In this document: in pieces, positions 1 through 64,000 of the stretch | Numbering within the stretch: position 1 is the first letter of the stretch | Layout: every line of letters starts with the position of its first letter | NCBI GenBank assembly: GCA_005223125.1 | Contig: NJBH01000013.1 | Span: 32,239-96,238, forward strand | Direction of reading: 5' to 3' | Origin: Promethearchaeota archaeon Loki_b32 | Lineage (GTDB): Archaea; Asgardarchaeota; Lokiarchaeia; Sigyniarchaeales; SOKP01 | Length of the DNA: 64,000 nucleotides | The notes under the pieces: model-generated | Told to the model about the DNA's origin: nothing | Seen by the model: only the letters and a program-made list of their open reading frames with translations | Databases searched by the model: none | Program-made: the position numbers and the translations under genes

Positions 1-510
1 AAAATTTTATTTCTCTAGTTATCTAAGCCAATTACTCGCTGGGAAATAACCTTAGGAAAATACTTATATCATATCTTTAGTGCTACTATCGTTCTTGTAA
101 GTGTATTCTTTGCTATAATACTTGGAATTTTTATAATGCCAAACGTGAATCCCACTGATGTTAATTTCGCTGAATTATGGACAGCTTTTTTTATAGTTTT
201 ATTATTTAATTATGCAATTATCAGTACTGCATTTTTCTTTTCGACTTTTAACAACCCTAAGATGGCACTTGTTTTTAGTTTTGGGCTCGTAGTGTTTTTT
301 TATGCTATAGGTCAATTTTGGAATTCTTTTGATGAAAATATGCAAAGTATAAAATACATTAGCATTTTCTACTATTCTGATATGTCGAATCTACTTGTAA
401 ACGGTAATTGGGGAATGGTTCCGTTAAAAATTATCTTTCTCTCAATTTATTCTATAGGATTTACAGTTTTTTCTGTAATTTTATTTAATAAAAGGGACAT
501 TCCTGTCTAA
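1..510 (+). CDS. ABC-2 type transporter permease, C-terminal part (5' end outside window; in-frame TAG at 16-18)
   Basis: Frame 1 reads KILFL*LSKPITRWEITLGKYLYHIFSATIVLVSVFFAIILGIFIMPNV and runs into the 124-aa ORF 136..510. LSKPIxRxEI followed by several hydrophobic helices is the ABC-2 permease pattern. The first ATG (136) lies inside a TM helix, so it is unlikely to be the real start. Confidence 0.55.
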
Positions 511-609
511 ATCCTTAAATTTTTCTTTTTTTTCTTGTTTATAAATTTTCACGGAAAACTTGCTTTAAAGCTTATAGACGATCGGTTGCTTTCAATAAGT
601 ATAAAAATA

Positions 610-669
610 TTAGGGATTTATTGGATCCGTTTTTTTCCTTTTTTCCTTAAAAAAAATTTAAATCCCTAA
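610..669. promoter_or_regulatory. Inverted repeat (11-bp arms TTAGGGATTTA / TAAATCCCTAA, ~38-nt spacer) upstream of ORF 685
   Basis: The arms at 610-620 and 659-669 are perfect reverse complements. The element lies 15 nt upstream of the next ORF. Confidence 0.3.
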
Positions 670-684
670 TTTATTTTAATTATA

Positions 685-954
685 TTGATGAAGAAAGAAA
701 AGAAAGAGATTTTCATCCCAGATAAAGATACATATAAACCATATAGCTTGGGCTGTGCGAAGTATAGGAAATGTCCTGTATGCAGGGGACATCGGGAATA
801 TCCAGACTGCTTTTGGTCTGAGGGTTTATGTGATTATTGTGCGGATTATATCTTTACAGAATCCGAACTTTTTAAGAGATATCTAAGAGCTATTAAAAAG
901 GGTTATATCCAACCTGTTTTGGATGGTCACGCTTATTTCTTTTCCAAGAATTAG
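685..954 (+). CDS. Small Cys/His-rich (zinc-binding?) protein, family unknown
   Basis: 89-aa ORF with TTG at 685 and ATG at 688. It carries CxxC-type clusters (CAKYRKCPVCRGH...CFWSEGLCDYC). It ends in TAG. Confidence 0.5.
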   Translation: MMKKEKKEIFIPDKDTYKPYSLGCAKYRKCPVCRGHREYPDCFWSEGLCDYCADYIFTESELFKRYLRAIKKGYIQPVLDGHAYFFSKN

Positions 955-1114
955 TATTCTAGATAATATAATGATCTTTTTTTTAGAGTTCTAATTAAGA
1001 ATTTAATTGCAAAAATTTATAAATTTATAATAATACAAATATCTTTAATATTATAATTTATAAGATTCTTTTTCAATTCTAAATTATATACTATCTTTAA
1101 CGAGGTTAACTGAA

Positions 1115-2590
1115 ATGACCGATAAATATCGTAAAAAAGTACATTCGCAAGAAATTATTGCTACATTTGATGACGTGTTAGTGCTCCCAGGTTTCACAAA
1201 TTTTAGTCCCAGTGAAGTAGATATTTCTTCAAATTTAGGAAAATACCATTTAAATCTTCCTATAATGTCATCTGCTATGGATACAGTCACAGAAGAATTA
1301 ATGGCAATCAATATGGCTCTACGTGGTGGTTTAGGTGTTATGCATCGCAATTGCTCTTATGAGAGACAGTTAGAAATGGTTAGAATTGTGAAACGCGCCC
1401 GATCTTTTGTAATTGATGATGAACACGTTGCAACTATTGGCCCTAATGCTGGAGTTGCAAAGGCAAAATTCATGATGGAAAACTATAATATTAGCGGCAT
1501 TGTAGTAGTAAATGAAGTTAAGAAAGTTTGTGGTATTTTTACAAAACGAGATATACCTTTTCTTGAGCAAGACATACAAAATGGAACAGTAAAAGATTGT
1601 ATGACCAAAGATGTTATCTCTATCAAACCTGGAGCGTCAAGAGAAGAAGCACTGAAAATTTTATATGAGTCACGCAAGGAAAAGTTACCGATTATCGATA
1701 AAGGAGGTTTTCTAAAGGGACTAATTACAAAGAAAGATTTAGCACCAGAATTTCCGTTAGCTACGAAAGATGAAGAAGGACACTTATTATGTGCTTTAGC
1801 ATTATCCCCAAAATATCCTGAATCCTCACAGGCTCTTAATATGTTAAAAGAAATTGAAAAATATGTTGATATTTTCTTTATTGATGTAGCAGATTTTTAT
1901 AAGAAAGATGATATTGACGGTACTGCAAAATTAATGAGATTTTTAGAATCTGATTTTGTATTAGGAAATATTGGGACGTATCAAGCTGCAGAATACATAA
2001 TTTCGAAATGTGATTTTGTAGAAGAACGGTTTATAGGACTAAAGGTGGGAATGGGTTCTGGATCAATTTGTACAACATCAATCCAAACTGGAGTAGGTGC
2101 TCCAACTTTATTTGCTACTGCACAAGTTGCTGATGCTATACAAGATTATAATCCAAAGTTAGCTTTAATTGCAGATGGGGGTTTTACTAAGCCGGGTGAT
2201 TTACCGAAAGCATTTGCTGTTGGTGCTGATTTAATAATGTCTGGTCATTTCTTTGCGGGTACCGAAGAATCTCCTGGATTTATTGATACTATTGCAGGGA
2301 GAAAAGTAAAAGTTTACCGTGGTATGGGAAGTAAAGAAGCAAGAACATTTGGTTATATCTCAGATCGTTATATAGAAGGTTCCAAAATGTTAACAGAGGG
2401 CGTTTCTAATTATGTGCCTTATGTGGGAGATGTAGATGGGGTTTTAGCTACTCTAAAGGAAGGATTATCAAATGGGATGATTTACGCGGGTGCAAAATCT
2501 ATTAAAGACATGAGGGAGTCTTCATTAGGAATAGTCTCCATCGTAGGCCAACGGGAAACACAACCACATGACCTTATAGGAAAGTTTTAA
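1115..2590 (+). CDS. guaB: IMP dehydrogenase family protein with CBS pair
   Basis: Recognisable IMPDH motifs: RGGLGVMHRN, an internal CBS pair, the catalytic loop VGMGSGSICTTS, IADGGF and YRGMGS. A GAGGT SD lies 8 nt upstream of the ATG. The segment between the CBS pair and the catalytic loop is more divergent than in typical IMPDH. Confidence 0.85.
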   Translation: MTDKYRKKVHSQEIIATFDDVLVLPGFTNFSPSEVDISSNLGKYHLNLPIMSSAMDTVTEELMAINMALRGGLGVMHRNCSYERQLEMVRIVKRARSFVIDDEHVATIGPNAGVAKAKFMMENYNISGIVVVNEVKKVCGIFTKRDIPFLEQDIQNGTVKDCMTKDVISIKPGASREEALKILYESRKEKLPIIDKGGFLKGLITKKDLAPEFPLATKDEEGHLLCALALSPKYPESSQALNMLKEIEKYVDIFFIDVADFYKKDDIDGTAKLMRFLESDFVLGNIGTYQAAEYIISKCDFVEERFIGLKVGMGSGSICTTSIQTGVGAPTLFATAQVADAIQDYNPKLALIADGGFTKPGDLPKAFAVGADLIMSGHFFAGTEESPGFIDTIAGRKVKVYRGMGSKEARTFGYISDRYIEGSKMLTEGVSNYVPYVGDVDGVLATLKEGLSNGMIYAGAKSIKDMRESSLGIVSIVGQRETQPHDLIGKF

Positions 2591-2626
2591 TATTTCCAAA
2601 AAGAAAAAAAAAGATTTTTATTTTAT

Positions 2627-3058
2627 TTATGAGCTAACCATTAGTTGTTTCTTATCAAAATCTTCCGGATCTCCACCTTCTTCAAGGAAATCTACATAAT
2701 TTTTAAGACCTTTTATGACTAAATCAGCAACTTTTTCATAGCCTTTCCTAAGTTTTTTATTTTCAAATTCAGTCCATATTGTTACTTCAGTAAGATCTCC
2801 TTTTGGTTCTACGATATAACCTATTGAATTCATATCGCTGTTTTCCATACGCCAAGTAACATGTTCATTTTCAACACTTTCAGTGTCTACAATTAAAATG
2901 TCTCCTACATCAGATTTTAAAAGAAATTTTTTGCCTTCTTCTTTTTCGATAACATTAGTCAAGACGGGATTCCATCTTGGTGCATTTTGCCCATCCATGA
3001 CTATATCATATAGTTTTTTAGTGGTTGAATTAATTTCTATTTTTTTTTCGACTCTCAT
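2627..3058 (-). CDS. SRPBCC (START/polyketide cyclase-like) family protein
   Basis: 143 aa. The pattern IEINSTTKKLYDIVMD...APRWNP and the length fit the SRPBCC fold. Confidence 0.7.
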   Translation of the reverse strand: MRVEKKIEINSTTKKLYDIVMDGQNAPRWNPVLTNVIEKEEGKKFLLKSDVGDILIVDTESVENEHVTWRMENSDMNSIGYIVEPKGDLTEVTIWTEFENKKLRKGYEKVADLVIKGLKNYVDFLEEGGDPEDFDKKQLMVSS

Positions 3059-3273
3059 ATCAAAATTACCTCATTTGATTTCGGATAAAAATAATGTCAG
3101 AATTACTTTTATACATTTGTGTCGGTATTTAAAAACGGAAGGATGTTTTAAATTTTACAACCTTACTTTATTTCACTTATTAAGGTTCTATTAATTAAAT
3201 TTTAACTATAGTAAACTTTTCTTTGTTACTAACATTTTTATTAAATAAAGAAAATAGCTCAAAATGATTTTTT

Positions 3274-4875
3274 ATGAAAACTATAAAAAGAGCAATTGTT
3301 AGTGTGTTTGATAAGAGTGGAGTTATTCATTTTATTAAAGCATTAGTCAACGAATTTGGAGTTGAAATTTTATCAACAGGAGGGACTGGTAAATTATTAG
3401 AAGAAAATGGGATTAATTATGTTAAAATTTCTGATTATACAGAAACTCCTGAGATGTTTGATGGCAGAGTAAAAACATTACATCCTAAAATTGAAGGAGG
3501 AATACTTTTTCGTAGAGATATCAATAAAGATGTTCTAGACTCACAGAAATATAATATCCCTCCAATAGATATGGTTGTTTGTAATTTGTATCAATTCAAA
3601 GAGGCTATAGCAAAACCAGATACCTCGTTGGAAGAAGCTCTGGAGTTGATCGATATCGGTGGACCTACTATGATACGAGCAGCAGCCAAGAATTTTCCAG
3701 ATGTTACTGTTGTACCAAGTCCAAAGTATTACACCCAAATTCTTGATGAATTAAGGGATTCAGGAGGAATTACTGATAGAACACGAGCCATATTAGCTCA
3801 AGATGTTTTTACTATTATGGCAGATTACAACGCAGCAATTGCTAATTATTTACAAAGAAATTTTAGCCCAGATCTAACAATGGGACAATATTTCATTAAA
3901 GTTTTTGAAAAGGTTCAAGATTGTCGCTATGGTGAAAACTGGGATCAAGCAGCATCTTATTATAGGGATTTATCTTCGATATATGGATTACATAATCTTG
4001 TAAAATTAGGAGGAAAAGAAATCTCATTTAATAATTACTTAGATATTGATTCTTGTATGCAAATTCTTTTAGATTTTGGAAAGGACCATTATACAACGGC
4101 AATTTTAAAACATACAAGTCCTAATGGTGTAGCAATTGATAAAAAGGATCAATTAACATCAGTGAAAAAAGCATTCAGCACAGATCCTTTGTCTGCATTT
4201 GGAGGAATCTGGGGAGTTAATAAAAAATTAACAAAAGATGTAGCGGATTTTATTGTTAATAAGGAAAAAATATTTGTTGAAGTTTTAATGGCACCTTCCT
4301 TTGAAAACGAGGCTCTAGAAATAATAAAACAAAAAAAAAATATGATAATCATTGAATATGGAGATTTCCTTAATAAGAGAAATGATATATACAAGAATCT
4401 TGAAATTAGAAGTGTACTGGGAGGAATTCTTGTTCAAGAGTATGATAGTAAACCTCTTATTAAAGAATGGAATGTAGCAAGTAAGAAAGAAGTAACTGAT
4501 ATCGAAAAAGAGGCGTTAATCTTTGCATATAAAGTTTCTAAATGGGCTAAATCGAATTCAGCATGTTTTGCTCAAACTTATGATGATGGAATCTATACAA
4601 TTGGGATAGGGGCCGGACAACAAAGTAGAGTACATGTAGTTAAATTAGCTATTCAAAAAGCGATTGAGTTTGGTCATGAAGCGGAATTAAAAAATTCTGT
4701 TATGGGAACAGATTCCTACTTTCCATTTCCGGATGGTTTAGAAGTTGCTATTAAAGCTGGAGCGAAAGCTGTTATTAATCCGGGTGGTTCAATAAGGGAT
4801 GAAGCTATAATTAAGCGTGCAAATGAATTAGACTGTGCTCTAGTATTTTGTGGTAAAAGAGTATTCCGTCATTAA
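3274..4875 (+). CDS. purH: Bifunctional AICAR formyltransferase / IMP cyclohydrolase
   Basis: The N-terminal MGS-like domain (RAIVSVFDKSG...STGGTGKLL...GRVKTLHPKIEGGIL) and the C-terminal AICARFT region (GIGAGQQSRV, NPGGSIRD) are both present at full length. Confidence 0.95.
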   Translation: MKTIKRAIVSVFDKSGVIHFIKALVNEFGVEILSTGGTGKLLEENGINYVKISDYTETPEMFDGRVKTLHPKIEGGILFRRDINKDVLDSQKYNIPPIDMVVCNLYQFKEAIAKPDTSLEEALELIDIGGPTMIRAAAKNFPDVTVVPSPKYYTQILDELRDSGGITDRTRAILAQDVFTIMADYNAAIANYLQRNFSPDLTMGQYFIKVFEKVQDCRYGENWDQAASYYRDLSSIYGLHNLVKLGGKEISFNNYLDIDSCMQILLDFGKDHYTTAILKHTSPNGVAIDKKDQLTSVKKAFSTDPLSAFGGIWGVNKKLTKDVADFIVNKEKIFVEVLMAPSFENEALEIIKQKKNMIIIEYGDFLNKRNDIYKNLEIRSVLGGILVQEYDSKPLIKEWNVASKKEVTDIEKEALIFAYKVSKWAKSNSACFAQTYDDGIYTIGIGAGQQSRVHVVKLAIQKAIEFGHEAELKNSVMGTDSYFPFPDGLEVAIKAGAKAVINPGGSIRDEAIIKRANELDCALVFCGKRVFRH

Positions 4876-5079
4876 AAAATCTTTAACTTTATTATAATTT
4901 GGTTTTATACCTTTATGAATTAATCTTTTTGAAAAAATCAGTTTATGGTAAGAAAGGTTTATAAATTTCAAATGATAATTTTATAATACTCAAAAAAATC
5001 AATTTAACTTTTTAAATTAATAATTTTAATGAGGAGAGTATATCTAATCAAATCTTAATAAGGTGGAGCTCTTTTAAAA

Positions 5080-5373
5080 ATGGACTTCTTTCTTAGCAAC
5101 TTAAAAGAAACACTTGAAGCGATAAATAAGTTAATAGATAATAATGTAACTATTGTAAACGCTAAAAGAATTAGAAGATGTAATCATATTAAATCTTCAA
5201 ATCGCTCAAAGATCAATTTCATTTGGAGATCTCTAAGATACCTTGAAGATGAAGGAATATTAACATTAAACGGGATAACTAACCCTAGGACTTATAAGAT
5301 AATAACAAATGAAAAAATTGATGTTGATAAAGTACTTTCTCAAATTGAGAAAAACAAGAAAAATAAGTCTTAG
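5080..5373 (+). CDS. Small basic protein, possible winged-helix
   Basis: 97 aa. A strong SD (AAGGTGGAG) lies upstream. The segment RSLRYLEDEGILTLNG resembles a wHTH recognition helix and wing. The TAG stop overlaps the convergent gene by 4 nt. Confidence 0.5.
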   Translation: MDFFLSNLKETLEAINKLIDNNVTIVNAKRIRRCNHIKSSNRSKINFIWRSLRYLEDEGILTLNGITNPRTYKIITNEKIDVDKVLSQIEKNKKNKS

Positions 5374-8102
5374 ATTAAATCTAACTCTATTAATAACTCA
5401 TTTAATTTGTTTTTTGTTTCCTTATCTTTCGGATTGTTAATCAACCGTTTTTGATAAAAAATTATATTGGGATATTTCAGCTCTAATTTATTAAATAGCT
5501 TTATCCATCTGTTAAAGTTATTGAGTAATTCGTTTACTTCAGGGTCTTCTTCTAAAGACATAATTTCTTCTTTCTCTTCTTTTGAAAGGCTAGTTTTATA
5601 TTTTTTTACACTAATGCCTTGATCATTTAACAACTTCTTATTAGTTCTTCTGATAAATCCTTCCAAACCGCTTCTCCAATGAACATACTTCTCATTAATT
5701 TTATCTATAGTCTCTTGAATAATTTTTATCTCTTGCGGATAAATTGTTTCTTGTTGCTTAGATAATATCTTCTTTATTTTTTGAAATTCTGTTTCAAACT
5801 TCTGAGTGTAATTGTTAACCATTTTCTCAAATTCAAATAACACAGTATTATAATCTTTAGCAAATATTACATCATCACTAGAAAAAGTTAATGTTTCTTC
5901 TTCAAATGAACCTTTTAATCTCCTTTTTTGTATTAAATCCTCAAAAATTTCTCTTAATAAACCAATCTCAGTTTGATTTAATTCCTTGCCATAAAATAAA
6001 TCATAGAAAGAAAATAGAAAACTACTTTCCAACATCTGGTTCCTAATTCCGCTTTCTGTATAAAAGAGAACTTCTCCTGCATTTTGATGAAAAATACCCT
6101 TTACTTTACCGTCAGCTATTAAATCATGAATTAGATCTTCTATTAAACTTGAAGTGATATCATATGTTCCTAAAGAGATATAATCATTAGATTTAGATTT
6201 GTCAATTAGCATAAATTTAATATCATTCTTTGCATCTTCTATTTTTTGCGGGCTAAAAATTAGTAAATCTGCTTTTTTAAAATAAATAAGGCCTAATTCA
6301 TCAATAAATTTCAAAAAAATGTCTAGTTCCATCCCAGTTTTTTCAAGATATTCACTAATCTTTAGTTGATCTTTTTGTTTTATTTCTTCTGCAATTAACT
6401 GTAAATTTTCATCGATTTTTGATAAAATATGATTTCTATCAATATTAAGTTGCTTGGAGATCTCATTAATTTGTTTTAATCTTTCGGTTTCATCTGTAAT
6501 TGAACTTATTTTATCAATTTTATCTTTTAAATACTTTGAGTAATAGAATATATTTTTTTGATTATTCCAAATTCCGCTCCTATAGTCTACAAATTGGTCA
6601 AATACATCTAAGAGTAGAAGTTGTCCTATATTTAATTTATCTGAAATTCTAGATATGTCAAAATAACCGACAATTTTAGAGTTTTGGACTTTATTTGTAA
6701 TTTTTTGTACTCCTAAGTTTGTTAACCACTGTGTACCTTTACGAAACTTAGATAAGTATTCTCTTGGCATATTTTTCACTAATCTTATAAAATCTTCATC
6801 CAATAGAATCTGACGATAAGATTTAAGATCTATAACACTTCCTTTTGCAGCTTCAGAATTAAGTTGATCTTGAATTTTTTTTAATGAGATGTATGTTTCT
6901 TGATCTTTTCGCTTTAAAAAAGTTATTTTCATAGATTTAGAGATACCCTTCATAATTCTATCAATAAAATTTTGAGGAAGGAAGTTATAACTGGTTAACT
7001 CGATAGAACCATTTACTTGTAAATCCTCTATTAATTTTGATTTTATATAGACATAGGGGTAAAAAAATCCAATATCCGAATAATACCCCTCAATTATTTT
7101 TAGATTATTTAGCGTTTTTATAAATAGCTTTAATTCTGAATCATCATCAATAACTTGAGAAAATGTATTATAAATTTTCTTATCTGAGATTTTCTTATCT
7201 TGTTTAAAAAATGTTTTTAGTTTATCTTTTTCTAATTCATAGATATATATTACATTTTCTTTGGTTTTTATATAGAAATAAATCTTCTTTTCCTTAAGAT
7301 TTGATTTAGCAAAGTTCTTTAAGTGCTCTTTGAGATCCACATCTAACTTCTTCCTTATTAGTGAAAAATTGTGTTTTTTCATCAAAAAAAGGTTTTCTAT
7401 TAGGGTTATAACATCTTTACTTTCCAAGTTCTCCAATCCAATTTCATTAAGCAATGGAAAAAACTTCTTTAAAAGTTCTATTAATCTAATGAAAATTTTA
7501 GAGGATTTTTTATCTTCAAATGAGGAAATTAATGATTTTGAAATATCTCTAAAATAAAATAAATGATCAAAATCTAAATCAACACAGGAATCAAGGAAAT
7601 TTAGCAGGGAAATGATATTATCTGTTTTATTTTCTGTTAGAAGACTTTCCAAAATGATTTCTAAATCAGGATTTAATAAATTTGGATTAATTTTAATTAA
7701 TTCTTGTAAAAAGTAATGTACATTATTCCTAACATCTTCAGATTTATCTTTAAGAAACTTTACAAACTCATGAGAATAGCTTTCAACGTATTTTGAATTT
7801 GCAAGCATCGCAAATCCAATGATAATTATTGAATTAATTTTTAACTTTACATCTTCAGATTGAAGAAAATTCTCAATTTTTTGTATTAATCCTTCAGAAA
7901 TAAGTTCGATTCTATTTTCTGCCAAAATTGATAAAATATAGGTAATTGGAACATTATATTTTTTTTCATCCAATAAAAATTTAAATTCATTAATGAGTTT
8001 TGAAATTTTATCAATTTTATTTTTACTTAAAAGCTTGTTTAGTTTATCTACTTTTTCAAGAATTAAGCTATCTTTAAAATCCTCAAGATTAAGCATATTC
8101 AA
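5370..8102 (-). CDS. Large (910 aa) protein: N-terminal HEAT/ARM-like repeats followed by an array of winged-helix-like modules; function unknown
   Basis: Long uninterrupted ORF with typical K/E/I/L-rich coding composition. The N-terminal ~170 aa are helical repeats containing SEDVRNNV-type HEAT turns. They are followed by repeated G-x-[IV]-x-[LI]...F modules. It starts 13 nt downstream of the HAD gene. Confidence 0.8.
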   Translation of the reverse strand: MNMLNLEDFKDSLILEKVDKLNKLLSKNKIDKISKLINEFKFLLDEKKYNVPITYILSILAENRIELISEGLIQKIENFLQSEDVKLKINSIIIIGFAMLANSKYVESYSHEFVKFLKDKSEDVRNNVHYFLQELIKINPNLLNPDLEIILESLLTENKTDNIISLLNFLDSCVDLDFDHLFYFRDISKSLISSFEDKKSSKIFIRLIELLKKFFPLLNEIGLENLESKDVITLIENLFLMKKHNFSLIRKKLDVDLKEHLKNFAKSNLKEKKIYFYIKTKENVIYIYELEKDKLKTFFKQDKKISDKKIYNTFSQVIDDDSELKLFIKTLNNLKIIEGYYSDIGFFYPYVYIKSKLIEDLQVNGSIELTSYNFLPQNFIDRIMKGISKSMKITFLKRKDQETYISLKKIQDQLNSEAAKGSVIDLKSYRQILLDEDFIRLVKNMPREYLSKFRKGTQWLTNLGVQKITNKVQNSKIVGYFDISRISDKLNIGQLLLLDVFDQFVDYRSGIWNNQKNIFYYSKYLKDKIDKISSITDETERLKQINEISKQLNIDRNHILSKIDENLQLIAEEIKQKDQLKISEYLEKTGMELDIFLKFIDELGLIYFKKADLLIFSPQKIEDAKNDIKFMLIDKSKSNDYISLGTYDITSSLIEDLIHDLIADGKVKGIFHQNAGEVLFYTESGIRNQMLESSFLFSFYDLFYGKELNQTEIGLLREIFEDLIQKRRLKGSFEEETLTFSSDDVIFAKDYNTVLFEFEKMVNNYTQKFETEFQKIKKILSKQQETIYPQEIKIIQETIDKINEKYVHWRSGLEGFIRRTNKKLLNDQGISVKKYKTSLSKEEKEEIMSLEEDPEVNELLNNFNRWIKLFNKLELKYPNIIFYQKRLINNPKDKETKNKLNELLIELDLI

Positions 8103-8115
8103 TGTAAAATAGGTT

Positions 8116-8841
8116 TTAATCCAATAAGAATTTTTTGATTTCTTCGATTTCTAAAATATTTTTAATATTTTTAAGCATTATAGTTGGATTAGACTTTTCC
8201 AAACCTTCCCTTGTACCATGTCCTGAAAGTAAAGCAATACTCTTGATTTTTGCATTCTTAGCACATTCAATATCTGCGGGAAGATCACCGATATAGTATA
8301 CTTTATCTTTAATTATTGAATAATTGAAATTTTTCTTAAATTGTTTTAATGCAGTTATAATTGGATATGGATGAGGTTTTCTATATAGAGTATCATCACG
8401 TGAAACAAAGACAGAGAAATACTTATCTAAATTTAATTTCTGTTTAAAAGAATCTAATCTTCTTTTACTAGTGTTAGATACAATCCCTAAGAGAATATTA
8501 TTTTTTTTAAATTTGATCAAAACTTCTTCTAGATTAGGTTTTAAAGTTTCGTACTTTTCATATTTTGGATACATACGCCTAAATTTTATGAAAAATAGAT
8601 TTCTCCTCCAAATACTTGGAATATGTGGTTTATAAACTTTATTTATTCGATTTAAAGCTACCAATCGATTTTTTGAATCTGATTCCTCAAAAAGTCTCGC
8701 ACAATCGATAAGTCTCATATTTTCTGTATTTTGCCAATTATAAAATTTCTTTTTTAAGAAAAATGACGCTGTATATTCAAGAGCCTTTTGAGTAATAATA
8801 ACACCATCAAAATCAAATAAAACTATTGGTGGGTAAGACAT
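8116..8841 (-). CDS. HAD-superfamily hydrolase (phosphatase)
   Basis: HAD motifs are present: motif I VLFDFDGVI, motif II VSNTS, and motif IV YIGDLPADIECA. Confidence 0.85.
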   Translation of the reverse strand: MSYPPIVLFDFDGVIITQKALEYTASFFLKKKFYNWQNTENMRLIDCARLFEESDSKNRLVALNRINKVYKPHIPSIWRRNLFFIKFRRMYPKYEKYETLKPNLEEVLIKFKKNNILLGIVSNTSKRRLDSFKQKLNLDKYFSVFVSRDDTLYRKPHPYPIITALKQFKKNFNYSIIKDKVYYIGDLPADIECAKNAKIKSIALLSGHGTREGLEKSNPTIMLKNIKNILEIEEIKKFLLD

Positions 8842-8944
8842 AAGTGTATTTTAAAGTGCTAATTAACACTTAAATTTATCTAAATTTGTTTTACTTTTAA
8901 AAGAATTAAAATTTAAAAAAAAAGTAAAGATTATACTTAAAATT

Positions 8945-9628
8945 CTACGAATCTATTTCATCTGGTTCTACTGACACGTGAGAAAGTAACCAATCAAGTT
9001 GCTTTTCCCTTTTGTTGATATTAAGAACTGTGGGTAAGATCATGACCTCATCGGCTTTACCAGGCATAATTGTAAATTTACCGGCCCTTAACATGAAGAA
9101 CTCAAAAACATCAGGAATTTCTTTTTTGAATCGTAAGCTTTTTACTGGGAATCGTTCAGCCGAGCTAAATATACCCTTTTTATGAATAATTTCGTTCCTT
9201 TCAATTTTGTAGTATTCGAATCTCGTGCTAATAATGACAATTCCGAGGATAAAAAGTAATATTACCGTCATAACCATATAGAATTGCCATGTTAAAGTTA
9301 AATCTGTTTCCAATCCAGTAAGAGATAACGAGAAACGTGGTAAAACCATGAAAACAAGAATAAAAACGAGAACAACAATAGCTAAAATTAGTACAAAAAA
9401 CATAGTTAAGGAGAAATCAAAAGCAGTTACGAATATATTTACAAAAAACACTATAAACCACACATAACCTAACACAGTATATAGATCAGAATCAGGAACA
9501 AGATTAGTAAACGCTTGAATCAACCATAAAACAAAACTCGTGATGAGCAAGGGCCAAAAGAAAATCACTTTTGGATAAGATCTTATGAAGATCTCAGTAG
9601 GGTGTTTCGCAGGTTTTTTATCAGACAT
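8945..9628 (-). CDS. Membrane protein with C-terminal bacterial-PH (bPH/YdbT-like) domain
   Basis: Four predicted TM helices are followed by YYKIERNEIIHKKGIFSSAERFPVKSLRFKKEIPDVFEFFMLRAG, a bPH-like pattern. It is a paralogue of 9844..10521. Confidence 0.7.
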   Translation of the reverse strand: MSDKKPAKHPTEIFIRSYPKVIFFWPLLITSFVLWLIQAFTNLVPDSDLYTVLGYVWFIVFFVNIFVTAFDFSLTMFFVLILAIVVLVFILVFMVLPRFSLSLTGLETDLTLTWQFYMVMTVILLFILGIVIISTRFEYYKIERNEIIHKKGIFSSAERFPVKSLRFKKEIPDVFEFFMLRAGKFTIMPGKADEVMILPTVLNINKREKQLDWLLSHVSVEPDEIDS

Positions 9629-9843
9629 ATTATATTTTCACTAAATTTTTTTTTTTTTAATTATTTAATGAGGATTATAAAAATAATAGATAGGTGTGTT
9701 ATTTAAATATTAGTATCTTTTAGAGTTTATTTAAAAGTCAATTGAACTGATTTTAATCTTTATTCAATCTCCATTATATTCTAAAAAATTGTTTGAAAAA
9801 TCATGATGCTTTCCATTAATACTCGCTGTTTTTTATGCTATTA

Positions 9844-10521
9844 TTAGCTTTCCATTATAACATGCAAACTACTTAAGAGAAAATCGATACGTTCTACTTT
9901 TTTATTCACGTTAAGAACAGTATTTAAATGTACCACGGTCCCTTTAGCTAATATTAGAGTTAAAGATCCTGCCCTGAACATTAAATACTCAAATAAATCG
10001 GGAATCTCTTTTTTAATACGTAAACCTCTTACTGGAAATCGCTCAATCTGTGTAGAAAACATTCCTTTTTTATGAATAACTTCGTTTCTCTCGATGCGAT
10101 AATAATCAAATCTTGAAGTAAGAACAACCAAACCTAAGATTAAACCTAAAATTATTGTCATTATCAAATAGAATTCAGCAGGTAATCCAAGGTTTATATT
10201 TTTACCAATAATTTCTGCCTCTTCTAAAGTGGGAAATAATCCAAGAAATATTAGAAGTAAAACGACAATAAGAGTTCCTAAAATAATAATTAGGAATTTA
10301 GTAGAAGGGAAATCTAAGGCTGATACAAAAAAATTTGAGAAAAATATAATCAACCAAATTACTCCTAACCATGGATTTAGTTCTGGTAAAAATACCTGAA
10401 TTATCCAAAAAATTATCGAGATTGCGAATAAAGGTGTAAAAAATATCCCTTTTGGAAAAGATCTTAATACAATATCATCCTTTTCTAAGTAAGTGTTCTT
10501 ACTTTCTTCTTGTTCTCCCAT
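9844..10521 (-). CDS. Membrane protein with bPH-like domain (tandem paralogue)
   Basis: Same architecture and a near-identical core (YYRIERNEVIHKKGMFSTQIERFPVRGLRIKKEIPDLFEYLMFRAG). The ORF track begins at TTG 10569. ATG 10521 (MGEQEESK) is my preferred start. Confidence 0.7.
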   Translation of the reverse strand: MGEQEESKNTYLEKDDIVLRSFPKGIFFTPLFAISIIFWIIQVFLPELNPWLGVIWLIIFFSNFFVSALDFPSTKFLIIILGTLIVVLLLIFLGLFPTLEEAEIIGKNINLGLPAEFYLIMTIILGLILGLVVLTSRFDYYRIERNEVIHKKGMFSTQIERFPVRGLRIKKEIPDLFEYLMFRAGSLTLILAKGTVVHLNTVLNVNKKVERIDFLLSSLHVIMES

Positions 10522-10663
10522 AATAATCAGAAGTTTAAATTTATATTCAATATTTAATAGATTTCTCAAAGTTTTATATAATTCTCAAACTAAAAAGGAT
10601 TACTATTAAAACATAATAAAGTAAGGAAGAAATTTTTCTTCTAATACTAATTTTTTAGAACTA

Positions 10664-11413
10664 TTAGTAAAAGGAAGTCATAGATTGAATCATTTTATAA
10701 GAAAAAGCTATTTGCGGATTACCATTATCGCTAATCCCCATATGGCCCGGAAGAAGATATTTTACATCTAAATTGTTCACATATTTAATAGAATTAATTA
10801 GGTCGCTTAATGAACCTCCAGGAAAATCATATCTTCCAAAACTGCCTCCAGTAAAAACTAAATCTCCTGGGATTAATATTTTTTTGTTAGAATCGTAATA
10901 ACAGATTGAGCCTAAGGAATGGCCTGGTGTATAATGGATTTGAAACGTAAATTCAGAAAATACTTTAATCTCTTCAGAATTAGCGAGGTCAATCACACTT
11001 AAAGGGAAAATCTCAATTCCAAACATTTCAAGATTTATTCCTAGAATATCTGGGCAAATTTGAGATTTATTACCCGCTTTTAAGATGCTAGCCGTTTCAC
11101 CATATGCATAAATTTCTGGAGGACCATCGTTTAATGTTTTTATTAATGGATATAAACCCAAAACATGATCAACATGCTCATGAGTTAAAAATACTTTAGT
11201 GATATTGCGGTATTCAAGATTATATTTCTCCATGCCTTTGAATAAACCTTTAAGAGAAATACCATTACCGGTATCAAATAGAGCAAGTTCTTCAGTTTTA
11301 GGATCTTTAATTACATATTGATTACAGTCTAACATTTGGTTTTCTGAAAAGTAATAAAGATTTTTTACAGCTTCTTTGCCCTTTTTCTCAGAATCCCCAC
11401 TAGAAAAAAACAT
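10664..11413 (-). CDS. MBL-fold metallo-hydrolase
   Basis: Contains the HxHxDH motif (THEHVDHVLG) and downstream His/Asp ligands (TPGHS, GD, PGH). Confidence 0.85.
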   Translation of the reverse strand: MFFSSGDSEKKGKEAVKNLYYFSENQMLDCNQYVIKDPKTEELALFDTGNGISLKGLFKGMEKYNLEYRNITKVFLTHEHVDHVLGLYPLIKTLNDGPPEIYAYGETASILKAGNKSQICPDILGINLEMFGIEIFPLSVIDLANSEEIKVFSEFTFQIHYTPGHSLGSICYYDSNKKILIPGDLVFTGGSFGRYDFPGGSLSDLINSIKYVNNLDVKYLLPGHMGISDNGNPQIAFSYKMIQSMTSFY

Positions 11414-11522
11414 GATGAATATTACAATTAAATTTATTTAAAAGATAAAATAAGCTTAACTTTAATGTTTTTCTTTTACAAACTATAAAACTAATAATAA
11501 ACAAAAAATAAATTATAGTAAT

Positions 11523-11903
11523 ATGGAAAATCAACCCAATATTGAAGAATTAAAATCTAAAATAAATTATGGAATAAAATTTTGGTTAGAATTTGAGGGT
11601 AAGAGTATATTGGGCTCTGGTTGGGCAGAATTATTAAAAAGCATTGAAAAAAACAAAGAAGGATCATTAACTCAAGCAGCTAAAGAGTGTAATTATTCTT
11701 ATAAATACGCATGGAATATTTTAAAAAGAATCGAGAAAAGAACGGGTAATCCTGTGGTAATTACTGGCAAAGGAGGTCGCGGTGGGGGTGGTTGGGTAAG
11801 ATTGAATAATTGGGGGAAATTCCTCTTAGATATCTATAGAGAATATCTAAACGAAATTAGAAAAATCGAAGAAAAACTTAAAGAAACCATAAAGATCGAC
11901 TAA
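11523..11903 (+). CDS. ModE-N-terminal-like winged HTH protein
   Basis: SLTQAAKECNYSYKYAWNILKRIEKRTGNPVVITGKGGRGGGG matches the ModE/LysR-type HTH followed by its glycine-rich tail. There is no TOBE domain. Confidence 0.7.
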   Translation: MENQPNIEELKSKINYGIKFWLEFEGKSILGSGWAELLKSIEKNKEGSLTQAAKECNYSYKYAWNILKRIEKRTGNPVVITGKGGRGGGGWVRLNNWGKFLLDIYREYLNEIRKIEEKLKETIKID

Positions 11904-11994
11904 TAAATATATTTTAATTTCAATATTGATTATTTTCAGTAAGGAAATTAGAAATTATGTTTTTTCGAAATTATTTTTAGATTAAGGTAATATC

Positions 11995-12423
11995 ATGGAA
12001 GACTGCTTAAAAGAATTGAGTGATATAAAAGTATCAAGCATGATGATTAAAGACCCCCTCTATACATTTCCAAATGAAAAAATTAGTGCCACTGAACTTC
12101 TTATGATAAGGAAAAATATAGGTGGACTTCCTGTTGTGAAAGATCGTAAGAATAGATTATTAATTGGTATTATAACTCAAAGAGATATACGTCTTGCTAG
12201 ATTTGCTATGAGTCTTGATTCACCCAATACAACTGTTAAGGATTTAATGACTTTAGAACCCTTTGTTGTACGAAAAGATGACACTTTGAAGTATGTATTA
12301 GAGGTAATGTTTGGGAAAAAAATAGAACGACTACCTGTAGTGAATGAAAATAATGAACTTATTGGTCTAGTTATGCAAAATGAGATTCTACAAAAACTTC
12401 TTGAATATATGAAGAAAGATTGA
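11995..12423 (+). CDS. CBS-pair domain protein
   Basis: Two CBS repeats are present (GGLPVVKD...GIITQRDI and ERLPVVNENNELIGLV). Confidence 0.85.
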   Translation: MEDCLKELSDIKVSSMMIKDPLYTFPNEKISATELLMIRKNIGGLPVVKDRKNRLLIGIITQRDIRLARFAMSLDSPNTTVKDLMTLEPFVVRKDDTLKYVLEVMFGKKIERLPVVNENNELIGLVMQNEILQKLLEYMKKD

Positions 12424-12526
12424 AAATTTAATTAAAAGTAATAAATTTATAAAGTTTACAAAAAAATATTAATTTTAGATTATTAATAAGAAAAACAATA
12501 TTAAAAAACTAAATTATTGATAGAAA

Positions 12527-14050
12527 ATGGCACTGCCTTTACCTGGAACACCAATTATAATTGATATTGGCTCAGCATATGTGAAGATTGGATTTGCCGG
12601 AGAACCAGGACCTAGATTTGTGTTTCCTTGTATAACAGGAACAGAAAAATATAAATCTGTGATGGTTGACATAAGCGCTAGAAGTATTTACGTTGGAAAC
12701 GACGTATCTCGCATGCGTGGAGTTCTTAAAATTAAACATCCTCTAAATCGTGGAGAAATCATTGATTGGGACAGTTATTATGAGATCTTAAACTATATAT
12801 TTTATTCATTACTTAGAATTGAAAATCTTTCACTTTATCCAGTATTCTATTGCGAACCTCCTTTTATGCATAGAGATACTAAAGAATTTATTGCCAGAGT
12901 TTTTTTTGAAACTCATCACGTCCGAAGTCTAGTAATGATGTCAACACCTTTACTTTCCCTATTTAGTGTTGGATTGACATCAGGATTGGTAATTGAAAGC
13001 GGAGATGGCTTGTCATGGATTGTACCAATAATTAACGGTCAAATAGTTCACCATGCAGTCCAGAAAATTCCAATTGCAGGAATAGATGTTAATCAGAATT
13101 TAAAAGGTCTTTTAATGAGAGAAGGAGCAAGTATTTCTTCTAGTGCTGCGGATGAGATTATCCAAGATATTAAAGAAAAGAATTGTTATTTTGTATTGGA
13201 TCCAAATAAACCACCAAGTACAGGAGAAATATTTAGTTTTCCAATGCCAGATGGATCAACCATTAGTGTTCCAACTTACATTCTCTATCAAGCTCCAGAA
13301 GTATTATTTAATCCTGGCATGTTAGGTTATGGAAACGTTATGAATCTACCTCAAGCAGTACTTACTTGTTTGAGAGCCATTGATAATCACTATTGGCATG
13401 ATCTTTTATCACATATTGTATTTTCGGGAGGGAATCTTTCATATAGTGGCTTTAAAGAACGTTTCGAATTTGAATTAGACCAGATTCTTCCTCAATTAGG
13501 TTCAATCCCTAAACCAGTCGCCCCTCTTTCTGCAGTTAAAAGTGAATTAATCAAGCTTCAATCTGTTGAAATATCAAAGAAAAAAGAGGATACTTGCCCT
13601 CATTGTGGGACTAATGTTAATCTTGGTGATGGGAAAAAATTATGTCCCTCATGTGGGGGTGTACTTGTTTTACCGGAGATAAAAATTGGAGCACTAGGCC
13701 AAAGCAGTCAAAGTAAACAAATTAAGGTAAAATGTCCACATTGTAAAAAGAAGGTCGCCGATACAGATTCACTTTTTTGTCCGTATTGTGGAAAACCCAT
13801 AGAATCTTTAGAAGCAGCTGCTCTACCCAAAGCAGTAATAGAAAAATCACCCGCTCAAGAATTTTCTGAATTCATGGAATCTGCTAGTAATGTTCTCAAA
13901 TTTTTTATTCCTGACAATCTTCAATTTACTATTTTTAATGGAGCTGCCATTTTAGGGAGTTTGCCTAGCTTTCAGCAATTATTTATAACATCTGAACAAT
14001 TTCAAACAAACAAGGATCTATTATACAGAGACATTAGTGAGATTCTTTAA
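12527..14050 (+). CDS. Actin-family protein (Asgard actin/Arp-like) with ~110-aa double zinc-ribbon insertion
   Basis: The N-terminus IIIDIGSAYVKIGFAGEPGPRFVFP matches the actin phosphate-1 loop. Also present are GLVIESGDG (phosphate 2), VFSGGN (adenosine motif) and a C-terminal FNGAAILGSLPSFQQLFITSEQF. Two CxxC-x11/12-CxxC units sit between the last two motifs. Confidence 0.85.
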   Translation: MALPLPGTPIIIDIGSAYVKIGFAGEPGPRFVFPCITGTEKYKSVMVDISARSIYVGNDVSRMRGVLKIKHPLNRGEIIDWDSYYEILNYIFYSLLRIENLSLYPVFYCEPPFMHRDTKEFIARVFFETHHVRSLVMMSTPLLSLFSVGLTSGLVIESGDGLSWIVPIINGQIVHHAVQKIPIAGIDVNQNLKGLLMREGASISSSAADEIIQDIKEKNCYFVLDPNKPPSTGEIFSFPMPDGSTISVPTYILYQAPEVLFNPGMLGYGNVMNLPQAVLTCLRAIDNHYWHDLLSHIVFSGGNLSYSGFKERFEFELDQILPQLGSIPKPVAPLSAVKSELIKLQSVEISKKKEDTCPHCGTNVNLGDGKKLCPSCGGVLVLPEIKIGALGQSSQSKQIKVKCPHCKKKVADTDSLFCPYCGKPIESLEAAALPKAVIEKSPAQEFSEFMESASNVLKFFIPDNLQFTIFNGAAILGSLPSFQQLFITSEQFQTNKDLLYRDISEIL

Positions 14051-14205
14051 ATAATAAAAAAAAACTTTTCCTTTTAATTGAATTTCATACTAGATTATAA
14101 AAAATTGAAAAATTACTTCATGTACTTTAGCCATATAGTTAATTTTTAATTTCAAGATAGATTTAAGAAATTAAATTTTAAATTATCAGAATTAGGTATT
14201 TTTAT

Positions 14206-15303
14206 TTGAAGTACAGATATCGGAATTTAATTGTTGTAGTATTTTTGTTGTTAATAACAATAAATGCAATTCCGAGTGCGTTAGGAAAAAATAGACGGGC
14301 TTATTTAACTAGTTTTATATTAAATAATGAAATTATAGGGAACGGTTTTTCCAATGCTATTTATAGCGACGATACCGTTTCTTTTGAAGCAACAGCTTAT
14401 GCATTAGAAATTTTAGATGATTATGGAATTAATCCGCATGAAATTGAAGCTCTTCAAAATAATCTAGAAAATAATGTAGACGAGATGTTTAATAATGATG
14501 AAGTAGTTCTATACGATTTATTTTTTTTAATGAAATCATTAAACATTTTACAGCATGAAGATATAGATTTAGAAAATAGAATTTATAAATATTTAAATGA
14601 TACTGAACAGATAGGAGGTGGGTTCTCTTTCAAAAACTCCACGAGTTCAGCAAATTTAGCTTCTACATATTATGTTATTCAACTTTATTTATTGATTGAT
14701 GAGCCAATTAATAATCTTACAGCTCATAAAAATTGGATTCTTTCATGCAATAATTCTGATGGGGGGTACGGAGGAAGTCAAGGTCTTTCCTCAACTTTAA
14801 CCGATACTTTTTTTGTTGTTTCGCTTTTAGATGAATTATGGGGAATTGACGCTCTAGTTGATATGAACAAGACATTACATTATCTTAAATCATTTTATGT
14901 TGATGATTCAGCAGATCTTAATAGTTTTGGAGGATATTTACCTGATGAAATTGCACAATATGCATTATTAAGTAGTACTTTTTTTTGTGTTAAATCAATT
15001 TCACTAATTGATCCAGATCTTAGCGAATTAAATAGTGCTTCCACAATGGTTTGGGTATTAGCGCGCCAATATTTCGAAGATGGAGGATTTGCAGAGAACT
15101 CTGAAGGATATGAACAAAAAACATCTTCTGTCATCTCATCATATTATGGATTCGAAACTTTAAGAGTATTTAATGCCCTATCAAGTTTAGCAGGAGAAAT
15201 TTGGATGGTGGAATTTAATTTTTGGATATTAGGGATAGTCTTAATGTCTATAGGAATTATTATTGCTTTAATAGTATTTTTATGGCGAAAAAGAAGAATA
15301 TAA
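14206..15303 (+). CDS. Secreted, C-terminally anchored protein with prenyltransferase/terpene-cyclase-like alpha-alpha toroid repeats
   Basis: TTG start preceded by AGGT. It has an N-terminal signal-like helix and repeated GG[FY] motifs (IGGGFSF, SDGGYGG, FGGYLP, EDGGFAE). A C-terminal TM helix is followed by RKRRI. Confidence 0.7.
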   Translation: MKYRYRNLIVVVFLLLITINAIPSALGKNRRAYLTSFILNNEIIGNGFSNAIYSDDTVSFEATAYALEILDDYGINPHEIEALQNNLENNVDEMFNNDEVVLYDLFFLMKSLNILQHEDIDLENRIYKYLNDTEQIGGGFSFKNSTSSANLASTYYVIQLYLLIDEPINNLTAHKNWILSCNNSDGGYGGSQGLSSTLTDTFFVVSLLDELWGIDALVDMNKTLHYLKSFYVDDSADLNSFGGYLPDEIAQYALLSSTFFCVKSISLIDPDLSELNSASTMVWVLARQYFEDGGFAENSEGYEQKTSSVISSYYGFETLRVFNALSSLAGEIWMVEFNFWILGIVLMSIGIIIALIVFLWRKRRI

Positions 15304-15403
15304 AGATTTTCCTTTCTTAAATATGATTATAGTGAATTTCGTATTTCATATTAACAGTATTACTAATATCTGTTTACATATCAAATAATTCATAAAAATT
15401 ATC

Positions 15404-16267
15404 ATGAAAAGTAAAATATTAGATGGAAAAAGATTAGCAGATAAGTTAAATTCGGAGCTAAAGGAAAAAGTTAAGCAATATGTAGAAAAAACATGTATTA
15501 AACCAAAATTGGCAACAGTTCTCGTAGGAAAGGATCCTGCGTCAAAAATCTATGTTAATATTAAGAATAAAACGTGTCAAGAAGTAGGTATCGATTCAGT
15601 AATCATAGAATTAGATGAAAATATTTCAAAAGAAGGATTAAAGAATGAGATCAACAAACTTAATAATGACTCTACTATCCATGGTATTTTACTCCAATTA
15701 CCTCTACCTAAAAATTTAAGAGAGTATACTCCCGAGTTTTTAGAAGAAATTGTACCATTGAAAGATGCGGATGGTTTAAATCCATACAATCGTGGAAAAC
15801 TTTTTGATTACAATGAAGAATTGGCTGCTTGTACTCCTAAAGGGATAATAAAATTGCTCGAACATTATGATATTGAGCTTAAGGGGAAAGATGTAGTCAT
15901 AATAAATCGTTCGAATTTAGTAGGGAAACCCTTGATCTTTATGTTGTTAAAAAGAAATGCAACTGTTACTATTTGCCACACTTCTACAAGAGATATTGAT
16001 GAATATATCCGGAAAGCAGATATCCTAATAGTTGCTGTTAGACAACCTAAATTCATAACTAATGAGAAAATTAAGGAAAATGTAATTATTATTGATGTGA
16101 GTACAAATCGAGTTGAAGGAAAGTTATGTGGCGATGTAGATTTGGAAGACGTTTTGGAAAAATGTCAAAAAATAACTCCCGTTCCTGGGGGAATAGGACC
16201 AATGACAGTTGCTATGCTCTGTGAGAATACATTTACGGCTTATAAGAAACAGTTAAATCTCTCTTAA
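15404..16267 (+). CDS. folD: Bifunctional methylene-THF dehydrogenase / methenyl-THF cyclohydrolase
   Basis: ILDGKRLA...LATVLVGKDPASKIYV, the PLP motif, GKDVVIINRSNLVGKP and PVPGGIGPMT are all present. Confidence 0.95.
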   Translation: MKSKILDGKRLADKLNSELKEKVKQYVEKTCIKPKLATVLVGKDPASKIYVNIKNKTCQEVGIDSVIIELDENISKEGLKNEINKLNNDSTIHGILLQLPLPKNLREYTPEFLEEIVPLKDADGLNPYNRGKLFDYNEELAACTPKGIIKLLEHYDIELKGKDVVIINRSNLVGKPLIFMLLKRNATVTICHTSTRDIDEYIRKADILIVAVRQPKFITNEKIKENVIIIDVSTNRVEGKLCGDVDLEDVLEKCQKITPVPGGIGPMTVAMLCENTFTAYKKQLNLS

Positions 16268-16487
16268 TTTCTTTTTAGATTTTATCTTTTCATTAAAATA
16301 CGATTAATAGAATAATGGTTATTAATCTAGAAAAAACATAATAATAATCTTTATTGTATTAAAAAACAATTAAAAATATATTGATAAAGGTTTAAAAAAA
16401 AATAGAAATAAAAACATTAATTACTACTATAAAACAAATACGAAGTAAATAAATATTTTAGAATCAGTAAAAATATCCTTTTGAAAA

Positions 16488-16943
16488 ATGGCAATTTTAG
16501 AAGTTGGAATTAATCTTGGCATGAGAAACCTAGTTGAGATAAAATATTATATATCTTCGGATAATGTTTTAGATCCAAACTTACGTGCTGGATTTCTAAC
16601 TGCACTTGAAAGCTTTACAAGCGAAGTTTTTGGTGATGATATAAACGTTATCAGTCTTGCGAGTTTTAAATTAGTTTGTTATTGTGAGATGATAACATTA
16701 CCAGATGATGATGTGAATAATAAACAACCATTACTTTCATATGCTATTATAGAAAAATCTACAGACGCCTCAGTAGTGAAAGAACAATTGAATGAAATAA
16801 TCTCTTATTTTCTCAATCGATACCCCTTGAATGATATTTTTTCAAAAAAACCTAAATATTTTAAACAGTTTGAAAATCGAATAGATGAATTATTAGGAGA
16901 TTTAAAATTAAAAACTGAGGATAGATTTCGTTCTTTATTTTAA
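16488..16943 (+). CDS. Small alpha/beta protein, candidate longin/SNARE-like-fold regulator
   Basis: 151 aa. The core LRAGFLTALESFTSEVFGDDINVISLASFKLVCY shares a pattern with ORF 50986..51507. It ends 22 nt upstream of the DRG-type GTPase gene. Confidence 0.45.
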   Translation: MAILEVGINLGMRNLVEIKYYISSDNVLDPNLRAGFLTALESFTSEVFGDDINVISLASFKLVCYCEMITLPDDDVNNKQPLLSYAIIEKSTDASVVKEQLNEIISYFLNRYPLNDIFSKKPKYFKQFENRIDELLGDLKLKTEDRFRSLF

Positions 16944-16965
16944 ATTAATAAAATAGTGTTTTGAT

Positions 16966-18159
16966 TTGAGTTCCAATTTACCCCCTCAAGCTAAAGCTAA
17001 ATATCAAGAGTATCTAGATGCTGGAGCTTTAGAAGAAAGGATAAAAAAATTAGAAGAATTTCTATCCCTAGTACCTAAACATAAAGCAACAGAAAAAACT
17101 GTCGCTCTCAATAAATCACGCTTAGCGAAGATGAAGCGTGAATTAGAACATCGTAGGCAAAAACAAAAAAGTATACAAAAAATAGTCAGCCCTTTTTCAA
17201 TAAAGAAGGAAGGAATTCAAGTAATATTAATTAGTTGTTTCCAAACCCCCGGAGTTGGAAAAACAGCACTTTTGAATTATCTTACTGGAGCAGCGGAAGA
17301 TAAAATTGGAAAATTTACAGCTTTACCAGAAATAGGAATTTACCAATATCAAAAAATCCGTTTTCAAATAGTCGAGATGCCCTCTCTTATGGAAGGAGCG
17401 GCTGATGGAGTTGGAAATGGAAAAGAAATACTTTCACAACTTAGAGCTGCAGATTTATTATGCATTTGTATAGATTTATCTGGAAATATTGAAAAACAGA
17501 TGAATTTATTACTCACTGAATTATCTAAAGCAGATATTCGAATAAACATTCAACCACCATCTCTTACAATTGAAAAAACTGGTGCAAATAAAATTCAAGT
17601 GTTATATATGACTAAAAAGGCAAAAGAGATTGAGAAACTAGGAGATTTATCAGAACAAATAAAAGATATTGTAAATGAAAATGGAATTCATAATGGGATT
17701 GTAAAAATTTATGGTAAGATAACTCTTGATGATGTTATAGATGTTCTAACTCCCTCTGTTGTGTATAAAAAAGTAATGATATTAGGAACTAAAGGAGATC
17801 TTTCTCATACTCAAGAGATTTTTGATAAATTAGAGAAGAAATATTCAGATAAATTTCCAATAATTTTAGGTACAAGTTTCCAGAAAGAGACTTTTCCTAA
17901 TGATTTTGGCGAGATTATCCTAAAATTCTTACAAAAAATTAGGATATATACCATGAGTGGCGGAATTGTTGCTGAACAGCCATTATTAATGGACAAGAAT
18001 CCCTCTATCAAAGATGTGGCATTAAAAGTTCATAGGAGTTTTTATAATTCTTTCGAACATGCAATAATTATACGAGAAGGAGAACGTCAAAAACGCAAAA
18101 AAGTTGGCCTAAATTACATTTTGAAAGATAATGATATAGTAGAAATACACATTACCTAA
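16966..18159 (+). CDS. DRG/Obg-family GTPase homologue with C-terminal TGS domain; G motifs partly degenerate
   Basis: N-terminal KHKATEKTVALNKSRLAKMKRELE helix as in DRG. It has a P-loop TPGVGKT and a C-terminal TGS-like segment (IRIYTM...VGLNYILKDNDIVEIHI). G3 reads EMPS where DRG has DLPG, and G4 reads TKGD where DRG has NKxD. Confidence 0.75.
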   Translation: MSSNLPPQAKAKYQEYLDAGALEERIKKLEEFLSLVPKHKATEKTVALNKSRLAKMKRELEHRRQKQKSIQKIVSPFSIKKEGIQVILISCFQTPGVGKTALLNYLTGAAEDKIGKFTALPEIGIYQYQKIRFQIVEMPSLMEGAADGVGNGKEILSQLRAADLLCICIDLSGNIEKQMNLLLTELSKADIRINIQPPSLTIEKTGANKIQVLYMTKKAKEIEKLGDLSEQIKDIVNENGIHNGIVKIYGKITLDDVIDVLTPSVVYKKVMILGTKGDLSHTQEIFDKLEKKYSDKFPIILGTSFQKETFPNDFGEIILKFLQKIRIYTMSGGIVAEQPLLMDKNPSIKDVALKVHRSFYNSFEHAIIIREGERQKRKKVGLNYILKDNDIVEIHIT

Positions 18160-20822
18160 TACTTGATGTTTTCTATTAAAGCTGGTATCTTTTTAATCTC
18201 TCTTACATAATTCTCTTCTAGTTTGGAAATTCCTTCTGCAATATTTTTAATACTTTCCAAACTATAGATTAGATTCTCTAAATAATCTATCAGATCTCCC
18301 TTAAACACTAATATCTTATATTCTTCAATCAAATAATTAGCAATTTCTTCAATAGTCATATTTTCTTTTACACGTAAATTAACAATTAACTTTTCCAGGT
18401 TTAATCGCCCACAATCGCAGTAAGGATTGTCTTTACAGTTACAATTAAATATATCACCGGTTAATTTCATAATAAAGTCTATAAAATCACGCGAGAATGT
18501 CTTTCTTTTCTTAACATAGTCAGCATTCATTAAAGATAACACACTGGCACTGAATAAATTGTTTGAAAAGTATTTCATATTGACATTCTTTGATAAATCA
18601 GCAACTAAATTTTTTGATAAATAAACATTTCTGAGAAATTCTAAGTTTAAAGCTATATCTATAGGGGATTCTAATTTATTTTGCATTTTTTTAATTATCT
18701 CAAAACTTTCATCAACGCTTAAAAAAGAATTAGCAATTGCTCTTCCTAAACGAGTTGCTTTTATTGTTAAATTTTCCTTTATCCGTATTAAATTAAAAGA
18801 TATTAATTTCTTCAAAACTTCTTCCAGATCAAAATGATCATTAATTAAATGGTTATAAAATTCAAAGATAATTTCTTTCCCAATCCACTGAGTAAACATA
18901 GAAATAAAAGCAAGAATTTCTGTTTGAGATTTGTCTTGATCAGGAATGAGCTCATAATCTTTAAATTTTCCATTCAATAATTTTATTGCAATATTTTCTT
19001 CAGTAATTTTCATTTTAGGAGAATATACCTTTCCCGGCTCTACAAGGATATATGCTAAACCCTTTTCATGTTTCCCCAACCTACCAGCACGTCCTAACAT
19101 CTGTTCAAATTCTGCAACTGATAACCAGTTTATACCCATTGCTAAAGATTCGAAAATTACTTGGCGAGCTGGAAGATCTACTCCCGCTGCTAAAGCTGCA
19201 GTCGCTACAACGCCTGTTATTTTTTGAGATTTAAATTTTTCTTCAACAGTTTTTCTTTCTTCATTTGTTAAACCTGAATGATATGCTGCCACATTGATCC
19301 CTTTCTTTTGTAAGTATGATGATATTGATTCACACTTTTTTCGAGTATTTGTAAATGCTATCGTTTGCCCCTTAAATCCATATTTTGACTTCGTAGAAAA
19401 AGCAGCTCTTATTAATTTTGAAATATACTTTTGTTTTTGAGCTTCACTTAAGCATAATAATAAATGGCGCTCAACAGGAACTGGGCGATTATTATACTTA
19501 ATTAATTGACAATCTAATTTTTTTGCTAATAATTCTGGTTCTCCTAGAGTTGCACTTAAATATAGGAATTGAGAATCAAATTGAGTTTTTAATCTAGCTA
19601 TTAACCCATCTAATATGAAACCACGTTCGGGATCAATCAATGTTTGAATTTCATCAATAATTATTGTACCAACATCCCCTAAGAGCACTTTATTCCCACT
19701 TCTTAAAATATAATCAATTGCTTCATAAGTTGCTATAATGACGTGAGCATTAGCTAAGTCTTTGATATTATCTTTTTGTTGCTTTCCAAATAATGATTCT
19801 CCAACTCTCTTGATGACTTTCAATTTAATTTTTTTATATTTTTCTTTAAATTCTTCTGTCCTTATATTTGCTAATGCCACAATTGGCACTAAATATAGCA
19901 TTTTAGCATTCCTTTCCTCCAAAACTTTTGATATACCTGCCAACTCCCCAACTAATGTTTTACCCCCGCTTGTTGGAGCCATTATTAATTGATTACATCG
20001 TTCCGTTAATAAACCTTTTTCTATTGAGATTGTTTGGATTGGCAATAGAATAAATAAATTGAGCTCTTTCAATATATCAATAAACTCTGGTGGAATCCCT
20101 ACATTTTCTATTTTTTGATTAAGATATTTCTTACTTATTGAAGGTGTTTTTTCGATATCATAAAGTGTGATCTCTCTATTGGCTACGGGATTAAAATCTG
20201 GCTTAAATACCTCTAATACTTTCTTAATATCTTTAAATTTGAGGATTAAATGCATTAAAAAATTTTTTAATTTAGGACTGATTCTCTCTTGAGAAATTAA
20301 GCCCGTAAGCTTAATTCTATTTATAACAATATCAAAAGCACATTCAGAACAAATAGTTTGATTTTTTAATGATTTAATTTGAAGATTCTCATTTATTAAT
20401 GTAAACTTTTTTTTATCTAAACATGAATCGCATATAGTTAAATTTATTATTTTATCTGGATCATATTGAAAACTACTTAACATTTCTCTAACTGGTAATA
20501 TATCCTCAGATGAAGTTTGACTTGAAAAAGCAATAAATTTGTTTTCATTTGAAAGAATAAATTTCCTAAGTAAATGTGGATTAATTGGTTGTATACTTCC
20601 GTCTTTCTCTATTTTATTGAAATTGAGAGGTCTCATTTTATTTTTAAAATCTAATCCTAATATTACGGTTCCCCTAAAGAATGGTTCATTTACATATGTA
20701 AAAGTGAATCTTTTTTTCTTAAATGATTTAAGGTAAAAGAAATTAACATTGAAAAGCAATTCTTTTTTATGTACACGATTTCTATCCAAAACAATGAAAT
20801 AAGATCTTGAGGGAACACTCAA
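18156..20822 (-). CDS. Ski2/Hel308-like SF2 helicase with N-terminal zinc ribbon and C-terminal Cys cluster
   Basis: Helicase motifs are present: I APTSGGKT, II IIDEIQ, III SAT and VI QMLGRAGRLG. There is an N-terminal CDSC...CSEC and a C-terminal CNCKDNPYCDC. TTG start preceded by AAGGT plus 6 nt. Confidence 0.85.
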   Translation of the reverse strand: MSVPSRSYFIVLDRNRVHKKELLFNVNFFYLKSFKKKRFTFTYVNEPFFRGTVILGLDFKNKMRPLNFNKIEKDGSIQPINPHLLRKFILSNENKFIAFSSQTSSEDILPVREMLSSFQYDPDKIINLTICDSCLDKKKFTLINENLQIKSLKNQTICSECAFDIVINRIKLTGLISQERISPKLKNFLMHLILKFKDIKKVLEVFKPDFNPVANREITLYDIEKTPSISKKYLNQKIENVGIPPEFIDILKELNLFILLPIQTISIEKGLLTERCNQLIMAPTSGGKTLVGELAGISKVLEERNAKMLYLVPIVALANIRTEEFKEKYKKIKLKVIKRVGESLFGKQQKDNIKDLANAHVIIATYEAIDYILRSGNKVLLGDVGTIIIDEIQTLIDPERGFILDGLIARLKTQFDSQFLYLSATLGEPELLAKKLDCQLIKYNNRPVPVERHLLLCLSEAQKQKYISKLIRAAFSTKSKYGFKGQTIAFTNTRKKCESISSYLQKKGINVAAYHSGLTNEERKTVEEKFKSQKITGVVATAALAAGVDLPARQVIFESLAMGINWLSVAEFEQMLGRAGRLGKHEKGLAYILVEPGKVYSPKMKITEENIAIKLLNGKFKDYELIPDQDKSQTEILAFISMFTQWIGKEIIFEFYNHLINDHFDLEEVLKKLISFNLIRIKENLTIKATRLGRAIANSFLSVDESFEIIKKMQNKLESPIDIALNLEFLRNVYLSKNLVADLSKNVNMKYFSNNLFSASVLSLMNADYVKKRKTFSRDFIDFIMKLTGDIFNCNCKDNPYCDCGRLNLEKLIVNLRVKENMTIEEIANYLIEEYKILVFKGDLIDYLENLIYSLESIKNIAEGISKLEENYVREIKKIPALIENIKY

Positions 20823-20951
20823 TTTGAAACCTTTTATGGATAATAATAAATTAGAATGAAAACTAACAATTCAATTTTTCTATAATCTAAAAAAACCTGA
20901 AATTATTTGAGTGTAAATACAGAATTAAGATAATAAAAAAGAAATTAAAAA

Positions 20952-21113
20952 TTAAAACCCAAAAACTTGTTTAATTTTATCATAAACTTCTTTAATTTGT
21001 CTAAGTTTAGCCTCATCGCCTTGATTTATAAAATGGGAGATCCAATCGGCTAAACCATTATTTTTAATCCATTCAAGGAAATATTCAACTGATTGACGTT
21101 CCTCAGCAGACAT
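20952..21113 (-). CDS. Small ORF (53 aa), hypothetical
   Basis: My own translation gives MSAEERQSVEYFLEWIKNNGLADWISHFINQGDEAKLRQIKEVYDKIKQVFGF. It has coding-like composition and falls below the ORF-track length cutoff. No SD is visible. Confidence 0.35.
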   Translation of the reverse strand: MSAEERQSVEYFLEWIKNNGLADWISHFINQGDEAKLRQIKEVYDKIKQVFGF

Positions 21114-21264
21114 TTTTCTTTCTACTTTTATCTTTTGTATGTTATTGTTTTTTATTTTCTTCTATATAAAAATTATAAATCATTCTATTTTATATTTTTA
21201 TAATTCTAAAACAATTAAATAAAGTTAGTGAAATTTATAATTAAATTTTATAAGTGAAAATAAA

Positions 21265-22221
21265 ATGTCGACGAGGATAAAAACACCCAATCTTGATGAG
21301 ATATGGTTAAGATGGAAGCAAAAATCTGCAAGAACTGATAAAAAAAAGATGGAAAAACAATTTGGAACGAAAGGAGCAGTTTTCTCTTTAGATGCGATAA
21401 GTGCTGCAGAATATGTTAAAGATACAATGAAAGAAGCAGCTATCTATTTCGCTGTTAAAAGATCTCTTGGTCCTGCACCTACAGGGAAAGAGGAAAATTT
21501 AGTTACAGTACCCAGGGTAGGTAGAGAACAATATTATTCTTTTAAAGGAGCAGGAAAAATTGATAAAGAAAACTGGAAGGGTGATGAAAAAGTACCTCAC
21601 TTTGAGTCAATTAAAGCTGTTCCTTGTAAAAATTGTAGAGGGAAAGGATATATTGAAGATAAATGTAAAACATGTAAAGGAACTGGTAAAATTGAGGAAA
21701 CCTTTACAGTGTTAGTAGGAGAAGAGCAAAATAAAGAAAAGAAACCCTTTTCCTATTCCTGTGCAGTTTGTTATGGGACTGGAAATAGATCAGAACCATG
21801 TAAAGAGTGCGGAGGTCATAAAAATATGTATAAATATGACATTCTTCCTGTACCCTTTAAAACTGTAGTAACAGGAATCCCAATTTTACACAGTAGTGCT
21901 CAAACAAAATATGAAAAGGAAATCGGAGATGACCTTCATAAAATGATTGAAGATGTCGAAGGAATAAAGTTCAGCGAGTTTAAAGAATTAGAATCGAAAG
22001 CAGAAGCTTCATTAGGATATATGAACAAAAATATTAGTAAAACGATTGGAGCCGCGAGAAACGATTACAAAAAACATGAAAAAGATAAAGAAGCTCAAAT
22101 TACCTCGCAAATTTACTTGTTTCCGATGATCCAAATGATGGCGACTACTAAACGAGGAATGAAGTTTGAAATCTACAGTCTCGGCTCGGGCAATAAGTTC
22201 ATGGTATTTTCTAATTTCTAA
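21265..22221 (+). CDS. Protein with DnaJ-type cysteine-rich (CxxCxGxG) zinc-finger repeats
   Basis: CKNCRGKGYIEDKCKTCKGTGKI and CAVCYGTGNRSEPCKECGGH give four CxxC(x)G units, as in the DnaJ CR domain. No J domain is present. Confidence 0.7.
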   Translation: MSTRIKTPNLDEIWLRWKQKSARTDKKKMEKQFGTKGAVFSLDAISAAEYVKDTMKEAAIYFAVKRSLGPAPTGKEENLVTVPRVGREQYYSFKGAGKIDKENWKGDEKVPHFESIKAVPCKNCRGKGYIEDKCKTCKGTGKIEETFTVLVGEEQNKEKKPFSYSCAVCYGTGNRSEPCKECGGHKNMYKYDILPVPFKTVVTGIPILHSSAQTKYEKEIGDDLHKMIEDVEGIKFSEFKELESKAEASLGYMNKNISKTIGAARNDYKKHEKDKEAQITSQIYLFPMIQMMATTKRGMKFEIYSLGSGNKFMVFSNF

Positions 22222-22392
22222 TTTATATTTTTCTTTAACAAAGGGTAATAGACTAATTTTGCTTTAAAATACCTTTCTATTTCTATAAAAACTTTGTTCA
22301 GAATGACTTTTAATGCAATTTGATTAAAATAATTCTCTCTTACTCTATCCTTCAATCTAAATATTCAAATATTAGAAGAGATAATTATATGT

Positions 22393-22428
22393 AAGTTTCA
22401 ACTTATATATAAGTTCAAACTTATATAT
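22393..22428 (+). repeat. Tandem 18-bp direct repeat containing TTATATAT (TATA-box-like) just upstream of the ECF-S gene
   Basis: AAGTTTCAACTTATATAT (22393-22410) and AAGTTCAAACTTATATAT (22411-22428) match at 16 of 18 positions. Confidence 0.4.
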
Positions 22429-22438
22429 TTTAAGTGGA

Positions 22439-23077
22439 ATGAAAATGATGAAAGATAATAAAATAGTGAAAGAAAAAAGGTCTTTTGGAGGAAAAAGTCT
22501 ATTTGGTTATTTCATACCTGATAATGCATTAGTAATTTCGGTAATAGGTATTTTTATAGCTTTAAATTTTATAGTAACCTATTGGATTCAAATTCCTGTT
22601 CCTGCTACTGGAGGATACATTAATATTGGAGATCTTACAGTAATGTTTACGGCTCTTTTATTTGGACCCATTATAGGAGGTATTGCAGGTGGCGTGGGGC
22701 CCATGCTAGCAGATATATTTTCTCCTTGGGTAATTTATGCTCCTGCTACTCTAGTTATTAAAGGTATCGAGGGATTTTTAATTGGATTTATTGCTAATCC
22801 AAAAGATTGTGAAGGGAGAGTTTCTTATCGTGATATAATTGCTGTTTTATTTGGTGGAATTTTAATACCTTTTGGGTATTTCATCTATGAAGCTTTCATA
22901 ATCAAGCTTGGAACTGCCGTAGCCTTGGTTGAGATGCCAGGTAACTTTTTTCAATTTGGGTTTGCTGCGATAGGTTCAATTTTACTTATAATTCTTTCAA
23001 GAGAAAACATAATTGAAGCTTTACCACAGGTTTTTAATAAAGTATTTATTCCAATTGAAACCGAAAATGTTGAATAA
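22439..23077 (+). CDS. ECF-transporter S component-like membrane protein (substrate unknown)
   Basis: Five to six TM helices. GGYINIGDLTVMFTALLFGPIIGGIAGGVGPMLADI is typical of ECF S components. No ECF A or T genes are adjacent. Confidence 0.65.
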   Translation: MKMMKDNKIVKEKRSFGGKSLFGYFIPDNALVISVIGIFIALNFIVTYWIQIPVPATGGYINIGDLTVMFTALLFGPIIGGIAGGVGPMLADIFSPWVIYAPATLVIKGIEGFLIGFIANPKDCEGRVSYRDIIAVLFGGILIPFGYFIYEAFIIKLGTAVALVEMPGNFFQFGFAAIGSILLIILSRENIIEALPQVFNKVFIPIETENVE

Positions 23078-23084
23078 ACTTATC

Positions 23085-24521
23085 TCAAATTAATGTAATT
23101 AATACATCTAGAGCATCTAAAACCTTTTTACCACTTTCAGTTATAAAATACAACACATTTTTTCCTTCTTTTTTTCGAGAAATCAATCCTTTCGATTCTA
23201 ATTCTTTTAAGTGCTGATATATTGCTGCTAAACTTATAGTTCCCATAATTTCTTGAATTTTAGTGCCACTAATTCCCTTAATACTTGATATCGAAATTAG
23301 AGATAAAATTTTCAATTTTGTGATTATAATCGAACCTTTACCAGTTGTTTTAGTTTGAGATGAAATTGCTTCTAATACATATGGTGCTTTCAATCCACTT
23401 CCCGTTATTAAACATACAATCTTTTCATTAATATCAAAAGAATTTTTTTCATTTAACGATTGAATTGCTGCTATTGTTAAAGCAGAGGCTGGTTCAGCAA
23501 AGATTCCTTCGTGTCTTATAAGCTTATCAATTGAATTTAAAATTTTATCTTCTGGAATTGCTATAACAGTACCTTCACTCTCTCTAATACATTTTATTGC
23601 CAAATCTTTATATAAAGGATTTTTTACTAATATCCCCAAGGCGAGTGACTTTTGGATACCTTGGTTCTTTCTTTCAATTTTATCTTTTCTTAGGAATTCA
23701 TCTACAATCGGAGATAATGCTTGAGATTGTACCCCCACTAATTTTGGAACATTTTTTATGACCTTAGCATTTTGAAGTTCATAAAAACCTTTCCATAAAC
23801 TTACTAATAATTCTCCACTACCCATAGGAATTAAAATCCAACTTGGATCTTCAACTTGATTTATAATTTCATAAGCAATGGTTTTTTGGGCTTCAAGAGT
23901 AAGTGGATTTAAGTCAGGAGTCCCTTGATAAAAATCATCAATATTTTTTCGTTTTAAAACATCTTTAATAGCATCATCGACAGTTTCTCCAATTACTTCT
24001 AATTTAGAATTGTAAGCAATCATTTGAGCTTTTTTCCCAACATCAATTATTCTTGGAATAATATTCAAACAATTCATTCCTTCAACAGAACTATAAGCCG
24101 CTAAAGAAGCACCTTGATTACCATTTGAAGCACAAATAATTTTTTGAAAATCCCAACTTCTCGCATGGGACGTTAATAATGCAGCGGCACGATCCTTGAA
24201 AGAATTTGTAGGATTTTGAGTTTCATCTTTAAAAAAAAGGTATTTTAATCCTAATTTTTCTCCAAATTTATTTGAAATTCTACACGGGCTTCCACCTTCT
24301 CCTAATGAAACAATAAAATCATCCTTTATTTTAGGCAGCGCGAATTTGTAATCCCAAAACTTTTTACTATCTTTAATTTTAGAGAATTCCCGGCTAAGAT
24401 TTTCTATATTAAGTTCGAACCATAATAACCCATTACATTCAGGACATTTATGTTGAATAGAGGTAAATTCATACTTTTTCTTACAATTAGTACAAGACAG
24501 AATCAGTGGTTTTTTAATAAT
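23085..24521 (-). CDS. thrC: Threonine synthase with C-terminal winged-HTH domain; probable ATT start
   Basis: The ORF track starts at internal Met 24077, but the frame stays open up to 24554. That stretch encodes the ThrC zinc ribbon (LSCTNCKKKYEFTSIQHKCPECNG), the PLP-lysine motif NPTNSFKDRAA, and CASNGNQGASLAAY. It contains no in-frame ATG, GTG or TTG. ATT at 24519-24521 is preceded by AGAGGT plus 6 nt. The C-terminal ~75 aa (GTKIQEIMGTISLAAIYQHLKELESKGLISRKKEGKNVLYFITESG) look like a wHTH. Confidence 0.8.
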   Translation of the reverse strand: MIKKPLILSCTNCKKKYEFTSIQHKCPECNGLLWFELNIENLSREFSKIKDSKKFWDYKFALPKIKDDFIVSLGEGGSPCRISNKFGEKLGLKYLFFKDETQNPTNSFKDRAAALLTSHARSWDFQKIICASNGNQGASLAAYSSVEGMNCLNIIPRIIDVGKKAQMIAYNSKLEVIGETVDDAIKDVLKRKNIDDFYQGTPDLNPLTLEAQKTIAYEIINQVEDPSWILIPMGSGELLVSLWKGFYELQNAKVIKNVPKLVGVQSQALSPIVDEFLRKDKIERKNQGIQKSLALGILVKNPLYKDLAIKCIRESEGTVIAIPEDKILNSIDKLIRHEGIFAEPASALTIAAIQSLNEKNSFDINEKIVCLITGSGLKAPYVLEAISSQTKTTGKGSIIITKLKILSLISISSIKGISGTKIQEIMGTISLAAIYQHLKELESKGLISRKKEGKNVLYFITESGKKVLDALDVLITLI

Positions 24522-24645
24522 GAAATAACCTCTAAGATAGATATTAATTTTAATTTATTCATTAATTGGTTTTTCTTATTATTAAGTCCTTTTAACAAAC
24601 TCTTTTCTTGTGAGAGAGAACTTTATTTTATTTAATTTTAATAAT

Positions 24646-24663
24646 TTTACGATGCATCGTAAA
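24646..24663. promoter_or_regulatory. Perfect 18-bp palindrome TTTACGATGCATCGTAAA in the thrC/ZIP divergent intergenic region (candidate metalloregulator operator)
   Basis: Base-by-base check shows 9 plus 9 perfect complementarity. It lies 60 nt upstream of the ZIP transporter start. A DtxR-family regulator gene sits immediately downstream of the ZIP gene. Confidence 0.45.
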
Positions 24664-24722
24664 TTTTATATTCATGATAACACTAAGTAAAACAATTTAA
24701 AATTTTAATAAAGTGATTAAAA

Positions 24723-25478
24723 ATTCTTCTGTGGATAATATTTTTTAGTATTTTAGGAAGTGTAGGAGCAATTACTGCAGCTGGAAGTTTTATGTTTTTA
24801 AATGAGAAATCTCAAAAGAGCCTTATACCCCTTTTAATTGCATTTGCTACAGGCGTTCTCCTCACGGCAGCATTTTTAGGATTAATTCCAGAAGCAGTTG
24901 AAAAAGCTGGCGAACCTCATATTATTATGCCTTATATATTAGGAGGTATCCTTTTCTTCTTTATAATGGAAAAGGTTGTTATTTGGAGAAATTGCCGCGA
25001 TAAAACCTGTGAGGTTCATTCAAATGCATCTGGACCAATTATCCTTCTGGGGGATTCTTTACATAATTTAACAGATGGTATAGTTATAGCTGCGGCCTTT
25101 TTATCTGGATTAAATCTTGGAATTGTAGCAGGATTTACTATTATATTTCATGAACTAGCACATGAAACTGGAGATTTTGGAGTCCTTTTACATTCAGGAT
25201 ATTCAAAAAAGAAAGCTTTTATTTATAATATGGTCTCTAGTTCAACCACAATACCGGCTTCGATTATTTCTTATTTCCTTTTAGATTCGATGGAATTTGC
25301 CGTACCATTTTTACTGGCAATTTCCGCTTCAAGCTTTATATACATTGCTCTCTCAGATTTAACCCCAGATCTCCATCAACACACAGAAATTAAATATATT
25401 CTGAAGCAGATAGCTTTTATTATAATTGGAATTGTCTTGATGGCGCTAATATTATCACTAGGAGGCCATCAACATTAA
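24723..25478 (+). CDS. ZIP-family divalent metal transporter; probable ATT start
   Basis: Contains the ZIP signature HELAHETGDFGVLL. The first TM helix (LLWIIFFSILGSVGAITAAGSF) lies upstream of the first ATG (24792), in an open frame with no ATG, GTG or TTG. ATT at 24723 is preceded by GTGAT plus 5 nt. Confidence 0.8.
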   Translation: MLLWIIFFSILGSVGAITAAGSFMFLNEKSQKSLIPLLIAFATGVLLTAAFLGLIPEAVEKAGEPHIIMPYILGGILFFFIMEKVVIWRNCRDKTCEVHSNASGPIILLGDSLHNLTDGIVIAAAFLSGLNLGIVAGFTIIFHELAHETGDFGVLLHSGYSKKKAFIYNMVSSSTTIPASIISYFLLDSMEFAVPFLLAISASSFIYIALSDLTPDLHQHTEIKYILKQIAFIIIGIVLMALILSLGGHQH

Positions 25479-25529
25479 ATACTATTTTTTTATAACAACC
25501 TATAGATTTAAAATTAATATAGATTAAAA

Positions 25530-25943
25530 ATGTTAGATTTAGATTATAAAACTATAAAAGTCTTATATCGTCAAAATGATTTGAAAGTTGGGACAATAGC
25601 AAAAAAACTTGAGTTGCCCCATTCTACAGTTGGAAGTTGCATAAAAAGATTAGAAAATAAAGGATATGTGATTTATCATCGTTATAAACCAGTTTTATTA
25701 TCCATTAAAGGAAGGGAACTCGCAATTGAGTTAACTCGTCATGCACGACTTCTAGAAATGTTATTAATCAATGAGTTCAATCTTAATCCGGTTGATGCTC
25801 ATTCAGAATGTGAAAAATTCAATTTGCTCTTTTCATGTGAATTAATAAATAAGATATGTCAAAAATATGACCATCCAAAAAGTTGCCCTTGTGGTGAGAA
25901 AATTTTAAGTTCATCAGGTTGTTTATGTGAAAAAGAAATTTAA
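25530..25943 (+). CDS. DtxR/MntR-family metal-dependent transcriptional regulator
   Basis: An N-terminal wHTH (VGTIAKKLELPHSTVGSCIKRLENKGYV) and the HARLLEMLL dimerisation helix are present. The C-terminal segment is Cys-rich (DHPKSCPCGEKI). Confidence 0.8.
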   Translation: MLDLDYKTIKVLYRQNDLKVGTIAKKLELPHSTVGSCIKRLENKGYVIYHRYKPVLLSIKGRELAIELTRHARLLEMLLINEFNLNPVDAHSECEKFNLLFSCELINKICQKYDHPKSCPCGEKILSSSGCLCEKEI

Positions 25944-25947
25944 GATC

Positions 25948-26433
25948 TTATTTAATAAGCTTATTCGAAGCATAAGCAGCAAGTATTTCTCCATAAAAAT
26001 AATGATGACTGCTCATATTTGATTTACTAGAATGAATAATTTTACATTCATAGCTTAATATAGAATCCTTTATAGTAGGAACTGACATTTTTTTTCCTGG
26101 AATGGATCCTAAACCTGCTTTTTTAAATTTATCTGTATTCCTTCCTGAGTAAGAACCTGCAATATCTATTGCCGAATATATTTTATCTGATGGTATATTA
26201 ACAGAAAATTCATTCACATCCTCTGTAAGTAATTTATACGTATATCGAGTGTAGGCTACAGTAGCCCTGATGACGGGTTTACCATCAAATTCCTCAATGC
26301 TTTTCCAGTCTAAAGCCATAACATTGGGTTTTCCATTTTTATCCATCGATACCAATAATCCTGTATTTCTCTTGAAGTGTTCGATATAATCGTATGGTCC
26401 AATTTCTTTTCTATTTTCAGCCATATTTATCAA
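25948..26433 (-). CDS. Flavin reductase-like (FMN-binding split-barrel) protein
   Basis: 161 aa. GKPNVMALDW and the overall pattern fit the flavin reductase-like domain family. Confidence 0.7.
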   Translation of the reverse strand: MINMAENRKEIGPYDYIEHFKRNTGLLVSMDKNGKPNVMALDWKSIEEFDGKPVIRATVAYTRYTYKLLTEDVNEFSVNIPSDKIYSAIDIAGSYSGRNTDKFKKAGLGSIPGKKMSVPTIKDSILSYECKIIHSSKSNMSSHHYFYGEILAAYASNKLIK

Positions 26434-26478
26434 ATCTTCATTTCAATTATTAATTTGAAATTCTTGTAACTTAAAAAA

Positions 26479-27314
26479 TCAAGGTAAACCTGCACCAGGT
26501 ACTTCAACTTTAACATATTCTATACTTCCATTTGTTCTTTCTTTGGTTGCTGTACAAATGAAAAGTATATCTCTATCGGGGCCACCCAACATACATGCAA
26601 AAACATCTCTAGTAATTTTAACTTTATGAGTAATTTTACCACCTTCAAGGATACGTACAACTCTACCTCTTCCTGGAGCAGCAGCCCAAATTGCTCCTTC
26701 AGCATCTAAACATATGCCATCAGGTGCTATAGATTTTAGATTAGCCCAAATTCTTCGATCTGCAAGAGAGCCATTATCCATAATGTTGAAAGCTGTAAGT
26801 CTAGTGGCAAATATTTCGGCAACAATAAGAGTCTTATCATCTGGAGTAATAACAGTTCCATTCGGGAAAGCCATATTATCAGCAACAATCCTGGCATCTC
26901 CTTGTGGGTTACGAGAATTATTTCAGCAGGAGCAAAAGGTTTAGTATTGAAATAATCAAAACCAAAATTACATATGTAGGCTCTACCTTCTTTATCTACT
27001 ACCATATCATTCAAGTGGAAGGACGCGAGTCTACTTAAATCGGCTACTTCAGTAAGACCATCAGGATCAAGACGAAGTAATCGGTGATTTTCCATTGAAG
27101 TAACTAATAACCTTCCATCAGGAAGCCATCCCAACCCGGAAGGTCGATTAGGTATTTCTATTATTACATCTGAATTACCATTGAGATCAACGGTCATTAC
27201 CTTATGGGCCTCCATATCAGAAAACCAAAGCTTATCATCATGCCAACGTGGACTCTCTGCAAAATCTAAACCTTCCAGAAGCATTTTTGTTTCTAAAAAT
27301 ACCATTATTCTCAC
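26479..27314 (-). pseudogene. SMP-30/gluconolactonase/LRE-like protein, frameshifted
   Basis: Two overlapping ORFs (26736..27314 and 26479..26874) together encode one beta-propeller protein (EGLDFAESPRW...PSGLGWLPDGRLLV ... NMAFPNGTVITPDDKTLIVAE...PDGICLDAEGAIW). The frame switches near 26909-26910 (GTAACCCACAAGG), where one extra A would restore ..ILVNPQGDARIVADN... GC content is visibly higher than in the surroundings. Confidence 0.8.
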
Positions 27315-27323
27315 AATTTTTGA

Positions 27324-27563
27324 TTATGGTTCAAATTTTTTGTCATGTATGACTTTATCTATTGCCTTTAATGTAGCATCTTCCCAATTATCATCAGGAT
27401 CGATACTTTCACAGCAATCAGGGCACCAATCTTCAGGATAACCACTATCGAAATCATCACCTTCCATATCACCATTTAAAGTGCTCCCACAATAAAGGCA
27501 GGTACCATTCTCGTAATTTTCGACGATCTCTAAAATTAACTCAATTTTTTTTTTTAAATTCAT
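27324..27563 (-). CDS. Small acidic Cys-containing protein, hypothetical
   Basis: 79 aa. CLYCGS...CPDCCES suggests a zinc ribbon. The protein is very acidic. Confidence 0.45.
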   Translation of the reverse strand: MNLKKKIELILEIVENYENGTCLYCGSTLNGDMEGDDFDSGYPEDWCPDCCESIDPDDNWEDATLKAIDKVIHDKKFEP

Positions 27564-27632
27564 TTTTAGATATGAAGTTTAATTTAAAATATAATAAAAT
27601 AAGACAAAAAATAATATAAGTATTGCATAAAA

Positions 27633-27965
27633 TTATACAATACACAAACTTACTTCTTTTAACCTTTTTTCGGCATCACTTACAATATTATAAATAATAT
27701 CTTGAACACTATTAATAGAGCTAATTAATCCGATACTTTGACCTAAAAGAACAACTCCATCATCAATATTACCTTCATAAGTCATTTCATAATGCTTTTG
27801 ATCCTCTATTACCATCTTAGGAGTAATTTGAGCCTCTAATGCTATTTTTTCTTCTTTACTTTTTACAACGCCATGATCTAATGAATACTTATTTTTCCAA
27901 AGTCGTATTGGGCCCAAGACTCCAGTAACCCATAATGTGTCGTTTGCCTCTGCAGAAGATTTCAA
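27633..27965 (-). pseudogene. C-terminal fragment of a nitronate monooxygenase/FabK-like gene (relic paralogue of 49722..50774)
   Basis: GPIRLWKNK...SKEEK...YEMTYEGNIDDGVVLLGQSIGLISSINSVQDIIYNIVSDAEKRLK aligns with the last ~110 aa of 49722..50774 (GPARVWKNK...LEMTYEGNVEDGTVYLGQSTGLVDRLESVSEIINRIVNDAEHCLK). The TIM-barrel N-terminal part is absent. Confidence 0.7.
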
Positions 27966-28108
27966 ATTTTCATTTCTAAATATATATATATAAGAATTCC
28001 TATTTTGTTTTTATAAATTAAAAAATTACATATCATACACTTCTATTTTAAAAGCCAGAACAATTACTATTGAAGTTTTTTAATAATTTTTTCTAGGCGA
28101 TTAAATAA

Positions 28109-29284
28109 TTGGACACCACTGTTAATATAAAAATATCTGTTCTTGGAGATGGAGAAGTTGGTAAAACTTCTATTATAAATGCATTCTTAGGAGAAGAAAT
28201 ACCAGATAGATATATGCCTACTATTGGTACTATAACACATAGGAAAGATTATAGAATAAAAGATTTAGAAAAAGTTATAAGCATAACGCTATGGGATGCA
28301 GGAGGACAAAAGTCATTTAATCCTTTTAATCCAACGGTATACAGCGATGTAGATGGAGCTCTTTTAGTCTTCGATTTAACAAAGCCAAAGGAAACATTAA
28401 TAAATTTAAAAAAAGAATTTTTAGAGAATACAAATCGTTATTCTGAAGAAGTTTTGATACTTTATATTGGAAATAAATTAGATCAACTTTCGAACGATAA
28501 ACAAGTTAAAGCTTCATTAAAAGATAATATGACGAAAAGAGATAATTTATTTCTAATTTCCGCCAAAACCGGTGAAGGTGTTAAAGAATGCTTTGAATTA
28601 TTGATTTATACATTTCTAAGAAAAGCAGAAATAATAGACCCTGACAAAGTTCCTACTAACACTGCTGAAAGATTTCTGAATTTAATTGGTATGGATGAAA
28701 AGAAATTAAAAGCTCATTTAGTAAATTTAACTAATTTAGAAACTGCTTTTCAAAAAATTAAACCAAAAACTAAAGTTAAAAAGGAAATTGCAGTTGAAAA
28801 AGAAAATAAGGATTTAAAATACTTTGAATTTCTTAAAGAGCAATTGCAAAAGAATGAAATTCAAAAAAATGATGTGTTTGATCAATTCTTAATAAACATA
28901 TCTGAACTTGACAGAACAATTAAACATTTAAAAAAATCGCAATCTAAATCAGTTAAAGAATTAGTCGATAACTTAAAAGAATTTTTAATTACAGCAAAAA
29001 TAGATTTTGAAAAGAATGTTGATTTAATAAGAAAGTTAAATTTAGAAGAATTTGAATTAGTAAAAATAATATTCAAAACAAAAGAAGAAGCATCAAATCC
29101 AGAAAGGAAAGAAATAAAAATTAAAAATAAAGAGGATAAGAAGAACATCAAACCTCAAGAAAAATTATACACTTTATATGAGAAAGAAAACCCAGGTAAA
29201 AAAGCTCTGTGGAGAAGTAAAGAAACTAAAGATTATAAAACCTGGAAAGAAAAATATGGACAAATTATGAATATCTCAAAATAA
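28109..29284 (+). CDS. Ras-superfamily (Rab/Arf-like) small GTPase with ~210-aa coiled-coil/basic C-terminal extension
   Basis: All five G motifs are present: G1 GDGEVGKT, G2 PTIGT, G3 WDAGGQ, G4 GNKLD and G5 SAKTG. TTG start preceded by AGGCGAT plus 7 nt. Confidence 0.85.
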   Translation: MDTTVNIKISVLGDGEVGKTSIINAFLGEEIPDRYMPTIGTITHRKDYRIKDLEKVISITLWDAGGQKSFNPFNPTVYSDVDGALLVFDLTKPKETLINLKKEFLENTNRYSEEVLILYIGNKLDQLSNDKQVKASLKDNMTKRDNLFLISAKTGEGVKECFELLIYTFLRKAEIIDPDKVPTNTAERFLNLIGMDEKKLKAHLVNLTNLETAFQKIKPKTKVKKEIAVEKENKDLKYFEFLKEQLQKNEIQKNDVFDQFLINISELDRTIKHLKKSQSKSVKELVDNLKEFLITAKIDFEKNVDLIRKLNLEEFELVKIIFKTKEEASNPERKEIKIKNKEDKKNIKPQEKLYTLYEKENPGKKALWRSKETKDYKTWKEKYGQIMNISK

Positions 29285-29301
29285 ATTAAAGGTGATAAAA
29301 A

Positions 29302-30174
29302 ATATCTGAAGAAGTATCTGGAAAAGATTTTCAGAAATTAAAGGAGCAAGTAAATAAACTTAGTCAAAAATTAGATGATCAGTTAAAAAAATCCGAACAA
29401 AAAACGAATGAGCAGATAAAATCACTTGAACTAGCTCGAAATGAACAAGTTAATAATCTCGAAGAAACTTTAACTGATAGATTTAATAAATTAGAACAAA
29501 AAACAAAAGATCAGTTCACACAATTAGATAAGAAAATAATAGGGCAAGGAAATACAATTAATAAGAAAATTGAAGATTTAGCAAACATGTTTGAAGGAGA
29601 ATTAAAGGAGAAATTTACAAATTTAAATAATAAATTAGAGGAGAACTTCAAAACACTTAACCAAGAAATAGAAAATAATTTTAAAGTAATAACTCAAAAA
29701 TTAAATGAAAATGTTAATGCTCTAGAAGAAAAAATAGGATCTCTATTAGGTAGAATAAAATCTGTAGAAGAAGATTTTTCAACTAAGTTGAAGATCCTCA
29801 ATGAAGATTTCGAGATCAAAGAAGAAGTACTTAGAGATATATTTAAAAAATTCGAAACTGATAATACAGAATTCAAGAATAATCTTAAACCTGTGTTGGA
29901 GACCCTTAAAAGTCAACAAGATTTAGTTAAAATAACTCTTGACGTGCAAAAAAAACAAATACACGAAAGTGCCAAAGAATGGATCAATGATGAAATAAAA
30001 TTAGCTTGTAAAAACAAAGAAAGAGAAATTCTTATGAATTTATGGATTGATGAACTGAAAGAAATAATTGACAATTTAGATAAATTAAAAGAAATGCACC
30101 CAAAAGAATTAAAGCTTCATATTAATGAAATTTCAAGCGTTATCGGATTATTTAAACAGAAGTTTATAAAATAA
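29302..30174 (+). CDS. Coiled-coil protein (heptad/11-mer-like repeats); probable ATA start
   Basis: The frame is open from 29299. The repeat pattern (xxLxxKLxxQxK) continues for 95 codons upstream of the first ATG (29587). ATA at 29302 is preceded by GGTGAT plus 5 nt. It lies 17 nt downstream of the GTPase stop. Confidence 0.65.
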   Translation: MSEEVSGKDFQKLKEQVNKLSQKLDDQLKKSEQKTNEQIKSLELARNEQVNNLEETLTDRFNKLEQKTKDQFTQLDKKIIGQGNTINKKIEDLANMFEGELKEKFTNLNNKLEENFKTLNQEIENNFKVITQKLNENVNALEEKIGSLLGRIKSVEEDFSTKLKILNEDFEIKEEVLRDIFKKFETDNTEFKNNLKPVLETLKSQQDLVKITLDVQKKQIHESAKEWINDEIKLACKNKEREILMNLWIDELKEIIDNLDKLKEMHPKELKLHINEISSVIGLFKQKFIK

Positions 30175-30304
30175 TACTCTTTTCAAATTTTATAGAAGGG
30201 AACTTTTAAATTCTAAAATAATTTAGAAACTGTTTTTTAAATAGTTATAACTATTTCTAAATAATTATTGCAAAAGTAATTTAAAAATGCTCAAATGATA
30301 AAAA

Positions 30305-31264
30305 ATGAGCCCTGATATTATTTCTCTAGGGGAACTATTAGTCGAAATTATGCGTCCCGAAAAGGATATCTACCACGGGGTGCTTGGAGCTACTTATCGA
30401 GGTCCATTCCCTAGTGGAGCACCAGCAATATATATCGATTCTGCCGCTCGAATGGGTAAAAAATTTCATTTAACTGCGGGATTTATTGGAGTAGTTGGTA
30501 ATGATGAATTTGGAAAATGCATAATTGAGAAATTAAAAAATGATAACATAGATATAACTCATATTAGAATCACACAAGAGTTAACTACTGGAATAGCATT
30601 CAATCAATATAATTCCGATGGTTCACGTAAATTTATTTTTGCTAAAGGAGCTGCAGGAGAAACCTCTCCGCATGATATTAAACCAGAATATTTCAAAGAT
30701 ATTAAAAATCTCCATATCATGGGAAGTGCTCTTTCTATTAGTAAGAAATCTCGAGATGCATGTTATAACGCAATTCAAATAGCAAAAGATATGAATCCAG
30801 ATGTGTTAATATCATTTGATCCAAATTTTAGACCCGAAATGTTAGATATTGAAACCATTTTAGAGATTAGTTTGCCAGTTTTAGCAACAACCTCAATTTT
30901 ATTTCCTAGTGGAGAAGAAGCGGAAATGCTTGCAAGAATAAAAGGACCAAAAAGAGCTTGTCAAAAATTGCTTGAAATGGGACCACAGATTATTGTATTA
31001 AAACAAGGAAAAGAGGGGTGTACCCTCTTTACCCCTGATAAACATGAAGGAAAAAGGGTAAAAGGTTTTAAAGTGAATGAAATAGATCCTACTGGAGCAG
31101 GAGACTCTTTTGGAGGTGCTTTTATCATAGGATTATTAGCAGGTTGGGATTTGGAAAAAATTGCCACTTTTGCAAATGCTGTAGGAGCCCTCAAGGTTGA
31201 GTTTTTTGGTCCTATGCCTAATACTTCATTTGAAGAGGTTATTGAATTAATAGAAAAGATTTAA
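30305..31264 (+). CDS. PfkB-family sugar kinase (ribokinase/KDG kinase-like)
   Basis: Contains the DPTGAGDSFGGAF ATP/anion-hole motif, an N-terminal GELLVE, and the FDPNFRP motif. Confidence 0.9.
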   Translation: MSPDIISLGELLVEIMRPEKDIYHGVLGATYRGPFPSGAPAIYIDSAARMGKKFHLTAGFIGVVGNDEFGKCIIEKLKNDNIDITHIRITQELTTGIAFNQYNSDGSRKFIFAKGAAGETSPHDIKPEYFKDIKNLHIMGSALSISKKSRDACYNAIQIAKDMNPDVLISFDPNFRPEMLDIETILEISLPVLATTSILFPSGEEAEMLARIKGPKRACQKLLEMGPQIIVLKQGKEGCTLFTPDKHEGKRVKGFKVNEIDPTGAGDSFGGAFIIGLLAGWDLEKIATFANAVGALKVEFFGPMPNTSFEEVIELIEKI

Positions 31265-31616
31265 TGATAAATATGTCAATTAGCTCTGGTAAATTAATTC
31301 AGAGAAGAACTCTGGAATTTTGTAAGACATTAGAAAATTGGGTACTAAAAACGCAATAAAGTTTTACTGTTATCTTTCAATCCGGTCAAAAGACACAATA
31401 ACCCCATTTTTAGAGATTAAATGAATTAAAAAAATATAATTTACCATTTAAACCATTTTCATTTATAAAGTTATTCATTTATTTTGTCCTAATACCTAAA
31501 TATTAAAGAGAAAAAATCAATATTTAAATATCTGGACTTTCTCTATTTCTTAAGAATCAAATTTGATGAGCAAAATAATGTTCTATTTGTATCGACATCT
31601 ATTTGAACAAAAAAGA

Positions 31617-31632
31617 TTTTGCAATTGCAAAA
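31617..31632. promoter_or_regulatory. Perfect 16-bp palindrome TTTTGCAATTGCAAAA upstream of the coiled-coil membrane protein gene
   Basis: Checked base by base. It lies 72 nt upstream of ATG 31704, inside a 439-bp intergenic region. Confidence 0.3.
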
Positions 31633-31703
31633 ATTAATTAAATTTTCATATTCTAATTCTATATTATAAATTTTCATAATCCAATAATCATAAACCTAGA
31701 AAA

Positions 31704-33158
31704 ATGACTGAAGAGCTTAACGGAGAAGAAAAAGAAGGTAAATCGGATAAAGAAACTGTTAGAGTAGATAAGGAATTTTTATCTAAAGCTAAAAATTCAA
31801 GAGACATGATTGATAAAGAATTAAGAAAGTTTGAGAATAGCATTGAAGATATATCTGAAACTATAACAAATGGAGAAACAGTAGAGGAAAAAGAGATAGA
31901 GAAGAAAGCAATGGAGAAAATTAGTGAAGAAACAAAAGAAGCACAAATGAAGCTAAATGATATACAAAAAAAAATAGATGATAAAGAAGAATATCTTACT
32001 GCGATTGAAGAGACTATAAAACAGCTTGAAGAAAAATATAATCATAATACTGAAGAATTGACTAATTTGGATGATAGATTAGCTATAACGAAAGAAAGTA
32101 AAGAGAATTTAGAAGAGGAATATATGGAGCTATTGAAAAATAATGAACAATTAGTAAAAGCATATGAAACAAGACAAGTGGACTTAATTGTACTTACTGA
32201 TTCAATAAAAGAGAAAATTGCTAATCAAGATGATCTCCGTAATAAAATTGCAAAATGGAATCAAGGAATCCAAGAAAAAGAAGATATTCTAAATAAACAA
32301 AGAGAAGACTCAGAAACATTAGAAAAAAAATTAAAAAGTCAGCGAGCTGAAAACGATACTTTAAAAGTATCAATTCTTAAAAATAAAATTGAATTGGAGC
32401 ATTCTAATTCTGAAATTGAAGCAAAAGAAGAGGAGAAGAACCTATTAAACGAACAAATTGAGAAAAAAGAGAAAAGAATTAAGGAGATTGAGATTAATCT
32501 CGAAGAATACAAAGAAGGATTTCCTGAAATGGAAAAACAAAGAGCAACATATGAAGAACTTCTTGCTAAATATAAAATACAACTTTCAGATAAACAACAA
32601 CAAATGATAGATATTGAATCTCGAATACAAGGATTAAATGATACAACAAATTCTATGATTGAGCAAATTATAACAAAAGAAAATCTAATAGAAGCTAATG
32701 AAAAAAGACTAGTGGAATTAAAACAAGATATTGAAACATCAAATACCGAATATATAGAACGAGAGCAACGATTAACTTCTTTGAATGAAAAACTTCAACG
32801 TGCAGAAGTAGATCATGAAAAATTAAGTAAAGCAAAAGAAGCAATTGAAAACAGCACCAATGATTCTAGGGTAATCTTACAACGACTAAAAGTAGAATTA
32901 GAAAGTCAGGAGAAAGAGATTAGAGATAAGGAAAGCCGAATTCATAGATTAGAAGTCCTATCGGCTATTTATCGAGCTTCCAAATTTTTTGGTGGTATTT
33001 TAATTGGTATGGGAATTTTTTTCGTAATCTATGCTATGGGTGTGTTTTATAATTTTATTGATTTAGGTGATTTAAGTGTCTATTTGATGGGTTTATTCTT
33101 ATTAATTGGTGCTATATTAGCGATTATTTCAGGAATATTCCATTTAGAAAAATCGTAA
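31704..33158 (+). CDS. Long coiled-coil protein with two C-terminal TM helices (tail-anchored)
   Basis: About 420 aa of E/K/L/I-rich heptad-like sequence are followed by FFGGILIGMGIFFVIYAMGVF and LMGLFLLIGAILAIISGIF. Confidence 0.8.
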   Translation: MTEELNGEEKEGKSDKETVRVDKEFLSKAKNSRDMIDKELRKFENSIEDISETITNGETVEEKEIEKKAMEKISEETKEAQMKLNDIQKKIDDKEEYLTAIEETIKQLEEKYNHNTEELTNLDDRLAITKESKENLEEEYMELLKNNEQLVKAYETRQVDLIVLTDSIKEKIANQDDLRNKIAKWNQGIQEKEDILNKQREDSETLEKKLKSQRAENDTLKVSILKNKIELEHSNSEIEAKEEEKNLLNEQIEKKEKRIKEIEINLEEYKEGFPEMEKQRATYEELLAKYKIQLSDKQQQMIDIESRIQGLNDTTNSMIEQIITKENLIEANEKRLVELKQDIETSNTEYIEREQRLTSLNEKLQRAEVDHEKLSKAKEAIENSTNDSRVILQRLKVELESQEKEIRDKESRIHRLEVLSAIYRASKFFGGILIGMGIFFVIYAMGVFYNFIDLGDLSVYLMGLFLLIGAILAIISGIFHLEKS

Positions 33159-33196
33159 TATGTTAAATTCTTTCAATAATATTTTAATTTTTAAAT

Positions 33197-35119
33197 TTGG
33201 ACATTAATTATACGATAAAATTGACTGAAAAAGAGCAAAAACAAATTCCCCCAACAAGAACAGTTGGATTATTGACAGGAATTTTGTATGGGATCGGATG
33301 TGGAATTGGAGGTTCAATATTTATCCTTTTAGGTTCAGCAATACGTGACGCAGGAGCAGGCGTATTAATAAGTCTTATTCTAGGCGGAATTTTAATATTT
33401 ATCACAGCTCTAAATTACAGTGAATTATCTACTAGTCTACCGGTATCTGGAGGAGCTTATAACTTTAGTAAAGAAGCACTAGGAGGTTTTTTAGCTTTTA
33501 TAATTGGTTTTTTTTTATGGATCGCAAACATAGCAACGTTCTCATTTTCTACTCAAGCTTTTTCTATTGTAATTGAAGCTTTTTTTCCTTTACCATTTGT
33601 TAAATACTTATTTATACCAATAACAATTATACTGATTCTTTTTACTGCGATAGTAGTGTTCAGAACCCAAAAATTAGCGTTAAGAACTCTTGTTTATTTA
33701 ACAATCATCTTATTAATAATCTTTGGAATTTTTATTTTTTCAGGAATTTTTATTGCTCCTACAACCAATATTTCTGGATATGATCCAAGTTTTCTACTCG
33801 CTGACATTAACTTCTTTTATGTTATTACTATGTTTTCAACATTATTCATTTTTTTTACAAGTATCACCTCAAATATCGCTTACTTAAATGCAGATTTTAA
33901 AAACCCATCAAAAAATATTCCCAAAACTAATATTTTTGCTATTTTAATAACATTACTAATTTACTTATCCATGACAATCGTAGTATTGATCAATATTGGT
34001 TCTAATACAAAAGGATTAGATGAATCTCCACTCTTGTTAGCCTTAGTAATGAATGATATATTAGGTTTTCCTGGGTATTTATTAATGGGAATTGCAGCGG
34101 CTATTTCAACATTTATAGCAATGAATGCCGCATTGGGTTCTGCTGTAGCTGTAATGTATGCTCTCGCAAGAGATCACTATATATCAAAAAGATTTTTAAA
34201 AGTAAGTAAAAAAAAAAAAGTACCTACTTTAGTAATAATAGTAACAACAGCAATTGCGATACTTTTTACCATTTTGGCAATAATTTATGCAAATATTGGA
34301 TTTACAGCGAACATCACAACATTTATTTATTTCATTGGATTAGCTTTTGTAAATTTTGCTGCTGTCCTTCTAAGATATAAAAGAAAAGAATTAGATCGTC
34401 CCTTTAAAGCACCATTTTTTCCCTATTTACCCATAATTGTTGGTACTAGCTGTTTAATTTTAGCTTTTGTATTAAGTGCAACAAATATTAACGCTGTAAT
34501 TCTTGGTTTAATTTTTCTATTTATTGGAGTTACTTATTATTTTTTAACAATAACCGATCGCCATTCAATTACGTTAACCTTAGCGGGTTTAAAGTTTTTT
34601 GCAATACTTCTCGTTGGGATTTTTATTTGGGTGATAAATAATCTAAGTATTGTAAGCTCTACGATAGATGGATTTACTTCCATTTTCTCTTATGTTTTAT
34701 TAAGAATATTGATATTCTTTTGTATTTTTATAATTGGCACTATTTTTTTTGACATTGTACCTCTTAAAGAATTAGTATATTTTTTTATAAGAAGAATCAA
34801 TAAGGATGAAGTAGCTATAGATATTGGAATTGGCCGAATTATAGAATTGAAAAAAAGTAAAGCAAGACTCATTTATTATACTAACAACATTATAGATATT
34901 GTTCAAATTTCATGTTCAATTTTCATCTTTATACTAGTATCATTATTTACTATGGATATTTTATCAATAGATACTATTACTTTTGGAAATACTGTGGTAT
35001 CTCAAAAAACCAGTGAATTTTTATTTTTGGCAATTTTAATTTTTCTTAGTACAATTCTATTGTTTAGTGGCTCTTTTAGTCTGTATTTAAATAAAGAAAC
35101 AAAAACGTTAGGAATTTAA
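33197..35119 (+). CDS. APC-superfamily amino acid/polyamine permease with extra C-terminal TM region
   Basis: The N-terminal GIGCGIGGSIF motif and about 12 TM helices are typical of APC permeases. An additional ~190 aa carry 4-5 further hydrophobic helices. TTG start. Confidence 0.8.
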   Translation: MDINYTIKLTEKEQKQIPPTRTVGLLTGILYGIGCGIGGSIFILLGSAIRDAGAGVLISLILGGILIFITALNYSELSTSLPVSGGAYNFSKEALGGFLAFIIGFFLWIANIATFSFSTQAFSIVIEAFFPLPFVKYLFIPITIILILFTAIVVFRTQKLALRTLVYLTIILLIIFGIFIFSGIFIAPTTNISGYDPSFLLADINFFYVITMFSTLFIFFTSITSNIAYLNADFKNPSKNIPKTNIFAILITLLIYLSMTIVVLINIGSNTKGLDESPLLLALVMNDILGFPGYLLMGIAAAISTFIAMNAALGSAVAVMYALARDHYISKRFLKVSKKKKVPTLVIIVTTAIAILFTILAIIYANIGFTANITTFIYFIGLAFVNFAAVLLRYKRKELDRPFKAPFFPYLPIIVGTSCLILAFVLSATNINAVILGLIFLFIGVTYYFLTITDRHSITLTLAGLKFFAILLVGIFIWVINNLSIVSSTIDGFTSIFSYVLLRILIFFCIFIIGTIFFDIVPLKELVYFFIRRINKDEVAIDIGIGRIIELKKSKARLIYYTNNIIDIVQISCSIFIFILVSLFTMDILSIDTITFGNTVVSQKTSEFLFLAILIFLSTILLFSGSFSLYLNKETKTLGI

Positions 35120-35146
35120 AAGAAAAAAAAAAAATCTATTTGAAAA

Positions 35147-35872
35147 ATGCCATTTCCAAAAATAAATCTGCATATTCATTCGAATTATTCTGATGGAAAA
35201 CAAACCATCAATCAAATTGTAGATAAGGCAATTAAATTAGAATTAGACTATATTGCGATAACAGATCACTTTACTAACTCATGGAAAGCGTGGTTTTCTA
35301 CTTTAAATAATAATGAAACCATTTCAAAATATTTGGAAGAACTATCAAGTTATCAAAGATATTTAATAAATAATAATAACCATTTAAGACTTCTCAAAGG
35401 ACTTGAAGTAGATTTAGCAAGTACAGAGAAATTTATTAAAGATTTCATTCAACTTGATAAATTTGATTTAATATTGTTTGAATATCTTCAAAGTTATGAA
35501 ACTGTGGCTTTTTTGAAAAATATTCTTAATTGTTGGAAAAAATCCATAAATAACTTTCCAATTTTAGGTTTAGCTCACTTTGATCCATCTTTTTTTGCAT
35601 ACGGGAATCTTGATCCTTTAATGAATTTTCTTAAAGAATATAATATTTATTTTGAGTTTAACTCTAATTATCCTTCATTTTATTCTCGCAAATATGAACT
35701 ATTTTTCGAAAAATTAAAAGAATATCAAATCCCGGTTGCGATTGGGTGTGATTCTCATAGAACATCTAATTTGATTGATATTGAAGAACCGTTTGAAATG
35801 ATAAAATATTATAATCTTGAGAAAAATTTCGAAATTCTGTTGAAATCTCTAAAATCACTAAAAATTGTTTGA
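35147..35872 (+). CDS. PHP-domain (histidinol-phosphatase-like) metal-dependent phosphoesterase
   Basis: Contains INLHIHSNYSDGK, IAITDH, and later AHFD and CDSH metal-ligand motifs. Confidence 0.8.
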   Translation: MPFPKINLHIHSNYSDGKQTINQIVDKAIKLELDYIAITDHFTNSWKAWFSTLNNNETISKYLEELSSYQRYLINNNNHLRLLKGLEVDLASTEKFIKDFIQLDKFDLILFEYLQSYETVAFLKNILNCWKKSINNFPILGLAHFDPSFFAYGNLDPLMNFLKEYNIYFEFNSNYPSFYSRKYELFFEKLKEYQIPVAIGCDSHRTSNLIDIEEPFEMIKYYNLEKNFEILLKSLKSLKIV

Positions 35873-35886
35873 TTTTAACAAAAGGA

Positions 35887-36297
35887 TTAGCTTTCCAAGT
35901 TGTTTTTACTGACATAATCAAGGAAAAGTTTGAAAGCTTTTTCAAACGCTATATCAACAATTATTTCACTTTTCGTTTTTGGTCGCTTTAACATAGTTTT
36001 CAATATTTTACTTCCAATACAAAATATTTCTTTAACTGTATTTAATTTTTTTCCAATGGGTAATTCTCTAATATCAGCAATGGTTTTATTATTTCTAATT
36101 TGCCACTCTCGTATAGCATTCCAGGTCATAGCTTTTATAGCAATATCCGGAAGTTTTATAATTTCACTTAAAAATCTAGATATCTCTTGGATAATTTTAG
36201 ATTGTTCTGCTGTAAGTTTTACTTTTTCATAAACTTCTTCTGTATCTTTTAAAGCTTCCAAATCAAAATTTATAGTATAAGATAATATAATCCTCAA
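35887..36297 (-). CDS. Hypothetical protein
   Basis: 136-aa ORF with K/E-rich coding-like composition. The hydrophobic ORF on the opposite strand (35930..36232) looks like its shadow. Confidence 0.45.
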   Translation of the reverse strand: MRIILSYTINFDLEALKDTEEVYEKVKLTAEQSKIIQEISRFLSEIIKLPDIAIKAMTWNAIREWQIRNNKTIADIRELPIGKKLNTVKEIFCIGSKILKTMLKRPKTKSEIIVDIAFEKAFKLFLDYVSKNNLES

Positions 36298-36502
36298 CCT
36301 CTGCTATACCAAATATATCATCAAATAATTTTTATTTAAACTTTGATTAAAGCAAAAACTAACAAATTGTAATATTGAATGTTCTCCTTATTGAAAAGCG
36401 ATATTTATCGATTGTTTGTCTGAAAATATCTATATAAAATACTCCTTTTTTTCAACTTTAAAAGAAAAACATTTTAATTTAATTAGGTAGAAATATGTAA
36501 AT

Positions 36503-37768
36503 ATGAGTGAAAATAAAAAAGAAAAAGGAAATAGGCAGTTTTTCTCATATTTTAAATATATGATTTTTATCCTGATTTTTGTTGAAATACTTGATACTTA
36601 TACTACGAATAATCTTAATGTTGTAGTTTCCGATATATCAAGTGAATTTTTTCCAAGTTTAACTGAAAATGCGGCTATTTCATTTTTTCAGATTTTTGTA
36701 GCTATAGCAACAGTGGGTATGTATTTTGTATTTTTAAATCAATATTTTGCTGATAAAATGGGAAGGAAATTTCTCTTAGTTTTTACAGTCTTTGGTATGG
36801 GGTTGGCTTCCTTATTAATTAATTTCGCAACGAATATAATTACTTATACGATATTTCTGTTTTTATTGTATTTTTTCTTCAATTCAGACATTTGGGTAAT
36901 TTATATTAACGAAGAAAGTCCTTCTGATAAAAGAGCTTTTTATACTAATTTTGTTCTGATAGGTGGAGTAATAGGTGCGTTATTAATTCCTGTATTTCAT
37001 GATATTATTATAAATTGGAGAGGTATGACGTATTTCGCAATATTATTAGGGCTTCCATTAAGCATAATCATCTTCTTTACCTTTAAAGAGACTTCAAAGT
37101 ATCTAGAAATAAAAGAAGATAACTCCTTATTAACACAAAAACCAAAAATGCTTAAAGAAAATATAAAGAAAATCTTTAAGTCTTCTCGAAGAAAGGAATT
37201 TATTATAATTCTTATTATAAGTTTGATAATCGGTCTAAATAATCTCTTCATTTTAGTGGGAGAGGATTTTTTATCAGATAGTTTTACTAAGGAAGATGTT
37301 GATACAGTTGTATGGGTGATGGGAATTGCTTCTATAATAGGATACTTTATTACAGGGGTAACTGCTGATAGAATTGGAAGAAGACCTTTATGCATTCTCT
37401 ATTCTATTCTATTTCCTATCTCTATATTGATTATTGTTCTTGGAGTCAATTTTTCGGAAGGCGCTTTAACAATGGTCATGATTGGAGCGGGATTAGCAAA
37501 CTTATCATATTGGGGATTAAGAATATTAATTAGTATTATGGCTTTAGAAATTATTCCAACCCAATCTAGAGGAACAGGAACTGGATTAAAAACATTGGCA
37601 AGTTCCGTTGGTATCACAGTAGGGTTAATATTCAGTAGTATTATTACATTCAGTCAAGGATTAGCAGTATCTTTCACAATTTTTAGTCTTTTATTCATTG
37701 TCGTTGTATTTCTAGTTTTAATTTTCTTAAAGGAAACTAAAGGTGTAGATTTAAGTAAGATTGAATAG
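36503..37768 (+). CDS. MFS transporter
   Basis: About 12 TM helices. MFS loop motifs are present (ADKMGRKF between TM2 and TM3, and ADRIGRRP in the second half). Confidence 0.85.
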   Translation: MSENKKEKGNRQFFSYFKYMIFILIFVEILDTYTTNNLNVVVSDISSEFFPSLTENAAISFFQIFVAIATVGMYFVFLNQYFADKMGRKFLLVFTVFGMGLASLLINFATNIITYTIFLFLLYFFFNSDIWVIYINEESPSDKRAFYTNFVLIGGVIGALLIPVFHDIIINWRGMTYFAILLGLPLSIIIFFTFKETSKYLEIKEDNSLLTQKPKMLKENIKKIFKSSRRKEFIIILIISLIIGLNNLFILVGEDFLSDSFTKEDVDTVVWVMGIASIIGYFITGVTADRIGRRPLCILYSILFPISILIIVLGVNFSEGALTMVMIGAGLANLSYWGLRILISIMALEIIPTQSRGTGTGLKTLASSVGITVGLIFSSIITFSQGLAVSFTIFSLLFIVVVFLVLIFLKETKGVDLSKIE

Positions 37769-37875
37769 TTAATTTATATATAATAATAAGAATAACTCTA
37801 ATAAAGAAACAAATTTATTTATAATACCATTTCATTAAATTATTTTAGACTTTTAAGTTCAATAATGATAACATA

Positions 37876-38496
37876 ATGTATAAGTTTAAAGTGATATTAG
37901 CTGGAGACAAAAATGTAGGAAAGAGCTCTCTTATTTCTCGTTATTGTGATAATAGTTTTGATGAACATATGAAAGAAACTATAGGTGTTGCATTCAAAAG
38001 AAAAAAAGTTATTGTAATAGAGAACGATAGTGAAATTGCTTTAGGTTTAAATATATGGGATTTTGGAGGAGAGGAAAAATATCGTAAATTATTTCCTTCG
38101 TATTCTTATGGTGCAAATGCAGCACTGATATTATTTGATACTACAAATGAAAAAACTCTAAATGGTATAGCAAATTGGGTAAAAATTATCGAAGATAATT
38201 GTACTTCAAATGTAGTAAAATTATTAATTGCCACTAAAATCGATTTAAAGGAAAAAAGAGAAGTCTCTACAAAAAAAGCAATGGAATATTGTAATAATTA
38301 TAATTGGTGCAAGGAAATTATTAAAACTTCATCAAAAACGGGAGAATATGTTGAAGAGACATTTTTAACTATTGCTAAAAATTTATTGAAAAGAAATTTG
38401 CATAAATGTAAAGATTGTGGTACATTTTTTAGTATAAAATTAAAATTCTGTAGTTTTTGCGGCGAAAAAATTGAAATGGATGTAAGTCCTATTTAA
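37876..38496 (+). CDS. Rab-like small GTPase with C-terminal zinc ribbon; catalytic Gln replaced by Glu
   Basis: G1 GDKNVGKS and G2 ETIGV are present. G3 reads WDFGGEE (E where Ras/Rab have Q). G4 reads ATKID and G5 reads SSKTG. The C-terminus is CKDCGTFFSIKLKFCSFCGEKI. Confidence 0.85.
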   Translation: MYKFKVILAGDKNVGKSSLISRYCDNSFDEHMKETIGVAFKRKKVIVIENDSEIALGLNIWDFGGEEKYRKLFPSYSYGANAALILFDTTNEKTLNGIANWVKIIEDNCTSNVVKLLIATKIDLKEKREVSTKKAMEYCNNYNWCKEIIKTSSKTGEYVEETFLTIAKNLLKRNLHKCKDCGTFFSIKLKFCSFCGEKIEMDVSPI

Positions 38497-38501
38497 AACT
38501 T

Positions 38502-39308
38502 TTATAAATCTTCTTCTTTTCTATCATAAAGGGAAGGGGGTATTTTTACTTTTTCTAAGGGTCTAGTTTTAATCCTACTAATAAAAGTTTCTAATTCCAT
38601 TTTAGCATTAGTTATAGAAGATTCTATTTCCTTTTTTACTAGTTCTTCTCCAATGATATAATTACCATGACCTGGATAGACACTATCTATTTTAAAAGTA
38701 TTTAATATTTGAAGCGAATTGATATACTCTGAAATTGAACCGGATTCATAAATATTCGTAATTCTTCCTTGAAATAATGTGTCTCCTGAAAATAAATAAT
38801 GTTTGAATGGTTCATAAAGACATATACATCCAGATGTATGACCTGGTGTTTCAATTACTTTTAATATGGTATTTCCTAAATCTATTATATTTCTATCTTC
38901 AAACCAAATGTTTACAGTTAAATCTGTTAAATCTACGCCCCATTTCTTTCCTTTAGTTATCAACTCATCACTATACTGGATTTTTACTGCTGCCCACCTA
39001 TGTGCTGCTGTAATACAGTGAAAGTAGGCGTTTGAACTGATATGATCAAAATGTTCATGTGTATTGATAACGAGATTAATTTCTTCTAATTTTAAGCCTA
39101 TTTCTGTAACAAGTAAATAATTAAAACTATTGAATTTTGTAATAATACCAGTGTCTATAAGAACATTTAACTCGTCACCTACTATTAAATAAACATGACA
39201 ACCAGGTCCTGCAGTGTAAAACTGGTAAACATTTGGAGTTAAATGGTTTAAACTGTATCCTGATTTTCCATATAAATCATCCTCCTTGATTAAATGAGGT
39301 TTAAACAT
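38502..39308 (-). CDS. MBL-fold metallo-hydrolase
   Basis: Contains THEHFDHI (HxHxDH), TPGHTSG, SGDTLF and PGHG. Confidence 0.85.
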   Translation of the reverse strand: MFKPHLIKEDDLYGKSGYSLNHLTPNVYQFYTAGPGCHVYLIVGDELNVLIDTGIITKFNSFNYLLVTEIGLKLEEINLVINTHEHFDHISSNAYFHCITAAHRWAAVKIQYSDELITKGKKWGVDLTDLTVNIWFEDRNIIDLGNTILKVIETPGHTSGCICLYEPFKHYLFSGDTLFQGRITNIYESGSISEYINSLQILNTFKIDSVYPGHGNYIIGEELVKKEIESSITNAKMELETFISRIKTRPLEKVKIPPSLYDRKEEDL

Positions 39309-39516
39309 ATTTTTTCACTTATTAATGGTAGATTTCAATATATTTCATTTTTTATTTAAAATAACTAATGAAATGTGTTAAAAAAAGTTTGGATAGAATT
39401 ACAATTTTCAATCTACAATTTATTAACATAATTTTAAATAAAATGTAAAATATTTTTCTTTTACTTAAAATTGTGATTCCTATAACCCCATGTAATTAAA
39501 ATGGAGGGCAAAAAAA

Positions 39517-40719
39517 GTGGTTGATATTAGTAATATTAAAAATGTAGCGGTTATTGGAGCAGGTGTACAAGGACATAAAATAGCTCAAGTTGCATTAATG
39601 GCGGGATTTGATAAGGTTATACTTAATAGTAGAACAACGCAATCAATTGAAAGAGCTGTAGAACAGATAATTAATAGTAAATCTGTAGGGTTAAAAGTAC
39701 TTGAATCTAAGGGCCATTTGAAAGAAAATCAAACTACTGAAACTCTATTGAGCAAATTAGTTAAAGAGGTTGATTTAAGGAAAGCGGTTGAAGATGCTGA
39801 TTTTGTAATTGAGTGTGTACCGGAAATTTTGAAATTAAAACAAGAGATTTTTAAAAAAATGGGTGAATTTTCACCAGATCACACAATCTTAGCTTCTGAT
39901 ACTTCAACAATGAGCATTACAAAAATAGGTGAATCCTCCAGAAGATCCGATAGAGTAATGGGTATGCATTTCTTTAGTCCAATGGGAAGCACACTAATTG
40001 AGATTACAAAAGGAACGAAAACATCTGATAAAACTATGGATATCGGGTATGAGATTGCTAAAAAATTACCTTGTGAAAGGGGAGAAAGAATGGTTATTAG
40101 ACTTGAAAAAGAGTCACCTGGATTTGTGGTAAATAGAGTGATAGGTACTGGTGAAATATACTTTAAGTGGGTAATTGAACAAGCTACTATGAGAGGGATT
40201 CCTTATGAGCAAGTTGATGCCGATGTAATTAAATTGATGCCTATGGGTTGCTGTTTAATGTGTGATATCATGGGTTTAGATACAGTAAATAATTCAATGA
40301 AATATTTTGCCTCAACTCTATCTTCTGATTTTTCGCCTAGTCCAGTATTTAAAAATTTAATTGATAAAGGACATACTGGCAAGAAATCTGGGAAGGGATT
40401 CTATGACTGGTCTAAAGGGAAACCTGTAATTAATAGAGAGAAAAAAGCTGGTCTAATGGATGTTAAAATAGTTGCTGCAATTCATTTAAATGAAGGTTGC
40501 AAACTTCTTGAAGAAGGGATTGTGGATAACTATAATATCATTGACGATGCCGTTTCGGCAGGATATCATATATCAGGTCCATTTAAAGTAGGAAAGAGGT
40601 GGTATAAAAGACTATCAAAATTATTAGAAACATTTGCAGAAAAAGCTAATACCGATTATCTTAAACCTTGTCATTTAATGAAATCTGGAGAATTTCGTAA
40701 GATGAGTAGATCAAGCTAA
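39517..40719 (+). CDS. 3-hydroxyacyl-CoA (3-hydroxybutyryl-CoA) dehydrogenase
   Basis: Contains the Rossmann motif VAVIGAGVQGHKIAQ, the SDTSTMS and HFFSP motifs, and the C-terminal domain. GTG start with a GGAGGG SD. Confidence 0.9.
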   Translation: MVDISNIKNVAVIGAGVQGHKIAQVALMAGFDKVILNSRTTQSIERAVEQIINSKSVGLKVLESKGHLKENQTTETLLSKLVKEVDLRKAVEDADFVIECVPEILKLKQEIFKKMGEFSPDHTILASDTSTMSITKIGESSRRSDRVMGMHFFSPMGSTLIEITKGTKTSDKTMDIGYEIAKKLPCERGERMVIRLEKESPGFVVNRVIGTGEIYFKWVIEQATMRGIPYEQVDADVIKLMPMGCCLMCDIMGLDTVNNSMKYFASTLSSDFSPSPVFKNLIDKGHTGKKSGKGFYDWSKGKPVINREKKAGLMDVKIVAAIHLNEGCKLLEEGIVDNYNIIDDAVSAGYHISGPFKVGKRWYKRLSKLLETFAEKANTDYLKPCHLMKSGEFRKMSRSS

Positions 40720-40779
40720 AAATAATTGTCTTTCAATAATTAAAAATGAAAATTAATAATTTAGTATCTATATTGTTTC

Positions 40780-40909
40780 ATCTGGCTGAATCTCCATAGT
40801 AAATTCACATAAATATTTAATAAAGTAGTTAAGAAATTGATTTTTATAAATTTATTTGAAACTACCTATGAAATAAATGTAATTCTCTTTTATATAAAAC
40901 CAGATTTAT
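40780..40909. repeat. ~130-bp intergenic direct repeat, copy A (partner at 42501-42630)
   Basis: Ungapped hand alignment at a constant offset of 1721 bp gives 13 mismatches in 130 positions. Long identical blocks include AAAGTAGTTAAGAAATTGA and TTTATTTGAAACTACCTATGAAATAAA. Confidence 0.75.
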
Positions 40910-40933
40910 TGTAAAAATTAACCAAATTAAAAA

Positions 40934-42394
40934 TTAAATTTTCTTCTTCTTATCAGGTGTCTCTTTGATTTCTAACTCCTCTTTCCTTTTATCTGGATGT
41001 TTTACGCGTCTTGATTCATCAATTGGATGTTCACATACCCAACATTCATTTTCGCGATTAGCTAATGATCGGGCACACTTTTCGCAATAAAGAACATCAC
41101 ATTTTGGACAGATGAATGTAAATGTAAATCCTCCTACATGGCCTTTGCATACTAAACAAATTTTTTGCTCCTTATATAATTCCAAATCTTCTTCGGAGAT
41201 TTTTTCAGTTGGTTTCTCCCATTTTACCACTGCTTTGGTTGGGAGGGTTTCTCTCATCTGAATTATGACAATAGTAGCTAAAATAAAAACAAAAAGTAAA
41301 ACTACTGTTAAATAGGTAGGCTCCGCTAAAAAGTAAGGTCTCATGATTTCTGCAATAATAACACCAATTACACTTCCACTCATCATGAAAGCTAAAAAGA
41401 GTGCTCCATTATCTCTTAAATATTGATATTCGGAGAGCTCTCCATAAATTAAAAAACTGGTTGTGAGACTCAAACTTAAACCAGCACCTAAGATTAATGG
41501 AGCAATGTAAAGTAATATAAATTCATTTTGACTATTAAATGAGAGAATTAAAAATGCACTCGCTTGAAATATTAACCCAATTAAAACAGATATTCGCCTT
41601 CCTATCATATCTGCTATTAATCCTCCAGGAAAGGAAGAGATCATTATCGAAATACAAAAGAAAATTACATAGATATCTAACTTTGCATCCAGACCATTTT
41701 TTTCTAAGAATAAAATTGTAACATAATAGATATTAACCCATAAAAAACCAGCAAAAAAAGCGAAACCTATCTTAAGTAGGCCTCTCCTTTCTTTAATATA
41801 TGAAGAAATATTCAGAGATTCTTGAATCGGTAATTTAATTATAGCTCCCTTACCCAATATAGCAAATATGAAGATTGAAATATACACTAAAATGAAAAAT
41901 ATTATTCCTAATAAAGGATTTTTGTTGATATCAATCATAGCTTCAATCATAATAAGAAGGCCAACGAAAATGAAGGCCGTACTAAAATATCGTGCTGCGA
42001 ATCTTGTTTCTTTAAATATTGGAAAAAAATGCTTATATAATAAACCAAGTACTATTCCAATACTAAAACCTGCTCCAAATAATCCTATTGGCACGAACCA
42101 TGGTTGATCAATTATTATAAGACAAATAAAAAAGATGATTACGATAGCATTGGAAATGAGGTAACTTGTAAAATGATTCAATTCTTTATAAATTAGCTTT
42201 AAAGCAAATATAGTTCCAATAGGTATCCCAATTAAATGGTAAATAATAAGAACATAAGGAAGTTCTCTTTCCATGAGTATTACGAATTCAAAAAGAAAAT
42301 GATATTGCATTAAAAGAAATATACTAAAGATGCTACTTATTAGCATACACCATTCTTTAATCGAGAATTTACCTAATGGAGGAATAATCTTCAT
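40934..42394 (-). CDS. MFS-like 12-TM membrane protein fused to a C-terminal C4C4 RING-like zinc finger
   Basis: The hydrophobic body includes ADMIGRRIS (MFS loop motif). The cytoplasmic tail is CLVCKGHVGGFTFTFICPKCDVLYCEKCARSLANRENECWVC, with spacing C-x2-C-x12-C-x2-C-x4-C-x2-C-x10-C-x2-C. Confidence 0.8.
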   Translation of the reverse strand: MKIIPPLGKFSIKEWCMLISSIFSIFLLMQYHFLFEFVILMERELPYVLIIYHLIGIPIGTIFALKLIYKELNHFTSYLISNAIVIIFFICLIIIDQPWFVPIGLFGAGFSIGIVLGLLYKHFFPIFKETRFAARYFSTAFIFVGLLIMIEAMIDINKNPLLGIIFFILVYISIFIFAILGKGAIIKLPIQESLNISSYIKERRGLLKIGFAFFAGFLWVNIYYVTILFLEKNGLDAKLDIYVIFFCISIMISSFPGGLIADMIGRRISVLIGLIFQASAFLILSFNSQNEFILLYIAPLILGAGLSLSLTTSFLIYGELSEYQYLRDNGALFLAFMMSGSVIGVIIAEIMRPYFLAEPTYLTVVLLFVFILATIVIIQMRETLPTKAVVKWEKPTEKISEEDLELYKEQKICLVCKGHVGGFTFTFICPKCDVLYCEKCARSLANRENECWVCEHPIDESRRVKHPDKRKEELEIKETPDKKKKI

Positions 42395-42500
42395 ATTAGT
42401 TTTTTAAGATAAATTTATATTTTAATCTTTTTGTAAAAAAAGCTGGTAACAGAAGAACGTATAAATATTCTGATTTTTTAGTTAAAAGAACTGTTTTATT

Positions 42501-42630
42501 ATCTGGTTGGATCTCCATAATAAACTCATATCAATGTTTAACAAAGTAGTTAAGAAATTGACTTATATAAATTTATTTGAAACTACCTATGAAATAAACG
42601 TAATTCATTTTTATATAAAACCAGATTTAT
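42501..42630. repeat. ~130-bp intergenic direct repeat, copy B (partner at 40780-40909)
   Basis: See copy A. It has the same orientation and lies on the other side of the MFS-RING gene. Confidence 0.75.
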
Positions 42631-42906
42631 GATATTCCACCATTTTAGAATTTGATTTTTCCCTATCTTCTGATGCATTTTCACATATCTCATGTTTTTA
42701 ATATTAAAATAACTGAACGAACTGTAAAAAAATGGGTGTACAAATGGCAGATAAATAGACCTTCACTTAGACAAATGCTGCAAATTCGTAAATTAGGAAA
42801 AAGATCACCAATTGAGCTTCATAAAATATATTTTAAATTAGAAAAAAGTAAAACTTAATTCCTTTTTTCATTTTAAGACGTTATATTTTTATGTCTGCTT
42901 TATTTA

Positions 42907-43671
42907 ATGATTTTTATGGAAATAGAAGAAAAAATCGATCTAGCTGCTAAATGGATAGTTGAATCAGAACGTTTAGTAATTTTTACTGGTGCTGGAATAT
43001 CAACGGGTAGTGGATTACCTGATTATAGAGGTCCAGATGGAGTATGGACTAGACGGGATCAGGGACTTCCTCCTCCACAGAGTCCTCCTTGGGATCAAGT
43101 GAAGCCTAATCCTAATCATTATGCAATTGTGGAGTTAATGGAAATGAGAAGGTTAGACTATTTAATTTCGCAAAATGTAGATGGGTTACATGCTAAATCT
43201 GGAATCCCTTTTGATATATTCAGTGAACTTCACGGAAATTTATACTTCATGAAGTGCCTATCATGTAATAAAAAGATGTTATTCGAAGAAGTCGGTTGGG
43301 ACAAAAGTAAATGGGGTCCAGGATATAGAACGCATCCTGTTCGAGAAGATCAGCCAACATGCCCCTTCTGTGAAGGAAGAATAATTTCAAGTATTGTAAA
43401 TTTCGGTGATCCATTACCTTCCGATGAACTTGAAGAATCTATGATACGTTCTCAAAATTCTGATGTTTTCTTTGTAATTGGATCTTCTCTAGTAGTAACA
43501 CCAGCTGCTAATATGCCTGGTATTGCAAAACAGAATGGTGCTAAATTGATAATTCTAAACAAAGGTGATACTCCTTATGATCACGTAGCAGATATAAGAT
43601 TCGACAATTTAATTGAAGAAGTACTCCCTCCTATAATGGAAAAGGTAAAAGAAATGGTAAAAAAAAATTAG
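42907..43671 (+). CDS. cobB: NAD-dependent protein deacylase (sirtuin, Sir2 family)
   Basis: Contains GAGISTGSGLPDYRGPDGVW, QNVDGLH, the zinc ribbon CLSC...CPFC and GSSLVV. ATG 42916 is an alternative start. Confidence 0.9.
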   Translation: MIFMEIEEKIDLAAKWIVESERLVIFTGAGISTGSGLPDYRGPDGVWTRRDQGLPPPQSPPWDQVKPNPNHYAIVELMEMRRLDYLISQNVDGLHAKSGIPFDIFSELHGNLYFMKCLSCNKKMLFEEVGWDKSKWGPGYRTHPVREDQPTCPFCEGRIISSIVNFGDPLPSDELEESMIRSQNSDVFFVIGSSLVVTPAANMPGIAKQNGAKLIILNKGDTPYDHVADIRFDNLIEEVLPPIMEKVKEMVKKN

Positions 43672-43722
43672 TAATTTAATACTCGGTTTTAATTATTTTA
43701 CTTATATGATAGGGTATTTTTT

Positions 43723-44552
43723 ATGAGAACTATTGATGAAAAACAGATTAAAAAGATAAAAGAGTTTATTTTTAAAAATGGAAGACTCCTTGAAAGAAGA
43801 TTAGTTTCATTTTTTTTTGAAAAGGGAAATAAAGATGACGTCATTAAGGCTTTAGTGGCATATCAGAATTTGGATGGAGGATTTGGTAATGGAATTGAAC
43901 CAGATCTATTGTGTCCAGACAGTACTGCTATTGGTGCTGAAACTGCAATGTATATTCTTGATCTCTTGGGATATGTAAATAATGAAATCACAGATCATTT
44001 ATTTAATTGGATTATTAAAGAACAGAATGAAGAAGGATATATTAACCATCCTCCTAAAAATTTGTATAATTATCCATTTCAAGAATGGTGGAGTAATCCT
44101 GATGATCTGAGAATATTTGCATTATCAGGCTTTCTTAAAAAGTGGGGATTAAAAGACGCTACTTTTTTTGAAAAAGTAAAATATTTTTATTCAAACAGCT
44201 CTCTTCCTAAAGAATTTACTTTTTATGAGTATCCCTATTTTATATATCTGAAATACTTAGGAAAAAACAAAGAGAAAAAAAGATGCAACAACAAATTATC
44301 AACCAATTCCCAAGTATTTTTGAAAAGAATAAGGAACATTATCCATTATTTGGTCGACATTGGTATCATGCTCTCGATATTGTGGATAAAAAAGTAGTAG
44401 AAAATGAAGCAGATAATTTTCTTAATGGTCTTAAAGACGATGGTGGTCTTAAAATAATCTATCAGAACTTTCCTTGGTGGAGACCAATATGGACTTTAGA
44501 TGGATTGATTATCGCGAAAATATGGGGAATATTTGATTTTCAAAGTGATTAA
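43723..44552 (+). pseudogene. Alpha-alpha toroid (terpene cyclase/prenyltransferase-like) protein, frameshifted in an A-run
   Basis: ORFs 43723..44397 and 44283..44552 overlap in different frames. The second frame opens after TAG at ~44256. The switch must occur within GGAAAAAACAAAGAGAAAAAAAGATG (44260-44285). The motifs YQNLDGGFGNG and LKDDGGLKI sit on either side. Confidence 0.7.
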
Positions 44553-44559
44553 AGTATGG

Positions 44560-46203
44560 TTATTTTACTTTAGCAAAAATGTCTTTATCATTATTTAATT
44601 CTTTTAATATCTTTTTTGCTTCTTTGTTTGATAATGAAAGAGAAATATCACTATTACGGCTCAATGAACCTATAAAAATCTGTTGATTATCGGCATAAAT
44701 TACAATATTTTGACTAGCGTATTCAGGATTAGCTCTAATAATTATTTTTTGTTTTATTACATCGATATTTAAATCGATTCTTTTATCTTTTTTCGCTCTA
44801 CTTGAGGGAATTCCCCTTCCCTTTGAGGAATATTTAGAGCTTATTGGATTTACAACAACATCATTTCCAAAATTATAGATCTCAAATTCTAAGCGATCAT
44901 TTTTAAAATCTCTTACTTCTACTACAGGTCTTGCTAAATCTTTATCTCTGAATCCATGAGGTACTTTGACAGTCATTTTTAATATAAAAACTTTTGAAAT
45001 ATCTCCACCTTCAATAAAAATAATGGTATCTAAAATTGAAGGGAGCATTCCAAGTTCTATTCGACCAATAAATCTTTGAATTGCATCGATTGCAGAAGAT
45101 GAATGAACAACTCCAACCATTCCAACTCCTGATAAACGAAAATCCGAATAAATCTGGAAATCTTTTGTAGTTCTGACTTCATCAAAAATAGTAAAATCTG
45201 GTCTTACAAGTAAAAGTATATCAGCTGAATTCTCAAGACTGCCCTCTAATTTGGTATATTGAGTTATTTCTGGTTCCACTTGTAAGTCTCTTACACTTTC
45301 TAACGTTTTTATTACTTTTTCTTGTTTTAAGTAGTAATTTGCTAATGCTGCCGAAAAAGTTGATTTTCCTGCTCCTGGTGAGCCTGCTACAAGTATTCCT
45401 TCCGCTTTTTCCAATCTATTCTGTAATCTACTATCAATGGAATAATCAGATAGTTTTAAACTTACAAGAGGCCGTACTGCGGTAATTTCTACATCTTTTG
45501 AAAAAGGAGGACGGGTTATAACTATCCTAAAATCCCTCATTTGGGCAACTATAGCACCTTCTTTTTCAATTTCAATAAAAGAATGTTTATCTTCTCGTGT
45601 CACTTCTACAATCTCCATTGCAATATCTTCTATTAACTTATTTGAAGCTGGCTCATTACTGATTCTTTGTAAACGCCAATTTCCTGGAGAACCTCTTTTG
45701 GCATAAGGAGGAATATTTTGTTTTAGATGAACACTCATCGTTTCGTCATCGAAATATTCCAAAATCTTTAGAGAAATAGGTAAGAGCTCTTCCTTAGACT
45801 TTTTTTCCCAAGCAAAAAGAACTTCTAATCCTTCAAATTCTCCAACAACGCCTTGGATTCTGTCCGCGGTTATTAGTATAGCATTGTTCTGACGAGCTTC
45901 TTCTCTAATCAATGCATCAAGCTCACCGCCCCGAGCTAGCTTTATTTCCTCTCTCGTTGGCCGTCTCCCTACGATGAGCAAATTAATCATTTTTTCATTG
46001 TGAAGCTTACGTAATTCTTTTAATACATTTAATCCGAAAAATCCAATTTCTTTTTGGATATTAGTCCGATATTCGACTTCTGCAACTACTATATTACAAA
46101 TAATAATTTCTGGTTTTTCCCCTAGCTCTCCATCCTCAATTAAATTAAGGATTTGACCATTAAAAATTACAGACGTATCACATAAGAACTTATCTGATAT
46201 CAT
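44560..46203 (-). CDS. PIN-domain-containing PilT-like ATPase (archaeal PINA-type) with KH/TRAM-like C-terminus
   Basis: N-terminal PIN pattern (FLCDTSVIFNG...) and Walker A GSPGAGKST. Its start overlaps the endA stop region by 14 nt. Confidence 0.8.
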   Translation of the reverse strand: MISDKFLCDTSVIFNGQILNLIEDGELGEKPEIIICNIVVAEVEYRTNIQKEIGFFGLNVLKELRKLHNEKMINLLIVGRRPTREEIKLARGGELDALIREEARQNNAILITADRIQGVVGEFEGLEVLFAWEKKSKEELLPISLKILEYFDDETMSVHLKQNIPPYAKRGSPGNWRLQRISNEPASNKLIEDIAMEIVEVTREDKHSFIEIEKEGAIVAQMRDFRIVITRPPFSKDVEITAVRPLVSLKLSDYSIDSRLQNRLEKAEGILVAGSPGAGKSTFSAALANYYLKQEKVIKTLESVRDLQVEPEITQYTKLEGSLENSADILLLVRPDFTIFDEVRTTKDFQIYSDFRLSGVGMVGVVHSSSAIDAIQRFIGRIELGMLPSILDTIIFIEGGDISKVFILKMTVKVPHGFRDKDLARPVVEVRDFKNDRLEFEIYNFGNDVVVNPISSKYSSKGRGIPSSRAKKDKRIDLNIDVIKQKIIIRANPEYASQNIVIYADNQQIFIGSLSRNSDISLSLSNKEAKKILKELNNDKDIFAKVK

Positions 46204-46807
46204 CTAAATCGCCATTCTCTCCTTTATTTAGAATCTGGAATTTCTTTACGCTATAATAGATGGGTTTAGAAAGTCTATCTACTGTAGCGACGATTAAATC
46301 CTTTCGAGAACTCATAGCAACTCTCGACATTTTATCCAAGTCTCTTAATTCAATAGGATTCCCTTCGAATACTGGAAATATTAAAAATTTTGCAGAATCT
46401 TTTTCAAAGTCAGCCCCTCTTTTATAAACACGAAAATCAAGTCCATCTCCATAACCTGTACGAACGATATATCCTCTTTTTCTTAAATCCATATAAATTA
46501 TGTACTTTTGCCAAAGTTTTTCATCATATTGAGTGAAATATGTCAATAGACCCTCAAAATCATATAAATTCTCATTTTTATCATTATCTTCCCAAACCAA
46601 TATCCTATTCCTTTCACATAACAATAAAACTTCAACGGCATCAATAATTAAGATTTCTTGTCCGTTAGTATTTTTCTCTATTGAACCTATAAAAGAAGTT
46701 GCATAAAATTCTTCGAACCCTTTTTTATCTGTAATAATAACTTTATCCTTTTCAATTGATCCTTCTACTTGAATTTTCTCAGGTTTCTCAGGTAAATCTT
46801 CCGTCAT
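46190..46807 (-). CDS. endA: tRNA-splicing endonuclease
   Basis: The catalytic-domain pattern YIIYMDLRKRGYIVRTGYGDGLDFRVYKRG...FLIFPV is typical of archaeal EndA. Confidence 0.85.
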   Translation of the reverse strand: MTEDLPEKPEKIQVEGSIEKDKVIITDKKGFEEFYATSFIGSIEKNTNGQEILIIDAVEVLLLCERNRILVWEDNDKNENLYDFEGLLTYFTQYDEKLWQKYIIYMDLRKRGYIVRTGYGDGLDFRVYKRGADFEKDSAKFLIFPVFEGNPIELRDLDKMSRVAMSSRKDLIVATVDRLSKPIYYSVKKFQILNKGENGDLDDIR

Positions 46808-46945
46808 GTAATATTAAATAGGAATTAATTATAATTAATGAATTTATCCATGGTCTATTCTCTAACCGATAATTTAAAATGTTAAAAATAGTAAAATAAA
46901 AGACAAGGGTTCAAATATGTTTTCTTGTAAGGAACTATTTTATAA

Positions 46946-48478
46946 CTAATCTTTTATAAGTGGAAGTGTAAAATAAAAAGTGCTTCCTTTATCCTTACCC
47001 TCAGATTCCATCCAAATTTTCCCACCATGGGATTCTACTATTCTTTTTGAAATGTATAAACCCAAACCTGTTCCATCGATTCCTAAATCAAATCCTTGTC
47101 CATAACGTTCAATCTTTCCAAATTGCTTAAAGATTTTTCCTTTTTCTTCTTCTGTGAAACCTATTCCATTATCTTTTATCGATACTATTACAAAATCATC
47201 TGTTAAATCTGTCTTTATATCTATCCATCCACGTGGAGGTGTGTATTTTATGGCATTTATCAATAAATTTGAAATTACATCATGAATTTCTTCTTTTTCA
47301 AACCGAGTTATTATCGAGTCGTGAATTTCTATATTAAATGAGTGTTCCCTTTTTGCGGCTAAAGGATGTAATTCATCTATGCAGTAATTAATTAAAAATG
47401 ACAAATCTTCTTTTTCGATTTTTGGCTTTAAATCTGGTGATTCCAATTTAGATGTGTGTAAAAGGTTATTAATTATGTTTTGTAATCGTTCACACCCCTT
47501 ATCAATTTCTTCTAATTTAGAAAGTATATCTGGATTTAATTCTTCTGAGTACATTGTCAAAATAAGATCTGCAAATCCCTTAATCGAAATTAACGGAGTT
47601 TTTAACTCATGAGAAGCTCTTCTTAAAAATTCGGTTTTCATTCTATTAACTTCTTTTAATTTTTGTTCCATTTGCTTAGTCTCTGTACTATCCCGTACAA
47701 TTGCCCAAATTCTGTGTGGATCACTCTGTTCATCTTGTAAAATCCAAAATCTGATACTTACTGGTAAGATCTTACCATTTTTATGAATATATTCTTTTTC
47801 ATAGACTTTACTTTCACCCGCAGATAAGTGAGTAAATAACATATTATCTTCAATTTCATGCCATTTTTTTGGAGTTACCTCACGATTATGCATTTTTAAA
47901 AGATTTTCTCTTGAATATCCAAGCATCTTAATAAAAGCTTCATTAACTTCAATAAAATGGCCTTCCATATCAGTAGAATAAATCCCATCTGTACTTGATT
48001 CAAATAGAGTCCTATATTTGTTTTCAGATTTTTGTATTTTTTGTAAAGCGTTCTTTCTCTCTGTTATATCTCTTGAGACAAAAATTGCACCTGTTATCTG
48101 ACTATTCTCCTTTAGAAACTTTCCCTTAGTTTCTACCCAAATATAATGTCCATTTTTATGCTTAATTCTATATTCGTCCAATATTTCGCCTTTAATTAAA
48201 CTTATTTTTAAAGTCTTTGAGCTTCGTATGACATCATCTGGATGAGTAAAATCCCTCACTAGTTTTCCAAGAATATCATCCTTTGAATATCCTAAAATAT
48301 TTAAATATGCGCTCTCATTGATATATTCATGTTCAAAATCTTTATTTAAAATTGCTATCAAATCATTTGAGTTATCCAAAATTAATTTAAATTTTTTTTC
48401 AGGAATAGGTTGTTCTTCGTCTTTAATGGTCAATTGTATCAGCGTTCTTCTTTCTATTAAAGATATTAGAACTAACAA
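46946..48478 (-). CDS. Sensor histidine kinase with two PAS domains
   Basis: Two PAS/PAC segments, the H-box RASHELKTPL, the N-box LLINAIKYT, and G-boxes DNGIGF and GTGLGLYISKRIVESHGGKIW. No response regulator gene is adjacent. Confidence 0.9.
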   Translation of the reverse strand: MLVLISLIERRTLIQLTIKDEEQPIPEKKFKLILDNSNDLIAILNKDFEHEYINESAYLNILGYSKDDILGKLVRDFTHPDDVIRSSKTLKISLIKGEILDEYRIKHKNGHYIWVETKGKFLKENSQITGAIFVSRDITERKNALQKIQKSENKYRTLFESSTDGIYSTDMEGHFIEVNEAFIKMLGYSRENLLKMHNREVTPKKWHEIEDNMLFTHLSAGESKVYEKEYIHKNGKILPVSIRFWILQDEQSDPHRIWAIVRDSTETKQMEQKLKEVNRMKTEFLRRASHELKTPLISIKGFADLILTMYSEELNPDILSKLEEIDKGCERLQNIINNLLHTSKLESPDLKPKIEKEDLSFLINYCIDELHPLAAKREHSFNIEIHDSIITRFEKEEIHDVISNLLINAIKYTPPRGWIDIKTDLTDDFVIVSIKDNGIGFTEEEKGKIFKQFGKIERYGQGFDLGIDGTGLGLYISKRIVESHGGKIWMESEGKDKGSTFYFTLPLIKD

Positions 48479-48542
48479 GAAATTAAAGTTCTTTATATCT
48501 ATATAATGATTATAATATGAAAATTTTTCTTTTTTAAAGTTA

Positions 48543-49181
48543 ATGACTTTAGATTTTAATTCATCTGGAAGATTATCTAATTATTATAAGATATCAAAAA
48601 TATATGGAATTATGAATGAGATGTTAGAAAAACTGTTAAAAATTCTAAACGATGCTCTAAAAATCGTGTTTGTGGGAATTGGTGAAGAGAAACTCGCAGA
48701 TGAGGGTGTTGGACCTTATGTAATAAGTGAACTCTTACACTTCTCTAATGAAAAATTTTTATTTATTAATGCTGGTATTGATCCTATGAGTAGAATAGAC
48801 GAAGTTGTTAATTTTCAAGCATCTCATCTCATATTGATTGACACTTGCACTTTAAATAAACCTCCAGGCACAGTTGCGATAATTACACGCGAGAATATTA
48901 AAGATTCTGTTGCCATATCTACGCATACAATCCCAATTCAAGTAATAGTTGATTTATTAATAAATAAATTGCCCAATTTAAAGGTTTTTATGATTGGAAT
49001 TGTACCAAAGAGTCTTGTTGGATTTACAGAGTTAAATTTATACAAAGAAGATGAATATTCACTTGAGGAAAGAAGTGAAAATGAAGATCTTCCTTTTTTT
49101 GAGTTTAATCTCACTCCCACTATTCAAAAAGTGGCTGACCAGATTATTGATATCATCAAAGAAATTATACAGAAAATCTAA
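48543..49181 (+). CDS. Hydrogenase maturation endopeptidase-like protein (HycI/FrhD family) with C-terminal extension
   Basis: IVFVGIGEEKLADEGVGPYV corresponds to GxGNxxxxDDGxG, and LILIDT and STHTIP match the Asp and His ligand positions. The real start is probably an internal Met (MNEMLEK). Confidence 0.65.
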   Translation: MTLDFNSSGRLSNYYKISKIYGIMNEMLEKLLKILNDALKIVFVGIGEEKLADEGVGPYVISELLHFSNEKFLFINAGIDPMSRIDEVVNFQASHLILIDTCTLNKPPGTVAIITRENIKDSVAISTHTIPIQVIVDLLINKLPNLKVFMIGIVPKSLVGFTELNLYKEDEYSLEERSENEDLPFFEFNLTPTIQKVADQIIDIIKEIIQKI

Positions 49182-49185
49182 CTTA

Positions 49186-49374
49186 TTATTCTTTTTTCTC
49201 TGAGATTTTTGAAATATATTCAACAATAATTTCAATAGTTCTAGAGAAATTTGCTTGTTCTTCAGTATTTAACTCTTCTTTAAGGCTTTCTAAAAACGTA
49301 ATAACCTTGTCAGCTTCCCTCAGTTTTCTAATATAATCGGAACCTTCTTTATTAAGTGAACCTCCCCAAACCAT
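49186..49374 (-). CDS. Small helical protein, hypothetical
   Basis: 62 aa. GGTGT plus AAAAA precedes the ATG (SD-like). The composition is coding-like. Confidence 0.45.
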   Translation of the reverse strand: MVWGGSLNKEGSDYIRKLREADKVITFLESLKEELNTEEQANFSRTIEIIVEYISKISEKKE

Positions 49375-49721
49375 TTTTTACACCATATTACCTCAGAAAA
49401 TTGAATATATGTGAAAAATAAACATCACTTATTTAAAAAATTCTTGAGAATCTTTAATTTTATCTTTTCACACACTAAATTTTACTTTAAATAAATAGAT
49501 TCAAAATGAAACTTTTAGAAGAAATTTACTGAAAACTGAAATCACCTTATTTAAAAGAAGTAAATTTTATTTTTTTAATAACTATGCTTCAATTCTAGAA
49601 ATTAATAAAAAGCTTGAAAAGATTTTTAAATAAACCTTTAATAAAAATAACTAATTATTTAATCTTATAATAAAAGGTTTTATCTAATCTGAATATTCAA
49701 ATTAAAAGAATGTGAATTAGA

Positions 49722-50774
49722 ATGGTAATCGAAACGAATATTACAAAAATGTTAGGTATTAAACATCCGATACTAAGCGCTCCAATGGGTCCATTTTATA
49801 CTACTAAATTAACTGTGGCAGTTTCAGAAGCAGGGGGATTAGGGGTCTTGAGTCATGTTACCTTACATGGAACTATATCTTTAGATGAAATGAAAAAAAG
49901 TATGGAATATGTTATTGAACATACAGATAAACCTTTTGGATTTAACATTAGAACAGCTAGACTACAACCAGATGCGATAAAACTTTGTAGACAACTTCCG
50001 AGATTTATTATGGAAAATCCAAAAATAAGAGAACAATGTGTTTATTTAATTACTAGTGCTGGCTCTCCAAGACTGATTTATAATAAACATTTTGAAAAAT
50101 TGAAAGAAAGTGGTTCAAATATTAAGCACTTCCACGTTGCCCCCTCCCTACATCTTGCCGAAAAATTGGTGCATAGTGAGATCGATGGGTTAGTTATTAC
50201 TGGAATTGAAGGTGGAGGTCATCAAAGTTATGAAAAAATTAGTACCTTAGTCTTATTACAACAAGTTAAACGAAAACATCCAGATATTCCAGTAATAGCG
50301 TGTGGAGGGTATGCTACTGGGGAAGGCTTAGCGTCTGCTTTATCTATGGGTGCAGGGGCTATCGCAATAGGATCCAGATTTATTGCATCAAGAGAATGTG
50401 AATTCCACGAAAATTATAAAAATGTCGTCATTAATTCAAGTGCTACTGATACAGAGCTAAAAACTGGGATTTTTGGTCCTGCGAGGGTATGGAAGAATAA
50501 AATGACTGAAAATCAACAACTTGTCACAAGTAAAGAGGAAAAGAAAGCTGGAGAAACTTCAGCATCAAAAGTAGAAAAAGAATTAGCAAAGTTGGAAATG
50601 ACATATGAAGGAAATGTGGAAGATGGTACCGTGTATTTAGGACAAAGCACTGGACTTGTAGACAGGTTAGAAAGTGTATCAGAAATAATAAATAGGATAG
50701 TCAATGATGCCGAACATTGTTTAAAAGCAGCATATAACACAATAAAGAAAATTCCTATTGAGCAAATAATCTAA
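49722..50774 (+). CDS. Nitronate monooxygenase / enoyl-ACP reductase II (FabK)-like FMN oxidoreductase
   Basis: Contains MLGIKHPILSAPMG, EAGGLGVLS, GIEGGGHQS, and ACGGYATGEGLASALSMGAGAIAIGSRF. Confidence 0.9.
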   Translation: MVIETNITKMLGIKHPILSAPMGPFYTTKLTVAVSEAGGLGVLSHVTLHGTISLDEMKKSMEYVIEHTDKPFGFNIRTARLQPDAIKLCRQLPRFIMENPKIREQCVYLITSAGSPRLIYNKHFEKLKESGSNIKHFHVAPSLHLAEKLVHSEIDGLVITGIEGGGHQSYEKISTLVLLQQVKRKHPDIPVIACGGYATGEGLASALSMGAGAIAIGSRFIASRECEFHENYKNVVINSSATDTELKTGIFGPARVWKNKMTENQQLVTSKEEKKAGETSASKVEKELAKLEMTYEGNVEDGTVYLGQSTGLVDRLESVSEIINRIVNDAEHCLKAAYNTIKKIPIEQII

Positions 50775-50985
50775 AATTCATTTTTATTATACTATATCTT
50801 TTTCTTAAGTTACACAATTAATTTATTTGAATTTCTATTTGTTTTATTACAATATGAAATAAAAGCGGTATTTGATTCTGTACAAAATGAACAATATAAA
50901 TTAAAATAATCCTCTTCTACCGATATTACTCTTAAATTAGTTATTTTGAATTTAATAAATTCTAAGATAAAAGTTTAAAAATAAA

Positions 50986-51507
50986 TTGACCCATAAGTTA
51001 TTTGATAAAAGTTCTCCAATAATTGAATTTAATAAGAATATATCGAATAATCAAGAAATATTTGAAATTTTAAAAGTTAAAATGATTCAAGAATTAATGA
51101 TTATAAATCAAGCAGGAATCGCTTTATTGTACCACAATTTCCTTCATAAGGAAAGAGTCGACGATGAACAATCCTTAGCAAGTTATTTTGATATAATTTG
51201 TAGATTTACCAAACACAGTTTCAAAGAGAGTTTAAAAACATTAGAGCTTGATAGTTTTATCTTTTTCTTTTACACACACAAATCTCTTTTTCATTTAGTT
51301 CTTAAATGTGAAAATGAAAAATATAATAAAGACGTATTAGAATCTATTTCCGAAAAAATAATTAAAAAATTCTTATTAAAATATAAAAAAGAACTTAAGG
51401 ATTTTAATGGAGAAACTTCCCTTTTTATATCATTCTCAGAAGATATTATAGAAATTTTAGCCTCAGAATTCGATGAGTTTAAGAAATTTTTAACTATGGA
51501 ACAATAG
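50986..51507 (+). CDS. Candidate longin/SNARE-like-fold protein
   Basis: LMIINQAGIALLYHNF...EQSLASYFDIICRFTKHSFKESLKTLELDSFIFFFYTHKSLFHLVLKCE follows a longin/sigma-adaptin-like pattern and resembles ORF 16488. The TAG stop is followed by 56 further open in-frame codons. Confidence 0.5.
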   Translation: MTHKLFDKSSPIIEFNKNISNNQEIFEILKVKMIQELMIINQAGIALLYHNFLHKERVDDEQSLASYFDIICRFTKHSFKESLKTLELDSFIFFFYTHKSLFHLVLKCENEKYNKDVLESISEKIIKKFLLKYKKELKDFNGETSLFISFSEDIIEILASEFDEFKKFLTMEQ

Positions 51508-51780
51508 TTAACTAGTGAAAAAAGTTCAGTAATTTCGCTTTCGAAAACAAATCAATGGAGTATTAAAAATGAAATAAAAAAATTTATTGAAAATAAAAAA
51601 TCAGCTTTAATGAAACTTATAAAGAAGGCGGAAATTGTTAAAATAAATTTGAAAAAATTTCTTGATTTCTTGAAATAAAAGATAATACAGGATGATAATA
51701 GGAAAAGGATTTATAATAAAGCATAATTTTGCACTAAACTCATGTAGAAAATGATGATTTGAGATATAAAGATATTTATT

Positions 51781-52427
51781 TCATACATCAACTACATTAT
51801 AATTTTTATTTCTATTGTAGAAAACACTAATTGAATTGAAGAGCTCACCCATATTTTTTTGCTCTCGTTCACATAATTGTCCTTCCTTTGGTGCTTGCCA
51901 ATTTATTAAATATTTTCTCCAATCAGAATCATTTAAGATTTTGGAATGAATTCCAAAAAATATAAGAATTTCTTTATCATTTACATAACCACTCTCGTTT
52001 TCGATAACAAAATGAGGGACTTCATGTAAATATGTCCTTCCAGCAATCATGTAAGAAAGTAAAGAATGGTGTCCATCAAATAAAATCCATTCCGATTGCT
52101 TTGTCTTTACTAATTTAATATGTGGTAATCCCCGTGGAGATAGGATATCTTTTCCAGATTTTATTTGTTTAACCATTGTTCTTATCTGGTTAATACTTTT
52201 AATGCCATTAATATTGTGGAGGTTTATAATTTCTCTCAATAAAACTAGTTTTTTACTTCTTTGATTATTTCTTTTATTTTTGAACCTAATTCTTTTTCAA
52301 ACTGCTCTACAGTATCATAAATGGTAACGTTTTTATTTCTTAAATGAACTTTTAATGATGAAATGCGCGTTAAATTTCCATCTTTAGATTTATACGGATA
52401 TATTATTTTCACGAATCTATAATTCAT
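51781..52427 (-). pseudogene. ParB/Srx-like (DGHH motif) protein gene, full length but split by a 1-nt deletion
   Basis: ORFs 52245..52427 (60 aa) and 51781..52239 (152 aa) are co-linear with the single ORF 62962..63429. Copy 1 reads AGTTTTTTAC where copy 2 reads AGTTTTTTAAC (near 52255). The motif WILFDGHHSLLSYMIAG resembles the ParB-N/sulfiredoxin DGHHR box. Confidence 0.7.
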
Positions 52428-52628
52428 CTGTATTAAAAATATTTAACCTAATTTATAAAGCTTTTATGAGTGTTTTAACCAAATATTACATCTTTCATTA
52501 ATAATTGATAAAAAGTTATTTATACAATTCAATTTTGCTAGCCATTCTTTAATAAATTATTAAGAAACACCCTTTCCCTAAAAATCACGAATTTTGGATA
52601 ATAAAGGAATAATAACGGAATATCCATG
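51976..52628 (-). repeat. 653-bp direct repeat, left copy (partner 62971-63624)
   Basis: Hand alignment shows the copies are co-linear, with scattered substitutions and one 1-nt indel. The repeat covers the 5' two-thirds of the ParB-like gene plus ~200 bp of upstream non-coding DNA. Confidence 0.9.
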
Positions 52629-53142
52629 CTTTTTCAATAATTGAAATATCCAAGCCGATTTTCTTAAAATTACTAAGAGCCTTCATAGCTATAGATCCAC
52701 CTCCTATTACCACTACACGTTTAGCATTAAAAACTTGTTTTACAACTTTTTTAGCATCATCAAGTCGATATAAAGTATTTACACCTTCAAGATCTACACC
52801 TTTCCATGGAAGCATTATCGGACTTCCTCCAGAGGCTATCAAAAGATAATCATAGTTTAAGATTAAACCGTTCCTCAATAAGATTTGTTGTTTTTCATGA
52901 GTAACTTTTAACACATGATCATAAATGAATTTTATTTTATTATCATCATAGATCTTTTTACTTTTTAGAAAGAGATCATCTTCCGAACAACTAGCGGATA
53001 TTAGGTTGATAATTTTACTTCTTTTATAGAATTGGTAATCTTCATTTGAAATAATTGAAATATCTCCTGTAGAATCCAACTTCCTAATTTCCAAAGCCGC
53101 GGTAGTCCCTGCTGGACCTCCTCCAATAATTATATATCGAAT
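52585..53142 (-). pseudogene. FAD-dependent pyridine nucleotide-disulfide oxidoreductase (NADH oxidase/CoADR-like), truncated at the repeat junction; probable ATT start
   Basis: The upstream extension of ORF 52585..53094 encodes (I)RYIIIGGGPAGTTAALEIRKL, the FAD GxGxxG motif. A second Rossmann motif, RVVVIGGGSIAMKA, follows. The reading frame then runs into repeat DNA at 52628/52629 and stops after 14 unrelated codons, so about 60% of a normal protein is missing. Confidence 0.7.
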
Positions 53143-53363
53143 TATTTTATCACATACTCACTTTAAAATTTGAATCTAATTTAGATTCTTAACGAGATTA
53201 CTAACCCGTTTTCAGAATAAAAATCTAGGTGTTTAGAAATATTAAAGTCTGTTAGATTTCAATTTCATAGTAAATTCAATTTAAAGAAAATAAGTATAAA
53301 TTATAATTTGTATTGAAACCCGCAATTATAATCAAAAGAGAAATGTATCATTCACAAAAGATA

Positions 53364-53519
53364 TTAACAACAACGCCGGCGTGAAACTTTAGCAGGATTA
53401 TCTTGTCTTATCGGTTCTTTGCGGATATTTTCTTTCAAATTTAATTCAAAACCACATAATTCATAAAAATTTTTATTATTTATTTCCTCGATTTTTACAC
53501 CCCAATTCGGACACTCCAT
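53364..53519 (-). CDS. Small ORF (51 aa) with strong SD, ends in RRRCC
   Basis: My own translation gives MECPNWGVKIEEINNKNFYELCGFELNLKENIRKEPIRQDNPAKVSRRRCC. GTGAGGT plus 6 nt precedes the ATG. Confidence 0.45.
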   Translation of the reverse strand: MECPNWGVKIEEINNKNFYELCGFELNLKENIRKEPIRQDNPAKVSRRRCC

Positions 53520-53682
53520 TTGACAACCTCACTTTACTGCTTATTCCTTTGTTTAGATAAACCTCTAATTATATTGTTTTTATAAAATAAATTTTGGATT
53601 AATAAATTATATATGATATCTTATAAGCGGATCAATATCAAGGTTTTTACAAAACTAATTGAGATATCCAATTTTTTATTTC

Positions 53683-54693
53683 TTAGCAGATTTTTTCATA
53701 TATATGAATATAATCTTTTACCATTCTTTTGACATTGAATTTTTCTTCAACCCATTTGCGACAATCAAACCTATTTATGATTTTTATATTTTTTAATGCT
53801 TTAACAGCTTCTTCAATTGAATTAATTAAAAATCCAGTTTTACCATCTACTATTACTTCAGGCATACTTCCTCTATTAAAAGCTACAACTGGAGTACCAC
53901 AAGCCATTGCCTCAACAACAGATAATCCAAATGGTTCATTAAAATTAATAGGATGAATTAAAGCATAAGCTTCTCCTAATAACTTATTTCTTCGTTCAGG
54001 ACTTACACTTCCAATATATTGAACTTTGTCATTATTTAAATAGGGTTTTATTTTTTGATTAAAATAATTTTTATCTTGAATAATCCCTGCCATTATTAAT
54101 TTCATACCAAATCTAAGTGATATTTCAATGGCTTCTTTAGCTCCTTTATCATGATGAATCCGTCCAAAAAATAATAAATAATTACCTATTCCAGCCCTAT
54201 AAGTAAATTGATTTAAATCAATTCCATGATGAACCGTAGCAATATAATCAAGTTCAGGGCTACGATCTGAATCACTTATTGATACATAATAACATTTCTT
54301 GTTATACTTTTTATATACAGGTAATATTTTTGGAGAAGAAAATCCATGAATTGTAGTGATTATTGGGGTTTTTGTCATTTTCATATAAGTTAATGGAAGA
54401 AAATCAAAATGATTATGGATAATGTCAAAATTATCTCCTGTTTCAAACAATTCAGCAATATGAATACACTCCCATACTTTTGGTAATAATTCTTTATCTT
54501 CTTCATAACCCCGAGGACATACTCCAATAAGATTTCCTTTAGTTTGAGAATCTTTCGTAGCAAATAAAGTTACTTCAACCCCTTCTTCAACAAGTCCTTC
54601 AGTCAATAATGAAACTAAATATTCCCAAGGACCATAATGCCGAGGTGGTGTCCGCCAGGCAATCGGAGAGAGCATTGCTACATGCATATTCAC
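53683..54693 (-). CDS. GT4-family (GT-B) glycosyltransferase
   Basis: N-terminal VAMLSPIAWRTPPRHYGPWE and C-terminal FNEPFGLSVVEAMACGTPVVAFNRGSMPEVI (the E-x7-E region). It overlaps the upstream GH130 gene by 4 nt. Confidence 0.9.
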   Translation of the reverse strand: MNMHVAMLSPIAWRTPPRHYGPWEYLVSLLTEGLVEEGVEVTLFATKDSQTKGNLIGVCPRGYEEDKELLPKVWECIHIAELFETGDNFDIIHNHFDFLPLTYMKMTKTPIITTIHGFSSPKILPVYKKYNKKCYYVSISDSDRSPELDYIATVHHGIDLNQFTYRAGIGNYLLFFGRIHHDKGAKEAIEISLRFGMKLIMAGIIQDKNYFNQKIKPYLNNDKVQYIGSVSPERRNKLLGEAYALIHPINFNEPFGLSVVEAMACGTPVVAFNRGSMPEVIVDGKTGFLINSIEEAVKALKNIKIINRFDCRKWVEEKFNVKRMVKDYIHIYEKIC

Positions 54694-55646
54694 ACTTTTA
54701 TTTGACTATTATGTTCTTTTAACCATTTAAGTAGTTCAGAAATATTAGCAGTAGCTAATGCAATACAACTATCACCACCTCCATAATAAAGTAAAATCTT
54801 TTCCTTATCTTGTATCCAGCCACAAGGGAAAACAACCTTATCAACATCACCAAAAATTTCATACTTTTCTTTAGGTTTAAATACCCATTCATTAGATCTA
54901 GCTAAGATAATCCTTGGATCTTTTAAATCTAAGAGAGCCAAACCAAGTCTATATATAGCACCACTTACAGTTGTTTTAACACCATGATAAAGGATCAACC
55001 ATCCATCTTTAGTCTTCAAAGGAGGAGGTGATAAACCAATCTTATTTGCATCCCACCAACTCCCTTCTCTGGAGTGAATAAGAATTTGGTGTTCTCCCCA
55101 ATGTTTTAGATCTGGAGAAAAGGAGAGCCAAATATGAGTACCAACACCCGGTCTATTACATACTGGTCGATTTATCATTATCCATCGCCCATTAAATTTA
55201 ACTGGAAATAAAGCAGCATCTTTATTCTCAGGTGGCATAATTGGACCTAAACGTTTAAATTTTTTAAAATCTTTACTAATTAATAAAGATACTAAGGGTC
55301 CTGCTCTGGAGTAAGCTGTATATGTAATTGCCCAAATTTTTTCTTCTTCTAGAAATGTAATTCTAGGATCTTCAATACCCCATATTTCTTCAGGATAGCG
55401 GTCAGGTTTTGGTATCAAAGAAGGTTGAGGATCTATTTGCCAATCACTCATCCCATCCTTGCTCTGTGCCAATGTCAAATGAGAAATTCCTCTTCTATCC
55501 TCAATTCTCATTAAAAGAATATATTTATTATCAATTTTAACAGCTCCAGCATTAAACACTGTATTTGCCGAATAGGGTAAATTCTCGACTGTAATAATAG
55601 GATTTTGGGGATAACGAATAAAAAGTTCTTTATTTGGATCATTCAC
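54690..55646 (-). CDS. GH130-family glycoside phosphorylase/hydrolase (beta-mannoside phosphorylase-like)
   Basis: Contains NPIITVENLPYSANTVFNAGAV, WGIEDPRITF, TYTAYS, LFP, LYHGV and YGGGDS, the five-bladed propeller GH130 pattern. GTG start. Confidence 0.9.
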   Translation of the reverse strand: MNDPNKELFIRYPQNPIITVENLPYSANTVFNAGAVKIDNKYILLMRIEDRRGISHLTLAQSKDGMSDWQIDPQPSLIPKPDRYPEEIWGIEDPRITFLEEEKIWAITYTAYSRAGPLVSLLISKDFKKFKRLGPIMPPENKDAALFPVKFNGRWIMINRPVCNRPGVGTHIWLSFSPDLKHWGEHQILIHSREGSWWDANKIGLSPPPLKTKDGWLILYHGVKTTVSGAIYRLGLALLDLKDPRIILARSNEWVFKPKEKYEIFGDVDKVVFPCGWIQDKEKILLYYGGGDSCIALATANISELLKWLKEHNSQIKV

Positions 55647-55662
55647 TATATAACAAACTTTT

Positions 55663-55871
55663 TTAGAATTCTTTTTCTAAATTGACAGAAATATCATTTT
55701 TTTTAGCATTTTGAGCTAATCTAAAGGCAATATTATATTGCTTAGCTACAATTTCCCAAGAAACTATGATATCAAGATAACGTCTTAAATTATCTCCTAA
55801 TTTTAATCGCAGGCGCTCATTACATGCCGTGGGGGATATGAACTTATGATTACAATTGGTTGATTTGACAT
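55663..55871 (-). pseudogene. Relic of a GT4 glycosyltransferase (N-terminal 16 aa joined out of frame to C-terminal ~55 aa)
   Basis: ATG at 55871 gives MSNQPIVIISSYPPRH, a typical GT4 N-terminus, followed by a stop. The +2 frame continues ..LGDNLRRYLDIIVSWEIVAKQYNIAFRLAQ.., a typical GT4 C-terminus. The ~300-aa core is missing. Confidence 0.5.
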
Positions 55872-55872
55872 A

Positions 55873-56055
55873 TTATTCACTTTCTATTATTTTTAATCCT
55901 AAATCTATTTCTGTTATATTATCTAATGAATACATATTTAAAAAAGAAAGTAAACAAGCTAAGGTAGATTTTGCCCCTTGATTTCTATTTATTCCAGTGG
56001 GGGTTATACTATCATAACATCCTCCAGTCTTATAATCGCAAAGAGAAAGATTCAT
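55873..56055 (-). pseudogene. Probable C-terminal fragment of a larger (glycan-related?) gene
   Basis: 60-aa ORF whose stop abuts the GT4 relic start. The upstream reading is broken by stops and frameshifts. NQGAKSTLACLLSF resembles C-termini of six-hairpin proteins that I recall occurring in GT4/GH130 clusters. That recollection is weak. Confidence 0.3.
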
Positions 56056-56179
56056 ATCACTGCGTCCTAAAAACCATTGTCTATCCTGTTTTTTAATTGA
56101 ACATCGTTGAGTTTATCTCGAAATCCTATAGGGATACCCAGAATTTCTACAGGAATAACTAAATATTGTATAATAATAC

Positions 56180-56374
56180 GGTGTAATTTACCGTATGCAA
56201 GATCTCAAAACTGTTTTCTTAATTTTTTCTACGGGAAAAGTAGTTTGTGTAGGAGCAAAGAATAAAAAAATTGTAAGAGATGCGTTTTTAAAATTAAATC
56301 ACGAAGTACGGGAACTGGGCGTTACTAAAAAAAGTAAGGCTAACATCGATAATCAAGATATAACTTTTATTTAA
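56180..56374 (+). pseudogene. TATA-box-binding-protein (TBP) derived fragment
   Basis: GVIYRMQDLKTVFLIFSTGKVVCVGAKNKKIVRDAFLKLNHEVRELGVTKKSKANIDNQDITF matches the second half of a TBP repeat plus the start of the next repeat (FPGxIYRxxxPKxxxLIFxSGKxVxTGAK...LxxxG...IxNxV). In-frame stops lie immediately upstream (56156-56176), preceded by a YPEF remnant. Confidence 0.55.
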
Positions 56375-56604
56375 ATTTTTTTCTATTCTATGTTATAGAT
56401 CGAACTTATTTTTTTTAGAAAAACATTTTCCTTATTAAGAATAAATAAATATTTAAATTAATTAACTCTTTAAAATTATTGACAAAGAATAATTGCTTAA
56501 AACATTTTCTAGGCAATTATAGATTTAATTTGAATAAAAATCTATGCTTAAATATACTTGTAAAATATTAATTAAAACATGATGAATAGGTTAGTAATAA
56601 TTCT

Positions 56605-57885
56605 ATGACTAAAATCATATTTATGTCTGGTTTTCCACCGATGATACATGGGATAGGATCTTATACCAAGTATTTAGTCGATGCTTTGTGTGAAAAGGAT
56701 TGTGATTGTGGAGTAATAAGTTTTGATCCTAATGCTTGTGAATTTCCCATAATGAAGGAGAAAAAAGTAGAATGTGACTATCCAGTCCTTTATACCATCC
56801 CTAGTTGTTATGATTATAATTTCAATCTGATCTTTGACAGTTTAACTAAATTATATAAAAATGGGGATAATTATGTTTTTTGGATACAACAAGGTGATAG
56901 TTTTTGGAGAAATCGTCTAAAATTTGTTAAGATGTTGAAATTTTTCAAGGAAAAGAAAGTTAAAAACATAATTGTTACACATCACACTCTTAATTTTCAG
57001 AGCCCTGAAACCAGATATGGTCTTAAAAAATGGCAATATGAATTACTTAAAAACGAATTACCTTATATAGACGTGAATACAGTGTTCACAAATGGGGTTT
57101 ATATGGCAATTACTAAAGCATTCCCTGAGTATAGAGATAAGATTGTTTTAATTAGACATGGTGTCCCGTCATATCCTCGAATAAGTCAGAACAATGCTAA
57201 AAAAGAAATTATAAGTTGGCTTGAGAGTAAAAATGAATTAAAAAAAGATTGGCAAAAAAGTGTAGAAGATTTAAATTCAAAGATTTTTGAAAGAATTTCT
57301 ATTACATTTGGAGATGTAGGTTTCATAGACAATAGAAAACTTTCAACTAATATCCATTCTACTATAAAACTTTTTCAAAAAAAATTCCCTAACAAGAATA
57401 TAATTGGTTTATATATTGGAACTCTAAGCTTTCTATCTAAACAAAAAATTAGCTATCTACAAAGACTTAAAAATCTACACAATCCTGAGAATAACTTCTA
57501 CTTCTTTGAAACTTATGTGCCTGAGAGATTATTTGCGAAATCACTAAGGGCTTTAGACATAGTTCATATGTGGCAAGAAGATTGCAGGCAGAGTGGAAAA
57601 TTTGCACACGCTATTGGTATTGGTGCCTATGTTATTGGTAGAAAACTTGAGGGTGTAGGCGAAACTCTTAAAATGTGTGGTTATCCTGCGTTGAACACTT
57701 ACAAAGATTTTCTAAATGAAATAGAGCGAGTTACAGCCAATTCTGAGTCTATAGATTTAATGAAGAAAAATGCTAGCAAGTATGCTAGGACTTATAATTG
57801 GGAGAACCAGGCCTTAAAACATATAGAACTTGTAGAATCTTTAATTTCAGGAGGAAAATTACCTCTTTTAGATGGATGGGAGTGA
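56605..57885 (+). CDS. GT-B fold glycosyltransferase (GT4-like, divergent)
   Basis: The N-terminus IIFMSGFPPMIHGIGSYTKYL parallels the GT4 SSYPPRxCGIAxF motif. 426 aa. Its stop overlaps the next ORF. Confidence 0.7.
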   Translation: MTKIIFMSGFPPMIHGIGSYTKYLVDALCEKDCDCGVISFDPNACEFPIMKEKKVECDYPVLYTIPSCYDYNFNLIFDSLTKLYKNGDNYVFWIQQGDSFWRNRLKFVKMLKFFKEKKVKNIIVTHHTLNFQSPETRYGLKKWQYELLKNELPYIDVNTVFTNGVYMAITKAFPEYRDKIVLIRHGVPSYPRISQNNAKKEIISWLESKNELKKDWQKSVEDLNSKIFERISITFGDVGFIDNRKLSTNIHSTIKLFQKKFPNKNIIGLYIGTLSFLSKQKISYLQRLKNLHNPENNFYFFETYVPERLFAKSLRALDIVHMWQEDCRQSGKFAHAIGIGAYVIGRKLEGVGETLKMCGYPALNTYKDFLNEIERVTANSESIDLMKKNASKYARTYNWENQALKHIELVESLISGGKLPLLDGWE

Positions 57886-59074
57886 TTGGATGAAATATGA
57901 ATTGAGAAATTTTCCTCTTAAAAGAAAAGAATTTGATGAAAAAATGAGTTTTGCTGAAAAAAATCTCTTCAGTTTGGGGTTAAAAGATGTAGCAGAAGAG
58001 ATTGGTAGAGAGAATGCAAAGTGGTTCATAGCTAATATACATTCTATTCAAGAAAAATTAGGCTATGAAAAACAAACGATGGTTGTTGGAGCACCTGGTT
58101 TCACTTTCCAAACATCTTCTGACAAATTTCGTAGAGGAATTCCTGAAGGAGCAAGGTTCACATGGGGAGATAATACATATGATTTTATTCCAGCAGACTT
58201 AGATATAGATTTTTGTGGCATGTTAGTTGGCATGGTAGAAGATGATTTAAGTCTTGAGAGAATTTTGAACGTCTTATATGAAATGAGAGAAAAAAAATAT
58301 GAAATTGATAATATAGAGATAGAAAGATCTTATTTTTGGCCAGGAAGTCATTTCTTGAAAGTATATGATGTTAAAAACTATAAAGCCCTAGACTTGCCGA
58401 AAAATGTTGCGGTTTTACACACATCTTCAAATAAAATGCGGAATCAATTAAAAGATTTAGTTCGAGAGAGAGCTGAAGAAATAGAAACATCCTTTGGTAT
58501 AACACGTGTTTTTCGAGGAAAAGATGCGAAGAAATATGAAAAATATTGCAAGTATGCAAGCGACTTTTCTAAAAGAAAACGACAGATTCTCTTTGAAGAG
58601 ATTTTTGATGGTGAGATAATAGCAAACCATAATCACTGTGATTTAAAGGGACTTAATGAAGCAATTATTGGCTGTGATGTTGTTGACGAGGGAGAAATTT
58701 CTGTGATATCATTAACTAATAGAGCTTATCTAGTTAAAGGTAAAAAGAATCTTTCTTCAGAAAAAATCGAAGAATGTTTTGGTTCAAGATCAATTGAAGA
58801 ATGGGCACATAATTACCTTTTAAACCTTAATATGGTTTCTCATGGAGGTGGTCATGAATTACCTGGAGTAGATCGTCTTGAAAAAGTCATTTTTTTTCCT
58901 GAGGGAAGAATATTTGTTTTAAAGTGCGGTTCTAGTACCGATGTATATGAAGACTTGTGGAATTTCCCTCGCGGTTACAGAGTAGAAGGTATTTTGGAGA
59001 GAATCCAATCTCTTGGATTAGCAAGTCATTATGCAACTCTTCAATTAAATTATACTATCAAAGTCGATTTCTGA
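57872..59074 (+). CDS. Uncharacterised metalloenzyme-like protein; compact RtcB-like candidate
   Basis: An ordered set of His/Cys motifs (DIDFCGM, PGSHFLKV, VAVLHTSSNKM, ANHNH, VSHGGGHE) parallels RtcB motifs as I recall them (DINCGV, GSGNHFLEV, VMVHTGSRGLG, AHN, CHGAGR). It is translationally coupled to the upstream GT gene. ATG 57890 is an alternative start. Confidence 0.5.
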   Translation: MDGSDWMKYELRNFPLKRKEFDEKMSFAEKNLFSLGLKDVAEEIGRENAKWFIANIHSIQEKLGYEKQTMVVGAPGFTFQTSSDKFRRGIPEGARFTWGDNTYDFIPADLDIDFCGMLVGMVEDDLSLERILNVLYEMREKKYEIDNIEIERSYFWPGSHFLKVYDVKNYKALDLPKNVAVLHTSSNKMRNQLKDLVRERAEEIETSFGITRVFRGKDAKKYEKYCKYASDFSKRKRQILFEEIFDGEIIANHNHCDLKGLNEAIIGCDVVDEGEISVISLTNRAYLVKGKKNLSSEKIEECFGSRSIEEWAHNYLLNLNMVSHGGGHELPGVDRLEKVIFFPEGRIFVLKCGSSTDVYEDLWNFPRGYRVEGILERIQSLGLASHYATLQLNYTIKVDF

Positions 59075-59251
59075 GATCAAAAAATTTATTCAATGTCCAT
59101 AAAATCAAGTTGATAATTTCTTAACTATGGATTTCTTTTTTCTGTTATAATTTCTTTCAAATATAAATAAATACTTATTTTATGAAAAAACTTTTAATTA
59201 AAGTTGATTTACAATTTTTAGTAAAAATAAGTTAAATACCCTATAAGTTTC

Positions 59252-59271
59252 GTGAATTTATAAAAATTCAC
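59252..59271. promoter_or_regulatory. Hairpin/palindrome GTGAATTT-ATAA-AAATTCAC between the RtcB-like and cytidylyltransferase genes
   Basis: 8-bp perfect arms with a 4-nt loop, followed by CGGGG. It could be a terminator-like stem or an operator. Confidence 0.3.
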
Positions 59272-59425
59272 CGGGGAGATTTATTCATACTCTTAAAACA
59301 TCCTAGATCATTGATTATTTAGCTTAAAAGGTTAATTTATTTTAACTAAATTTTTCATAATGGTAATGTAAAAAAAGTTCTAAATAAAATAATAAAGGTA
59401 TTAGTTACACCAAACAAATTTAAAA

Positions 59426-60211
59426 ATGAGGAATAGAAAAATCGAGGGTTTAATCCTTGCAGCGGGTTGTTCTAGGCGATTTAATTCAATGGATAATGCA
59501 TTTAAAAAATATTTATTAAAGGTAAATAATTCGAATATTCTAAGTTATATTATTGGTGGAATGATTAAAACTGGAATTAGAAAAATCAATATTATAGCTA
59601 GTAAAATTTCAAATAAATCAAAATATAAACAAATTCTCTTAAATTCCATAGGAAAACTAGGATTTGATTTTAAAAATTTTAAATTAAATATAATTGAAAA
59701 TACAACTCCAAAAAGGGAAAACGGTTATAGTCTTTTTTTAGGTTTAAAAGCAATCTCCTCTGAATATACATTATTATCAATGGCAGACCATATTTTCTCA
59801 GAAAACATTTTTTCTCAATTGGTAATGAATTATCATAAATATGATATTCTCTTAGCTACAGATCCCATAAATTTAAAAGACTCTTATAAATTAGAAGATG
59901 CCACTAAAATATACGGACTTAATTCTTTTATTACCAATATTGGTAAAGACATACCTGAGTTTAACCGATTAGATATGGGTGCTTTTCTATTAAGGACGAA
60001 AGTTATTCGTAATATTTGTCAGGAAAAAAAATTAGATACTTATAAATTTGGAGTAACAAATGTTGTTCTTTTAGCTATTGAATCTGGACTTAAAGTAAGT
60101 TATTTTGATTTTCCAAATGTCTTTTGGGTAGATGTAGATAATTCTTCAATATATCATCAATTAAAAGAATTTTTTCGCGAATCTTCTAATTTACACCCTT
60201 TTGGTTTATAA
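59426..60211 (+). CDS. Nucleotidyltransferase (MobA-like NTP-transferase; candidate CTP:inositol-1-phosphate cytidylyltransferase)
   Basis: Contains the GLILAAGCSRRF (LAAGxGxR) motif. 261 aa. It lies immediately upstream of a CDP-alcohol phosphatidyltransferase and an inositol-3-phosphate synthase. Confidence 0.7.
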   Translation: MRNRKIEGLILAAGCSRRFNSMDNAFKKYLLKVNNSNILSYIIGGMIKTGIRKINIIASKISNKSKYKQILLNSIGKLGFDFKNFKLNIIENTTPKRENGYSLFLGLKAISSEYTLLSMADHIFSENIFSQLVMNYHKYDILLATDPINLKDSYKLEDATKIYGLNSFITNIGKDIPEFNRLDMGAFLLRTKVIRNICQEKKLDTYKFGVTNVVLLAIESGLKVSYFDFPNVFWVDVDNSSIYHQLKEFFRESSNLHPFGL

Positions 60212-60266
60212 CCTCAAAAAATACCTTTTATAAGGAAAAAAAGAAAAAACGTGAAGAAATACGAAA

Positions 60267-61598
60267 GTGCAACAGAAATATATTCAAAATATGGGAAAAA
60301 ATCAAAATATTGATAATATAATAGGTATTATCATTTTACCAGAAAATCCAATATTATTCAAAAATCAGCCTTTTTATACAAAAAAATTATGTGGAGTTTC
60401 AATTTTAGAAAGAAATCTTAATATTTTAATTAAAAATGGAATAAGAGATATATTTATTTTATCAAAAAGTTCAGTAGATTTCAATAATGAAATGAATTTT
60501 GATAGTAAGAAGTTTGTAAGAATCATAAAGATAAGCAATCTTAATCATGTTAAAGAACATTTTAATCGAAAGAAAGAAATTAATTATATGAGCAATATTG
60601 CCGTTATTTTAGATGGAGGAGTTTTAATCGATGAGAGAATTGTTTCTTCATTATTAAATTATGGAGAAGATATTATATTCATAAAAGGTAATAGCATTCA
60701 TTCAAACCATACAGATAAAAATCAATCTAATATTTTAGGAGGTAAAATCAACCTTAGATCCAACGAGTATATTTTTGAAAAAAAGATAGGTTCTTTTCAT
60801 GACTTTTTCAAATCTTTAAAATCTTCTAATAAAACAATCTTTCATTCCTCAGATGAGATTTCTACCTATAAACCAGATATGAGAAGAGATATACATCTTT
60901 ATATTTATTCCTTTCGCAATTATCGAGATTTTAAGTCCGCTAAAAAGTTTCTTGTAAAAAGAACACAAAAGGGAACATTGGACTTAATTGCATGGTATTT
61001 TAATAGACATTTTGAAAATATTTTTGTTTATCTATTTGCTGATACTAGTATAACTGCCAATCATATTACGATATTGGTAAATATATTAGGATATTTTGTC
61101 TTATTCTTATTTTTAATACAATATTGGTGGATTGGTCTTTTTCTATTAATTTTAGTAAATATTCTTGATGGAGTTGATGGTAAACTAGCTCGTTTAAAAA
61201 ACCAAGAGAGTACGGTTGGCCATATTGAACATTCATTTGATCAATTATATGAACAGGCAATATACGTAGGTATAGGTCTTGCCTCGTACTTTATAATTGA
61301 TCAATTTTTTGTCATTATAGCATTAATTATAATGCTACTTTCTGATTCATTCAATCGGCATTGTTCAATGCAGTATAAAGAAGTAATGAAAATAACCTTG
61401 GCAGATAGCAGTAAATTTGATCAATCATTTAGAAAATTTGATGGAAGAAGAAATATCTATACTCTTCATATCTTAATTTTTGGTATTTTTGGTCAATTTA
61501 AATTTGTTATTTTTTCAATTTGTATTCACGCAATAATTACGAGTATAATTTATTCTATTCAAGCAATTAAACACATGAAAAAAGTGGATAACTTATAA
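60267..61598 (+). CDS. CDP-alcohol phosphatidyltransferase with N-terminal degenerate nucleotidyltransferase-like domain (IPCT/DIPPS-like architecture)
   Basis: The C-terminal multi-TM domain carries LDGVDGKLARLKNQESTVGHIEHSFD (DG-x2-AR-x8-G core). The N-terminal ~200 aa are NTP-transferase-like but lack the GxGxR loop (IIILPENPILF). GTG start, with ATG 60291 as an alternative. Confidence 0.8.
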   Translation: MQQKYIQNMGKNQNIDNIIGIIILPENPILFKNQPFYTKKLCGVSILERNLNILIKNGIRDIFILSKSSVDFNNEMNFDSKKFVRIIKISNLNHVKEHFNRKKEINYMSNIAVILDGGVLIDERIVSSLLNYGEDIIFIKGNSIHSNHTDKNQSNILGGKINLRSNEYIFEKKIGSFHDFFKSLKSSNKTIFHSSDEISTYKPDMRRDIHLYIYSFRNYRDFKSAKKFLVKRTQKGTLDLIAWYFNRHFENIFVYLFADTSITANHITILVNILGYFVLFLFLIQYWWIGLFLLILVNILDGVDGKLARLKNQESTVGHIEHSFDQLYEQAIYVGIGLASYFIIDQFFVIIALIIMLLSDSFNRHCSMQYKEVMKITLADSSKFDQSFRKFDGRRNIYTLHILIFGIFGQFKFVIFSICIHAIITSIIYSIQAIKHMKKVDNL

Positions 61599-61640
61599 AT
61601 AGAAAAAAAATTACAGAAAACTTTAAAGAGGGATATTTCA

Positions 61641-62801
61641 ATGAGTAAAATTAAAATTGCAATTGCTGGACTTGGTAATTGTGCTTGTTCACTAATTCAA
61701 GGTCTTGAATACTATAAAAGTAAGAATCAAGATAATTGTATTGGTTTAATGCATTGGGACATAGGGGATTATAAGCCAGGAGATATTGAGGTTGTTGCCG
61801 CATTTGACATAGATCAAAGAAAAGTGGGAAAGGATGTTGCAGAAGCCATTTTTCAACCACCTAATTGTACTAAGATATTTTGCAGAGAAATTCCAAAGAC
61901 CAATGTTGTCGTTAAAATGGGAAGAGTTTTAGATAGTATTGCGGAGCATATGAAAGATTATGATGATAATTATACTTTTGTTTTATCTTCTCAAAAAGAA
62001 TCTACAAAGGAAGAATTAGTTCAAGAACTTAAAAAATCTAAAGCGGATATGTTTATAAATTATTTACCAGTTGGTTCTGAAAAAGCTGCTAAATTCTACG
62101 CTGAAAGTGCTTTAGAAGCAGAAGTGGGTTTTATAAATTGTATTCCTGTCTTCATTGCTAGTGATCCTGAGTGGAGCATCAAATTCGAAAAGAAAGGAAT
62201 CCCAATAATCGGAGATGATATCAAATCTCAGATAGGTTCTACTGTAATTCACCGTGTTTTAACTAATCTTTTCAAAAAGAGAGGAGTAAAGCTAATGCGA
62301 ACATACCAACTCAATACAGGAGGAAATACAGATTTTCTTAATATGCTTGATAGAGTTAGGTTAATCTCCAAAAAAACATCTAAGACTGAAGCTGTTCAAT
62401 CACAAACAGCAGTTCGTTTAAGCAATGAAAATATACACATAGGACCAAGTGACTGGGTTCCTTGGCAAAAAGATAATAAATTCAGTTTTATCCGAATGGA
62501 AGGTAATATTTTTGGAGATATTCCCATGAATCTCGAACTACGCCTTTCAGTTGAGGATTCAGCAAATTCTGCAGGGATTGTAATAGATGCTATAAGATGC
62601 TGTAAATTAGCACTTGATAGAAATGAAGGTGGGGTTTTATATCATCCTTCTGCATACTTTACAAAACACCCTCCAATACAATACACCGATGATGAAGCAT
62701 ATCGCTTAACAGAAGAGTTCATCAATGGGAACGTGGATATCGCTAGACACTCAATTAAAAAATTGGTTAAATCAAATGAACAAGATATCAATATCAAATA
62801 A
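61641..62801 (+). CDS. ino1: myo-Inositol-3-phosphate synthase
   Basis: KIAIAGLGNCACSLIQGLEYY follows the VAIVGVGNCASSLVQGVEYY pattern of prokaryotic Ino1. Also present are NYLPVGS, GDDIKSQIG and QLNTGGNTDF. Confidence 0.9.
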   Translation: MSKIKIAIAGLGNCACSLIQGLEYYKSKNQDNCIGLMHWDIGDYKPGDIEVVAAFDIDQRKVGKDVAEAIFQPPNCTKIFCREIPKTNVVVKMGRVLDSIAEHMKDYDDNYTFVLSSQKESTKEELVQELKKSKADMFINYLPVGSEKAAKFYAESALEAEVGFINCIPVFIASDPEWSIKFEKKGIPIIGDDIKSQIGSTVIHRVLTNLFKKRGVKLMRTYQLNTGGNTDFLNMLDRVRLISKKTSKTEAVQSQTAVRLSNENIHIGPSDWVPWQKDNKFSFIRMEGNIFGDIPMNLELRLSVEDSANSAGIVIDAIRCCKLALDRNEGGVLYHPSAYFTKHPPIQYTDDEAYRLTEEFINGNVDIARHSIKKLVKSNEQDINIK

Positions 62802-62961
62802 ATGTTCCGAAGCAAATCTTTTTTTTATTTTTTATAATAAATGTTTTTATGAAAATCTAAATTAAAAAAGATACCAGAGAGGGAAATTAAGAAAATTTGA
62901 GAAAATGTCGGATTACTCACCGACCAAAAGAGGATGAAGGGAAAAACAACATTTTAGTATT

Positions 62962-63429
62962 TTAAGAACAATCATTTACATAACCACTTTTATTCTCAAC
63001 AATAAAATGAGGGACTTCATGTAAATATGTCCTTCCAGCAATCATGTAAGAAAGTAAAGAATGGTGTCCATCAAACAATATCCATTCCGATTGCTTTGTC
63101 TTTACTAATTTAATATGTGGTAATCCGCGTGGAGACAGGATATCTTTTCCAGATTTTATTTGTTTAACCATTGTTCTTATCTGGTTCATACTTTTAATGC
63201 CATTAATATTGTGGAGGTTTATAATCTCTCTCAATAAAACTAGTTTTTTAACTTCACTGATTGTCTCTTTTAGTTTTGAACCAAGTTCTTTTTCAAACTG
63301 CTCTACAGTATCATAAATGGTAATGTTTTTATTTCTTAAATATACTTTTAATGATGAAATACGCGTTAAATTTCCATCTTTAGATTTATACGGATATATT
63401 ATTTTCACGAATCTATAATTCATCTGCAT
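62962..63429 (-). pseudogene. ParB/Srx-like gene, second copy: N-terminal part intact and in one frame, C-terminal ~70 aa missing
   Basis: The 155-aa ORF is co-linear with 51781..52427 but diverges at 62971 and stops (..GYVNDCS*), where copy 1 continues ..GYVNDKEILIFFGIH... Confidence 0.65.
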
Positions 63430-63624
63430 TAAAAATATTTAACCTAATTTATAAAGCTTTTATGAGTGTTTTAACCAAATATTACATTTTTCATTAATAA
63501 TTGATAAAAAGTTATTTATACGATTCAATTTTGCTAGCCATTCTTTAATAAATTATTAAGAAACACCCTTTCCCTAAAAATCACGAATTTTGGATAATAA
63601 AGGAAAAATAACGGAATATCCATG
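62971..63624 (-). repeat. 653/654-bp direct repeat, right copy (partner 51976-52628)
   Basis: See the left copy. The right end (..GGAATATCCATG) lies 32 bp upstream of the GH130 start codon. Confidence 0.9.
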
Positions 63625-63656
63625 AATTAATAAGAAAGAGATCGTTATACCCAATT

Positions 63657-64000
63657 ATGGTAACAATACGAAGAGAAAGAGTTCTTATGGAAGCAACTGA
63701 ACACGAGTTTGAAAATCAGGCTGTATTAAACCCTACGGTGGTTCAGCAAGGAGATACATTACATTTGTTTTATCGTGCTGTAAAAGAAGGAAATTATTCA
63801 AGTATTGGTTATTGTAAATTAAAAGGGCCCTTGAATATCGTAGAAAGGAGAAATAGCCCTATTTTGTTTCCTGAACATGATTATGAAATACATGGTACAG
63901 AAGATCCTAGAATTGTTTTTCTTGATGATACATATTTCATGTTTTACACGGCCTATGATGGAAGAAATGCATTAATAGCATACGCAACTAGTAAAGATTT
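63657..64000 (+). CDS. GH130-family glycoside phosphorylase/hydrolase, 5' part (runs off window)
   Basis: My own translation gives MVTIRRERVLMEATEHEFENQAVLNPTVVQQGDTLHLFYRAVKEGNYSSIGYCKLKGPL...HGTEDPRIVFLDDTYFMFYTAYDGRN. It shows the same GH130 motifs (NP..V, EDPRI, TAYDG) as 54690..55646. Confidence 0.8.
   Translation, partial: MVTIRRERVLMEATEHEFENQAVLNPTVVQQGDTLHLFYRAVKEGNYSSIGYCKLKGPLNIVERRNSPILFPEHDYEIHGTEDPRIVFLDDTYFMFYTAYDGRNALIAYATSKD

What the first reader, a model, noticed from the sequence alone, without database searches (positions are those of the whole stretch)
13490..13900. Actin-family protein with a ~110-residue insertion carrying two zinc ribbons
All core actin-fold motifs are present and in order. 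Between the ..FELELDQILP.. segment and the C-terminal ..FNGAAILGSLPSFQQLF.. helix there is an insertion that canonical actins lack at this position. It contains CPHCGTNVNLGDGKKLCPSCGG and CPHCKKKVADTDSLFCPYCGK, each C-x2-C-x11/12-C-x2-C.

This would place a metal-binding module on the surface of subdomain 3/1. It could mediate filament bundling, nucleic-acid binding or partner binding. I am not aware of described Asgard actins or Arps with this insert.
Basis: partly seen in the sequence, partly recalled or inferred. Interest (0 to 1): 0.65.

Follow-up and report, generated by a model that had tools for sequence, protein, structure and literature searches.

The report
Asgard actin relative with zinc-ribbon loop
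This Lokiarchaeial (Asgard archaeon) gene encodes an actin-like protein with two small zinc-binding modules on a flexible surface loop; the loop defines a whole, apparently undescribed family of Asgard actin-related proteins that also occurs in both cultured Lokiarchaeia, so it can be tested at the bench.

Summary
ORF 12527..14050 (+), 507 aa, is a full actin fold (Pfam Actin E=2.8e-63; model TM about 0.9 to actin). About 130 residues (328-457) are inserted in the loop after actin P322. The insert holds two C4 zinc ribbons, C357/360/373/376 and C403/406/418/421.

It is not a one-off. Insert-bearing proteins form one clade (100/100 NJ bootstraps) that excludes actin, Arp2 and Arp3. I found more than 400 protein clusters and at least 125 species genomes, mostly Lokiarchaeia, plus a Sigynarchaeia branch. 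P. syntrophicum MK-D1 and L. ossiferum both have a member; the L. ossiferum one matches the published primers for UYP44711.1.

Ribbon 1 and an acidic motif are universal. Ribbon 2 is missing in the L. ossiferum and Sigyn branches. ATP-binding residues are invariant, but the catalytic Gln137 is never Gln and His161 is usually replaced. The gene is always followed by a membrane-anchored alpha/alpha-toroid protein gene.

Most likely it is an ATP-bound, poorly hydrolysing Arp that uses a tethered zinc-ribbon arm to bind a partner. The partner is unknown. No held paper describes the insert. I rate it a new variant of a known kind, of moderate to high interest.

The parts
12527..14050 (+). Complete gene for the zinc-ribbon-insert actin-related protein (507 aa plus stop)
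   Evidence: ORF. Pfam Actin E=2.8e-63. 308 homologues at E<=1e-10. AF2 model pLDDT 80.7, pTM 0.72. Foldseek TM about 0.9 to actins. Metatranscriptome contigs of close relatives cover it.
12527..13507 (+). Actin core, N-terminal part (residues 1-327: subdomains 1, 2, 4 and most of 3). It includes both phosphate loops, a conserved D-loop (KYKSVMVD) and the substituted catalytic positions T140 (actin Q137), E157 (D154) and W164 (H161).
   Evidence: Alignments. Family-wide residue counts. pLDDT mostly above 90.
13508..13897 (+). Insert of about 130 residues (328-457) in the loop equivalent to actin 322-327 (alphaK/beta15 loop of subdomain 3)
   Evidence: Gap in the phmmer and MAFFT alignments to actins. 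No residues here in plain actins P0315, P0316, P0137, P0404 or P0379.
13526..13579 (+). Predicted helix at the start of the insert (residues 334-351, LSAVKSELIKLQSVEISK)
   Evidence: DSSP helix 334-347 in the AF2 model, at low confidence. Moderately conserved in the window clade. Not amphipathic beyond chance.
13595..13654 (+). Zinc ribbon 1 (C357-x2-C360-x12-C373-x2-C376). It is present in every family member examined.
   Evidence: Pfam DZR and Zn_ribbon hits. pLDDT about 67-74.
13667..13687 (+). Conserved 'LPEIKIG' segment after ribbon 1 (residues 381-387; P383 and E384 invariant in the window clade, I385 at least 90% family-wide)
13688..13726 (+). Variable, probably flexible linker (residues 388-400)
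   Evidence: Mean top-residue frequency 0.36 against 0.84 in the core. pLDDT below 50.
13733..13789 (+). Zinc ribbon 2 (C403-x2-C406-x11-C418-x2-C421). Present in the window, P0122 and MK-D1 clades. Absent in the L. ossiferum and Sigyn clades.
   Evidence: Pfam Zn_ribbon_3, residues 400-425. pLDDT about 70.
13847..13882 (+). Acidic motif at the end of the insert (residues 441-452, PAQEFSEFMESA). E445 is at least 90% conserved and F446 is invariant in the window clade. The equivalent is 'EAEEFxDPD' in the Sigyn clade.
   Evidence: Net charge of residues 425-457 is -4.
13898..14047 (+). Actin core, C-terminal part (residues 458-507: strand beta15 'LKFFIP' and the C-terminal helices of subdomains 3 and 1)
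   Evidence: Second phmmer stretch 458-495. pLDDT 87-95.
14206..15303 (+). Conserved downstream neighbour: a 365-aa protein with an N-terminal signal-like segment, a prenyltransferase-type alpha/alpha-toroid domain, a C-terminal TM helix and a polybasic end. I propose it as a functional partner; this is inferred from gene linkage only.
   Evidence: Pfam Prenyltrans E=1.2e-15. Farnesyltransferase-beta E=3e-7. Hydropathy. Directly downstream in 77 of 80 loci and in L. ossiferum, MK-D1, three deep branches and Sigynarchaeum.
11523..11903 (+). Conserved upstream neighbour in the Lokiarchaeial clades: a 126-aa stand-alone ModE-N-type winged-helix protein with a GGRGGGG motif
   Evidence: NCBIfam TIGR00637 E=8e-17, below its cut-off. 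Pfam HTH_1. Upstream in 71 of 80 loci and in L081, L082 and L084-L086 at 42-50% identity. Absent upstream in Sigynarchaeum.

Best explanation
The gene encodes a member of a monophyletic, Asgard-specific family of actin-related proteins, here called ZnR-Arps. They are distinct from lokiactin and from eukaryotic Arp2/Arp3.

Shown:
- The protein has a complete actin fold with an intact nucleotide-binding scaffold.
- The water-activating residues of actin are replaced: Gln137 by Thr/Ser/Ala in every member, His161 mostly by Trp/Thr/Phe, and Asp154 by Glu.
- A loop of about 130 residues leaves subdomain 3 after actin P322. It carries one universal Cys4 zinc ribbon and an acidic motif, and in this clade a second ribbon. 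These elements are joined by poorly conserved, low-confidence linkers.
- The insert arose once. Ribbon 2 was probably added later and was lost again in the L. ossiferum branch, which nests inside a two-ribbon clade.
- The gene is transcribed in relatives.

Inferred:
- The protein binds ATP but hydrolyses it slowly or not at all, so it acts as a structural or adaptor Arp rather than a dynamic polymer.
- Its conserved D-loop and hydrophobic cleft let the core dock on another actin-fold subunit, either lokiactin or itself.
- The zinc-ribbon arm is a tethered binding module that recruits a partner.
- Because the gene is linked in every lineage sampled to a membrane-anchored alpha/alpha-toroid surface protein, my best guess is that the partner belongs to the membrane or cell envelope rather than to nucleic acid.
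For: Identity and fold:
- Pfam Actin hit.
- PDB phmmer: best hit HC1 actin at 2.2e-69, eukaryotic actins about 1e-61.
- AF2 model pLDDT 80.7. Foldseek TM 0.87-0.91 to actins.

Insert position.

Zinc ribbons: Pfam hits above cut-off, Cys invariance, 157/9/0 count of two/one/zero ribbons.

Selection on the ribbons: conservation is 0.72-0.82 in the ribbons, 0.84 in the core and 0.36-0.46 in the linkers.

Flexible arm: pLDDT below 50 in residues 336-351, 383-400 and 427-449, and about 70 in the ribbons.

Family size and spread.

Single origin: 100/100 bootstraps for all insert-bearing proteins, and 0/100 for grouping them with Arp2 and Arp3.

ATP site:
- D11, K18, G156, G158, E214, G301 and G302 are invariant in 142 of 142 family members; K213 is Lys in 141 of 142.
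- Q137 is never Gln (0 of 142).
- H161 is His in only 13 of 142.
- D-loop M44 is kept in 132 of 142.

Expression:
- The published primers for UYP44711.1 hit the L. ossiferum orthologue. PMC9834061 reports its transcript at a lower level than lokiactin.
- Metatranscriptome contigs at 90-98% identity cover the gene, including the insert.

Gene linkage to the toroid protein: 77 of 80 loci and seven divergent lineages, including Sigynarchaeum, while the outer flanks differ.

The roles of Q137 and H161 in actin ATP hydrolysis are established knowledge that I recalled; I did not test them here.
Against: - No biochemical data exist for any member. ATP binding, zinc binding, polymerisation and partner binding are all inferred.
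- Substitution of Q137 and H161 does not prove loss of hydrolysis.
- The loop lies next to actin residues 322-325, which contribute to the longitudinal subdomain 3-subdomain 4 contact in F-actin (recalled from the Holmes 1990 model). A bulky insert could therefore block rather than permit filament contacts.
- The model gives no reliable placement of the ribbons relative to the core, and I could not obtain coordinates or PAE.
- Gene adjacency may reflect inherited synteny. FolD, a housekeeping gene, is also nearby.
- Almost all of the toroid protein is extracellular, with a cytoplasmic tail of only 5-6 residues. A direct contact with a cytoplasmic Arp is therefore not obviously feasible.
- No cytoskeletal regulator (profilin, gelsolin) is encoded nearby.
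Confidence: 0.5

Rival explanations
1. Nucleic-acid-linked Arp. The zinc ribbons bind DNA or RNA. Either the protein works like a nuclear Arp (eukaryotic Arp5 and Arp8 use insertions to contact DNA or nucleosomes; recalled, not tested), or it works like a type II (ParM-like) segregation ATPase with the adjacent ModE-N-type winged-helix protein as its DNA-binding adaptor.
For: - Zinc ribbons commonly contact nucleic acids. The weak PDB and Pfam similarities are to L37Ae, YacG, NOB1, TFIIB and RNA polymerase subunits.
- A small DNA-binding-type protein sits directly upstream in all Lokiarchaeial clades, at 42-50% identity. It is better conserved than the Arp itself.
- The insert is lysine-rich overall, with 18 K+R against 14 D+E.
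Against: - The ribbons themselves are near neutral, at 0 and +3, and the insert ends in an acidic segment.
- All PDB matches to the insert are non-significant (E at least 0.17).
- No iterated centromere-like repeats occur around the HTH and Arp genes.
- The HTH gene is not upstream in Sigynarchaeum, and in the window clade a CBS-pair gene is interposed.
- The protein is closer to actin than to ParM, MamK or MreB, which score far below their cut-offs.
Confidence: 0.17
2. Self-polymerising second filament system. The protein forms its own actin-like filaments and the zinc ribbons, exposed on the filament surface, cross-link or bundle them.
For: - D-loop hydrophobics and the target-cleft residues are retained.
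- The insert sits beside actin K326 and K328, which are surface residues of F-actin that contact tropomyosin (recalled). The title of PDB entry 9zbp links K326/328 to tropomyosin.
- Arp2 and Arp3 tolerate inserts in this loop and still template filament growth at their barbed ends (insert position shown; the function is recalled).
Against: - The loss of the catalytic Gln in every member argues against a dynamic polymer.
- R290, a longitudinal-contact residue in actin (recalled), is Trp in most members.
- The L. ossiferum transcript is several-fold lower than lokiactin, and the cytoskeletal filaments seen there were attributed to lokiactin (PMC9834061).
Confidence: 0.15
3. Intramolecular regulator. 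The arm folds back on the protein's own barbed-end groove or nucleotide cleft as an autoinhibitory, zinc-sensitive or redox-sensitive switch, with no external partner.
For: - The arm emerges on the barbed-end side of subdomain 3 and has long flexible linkers.
- The conserved acidic 'EEF' motif lies immediately before re-entry into the core.
- In Arp3 another extension, the C-terminal tail, occupies the barbed-end groove to hold the complex inactive (PMC4947185).
Against: The ribbons are conserved on positions other than the cysteines. Ribbon 2 has a modular gain-and-loss history. Both fit a docking module better than a plug. The model shows no confident docking of the ribbons, whose pLDDT is about 70 with disordered linkers.
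Confidence: 0.1
4. Artefact: a mis-assembled or fused ORF, or a chance cysteine pattern.
For: None found.
Against: - The same architecture occurs in hundreds of independent assemblies, including two closed genomes of cultured organisms.
- The cysteines are invariant.
- Transcript evidence exists.
Confidence: 0.01

Closest known systems
'Ca. Lokiarchaeum ossiferum' ARP UYP44711.1 (P0305 here) and P. syntrophicum MK-D1 'zinc ribbon domain-containing protein' (P0282)
   Same: Same family. They fall in the same clade at 100/100, carry the insert in the same loop, and have the same downstream toroid gene and upstream HTH gene. UYP44711.1 was placed among Asgard and eukaryotic ARPs and shown to be transcribed (PMC9834061).
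   Different: Only 35-40% identical to the window protein. MK-D1 has both ribbons plus an extra basic 'DKLDRKEKKLLKKT' segment and an acidic segment. L. ossiferum has lost ribbon 2. The paper does not mention the insert or the zinc ribbons.
Eukaryotic Arp3 and Arp2 (inserts in the alphaK/beta15 loop)
   Same: Both are actin-related proteins whose actin core is interrupted at exactly this loop. Arp2 has 11 extra residues and Arp3 about 16 (sequences validated). [quoted passage not shown] 2013).
   Different: The Arp2 and Arp3 inserts are short and have no cysteines or zinc ribbons. The window core is only 27% identical to Arp2 and 23% to Arp3, and never groups with them (0/100). Bovine/human Arp2 and Arp3 keep Gln and His at the positions aligned with actin Q137 and H161 (visible in the sequences used). 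No ARPC subunits were looked for.
Lokiactin and HC1 actin (PDB 9wc4)
   Same: Best sequence match among solved structures, at 2.2e-69. Same fold. Same host lineage.
   Different: Lokiactin-type actins have no insert here: HC1 actin positions 354 and 355 are contiguous. Actin-like sequences cluster apart from the family. The window protein is 31% identical to alpha-actin, against 55-75% for the ordinary short actins sampled. The catalytic Gln and His are replaced.
Nuclear Arps with large insertions (Arp5, Arp8 of INO80). Recalled, not tested.
   Same: The principle is the same: an actin fold that is not a dynamic polymer and uses a large insertion as a binding arm.
   Different: The insertion sites and sequences differ, and they have no zinc ribbons. 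No HSA-helix partner or remodeller is known in Asgard archaea. No homology was tested here.
Double zinc ribbon (DZR, PF12773) and zinc_ribbon_2/3 domains
   Same: The insert's ribbons pass the Pfam cut-offs for DZR and Zn_ribbon_3.
   Different: These are generic small modules of mostly unknown function, usually found at protein termini. Here they are nested inside an actin-fold loop. The two ribbons are separated by about 26 residues and have separate evolutionary histories.

Membership tests
Actin family (Pfam PF00022; actin/Arp fold) | Significant match to the family HMM across both halves of the fold | tested here: met
   E=2.8e-63, 214 bits against a cut-off of 27, in two stretches.
Actin family (Pfam PF00022; actin/Arp fold) | Four-subdomain actin fold | tested here: met
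   AF2 model with core pLDDT above 90. Foldseek TM 0.87-0.91 normalised to actin chains, E about 1e-34.
Actin family (Pfam PF00022; actin/Arp fold) | Nucleotide-binding scaffold (actin D11, K18, G156, G158, K213, E214, G301, G302) | tested here: met
   D11, K18, G156, G158, E214, G301 and G302 are invariant in 142 of 142 family sequences; K213 is Lys in 141 of 142. Actual ATP binding was not testable.
Lokiactin (Asgard orthologue of eukaryotic actin) | High identity to eukaryotic actin, no large insertions, and clustering with actin | tested here: not met
   31% identity to alpha-actin. A 130-aa insert is present. The family is a separate clade at 100/100.
Lokiactin (Asgard orthologue of eukaryotic actin) | Actin-type catalytic residues Q137 and H161 | tested here: not met
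   T140 and W164 in the window protein. Gln in 0 of 142 and His in 13 of 142 family members.
Arp2 / Arp3 orthologue | Groups with Arp2 or Arp3 in a phylogeny of the core | tested here: not met
   0 of 100 bootstraps. 27% and 23% identity. This was an NJ tree with only two Arp references, so it is a limited test.
Arp2 / Arp3 orthologue | Insert in the alphaK/beta15 loop | tested here: met
   Same loop, but 11-16 aa in Arp2 and Arp3 against about 130 aa here, with no sequence similarity.
Arp2 / Arp3 orthologue | Part of a seven-subunit complex with ARPC1-5 | not tested
   No ARPC-like genes in the neighbourhood. No genome-wide search was possible.
Crenactin / MreB / MamK / ParM (prokaryotic actins) | Match to the curated family model above its cut-off | tested here: not met
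   NCBIfam crenactin 15.6 bits against 630. MamK 15.2 against 400. Pfam MreB_Mbl does not appear for the window protein at E<=1.
Cys4 zinc ribbon (Pfam Zn_ribbon_3 PF13248, DZR PF12773) | Two CxxC knuckles with HMM score above the gathering cut-off | tested here: met
   44.6 against 27, and 31.6 against 27.3. Spacings are x2/x12/x2 and x2/x11/x2.
Cys4 zinc ribbon (Pfam Zn_ribbon_3 PF13248, DZR PF12773) | Conservation of all four metal ligands among relatives | tested here: met
   Eight of eight Cys invariant in A1 and at least 90% conserved in A4. Ribbon 2 is absent as a whole, not eroded, in two sub-clades.
Cys4 zinc ribbon (Pfam Zn_ribbon_3 PF13248, DZR PF12773) | Binds one Zn(II) per ribbon | not testable with these tools
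   Needs ICP-MS or PAR assay on purified protein.
WH2 / thymosin-beta actin-monomer-binding motif (considered for the 'KKLLKKT' segment of the MK-D1 clade) | Match to Pfam WH2 or Thymosin models | tested here: not met
   No WH2 or Thymosin hit at E<=10 for P0282, P0305, P0126, P0276 or P0293. HMMER filters may drop very weak hits. The segment is absent from the window protein.
Type II (ParMRC-like) partition system | Actin-like ATPase with an adjacent small DNA-binding adaptor | tested here: inconclusive
   A ModE-N-type HTH gene lies upstream in the Lokiarchaeial clades but not in Sigynarchaeum. A CBS gene is interposed in the window clade.
Type II (ParMRC-like) partition system | Centromere-like iterated repeats next to the operon | tested here: not met
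   Only short two-copy matches in 11350-12600.

The most novel reading that the evidence does not exclude
The ZnR-Arp and the gene that always follows it form an ancient two-gene module that ties the Asgard actin cytoskeleton to the cell envelope. The following gene encodes a single-pass surface protein with an extracellular alpha/alpha-toroid domain and a conserved polybasic cytoplasmic end (W-R-[KR]-R-R-[ILV]). In this reading the Arp core docks on lokiactin filaments. The tethered zinc-ribbon and acidic-motif arm captures the basic tail of the membrane protein, or a lipid or adaptor at that site. This would be a prokaryotic counterpart of eukaryotic cortex-to-membrane linkers and a candidate organiser of the Lokiarchaeial protrusions.
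Probability: 0.12. Interest if true: 0.85.

Novelty: new variant of a known kind. Interest (0 to 1): 0.6.

Why it matters
Asgard actin-related proteins are cited as evidence that a regulated actin cytoskeleton predates eukaryotes, yet none of the non-lokiactin 'ARPs' has a known function.

This work defines one such family by a clear synapomorphy: a zinc-ribbon arm inserted in the alphaK/beta15 loop. That is the same loop eukaryotic Arp2 and Arp3 elaborate. The family pairs an intact ATP pocket with an altered catalytic centre. It has a strictly conserved gene partner encoding a membrane-anchored surface protein.

The family is present in both cultured Lokiarchaeia, and antibodies, RT-qPCR primers and cryo-ET pipelines already exist for L. 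ossiferum. The question 'what do Asgard ARPs do?' therefore becomes directly testable. The natural variants with one or two ribbons provide ready-made comparison constructs.

If the arm links filaments to the envelope or to DNA, it would show that archaea evolved insertion-based specialisation of Arps independently of eukaryotes.

Tried and rejected
- First AF2 run on 23 close homologues gave pLDDT 49 and was unusable. A 130-sequence alignment fixed it.
- WH2/thymosin reading of the 'KKLLKKT' motif in the MK-D1 clade: no HMM support, and the motif is absent from the window protein.
- Amphipathic membrane-binding helix at residues 334-351: the hydrophobic moment is below the shuffle mean. The Arp has no TM segment.
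- Specific docking motif in the toroid protein's cytoplasmic tail: it turned out to be a generic polybasic end, so it is not evidence on its own.
- Centromere-like repeats for a ParMRC-type system: none.
- Bacterial-type promoter and terminator scan: counts equal to shuffles, and the method is not applicable to archaea.
- Structural relatives of the insert: no significant PDB sequence match, best E=0.17.
- NCBIfam has no model for the protein.
- Rfam and tRNA scans of the window were empty.
- Cytoskeletal partners in the neighbourhood: none. The neighbours are HAD hydrolase, metallo-beta-lactamase fold, CBS pair, FolD and a DRG-type GTPase.
- Literature: four term combinations returned no paper linking Asgard actins or Arps with zinc ribbons. 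The only 'Zn-ribbon' mention in the Liu et al. preprint is unrelated. The Liu et al. 2013 Arp3-insert paper is not held.
Full report
**1. The observation**

Window 12527..14050 (+) is a 507-aa ORF. It matches Pfam Actin (E=2.8e-63) in two stretches. It also passes the gathering cut-offs of Zn_ribbon_3 (44.6 bits against 27) and DZR (31.6 against 27.3; residues 357-422).

Against PDB sequences, residues 6-327 and 458-495 align to contiguous positions of actins. For example they align to positions 29-354 and 355-392 of HC1 actin 9wc4, the best hit at 2.2e-69. Eukaryotic actins score about 1e-61. MAFFT alignment to rabbit alpha-actin puts the break after P322 and before K326-K328. I recalled that actin sequence and confirmed it as a full-length match to PDB chains.

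The two motifs are C357-x2-C360-x12-C373-x2-C376 and C403-x2-C406-x11-C418-x2-C421.

**2. It is a conserved family, not a curiosity**

A search of 5.8 billion proteins returned 308 homologues at E<=1e-10. The best 120 are all 62-92% identical, 502-510 aa long (apart from two shorter fragments), and carry Actin plus zinc-ribbon Pfam domains. All eight cysteines are invariant in a 23-sequence sample.

In one-genome-per-species contigs, 125 loci encode a relative. The best 80 all cover residues 1-507 at 60-87% identity. Almost all are Promethearchaeota (Lokiarchaeia) MAGs.

An exhaustive HMMER scan of 1.84 billion cluster representatives showed a small set of more divergent insert-bearing relatives at 38-48% identity. 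After them the scores fall to ordinary actins at about 33-35% identity.

Profile searches seeded with these divergent relatives recovered three things:
- The MK-D1 protein P0282 (557 aa) and the L. ossiferum protein P0305 (499 aa).
- An intermediate clade.
- A clade of about 480-496 aa proteins, two of them labelled Sigynarchaeota / Ca. Sigynarchaeum springense.

Alignments show that every one of these has an insert at the same loop with ribbon 1 and a C-terminal acidic motif. Ribbon 2 is missing in the L. ossiferum-type and Sigyn-type proteins. Of 166 family proteins, 157 have two C4 motifs, 9 have one and none has zero.

An NJ tree on 370 core columns, with the insert excluded, gives these bootstrap values:
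- 100/100 for all insert-bearing proteins as one clade.
- 0/100 for joining them with Arp2 and Arp3.
- 100/100 for the Sigyn type, which is sister to the Lokiarchaeial types.

The L. ossiferum type nests within the two-ribbon MK-D1 clade. The simplest history is one origin of the insert with ribbon 1, a later gain of ribbon 2, and a secondary loss in the L. ossiferum branch.

**3. Structure**

With a 130-sequence alignment, AF2 gives mean pLDDT 80.7 and pTM 0.72:
- The actin core is mostly above 90.
- Both ribbons are about 70.
- The segments 336-351, 383-400 and 427-449 are below 50.

Foldseek against the PDB returns conventional actins first (E about 1e-34, TM 0.87-0.91 normalised to the target). 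Within the window clade the ribbons and the 'LPEIKI' segment are nearly as conserved as the core (0.72-0.82 against 0.84). The linkers are not (0.36-0.46). The picture is of two small folded modules on a flexible tether, and the modules themselves are under selection.

**4. Where the arm leaves the fold**

The loop is the one between the helix ending near actin residue 320 and strand 328-332. Eukaryotic Arp2 and Arp3 are also expanded here, by 11 and about 16 residues. I validated those recalled sequences as full-length matches to 1k8k chains B and A.

A paper on Arp3 regulation summarises earlier work showing that Arp3 inserts have complex-specific roles (PMC4947185). I could not read the primary paper.

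From established knowledge that I did not test here:
- Actin residues 322-325 take part in the longitudinal subdomain 3-subdomain 4 contact.
- K326 and K328 lie on the outer filament surface, where tropomyosin binds. A PDB title reflects the latter.

The arm would therefore sit at the barbed-end or outer side of subdomain 3. I could not obtain model coordinates to measure this.

**5. The active site**

Across 142 family sequences the phosphate-binding scaffold is conserved: D11, K18, G156, G158, E214, G301 and G302 are invariant, and K213 is Lys in 141 of 142. Actin Q137 is never Gln; it is Thr, Ser or Ala. D154 is almost always Glu. H161 is His in only 13 of 142; in the window clade it is an invariant Trp.

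Q137 and H161 position the attacking water in actin (established knowledge). I therefore infer ATP binding with slow or absent hydrolysis.

The D-loop hydrophobic residues (V45, M46, V47) and most target-cleft residues are retained. This suggests that at least one actin-type longitudinal contact is still used.

**6. Expression**

The published RT-qPCR primers for L. ossiferum 'actin homologue UYP44711.1' match the P0305 gene. The forward primer matches exactly and the reverse has one mismatch. That paper reports transcripts of all four homologues, with lokiactin several-fold higher.

Contigs from four marine-sediment and vent metatranscriptomes, 90-98% identical to the window, cover the gene including the insert. 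The flanking genes are mostly uncovered. The caveats are that contig depth is a poor measure of expression and that DNA carry-over is possible.

**7. Genomic context**

In the window the gene order is:
- HAD hydrolase
- two unknown genes
- metallo-beta-lactamase fold
- ModE-N-type HTH (126 aa)
- CBS pair
- ZnR-Arp
- a 365-aa prenyltransferase-type alpha/alpha-toroid protein
- FolD
- an unknown gene
- a DRG-type GTPase

The order is kept in 56-77 of 80 clade loci.

More tellingly, the Arp is followed directly by the toroid gene in L. ossiferum, MK-D1, three deep Lokiarchaeial branches and Sigynarchaeum, while the outer flanks differ. The HTH gene is directly upstream in all the Lokiarchaeial branches (42-50% identity) but not in Sigynarchaeum.

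The toroid protein has these features:
- An N-terminal signal-like segment and a C-terminal TM helix.
- A W-R-[KR]-R-R-[ILV] end in 79 of 81 loci.
- Weak similarity to farnesyltransferase-beta, E=3e-7.

Almost all of it should lie outside the cell.

**8. Interpretation**

The best-supported reading is a structural or adaptor Arp. It would have an ATP-loaded actin fold that docks on lokiactin or on itself, and a flexible zinc-ribbon arm that binds a partner.

The partner's identity is open. The invariant linkage to a membrane protein gene points to the envelope, which is the basis of the novel case. The upstream winged-helix gene and the general habits of zinc ribbons keep a nucleic-acid role alive. 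Against that role, the ribbons are near neutral, no centromere-like repeats are present, and the insert has no significant PDB sequence match.

Self-polymerisation with bundling and an intramolecular switch are further rivals. An artefact is excluded.

**9. Novelty**

Family members are in public databases under generic names, and one was included in a published ARP tree. None of four literature searches found any description of zinc ribbons in Asgard actins or Arps. The library does not hold all journals, so a description elsewhere cannot be ruled out.

I rate it a new variant of a known kind: an Arp family defined by a novel nested metal-binding arm. Interest is moderate to high because it is conserved, present in cultured strains and experimentally approachable.

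Noticed in passing
window 14206..15303 (+); also L081:7600-8748, L082:7791-8939, L087:6583-7743: The gene directly downstream of the Arp encodes a signal-peptide-bearing prenyltransferase-type alpha/alpha-toroid protein with a C-terminal TM helix. It ends in W-R-[KR]-R-R-[ILV]-COOH in 79 of 81 loci. The TM helix is preceded by a conserved E-x-x-W-x-[LVF]-E-x-[NS]-[GP]-W motif. This three-part layout resembles C-terminal sorting signals of the archaeosortase or exosortase type, but the motif is neither PGF nor PEP.
   Followed up: partly
window 11523..11903 (+); L081:5523-5909, L082:5581-5952, L084:4465-4794: A stand-alone ModE-N-type winged-helix protein of about 110-160 aa, with an invariant GG-x-GGGG motif, sits directly upstream of the Arp in all Lokiarchaeial branches. 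At 42-50% identity it is better conserved than the Arp itself. It is absent upstream in Sigynarchaeum.
   Followed up: partly
L082:6001-7674 (MK-D1 P0282), L081:6001-7500 (L. ossiferum P0305) and relatives in alignment A3: The MK-D1 and L. ossiferum clade inserts carry an extra conserved basic segment, [DK]KL[DS]RKEKK[LI][LI]KK[TV], followed by an acidic stretch. It resembles the LKKT motif of WH2/thymosin actin-binding peptides. No Pfam WH2 or Thymosin hit was obtained. The window protein lacks the segment.
   Followed up: partly
L067 (DATKTW010000100.1); L005, L008, L011, L037, L059 and others (JBHL* MAGs): A contig labelled 'Candidatus Nanopelagicaceae bacterium' encodes a 64%-identical ZnR-Arp. 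MAGs labelled Hod-, Hermod-, Odin- and Thorarchaeota carry 72-85%-identical copies. These look like mis-binned or mislabelled Lokiarchaeial contigs, so taxon labels in this family should not be taken at face value.
   Followed up: no
P0136: A partial protein from a contig labelled 'Firmicutes bacterium HGW-Firmicutes-12' combines an Actin domain, 48% identical to the P0122 branch, with tRNA_anti-type OB-fold Pfam hits (PF01336, PF13742). It is probably a contaminating Asgard contig or a mis-called fusion.
   Followed up: no
window 5370..8102 (-): A 910-aa ORF has only weak, sub-threshold Pfam hits to Cnd1 (HEAT-like repeats) and to an intein splicing domain (residues about 523-788). It is conserved next to the cluster in 46 of 80 loci. 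It may be an intein-containing protein.
   Followed up: no
window 12402..14071: In four sediment and vent metatranscriptome assemblies, contigs at 90-98% identity cover the Arp gene. The HTH and CBS genes get no coverage, and the toroid and FolD genes get only short contigs. This hints that the Arp is transcribed from its own promoter. An AT-rich TATA-like 'AAATTTATAAAG' lies at 12443-12454, about 75 nt upstream of the ATG.
   Followed up: partly
window 1..64000: There are no tRNA genes and no Rfam matches at gathering threshold in the whole 64 kb window. Only one actin-family gene is present.
   Followed up: yes

Follow-up and report, generated by a model that had tools for sequence, protein, structure and literature searches.

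An insertion-duplication allele at the g215/GH130b intergenic locus of a marine-sediment Lokiarchaeia population

In the marine-sediment Lokiarchaeia population from which the MAG Loki_b32 derives, the g215/GH130b intergenic locus exists as an insertion-duplication allele, in which 10,342 bp of interior DNA lie between two direct copies of a unit made up of the intergenic region and codons 1–151 of g215. The locus is a genuine insertion/deletion polymorphism of an ordinary mechanistic type and does not represent a novel class of mobile element. It was analysed within a stretch of 64,000 nucleotides, here called the window. The ancestral order at this place was GH130b ← intergenic region → g215 – orf173 – NMO – HycI – kinase. 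A literature search for 'Loki_b32' gave no match.

The repeat pair, its gene and the enclosed cassette

Segments 51976–52628 and 62971–63624 are direct repeats with 95.6% identity and a single 1-nt indel, as found by repeat search, MAFFT alignment and self-BLASTN, the latter yielding 654 columns with 28 mismatches and 1 gap (E=0). The coordinates, the orientation, the scattered substitutions and the indel were thereby reproduced as the original prediction had given them. The offset between the copies shifts from 10995 to 10996 at the indel, located at ~52249–52255, and the copies are distinguishable at 29 positions. No other long repeat pair occurs in the 64-kb window, the next-best repeats being 130 bp at 90% and ~205 bp at 71%. 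It had been overlooked that the repeat is a functional unit, consisting of the divergent promoter/intergenic region and, from the conserved gene g215, the 5′ 70%. In the left intergenic copy, a TATA-like TTTATAAAT precedes the g215 ATG by ~30 bp.

The left copy runs 64 codons past the repeat into a complete g215, which a 1-nt deletion at ~52249–52255 splits into the ORFs 52245–52427 and 51781–52239. This frameshift may be a real mutation or an assembly error; the frameshift-corrected allele was absent from the protein collection searched. The g215 copy adjoining GH130b is truncated and decaying. Its ORF (62962–63423/63429) ends with the C-terminus ...GYVNDCS and a stop codon at the right junction, and the truncated copies carry L116S and H120Y at family-invariant sites. 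All coordinates are compiled in Table 1.

Table 1. Features of the insertion-duplication allele (window coordinates)
Feature	Position	Strand	Remark
g215, full-length copy, 215 codons, predicted ParB/Srx-fold protein	51781..52427	-	allele class 'H28...HFVIEN'
Left repeat copy (R-left)	51976..52628	-	g215 codons 1-151 and 201 bp of upstream intergenic/promoter DNA
Left divergent intergenic copy	52428..52628	.	stops at junction J1 (52628/52629)
FAD/NAD(P) oxidoreductase pseudogene (Pyr_redox_2)	52629..53115	-	matches residues 15-177 of homologues of at least 256 aa
51-aa ORF, probably zinc ribbon	53364..53519	-	positional counterpart in L107
GT4a, GT4 glycosyltransferase, intact	53683..54693	-	
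GH130a, GH130 beta-mannoside phosphorylase family, intact	54690..55646	-	
533 bp with short ORFs only, without assignable gene	55647..56179	.	
TBP relic	56180..56374	+	residues 144-207 of the 207-aa TBP upstream of GT4b in L112
Intact five-gene operon	56605..62801	+	
GT4b (operon gene)	56605-57885	+	
400-aa protein without assigned function (operon gene)	57872-59074	+	
NTP transferase (operon gene)	59426-60211	+	
CDP-alcohol phosphatidyltransferase fusion (operon gene)	60267-61598	+	
Inositol-3-phosphate synthase, IPS (operon gene)	61641-62801	+	
Spacer 3′ of IPS	62802..62970	.	stops at J2 (62970/62971)
Right repeat copy (R-right), truncated g215 and intergenic region	62971..63624	-	allele class 'Y28...HFIVENK'
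GH130b, 5′ 114 codons	63657..64000	+	native divergent neighbour of g215

The left junction, J1, truncates the oxidoreductase gene as proposed: the reading frame leaves homology after '...IIEKA', where intact homologues go on as 'SHLWPIGFDRK...', and extends 14 codons into the repeat. The pseudogene also lacks the first Rossmann motif and is thus truncated at both ends. For the right junction, the outer end of the repeat indeed lies 32 bp upstream of the GH130b ATG (63657), but this point is collinear with the relatives, in which GH130b encodes 404 aa with DUF2582, and is not a novel junction. The true right junction, J2, lies at the inner boundary of the right repeat, where g215 is cut at codon 151.

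The contents of the interior are as originally described, but the interior is a mosaic of at least three pieces and not one acquired segment. An internal junction of the mosaic is located at ~56180; the 533 bp before it are confined to cassette-bearing contigs. GH130a and GH130b are distant paralogues with 32% amino acid identity. The 51-aa ORF had no Pfam match of its own, while the L107 gene at the matching position upstream of the oxidoreductase showed a weak Zn_Ribbon_1 match. In relatives, the five-gene operon is kept as a block in other genomic contexts and is found beside HisRS-TBP. A search of the genome contigs with IPS returned distant loci only, with amino acid identities ≤79%, at which the block of NTP transferase, CDP-alcohol transferase and IPS is conserved. 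For the 400-aa operon protein, no significant PHROGs, NCBIfam, Pfam or PDB-sequence match was obtained. The product of the operon is probably an inositol-phosphate solute or a lipid head group. The first ~56 bp of the spacer behind IPS are common to other operon loci (fewer in L088), and its last ~113 bp are confined to cassette-bearing contigs. The composition of the interior is native.

Searches with g215 itself gave no significant match in PHROGs, NCBIfam, Pfam (PF02195 and PF08857 included) or among PDB sequences. Its best NCBIfam match was sub-threshold (E = 0.0025), and PF08857 weakly matched 7 of the 74 family members below significance (E ≥ 0.0044). An AlphaFold model from the 74-sequence alignment of an exhaustive profile search reached pLDDT 93.8, compared with a pLDDT of only 36 from a shallow alignment. 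The top Foldseek PDB matches of the model all belong to the ParB/Srx fold, but with E ≥ 6.5e-3 and TM ~0.3. The central domain of g215 is predicted to adopt a ParB/Srx-like fold, as in ParB, Noc, KorB, Atu1540, PadC and the SbnI/SerK kinases, and its nearly invariant F-D-G-H-H motif resembles the DGxHR-type motif. In contrast to these proteins, g215 is extended by a beta-hairpin at the N-terminus and by helical parts at the C-terminus, and the family has its own invariant VINWQ motif.

Junctions and empty sites in related contigs

Whether the repeat was an assembly duplication could be judged from other assemblies, made from different samples, since two of these contain J1 and two contain J2 with the copy-specific variants preserved. 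J1 was found in L105 and L106 at 99.97–100% identity, both contigs ending 49–74 bp inside the repeat. J2 was found in L109 (99.3%) and L108 (97.8%), both of which span GH130b, the repeat and IPS and hence the whole right copy. Full left-copy continuity is present only in the Loki_b32 contig. A chimeric or mis-joined contig across the repeat, or stitched strain variants, is accordingly extremely improbable, even though the source is a short-read MAG and many related contigs break at or near the repeat; besides the recurring junctions, the 29 differing positions let assemblers separate the copies.

The relatives L001–L004, L110 and L111 have empty sites, consisting of GH130b, g215 and its flank with one repeat and without the interior. 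The topology is thus A-R-X-R-B in the window versus A-R-B in these contigs, which bears out the proposal of an acquired or lost segment bounded by truncated genes. The best-matching flanks of L110 and L111 are 98–99% identical to the window: L110 shows 97.7–98.6% identity on the GH130b side, on a par with the filled L108 and L109, and L111 shows 98.6% on the other side. Among the assemblies, GCA_019057855.1 is filled, and GCA_023705845.1 and GCA_029856145.1 are empty. The empty state of L110 and L111 may mean that they were never filled or that the cassette was looped out. Among the contigs retrieved, there was neither a circular junction nor a donor arrangement (g215, intergenic region and oxidoreductase fragment without the right copy), and none connected IPS, spacer, repeat and oxidoreductase.

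Patchwork junctions occur nearby in relatives (L088, L108, L100–L103). In L088, a 3′ fragment of g215 begins 0–7 nt from the end point of the right copy, in a different context and orientation; at this junction, which is of the deletion type, a 56-bp GT4 fragment has been fused to g215. In L104, the five-gene operon has a g215 copy immediately next to it. In L108, a 628-aa GT4 gene is broken at codon 167, and a second GT4a-like copy follows. Two rearrangements were considered for L088, L104 and L108, namely an inversion between g215 copies in opposite orientation and a tandem duplication involving a larger unit; both were rejected for the window, as orientations and flanks do not fit.

Allele divergence and gene conversion

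The coding parts of the repeat copies differ by 24 substitutions with pN/pS 0.21 and pS 0.14, while the intergenic parts differ at 4 of ~200 sites (2–3% divergence). The states Y28, HFIVEN, K and L51/S57 of the right copy are present in intact members of the g215 family, so that the right copy represents a functional allele of another type rather than a duplicate that has decayed. A cluster of seven substitutions beside J2 might be taken for junction-associated mutagenesis; this was rejected, since four are synonymous and three conservative and they are seen in intact homologues. All empty-site relatives and the outgroup have the left-type g215 allele, hence import of the right-type fragment together with the cassette requires the fewest events.

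Conversion tracts and mosaics exist between the copies. Both window copies (winL, winR) and the right copy of L109 (L109R) share four derived intergenic states that are absent from the right copy of L108 (L108R) and from L110. L108R is left-like over columns 19–385. In L110, the distal intergenic part is L108R-like (sharing C78) and the coding part is left-copy-like (T378, T454). Furthermore, a patch of ~1.2 kb (51305–52500) is 95–99% identical to a lineage whose flanks are only 66–87% identical. Allele replacement thus happens at this locus, and the allelic difference may therefore postdate an in-situ duplication. The repeats are recombination-competent, as these mosaics document, which makes the suggested loop-out between them plausible.

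The original prediction had ascribed the segment to illegitimate recombination. Its gain or loss stands, but illegitimate recombination alone explains neither the 653-bp flanking duplication nor the differing alleles, which purifying selection has shaped. This duplication, together with a pN/pS of ~0.2 and a pS of 0.14 against 2–3% intergenic divergence, requires a homologous step, be it insertion-duplication or a later allele exchange.

Origin of the insertion

When a 5′ gene fragment integrates by a single crossover, the gene ends up as one truncated and one full copy, as established in insertion-duplication genetics. We favour, at about an even chance, that a circularised fragment from a related strain was integrated in this homologous, Campbell-type manner and that gene conversion followed; the mainly synonymous copy differences and the mosaic patterns speak for it. 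From the repeats, junctions, empty sites, interior mosaic, composition and conversion tracts, we infer a circular intermediate and the following order of events. A DNA segment of a related strain, already joining the 5′ fragment of g215 to the cassette, would have circularised or entered the cell as a circle. A single homologous crossover inside the g215/intergenic homology would then have inserted it, leaving a truncated and a complete g215, both provided with a promoter. The mosaics would stem from subsequent gene conversion, in which the copies exchanged sequence with each other and with alleles from outside. No dedicated recombinase would be involved, and the cassette could be lost again via recombination between the repeats.

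As such integration would leave them, the direct repeats flanking the insert have just one counterpart at the empty site, the left repeat continues into the complete gene, the right one is truncated where homology ends, and both keep the upstream region. Regarding a possible donor/recipient chimera, distinct allele classes and mosaics are seen, which several conversion histories fit; every scenario needs at least one to two further conversion events to match the site patterns. With integrated suicide plasmids or circularised DNA the locus shares the direct repeats as shared homology, the recombinase-free and reversible nature, the pair of one truncated and one complete promoter-bearing copy, and possible donor and recipient alleles. 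It differs from them in being natural, in belonging to an uncultured Asgard archaeon, in that its circle is postulated, and in that chromosomal genes pieced together, without vector or replicon functions, make up the interior.

The main rival, which we regard as unlikely, is an in-situ duplication-insertion by replication or repair error, through MMBIR/FoSTeS template switching or end-joining with captured DNA. One complex event would have duplicated the 653 bp and placed between the copies ~10 kb copied from another part of the same genome, and the left coding region would later have been overwritten by homologous recombination with an allele of a neighbouring lineage. The gene truncations at either end of the cassette and within it, the native composition, the lack of mobility genes, the allele replacement evident at the exact spot (51305–52500) and the patchwork junctions nearby agree with this, and duplicated flanks, inserted DNA, truncated breakpoint genes and a rearrangement-rich neighbourhood are likewise features of segmental duplications by MMBIR/FoSTeS or break repair. 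However, the copies here are different alleles shaped by purifying selection. Extra allele swaps before and after the event would be needed, because Y28/HFIVEN occurs only in the truncated copy and the empty-site relatives belong to the other class, and the substitutions beside J2 are not those of junction mutagenesis. Compatible with either origin is a somewhat doubtful reading in which the filled state is older than it appears, the empty L110 and L111, possibly others, are secondary deletions via repeat recombination, and recurrent loop-out is the main driver of the polymorphism. Contigs with near-identical flanks (L110, L111, L108, L109) include filled as well as empty alleles, neither J1 nor J2 has a second form, which implies that the cassette was gained once, and the pattern of L110 is what a loop-out product should show, a chimera with a single switch. 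Yet there are few diagnostic sites around the presumed switch, the pattern also fits an ancestral empty allele with population recombination, and the distant outgroup L001–L004 is empty, too.

The ParB/Srx fold comprises kinases and CTPases as well as ParB-like nucleases. The predicted resemblance of g215 to the latter, the start of the L088 fragment next to the right-copy end and the contact of g215 and operon in L104 could suggest a dedicated, site-specific element, with g215 or a site at about codon 151 as target and the repeat plus interior as a non-autonomous integrative element. This is very improbable. Neither a tyrosine or serine recombinase nor an SSV-type integrase, as expected of an integrative element or provirus, nor any transposase or other mobility domain was detected in ORFs of the interior or flanks (Pfam, NCBIfam, PHROGs). 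No tRNA gene lies within 40000–64000, and instead of short att repeats at a tRNA or a short target duplication there are 653 bp of ordinary gene and promoter sequence, which encode no transposase and so do not resemble a composite transposon or IS. Terminal inverted repeats are lacking; inverted matches at the boundaries are at chance level only, and one arm of the match I2 (36 nt, 72%) falls within the oxidoreductase pseudogene, ~300 bp inside J1. Relatives of g215 were not found in IMG/VR, the fold is shared with kinases and CTPases, and just two breakpoints coincide. The described Asgard integrative elements, namely aloposons, HeimV/HeimM elements and Atabeyarchaeia MGEs (PMC8813620, PMC11529989), are variably present DNA blocks like the one studied here. 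Aloposons are inserted at tRNA genes and contain giant genes that characterise them, and an integrase gene is present in the integrative virus HeimV1 (PMC8813620), whereas this locus has no tRNA, integrase, viral or plasmid gene, but native composition and a 653-bp gene-derived repeat. It is also very improbable that g215 is a recombination hotspot or landing pad and that repeat and cassette form an 11-kb recombinase-less, homology-anchored shuttle moving metabolic operons from strain to strain via a circle. That reading builds on independent breaks within a few bases of codon 151 (window, L108 and L109 versus L088) and on at least three arrangements in which copies or fragments of g215 adjoin the inositol-phosphate/glycosyl operon.

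The type of event is already known, and the locus is a fresh example that reveals no new mechanism. It explains the frequent breaks of MAG contigs at this place. The allele imports from lineages ~20% divergent and the conversion tracts help to judge how recombinogenic Lokiarchaeia are. With filled and empty alleles coexisting among contigs whose flanks are 97–99% identical, the locus documents the gain and loss of metabolic genes in uncultured Asgard archaea by ordinary homologous recombination, without mobile-element machinery.

The repeat pair and its junctions

The segments 51976-52628 and 62971-63624 are direct repeats of 95.6% identity (654 columns, 28 mismatches, one 1-nt gap). A repeat search, a MAFFT alignment with flanks and a self-BLASTN of the whole window concordantly returned this pair, so that the coordinates and the 10995/10996 offset of the original prediction were exact. 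The similarity stops abruptly at both ends, and the self-BLASTN gave no second repeat of like size across the 64-kb window. On the minus strand, each copy begins with ~200 bp of intergenic DNA and continues into the 5′ part of g215, a 215-aa gene. Two smaller direct repeat pairs lie at 40780-40909/42501-42630 (130 bp, 90% identity) and 9081-9285/9968-10175 (~205 bp, 71% identity).

Because Loki_b32 is a short-read MAG (window genes carry the tags CEE43_09820-09900), each junction was sought in other assemblies. At J1 (52628/52629), where the left repeat meets an oxidoreductase pseudogene, the oxidoreductase ORF reads '...IIEKA|WIFRYYSFIIQNS'. It was found in contigs L105 (GCA_019057855.1, equivalent to window 56358-52555, 99.97% identical) and L106 (Logan assembly of SRR14803095, 100% identical), both ending 49-74 bp into the repeat in its left-copy variant. 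J2 (62970/62971), between the interior and the inner end of the right repeat, is included in L109 (JGI, 99.3% identical), which runs from GH130b, the divergent neighbour of g215, over the entire right copy and the inositol-3-phosphate synthase (IPS) gene to a 400-aa gene, and in L108 (GCA_013282475.1, 97.8% identical), which covers GT4, GH130b, the right copy and IPS. Since both junctions recur with the copy-specific variants kept in these four assemblies, an assembly duplication or other artefact is very unlikely. At least eight contigs from independent assemblies (L001-L006, L105, L106, L111; some of 85, 107 and 117 kb) end at or near the repeat/intergenic region, either inside it or at distances between a few hundred bp and about 3 kb, as would be seen if a repeat or a strain-variable hotspot breaks assemblies.

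The interior and empty sites

The comparison of k-mer and GC profiles between interior and flanks, proposed with the original prediction, gave no departure from background (GC 0.293 vs 0.290; tetranucleotide r 0.994, within the background range); the interior composition is native. The interior is a mosaic of several pieces, in which no tRNA gene was found and, in Pfam, NCBIfam and PHROG searches, no mobility domain.

Features of the cassette and of the flanking g215 copies
Feature	Position	Strand	Remarks
g215 left copy	51781-52427	-	frame extends 64 codons past the repeat, to 51781
Oxidoreductase pseudogene	interior, at J1		matches residues 15-177 of homologues
51-aa ORF	interior		adjoins oxidoreductase
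GH130a-GT4a pair	interior		intact
Stretch without gene assignment	interior		533 bp
TBP relic	interior		residues 144-207 of a 207-aa TBP
Operon GT4b, 400-aa unknown, NTP transferase, CDP-alcohol transferase, inositol-3-phosphate synthase	interior		intact
g215 right copy	62962-63423/63429	-	open frame; terminates 'GYVNDCS*' at inner repeat boundary

In L107 the oxidoreductase likewise has a small ORF, probably a zinc ribbon, as its neighbour. Several metagenome contigs have the operon block, about 93% identical in nucleotide sequence, in other contexts, namely HisRS-TBP-GT4b (L112), DHH-GT4b (L088), glyoxalase-GT4b (L087) and g215 copy-truncated TBP-GT4b (L104), and window 52629-56179 is absent from these four contigs. 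The full-length TBP paralogue of 207 aa (L112:9053-9676) lies 3′ of HisRS, directly upstream of the glycosyltransferase/inositol operon; in L104 it is shortened to 130 aa, and the window retains only a 64-aa relic of it. The 400-aa protein (57872-59074), the start of which overlaps the GT4b end, is conserved within the GT4b-IPS operon and was without a match in Pfam, NCBIfam, PHROGs and PDB sequences. Contigs L092, L100 and L101-L103 show deletions or inversions within the same operon, joining the TBP relic to the 3′ end of the 400-aa gene or the latter to an IPS fragment, or forming an inverted duplication inside the 400-aa gene; these are either real heterogeneity or assembly chimeras.

Relatives lacking the interior carry one g215 copy. 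Contigs L001-L004 have the order GT4 (628 aa)-GH130b <- intergenic -> g215 (intact)-141 aa-62 aa-HycI-PAS kinase, with flanks about 66-87% identical to the window (100-bp windows) and local patches above 90%. L110 (97.7-98.6% identical on the GH130b side) and L111 (98.6% on the opposite side) possess the window-type flank (orf173 and a nitronate monooxygenase gene), a single repeat and intact g215. With the window's own flank type thus found empty, close relatives are polymorphic for the presence of the cassette. The L001-L006 lineage also lacks the monooxygenase gene (49722-50774) and part of orf173, which L110 and L111 possess, making window 49400-51100 a second presence/absence difference, adjoining the cassette locus.

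The g215 family and the history of its copies

g215 is an uncharacterised, strongly conserved gene and a divergent neighbour of glycoside-phosphorylase/glycosyltransferase operons. The family (sets P0001-P0120 and P0243-P0363; 121 clusters at 50% identity) comprises proteins of about 190-230 aa with nearly invariant FDGHH and VINWQ motifs; the nearest 120 clusters, at 75-96% identity, belong to Promethearchaeota (Loki), Hermodarchaeota and Bathyarchaeota-labelled MAGs. Sequence searches of Pfam, NCBIfam, PHROG and PDB gave no significant match. A confident AlphaFold model (pLDDT 93.8; 74-sequence alignment) has KorB, Atu1540, Noc, ParB, PadC and the kinase SbnI as top PDB neighbours, all of ParB/Srx fold, at weak scores (E >= 6.5e-3, TM about 0.3), and 7 of the 74 members match PF08857 weakly. 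Based on these neighbours and matches, g215 probably adopts the ParB/Srx fold. It is no recombinase.

The left copy is intact apart from a 1-nt deletion at ~52249-52255 that divides the frame into two ORFs; this frameshift, present in the Loki_b32 assembly only, reflects a very recent mutation or else a fault of the assembly. The truncated copy lacks the C-terminal third including VINWQ, in other truncated copies two positions invariant in the family are changed (L116S and H120Y), and the truncated copy is probably non-functional. Polarised with L001-L005, 23 of 29 differences fall on the right copy. Decay was rejected as their explanation, given a pN/pS of 0.21 (pS = 0.14) and the right-copy residues Y28, 'HFIVEN', K and L51/S57 in intact homologues. 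The copies carry different allele classes, the left one being found in all empty-site relatives. Their intergenic parts differ at 4 of ~200 sites, compared with ~20% of sites against L001-L004; from this unequal divergence, coding and intergenic parts have separate histories. Four derived intergenic states are common to both window copies and the L109 right copy and absent in L110 and the L108 right copy, the latter is left-like across columns 19-385, and half of the changes specific to the right copies of the window and L109 agree with the L104 copy, making conversion evident. Around the left copy, a 1.2-kb patch (51305-52500) matches the L001-L006 lineage at 95-99% identity within flanks of 66-87%, which shows allele import by homologous recombination. 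This patch and 43700-44500, both 90-99% identical to the L002 lineage inside 66-87% flanks, look like recombination imports between diverged Lokiarchaeial lineages.

L104:7051-8400 holds a full-length, divergent copy of g215 (75% aa, 83% nt identity). Its direct neighbours are the TBP shortened to 130 aa and the same operon, in a phosphate-transporter/phosphodiesterase context; this points to a second locus for g215 or to another arrangement. In L088:10780-11020, 3′ of the inositol-phosphate synthase gene, g215 residues about 157-204 are fused to a 56-bp piece of the 628-aa GT4 gene; the break in g215 lies 0-7 nt from the point at which the window's copy is truncated at J2, in opposite orientation relative to the operon. 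A hotspot in g215 is possible, though the window and L088 make just two cases, too few to establish it. L108:1-1521 corresponds to sequence to the right of position 64000. There the 628-aa GT4 gene breaks off at codon 167, at a join with an inverted 78-bp piece from the 3′ part of GT4a and a GT4a-like gene 92% identical to window 53828-54778; this may reflect a second rearrangement, a further copy of GH130a/GT4a outside the window or an artefact of the contig end.

Origin of the cassette

The layout, native upstream flank, promoter plus truncated 5′ fragment, insert, promoter plus full gene and native downstream flank, matches the textbook outcome when a circle with a 5′ gene fragment integrates by a single crossover. 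Integration of a circle bearing the g215 5′ fragment and the insert would account for the 653-bp duplication, the allele difference and reversibility without a recombinase, while its donor would already need the g215 upstream region abutting the oxidoreductase fragment. We give this most likely origin, taken as a whole, an even chance of being right. Its main rival is that template switching or break repair produced the duplication and the insertion in situ and that alleles were replaced afterwards; this agrees with the many patchwork junctions nearby but requires more allele swaps than the crossover model. L110 and L111 may have lost the cassette by loop-out or may never have been filled: the L110 pattern would suit a loop-out chimera, and contigs with near-identical flanks include both filled and empty alleles.

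As described in PMC8813620, mobile elements of Asgard archaea insert at tRNA genes and code for integrases or for characteristic giant genes. The cassette shows none of these features. The core idea of a segment between repeats that can be gained or lost holds: the cassette is genuine and adds one more case to a known class of event, insertion/deletion flanked by homologous sequence.

Follow-up and report, generated by a model that had tools for sequence, protein, structure and literature searches.

A conserved three-gene CDP-inositol set, with a predicted product, in an Asgard archaeon from cold sediment

The 64,000-nucleotide stretch of DNA analysed here (the window) comes from an Asgard (Loki-type) archaeon of cold sediment and carries a conserved three-gene CDP-inositol set; the enzyme set is real, and its product is predicted. 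The three genes, ORF3, ORF4 and ORF5, encode a homologue of CTP:inositol-1-phosphate cytidylyltransferase (IPCT), a CDP-alcohol phosphotransferase resembling the IPCT/DIPPS enzymes that make di-myo-inositol-phosphate phosphate (DIPP), and a synthase of myo-inositol-1-phosphate (MIPS); the set proposed in the first-pass annotation is thus present in full. The computed results are the gene identities, the arrangement of the domains, and the conservation of both the catalytic signature and the gene linkage. We put at about 0.5 the probability that the module carries out CDP-inositol-dependent transfer of phosphoinositol to a soluble phosphorylated acceptor, the simplest being inositol-1-phosphate, which would lead through DIPP to di-myo-inositol phosphate (DIP).

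Five co-oriented ORFs on the + strand lie exactly where the first-pass annotation had placed them (56605-57885, 57872-59074, 59426-60211, 60267-61598 and 61641-62801), and the Asgard origin of the DNA and its G+C content, 25-33% along the window, agree with the AT-rich, Asgard-like genome described there. The further proposal of a single five-gene operon fares less well. ORF1 and ORF2 overlap or abut and are followed by a 351-nt spacer, while the gaps between ORF3 and ORF4 and between ORF4 and ORF5 are 55 and 42 nt; given the spacer, and the linkage of ORF1 and ORF2 to the trio in close Lokiarchaeial relatives only, two units, ORF1-ORF2 and ORF3-ORF4-ORF5, are more likely than one. The spacer (59075-59425, +) shows 72% mean column identity over eight Lokiarchaeial loci and includes a palindrome, GTGAATTT..AAATTCAC. 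Neither a conserved RNA structure (-4.7 kcal/mol) nor an Rfam match was found in it, and it is probably the promoter/operator of the ORF3-5 unit.

ORF5 (386 aa; 61641-62801, +) is a myo-inositol-1-phosphate (inositol-3-phosphate) synthase, as its earlier assignment to Ino1 had it, with a PF01658 match at E 2.4e-35 and a full-length match to TIGR03450 (433 bits, residues 4-361 on profile positions 1-355 of 355). ORF3 (261 aa; 59426-60211, +), previously called an NTP-transferase, belongs to the IPCT class of these enzymes. Among family models it best matches NF041135, the bifunctional IPCT/DIPPS model, in its IPCT half (E 2.8e-25), and its best relatives in the PDB are the Thermotoga IPCT 4JD0 (3.6e-16) and the Archaeoglobus IPCT 2XME (1.7e-10; 2XME/4MND ~1e-10), as against 0.009 for the next class, RmlA. 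Every conserved IPCT block is retained, the G-loop of the Loki clade reading AAGxSxR, and the predicted product of ORF3 is CDP-inositol.

Only ORF3, ORF4 and ORF5 make up the conserved unit. An IPCT gene lies directly upstream of the ORF4 homologue, or is fused to it, in 43 of the 50 loci with enough flanking sequence, and this linkage spans Asgard archaea and several bacterial phyla (immediately upstream in 15/17 Loki-type, 4/4 Heimdall-type and 24/29 bacterial loci); the fusions are proteins of 665-672 aa. MIPS adjoins the ORF4 homologue, on either side, in 19 of 39 informative loci (Loki-type 12/16, bacterial 7/19, Heimdall-type 0/4), and is the sole recurrent partner of the module, with which no other precursor gene is conserved. 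Such an arrangement, repeated in dozens of genomes that are independent and belong to two domains, is beyond chance. The better match of ORF3 to IPCTs than to other nucleotidyltransferases, the linkage or fusion of IPCT and the adjacency of MIPS together argue strongly for CDP-inositol as the donor.

ORF4 (60267-61598, +) has two domains. The first (approximately residues 1-228; 60267-60950, +) is a complete nucleotidyltransferase-fold domain of the AF2299 type: its AF2 model has that fold and is matched by Foldseek to 4MND, AF2299 and RmlA-type nucleotidyltransferases, and the family profile aligns it with the IPCT domain in both 4MND and 2XME. It has no GxGxR loop, the alignment showing LPENP where IPCTs have AAGxGxR, and is a degenerate cytidylyltransferase-like domain that has lost the nucleotide loop. 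In one fused relative (P0067) an extra, intact nucleotidyltransferase domain precedes the degenerate one. The probable role of the degenerate domain in ORF4 is that of a scaffold, or of a docking site for ORF3. The second domain (residues 236-443; 60972-61598, +) comprises a juxtamembrane helix and a six-TM CDP-alcohol phosphotransferase, with CDP-OH_P_transf (PF01066) at residues 263-357 (E 2.3e-9) and model helices at 240-257, 264-283, 287-310, 318-344, 348-374, 395-407 and 411-442.

The catalytic signature of this domain, D301xxD304GxxAR309-x8-G318xxE321xxxD325 (61167-61241, +), is intact and does not vary over 62 loci. Alignment with AfDIPPS and AF2299 places E321 at D3, D325 at D4 and R395, within an invariant DGRRN (residues 392-396; 61440-61454, +), at the Arg that opens the RDxR motif; the change of D3 to Glu is conservative, and relatives with the canonical motif bridge both forms. 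The loop between TM4 and TM5 is specific to the family and has other invariant positions occupied by Arg or His (R364, H365, R389 and R394), and in the RxxR acceptor motif Tyr replaces the second Arg.

Among solved structures, those nearest to ORF4 are 4MND and AF2299, in agreement with its earlier description as an IPCT/DIPPS-like CDP-alcohol phosphotransferase. The family profile scores 3.5e-17 against the IPCT-DIPPS 4MND, over both domains, and 1.5e-12 against AF2299, as against ~1e-3 for PIP synthases and 0.015 or weaker for CPT1/CEPT1; in the fold search 4MND comes first (TM 0.62/0.67) and AF2299 second. All 19 of 19 family members match NF041135. Nevertheless, ORF4 itself reaches 49.9 bits against that model, whose equivalog cutoff is 580, structural alignments show 13-16% identity, and HMM alignments to DIPPS fade past TM2-TM3. 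Judged by its sequence, ORF4 is an uncharacterised membrane enzyme related to the enzymes with which hyperthermophiles make the heat protectant DIP, not an orthologue of a characterised DIPP synthase, and for this reason DIP is a predicted product.

Were ORF4 a conventional archaetidylinositol-phosphate synthase (AIPS), it would use CDP-archaeol and inositol-1-phosphate, and the adjoining nucleotidyltransferase would be irrelevant to the reaction. That route too requires MIPS, and ORF4 alone scores almost as well against the NCBIfam AIPS model (45.9 bits) as against DIPPS; yet 45.9 bits is far under the cutoff of 180, and the AIPS and PIPS models cover TM1-TM4 only (residues 253-357), whereas NF041135 extends over the TM domain in its entirety (220-426). 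With the family profile, DIPPS and AF2299 come out ahead by more than nine orders of magnitude. Moreover, the IPCT that is so regularly adjacent or fused would be useless to this route, the family also occurs in bacteria, which are without CDP-archaeol, and Asgard archaea carry separate K17884-type AIPS/PgsA homologues. To our knowledge, AIPS enzymes have no cytidylyltransferase-like domain. We consider this explanation very improbable. The first-pass annotation had itself set as a test whether the transferase would group with AIP/PIP synthases and the nucleotidyltransferase with MobA or GlmU; when the comparison was run, neither grouping was obtained: DIPPS and AF2299 proved closer to the former, and ORF3 grouped with characterised IPCTs.

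The likeness to known DIP systems extends to the gene set. MIPS, IPCT and a CDP-alcohol phosphotransferase are found with the bifunctional IPCT/DIPPS of A. fulgidus (AF0263, PDB 4MND) and the Thermococcales (NF041135), and split IPCT and DIPPS systems, such as that of the Thermotoga IPCT 4JD0, have the same set as ORF3-5. ORF4 shares with IPCT/DIPPS, its best profile and fold match, the order of nucleotidyltransferase-fold domain and six-TM transferase, the D..DG..AR...G..(D/E)...D signature and a conserved Arg where TM5 begins, and ORF3 shares all the IPCT motif blocks. In contrast, the fused domain of ORF4 is catalytically degenerate, and a separate IPCT gene would provide the activity; the ORF4 signature is shorter by one residue and has Glu for D3; the invariant TM4-TM5 motifs FNRHCSMQ and FDxxFRKFDGRRN are peculiar to the family, as is the Tyr in RxxR; its scores are far under the equivalog cutoff; and its hosts are uncultured, non-thermophilic sediment lineages. 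The family is large, so far includes only uncultured organisms, and the relatives of ORF4 come from marine-sediment metagenomes. AF2299 of Archaeoglobus fulgidus (PDB 4O6M/4O6N/4Q7C), the second-best match by sequence and fold (TM-score 0.78 on target), likewise combines a non-catalytic cytidylyltransferase-like N-domain with a six-TM CDP-alcohol phosphotransferase and acts on soluble substrates. It differs in its canonical signature, its much shorter N-domain and a TM4-TM5 loop without the ORF4 family motifs, and it binds CDP-glycerol; an adjacent IPCT or MIPS is not reported in the literature drawn on here.

The nature of the acceptor is the point on which the remaining explanations diverge. 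ORF4 might transfer phosphoinositol from CDP-inositol directly onto a membrane lipid alcohol, in a Kennedy-type (BEPIS-like) synthesis of lipid head groups; the acceptors proposed are archaeol or a dialkyl/diacyl-glycerol, or in bacteria a ceramide-like lipid, and the product would be an archaetidylinositol- or PI-type lipid, made with neither a phosphorylated intermediate nor a phosphatase. There is precedent, compared here by description: an operon-like MIPS-IPCT-BEPIS set with the same CDP-inositol chemistry is reported from Rhodothermus marinus (Jorge, Borges & Santos 2015), where it was shown to make an inositol ether lipid on a membrane-lipid acceptor (dialkylether glycerol or DAG), and Bacteroidetes have been proposed to make lipids by way of CDP-inositol too, with a predicted Bacteroides vulgatus-type cluster that, unlike the present module, includes a HAD hydrolase (Heaver et al. 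2022). As this route predicts, no phosphatase is conserved near the module and the IMPase motif occurs in no locus examined, a His-phosphatase being found in two loci only, both of the fused Anaerolineales subgroup. ORF4 is, besides, an integral membrane enzyme unlike DIPPS over TM4-TM6, and the canonical-motif sister subgroup of its family adjoins MMPL and radical-SAM genes, a lipid-like context.

Other evidence favours a soluble acceptor. Clarke et al. noted a cytidylyltransferase-like N-domain and six TM helices in both AF2299 and AfDIPPS, 'neither' of which 'process lipids', while lipid-acceptor enzymes have three to four additional TM helices. ORF4 is of the former build, has no extra C-terminal TM helices and places R395 on the RxxR Arg, which argues for a soluble acceptor. 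Its putative acceptor region, rich in Arg and His, stays the same from archaeal to bacterial members, whose overall identity is only 30-36%. The lipids of the two domains differ in linkage and have opposite backbone stereochemistry; a common soluble metabolite fits this invariance better than domain-specific lipids. The lipid-acceptor choline/ethanolamine phosphotransferases are the most distant solved relatives, searches with the ORF4 family returned no named Rhodothermus, Sphingobacteria, Bacteroidetes or Alphaproteobacteria proteins, and Asgard archaea have AIPS-type genes of their own apart from ORF4. Direct transfer to a lipid, the strongest competing reading, seems to us rather unlikely.

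The acceptor could nevertheless differ from that of DIPPS, as suggested by the Tyr at the second RxxR position and the family-specific TM4-TM5 loop. CDP-inositol might be used with glycerol phosphate, a sugar or a cell-surface glycan to give another soluble or polymeric product, which in Lokiarchaeia might be elaborated by ORF1 and ORF2. With glycerol phosphate the product would be a solute of the glycero-phospho-inositol type, like that of Archaeoglobus and Aquifex. The binding of CDP-glycerol by AF2299, which has no assigned product, points the same way, as do the acceptor-side loop, an ABC-type ATPase gene downstream of the ORF4 homologue in Aerophobetes and Clostridia loci, and the retention of ORF1-ORF2 nearby in two arrangements, the pair lying upstream of the module in the window and in L015, L016, L018 and L066 but on its downstream side in L006.

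ORF1 (426 aa; 56605-57885, +), an uncharacterised protein paired with ORF2, occurs besides the window only in these five loci. Its earlier label of GT4-like is a weak point: it reaches 18.9 bits against Pfam Glyco_transf_4, under the cutoff of 28.5, has no NCBIfam match and no PDB sequence match, and a profile comparison with the genuine GT4 of the window found no similarity (hhalign probability 0.2%). For ORF2 (400 aa; 57872-59074, +; true start probably M7 at 57890) the label RtcB-like holds for the fold but not for the sequence. Its model is confident (pLDDT 92.6), and the top nine PDB matches are all RtcB (probability 1.0, E 2.7e-9 to 2.5e-7), no other structures matching; however, TM is 0.43-0.51 only, ORF2 is ~80 residues shorter than the RNA 3'-phosphate ligase, and no RtcB signal was detected in its sequence, even by profile against PDB or Pfam. 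It belongs to a small unnamed RtcB-fold family (52 homologues found, none with a Pfam domain) whose invariant C115, H160, H183, H255 and H324 are suggestive of a metal site. Distant homologues stand in unrelated gene contexts, none of them those of RNA repair. ORF1 and ORF2 are missing from most family loci, and ORF2 fragments alone persist in four relatives, one cut by a contig end and three truncated remnants where the pair has decayed (L004, L012 and L013); we therefore treat the two as a separate, lineage-specific unit.

The surroundings of the module are no better conserved. The flanking 654-nt direct repeat (51976-52628 and 62971-63624, no strand assigned; copies 95.6% identical), the GT4 glycosyltransferase (53683-54693, -; Pfam E 2.8e-26) and the GH130 phosphorylase (54690-55646, -; 9.2e-64) reported by the first-pass annotation are all in the window, as is a second GH130 at its right edge. 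The repeat, however, is absent at every related locus compared, and none of 62 related loci has a GT4 or GH130 counterpart adjoining the module; the two genes at 53683-55646 are divergent neighbours outside it. Support for glycosylation of the product, or for a mobile 'cassette', accordingly falls away, and since MIPS alone recurs beside the module we regard another soluble or polymeric product as improbable.

We return to transfer onto a soluble phosphorylated acceptor, for which the evidence on acceptor and product is of moderate strength. ORF5 would convert glucose-6-phosphate to L-myo-inositol-1-phosphate, ORF3 would combine this with CTP to form CDP-inositol, and ORF4 would pass the phosphoinositol group to an alcohol acceptor, most likely a soluble phosphorylated compound identical in archaea and bacteria. 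If this is a second inositol-1-phosphate, the product would be DIPP; from this, DIP, a compatible solute, would arise through the action of an unlinked phosphatase. The lack of a conserved phosphatase nearby and the non-adjacency of MIPS in Heimdall-type loci count against DIP, and we know of no chemical detection of DIP in any non-thermophile.

To regard the route as confined to hyperthermophiles is out of date, given the Rhodothermus lipid route, the Bacteroidetes proposal and two groups of deep-marine non-thermophiles. IPCT/DIPPS genes have been described in Atribacteria and in cold deep-sea and hadal Thaumarchaeota, with transcription at 2 °C in the latter, and in both were read as DIP synthesis for a putative osmolyte or piezolyte; these are precedents for the DIP reading. 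Compared by description, these gene sets are of the same DIP type but consist of a single merged bifunctional ORF in place of a separate IPCT and a degenerate fused domain, and hadal AOA have an extra IMPase nearby, whereas the ORF3-5 module has no linked phosphatase. From cold deep-sea archaea, genes of the DIP type have already been published, in Thaumarchaeota; for Asgard archaea our literature search found no report. In cold, saline, high-pressure sediment, DIP might conceivably serve the Asgard host as an osmolyte or piezolyte, not as a thermoprotectant.

Five co-oriented ORFs were recovered on the forward strand exactly where the first-pass annotation had placed them, in a window whose G+C content is 25–33% throughout. 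The last, ORF5 (61641–62801), had been called Ino1, and the call holds: it is a synthase of myo-inositol-1-phosphate (MIPS), matching PF01658 at E 2.4e-35 and TIGR03450 at 433 bits in an alignment that spans the whole model; the latter score does not reach 638, the mycothiol-specific equivalog cutoff, which is to be expected of a member from outside the actinobacteria. ORF3 (59426–60211), annotated as an NTP-transferase, does belong to the nucleotidyltransferase family, with PF12804 and PF00483 both above their cutoffs, and can be described further as a homolog of inositol-1-phosphate cytidylyltransferase (IPCT). Its top family match is the IPCT half of NF041135, the Thermococcales bifunctional model of IPCT and DIPPS, the synthase of DIPP (E 2.8e-25, against 1e-6 or weaker for other families). 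The nearest solved relatives are the IPCTs of Thermotoga (4JD0, 3.6e-16) and Archaeoglobus (2XME, 1.7e-10), with RmlA next at 0.009. When aligned with the Thermotoga and Archaeoglobus enzymes, ORF3 and its orthologs keep every conserved IPCT block, namely GN(G/A)YS, (A/G)DH, (D/E)ATK, IGK..N..D.G.F and W.D(V/I)D. The catalytic G-loop is also kept (AAGCSRR...FKK in ORF3), its second Gly being replaced by Ser in the Lokiarchaeial clade to give AAGxSxR as compared with AAGxGxR.

The gene between them, ORF4 (60267–61598), encodes a protein for which the family alignment and an AlphaFold model (pLDDT 81.8) give two domains. The N-terminal one (residues 1 to ∼228) has a complete nucleotidyltransferase fold, and the C-terminal one consists, in the AF2 model, of a juxtamembrane helix and then six TM helices; the CDP-alcohol phosphotransferase (CDP-AP) domain occupies residues 263–357. 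In place of the GxGxR nucleotide loop the N-terminal domain has LPENP, and relatives of 665–672 aa carry an extra, intact NTP-transferase domain ahead of the degenerate one. On these two grounds the nucleotidyltransferase domain of ORF4 is judged to be a degenerate cytidylyltransferase-like domain of the kind found in AF2299, a solved A. fulgidus CDP-AP in which a domain of this type likewise precedes a six-TM transferase.

ORF4 had been described as an IPCT/DIPPS-like transferase, and its profile affinities bear this out. The ORF4 family profile matched 4MND, the A. fulgidus IPCT-DIPPS, at E 3.5e-17 with both domains covered, and AF2299 at 1.5e-12, as compared with about 1e-3 for phosphatidylinositol-phosphate synthases (PIPS) and 0.015 or weaker for choline/ethanolamine phosphotransferases. 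Foldseek ranked the structures in the same order (4MND, TM 0.62/0.67; AF2299, TM 0.60/0.78). Model NF041135 was matched by 19/19 family members and spans the entire TM domain of ORF4, whereas the PIPS models and those of archaetidylinositol-phosphate synthases (AIPS) reach TM1–TM4 only. Nevertheless, ORF4 scored 49.9 bits against an equivalog cutoff of 580, and even the best family member, a fused IPCT form (E 4.6e-78), remained sub-threshold. Because every score lies far under the cutoff, ORF4 is, by this measure, a relative and not an ortholog of the characterised DIPP synthases. Identity as an AIPS is very unlikely, since NF040950 gave 45.9 bits against a cutoff of 180, over TM1–TM4 only, and AIPS proteins are short and single-domain (∼190 aa) while ORF4 has 443 aa with an added nucleotidyltransferase-fold domain. 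Use of CDP-archaeol is likewise disfavoured by context: 43 of 50 loci have an IPCT next to the ORF4 homolog or fused to it, and members of the family are also present in bacteria. Asgard archaea carry separate AIPS/PgsA-type genes.

The active site was compared by taking the TM-domain sequences of the A. fulgidus DIPPS (AfDIPPS) and AF2299 from the PDB alignments and aligning them with the ORF4 family. The class I CDP-AP signature of ORF4 reads D301xxD304GxxAR309-x8-G318xxE321xxxD325, the canonical form being DxxDGxxAR...GxxxDxxxD. D301, D304, G305, A308 and R309 agree with the signature, while G318-xx-E321-xxx-D325 corresponds to GxxxD3xxxD4 minus one residue and with D3 changed to Glu. This short form is invariant across 62/62 loci and is present in 115 of 150 family representatives; a further 16 of the 150 have the canonical GxxxDHxxD, and these relatives bridge the two forms. 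DIPPS and AF2299 have an RDxR motif where TM5 begins, and R395, which lies in the invariant DGRRN of the family, falls opposite its first Arg, a position that has been tied to acceptor specificity and to binding of the phosphate of inositol phosphate (Clarke et al.). The second Arg of the RxxR motif is Tyr398 in ORF4, and Tyr throughout the family. PIPS enzymes have their second acceptor Arg on TM6, where ORF4 has no Arg; loop residues R364, R389 and R394 are invariant. The TM4–TM5 loop contains the family-specific invariant blocks FNRHCSMQ and FDxxFRKFDGRRN.

A word-indexed search returned 181 relatives of ORF4, and an exhaustive profile search at least 260 clusters at 50% identity with E 1e-30 or better; outgroup sequences were sought in the latter, and its top 150 matches all fell within the wider family. 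Two family-specific motifs, scanned against a single genome for each GTDB species, gave 57 loci, all from MAGs and none (0/57) from a named cultured strain, with hosts among Promethearchaeota, Heimdallarchaeota, Anaerolineae/Chloroflexota, Clostridia, Aerophobetes and Gemmatimonadota. Linkage was counted only at loci with enough flanking sequence. An IPCT gene lies directly upstream of the ORF4 homolog in 15/17 Loki-type loci, 4/4 Heimdall-type loci and 24/29 bacterial loci, the bacteria having fusions in addition. MIPS lies within 3 kb in 12/16 Loki-type loci, always downstream, in 0/4 Heimdall-type loci and in 7/19 bacterial loci, mostly upstream.

Unbiased de novo clustering of all neighbour ORFs revealed no further recurrent partner and no conserved phosphatase; a recurrent cluster, C7, was discarded as a partner, as it consists of generic ABC ATPases. 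IMPase motifs were sought, and neither the window nor any of the loci has one. A histidine phosphatase gene (PF00300) lies immediately upstream in two loci only (L001:6866-10019 and L030), both of an Anaerolineales subgroup whose fused protein of ∼670 aa joins IPCT, the degenerate nucleotidyltransferase domain and the transferase; its product may be the phosphatase that a DIPP-type route would otherwise lack. The canonical-motif sister subgroup (Gemmatimonadota and others) has as neighbours MMPL, radical SAM and a second CDP-AP paralog. One 4.7-Mb metagenomic contig (L071:2014-10296) carries a canonical-motif ORF4 relative with such a paralog, an MMPL transporter and two radical-SAM genes, one of them SPASM, with no MIPS nearby; this set may be a sister system, possibly lipid-related. 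A 768-aa protein from the representative search (P0229) appears to hold two CDP-alcohol phosphotransferases in one polypeptide, an AF2299-like one with the canonical motif (∼166–352) and an ORF4-family transferase domain (∼515–758).

What the computations show directly is the identity of the three genes, the way their domains are arranged, a catalytic signature that is intact, and tight linkage or fusion spanning two domains of life. On this basis there is a strong case that ORF5 would supply inositol-1-phosphate, that ORF3 would activate it to CDP-inositol and that ORF4 would take CDP-inositol as its donor. With moderate confidence we propose that the acceptor would be soluble and phosphorylated, most simply a second inositol-1-phosphate, giving DIPP and then the solute DIP. 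Three considerations argue for this. The cytidylyltransferase-like domain and six-TM layout are common to ORF4 and two non-lipid enzymes, while enzymes with lipid acceptors have extra helices. The first Arg of the acceptor motif is kept, and Arg and His residues abound in the invariant loop. Finally, the acceptor region does not vary from archaeal to bacterial members, although these share only 30–36% identity, a constancy that is hard to reconcile with lipid acceptors of opposite stereochemistry and linkage.

Four points weigh against production of DIPP: ORF4 is not orthologous to DIPPS, its acceptor loop is family-specific, no phosphatase is linked to the module, and there is the precedent of Rhodothermus. 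The published account of R. marinus describes an operon-like set of MIPS, IPCT and BEPIS, a CDP-inositol:lipid phosphoinositol transferase, and there a gene content equal to that of the present module yields an ether inositol lipid from CDP-inositol; an analogous cluster has been predicted in Bacteroidetes. The same operon-like association of MIPS, IPCT and a CDP-AP is seen here. When the canonical-motif subgroup was used as query to look for named proteins of Rhodothermus or Bacteroidetes, only MAGs of Gemmatimonadota and Proteobacteria came back. Given the helix count and the invariant acceptor region, transfer of phosphoinositol from CDP-inositol to a lipid by ORF4 in the manner of BEPIS seems to us less likely, but it is the main rival. 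We entertain tentatively a wider alternative, in which the ORF4 family would comprise hitherto unrecognised, cross-domain, CDP-inositol-dependent phosphoinositol transferases that are not DIPP synthases and that, in Asgard archaea, could place inositol phosphate on a lipid, in a Kennedy-type route, or on another acceptor leading to a product other than DIP. Kennedy-type routes, which eukaryotes use for PC and PE, activate the head group, as opposed to activation as CDP-lipid. A soluble phosphorylated acceptor is the reading that we prefer.

The two upstream genes fit their earlier annotation less well. ORF1 (56605–57885) had been called GT4-like, but its sole match, to Glyco_transf_4, scored 18.9 bits against a cutoff of 28.5, hhalign against the genuine GT4 of the window gave a probability of 0.2%, and a PDB sequence search returned no match; ORF1 is only weakly GT4-like. 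ORF2 (57872–59074), called RtcB-like, belongs to a small unnamed family (52 matches, P0121–P0172). Neither it nor a profile of the family, searched up to E 10, matched anything in Pfam, NCBIfam or PDB sequences. Its model (pLDDT 92.6) matches the RtcB fold alone: 9/9 significant Foldseek matches in the PDB are RtcB (E 2.7e-9 to 2.5e-7, TM 0.43–0.51). The RtcB fold is borne out, but membership in the RtcB family by sequence is not, there being no RtcB similarity from ORF2 or its profile; nor was a canonical RtcB found among the sequences gathered for the analysis. Residues C115, H160, H183, H255 and H324 are invariant in the family, and the contexts of its members differ from those of RNA repair. 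RtcB chemistry activates a phosphomonoester and then joins it to a hydroxyl. ORF2 could be an RtcB-fold enzyme acting on a different substrate and, if ORF4 is not a DIPP synthase, the route in Lokiarchaeia might involve the GT-like ORF1 and an ORF2 working on a non-RNA substrate.

The first-pass annotation had treated all five genes as one operon. The ORF1–ORF2 pair lies beside ORF3–ORF5 only in close Lokiarchaeial relatives, upstream in four loci (L015, L016, L018 and L066) and downstream in one (L006), and truncated remnants of ORF2 alone persist in three (L004, L012 and L013). Distant ORF2 homologs adjoin TBP and ribosomal genes, ATP-grasp and peptidase genes, or TreT-like GT4 genes. Between ORF2 and ORF3 is a 351-nt spacer (59075–59425) with 72% mean column identity among Lokiarchaeial relatives, although the ORF4 proteins of those genomes are only 67–90% identical; it holds a palindrome, GTGAATTT..AAATTCAC, and TATA-like blocks. 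The gaps within ORF3–ORF5, in contrast, are 55 and 42 nt. A single operon is disfavoured by the conserved spacer, by the fact that most relatives lack ORF1 and ORF2 or hold them in decayed form, and by the unrelated surroundings of the distant homologs of ORF2, and we read the arrangement as two probable transcription units, ORF1–2 and ORF3–5. A structured RNA or riboswitch in the spacer was dismissed, conserved RNA structure being absent, and a sigma-70 promoter scan, uninformative for an archaeon, showed no enrichment. In relatives the IPCT gene has a GGAGG Shine–Dalgarno sequence and an ATG; the window has ATT at that position, and the only canonical start of ORF3 is an upstream in-frame ATG (59426) that arose inside the former Shine–Dalgarno sequence.

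Upstream of ORF1, at 56195–56374 (+), a 59-aa ORF is what is left of a gene for a TATA-binding protein and covers only the last half of one TBP repeat (PF00352, E 7.7e-9). A full TBP gene adjoins the ORF2 homolog in another locus (L009), and one has been reported within the IPCT/DIPPS island of hadal Thaumarchaeota; this recurrence is probably coincidence.

Also upstream of ORF1, on the opposite strand, are GT4 and GH130 genes, which had suggested a glycosylated inositol-phosphate solute. Neither these genes nor a nearby repeat lies beside the module in any of 62 related loci, and a glycosylated product involving GT4 or GH130 was rejected accordingly. The repeat is real, with direct copies of 654 nt at 51976–52628 and 62971–63624 (95.6% identity), but the idea of a mobile cassette was not sustained: the two-copy repeat is genome-specific, with no integrase or transposase signal and no homologous repeat elsewhere. 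It suggests that a segment was recently duplicated or rearranged in the Loki_b32 genome alone. The copies carry the 5′ part of ORFs of 152 and 155 aa without Pfam match (51781–52239 and 62962–63429, both −) and the tail of a truncated pyridine-nucleotide-disulphide oxidoreductase fragment (52585–53094). A second GH130 gene, of the mannoside-phosphorylase family (PF04041, E 9.2e-16), runs off the window edge (∼63700–64000, +), and 44 nt of it (63885–63928), at the conserved GxEDPRI motif, match the reverse complement of the first GH130 gene. Farther away, and with no bearing on the module, an archaeal tRNA-intron endonuclease gene (46190–46807, −) overlaps the end of a gene for a 547-aa PIN-domain and T2SSE/STAND-like ATPase (44560–46203, −), a pair that confirms the archaeal nature of the window.

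To our knowledge, CDP-inositol chemistry has been demonstrated in thermophiles only, in DIP synthesis and in the Rhodothermus ether lipid, and DIP is regarded as a marker of hot marine life. The earlier view that the route is known solely from hyperthermophiles is nonetheless outdated. IPCT/DIPPS genes have been reported in cold deep-sea and hadal Thaumarchaeota, with transcripts at about 2 °C, and in Atribacteria, and were read there as DIP synthesis without chemical confirmation; DIP genes outside hot environments are thus already published for other lineages. Our literature search found no report of the module in Asgard archaea. What appears to be new is a distinct and large cross-domain family whose fused cytidylyltransferase domain has degenerated and whose cytidylyltransferase activity would come from an IPCT encoded by a gene of its own, together with the altered catalytic signature, the family-specific acceptor loop and the occurrence of the family in Asgard archaea of Loki and Heimdall type.

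We regard the enzyme set, and the way it is conserved, as solid and the proposed biology as plausible; the product is predicted from sequence. Automatic labels of ‘DIPP synthase’ or ‘phosphatidylglycerophosphate synthase’ on ORF4-family proteins call for caution, as orthology does not back them. Distinct IPCT/DIPPS-like modules are common to Asgard archaea and several bacterial phyla, with uncultured hosts only, known here from MAGs. If DIP is the product, the marker solute of hot marine life would also be in standard use against stress in the cold deep biosphere, the archaeal relatives of eukaryotes included. If a lipid is the product, Asgard archaea would possess a Kennedy-like, head-group-activated route to inositol lipids, which would bear on the origin of eukaryotic membrane biochemistry.
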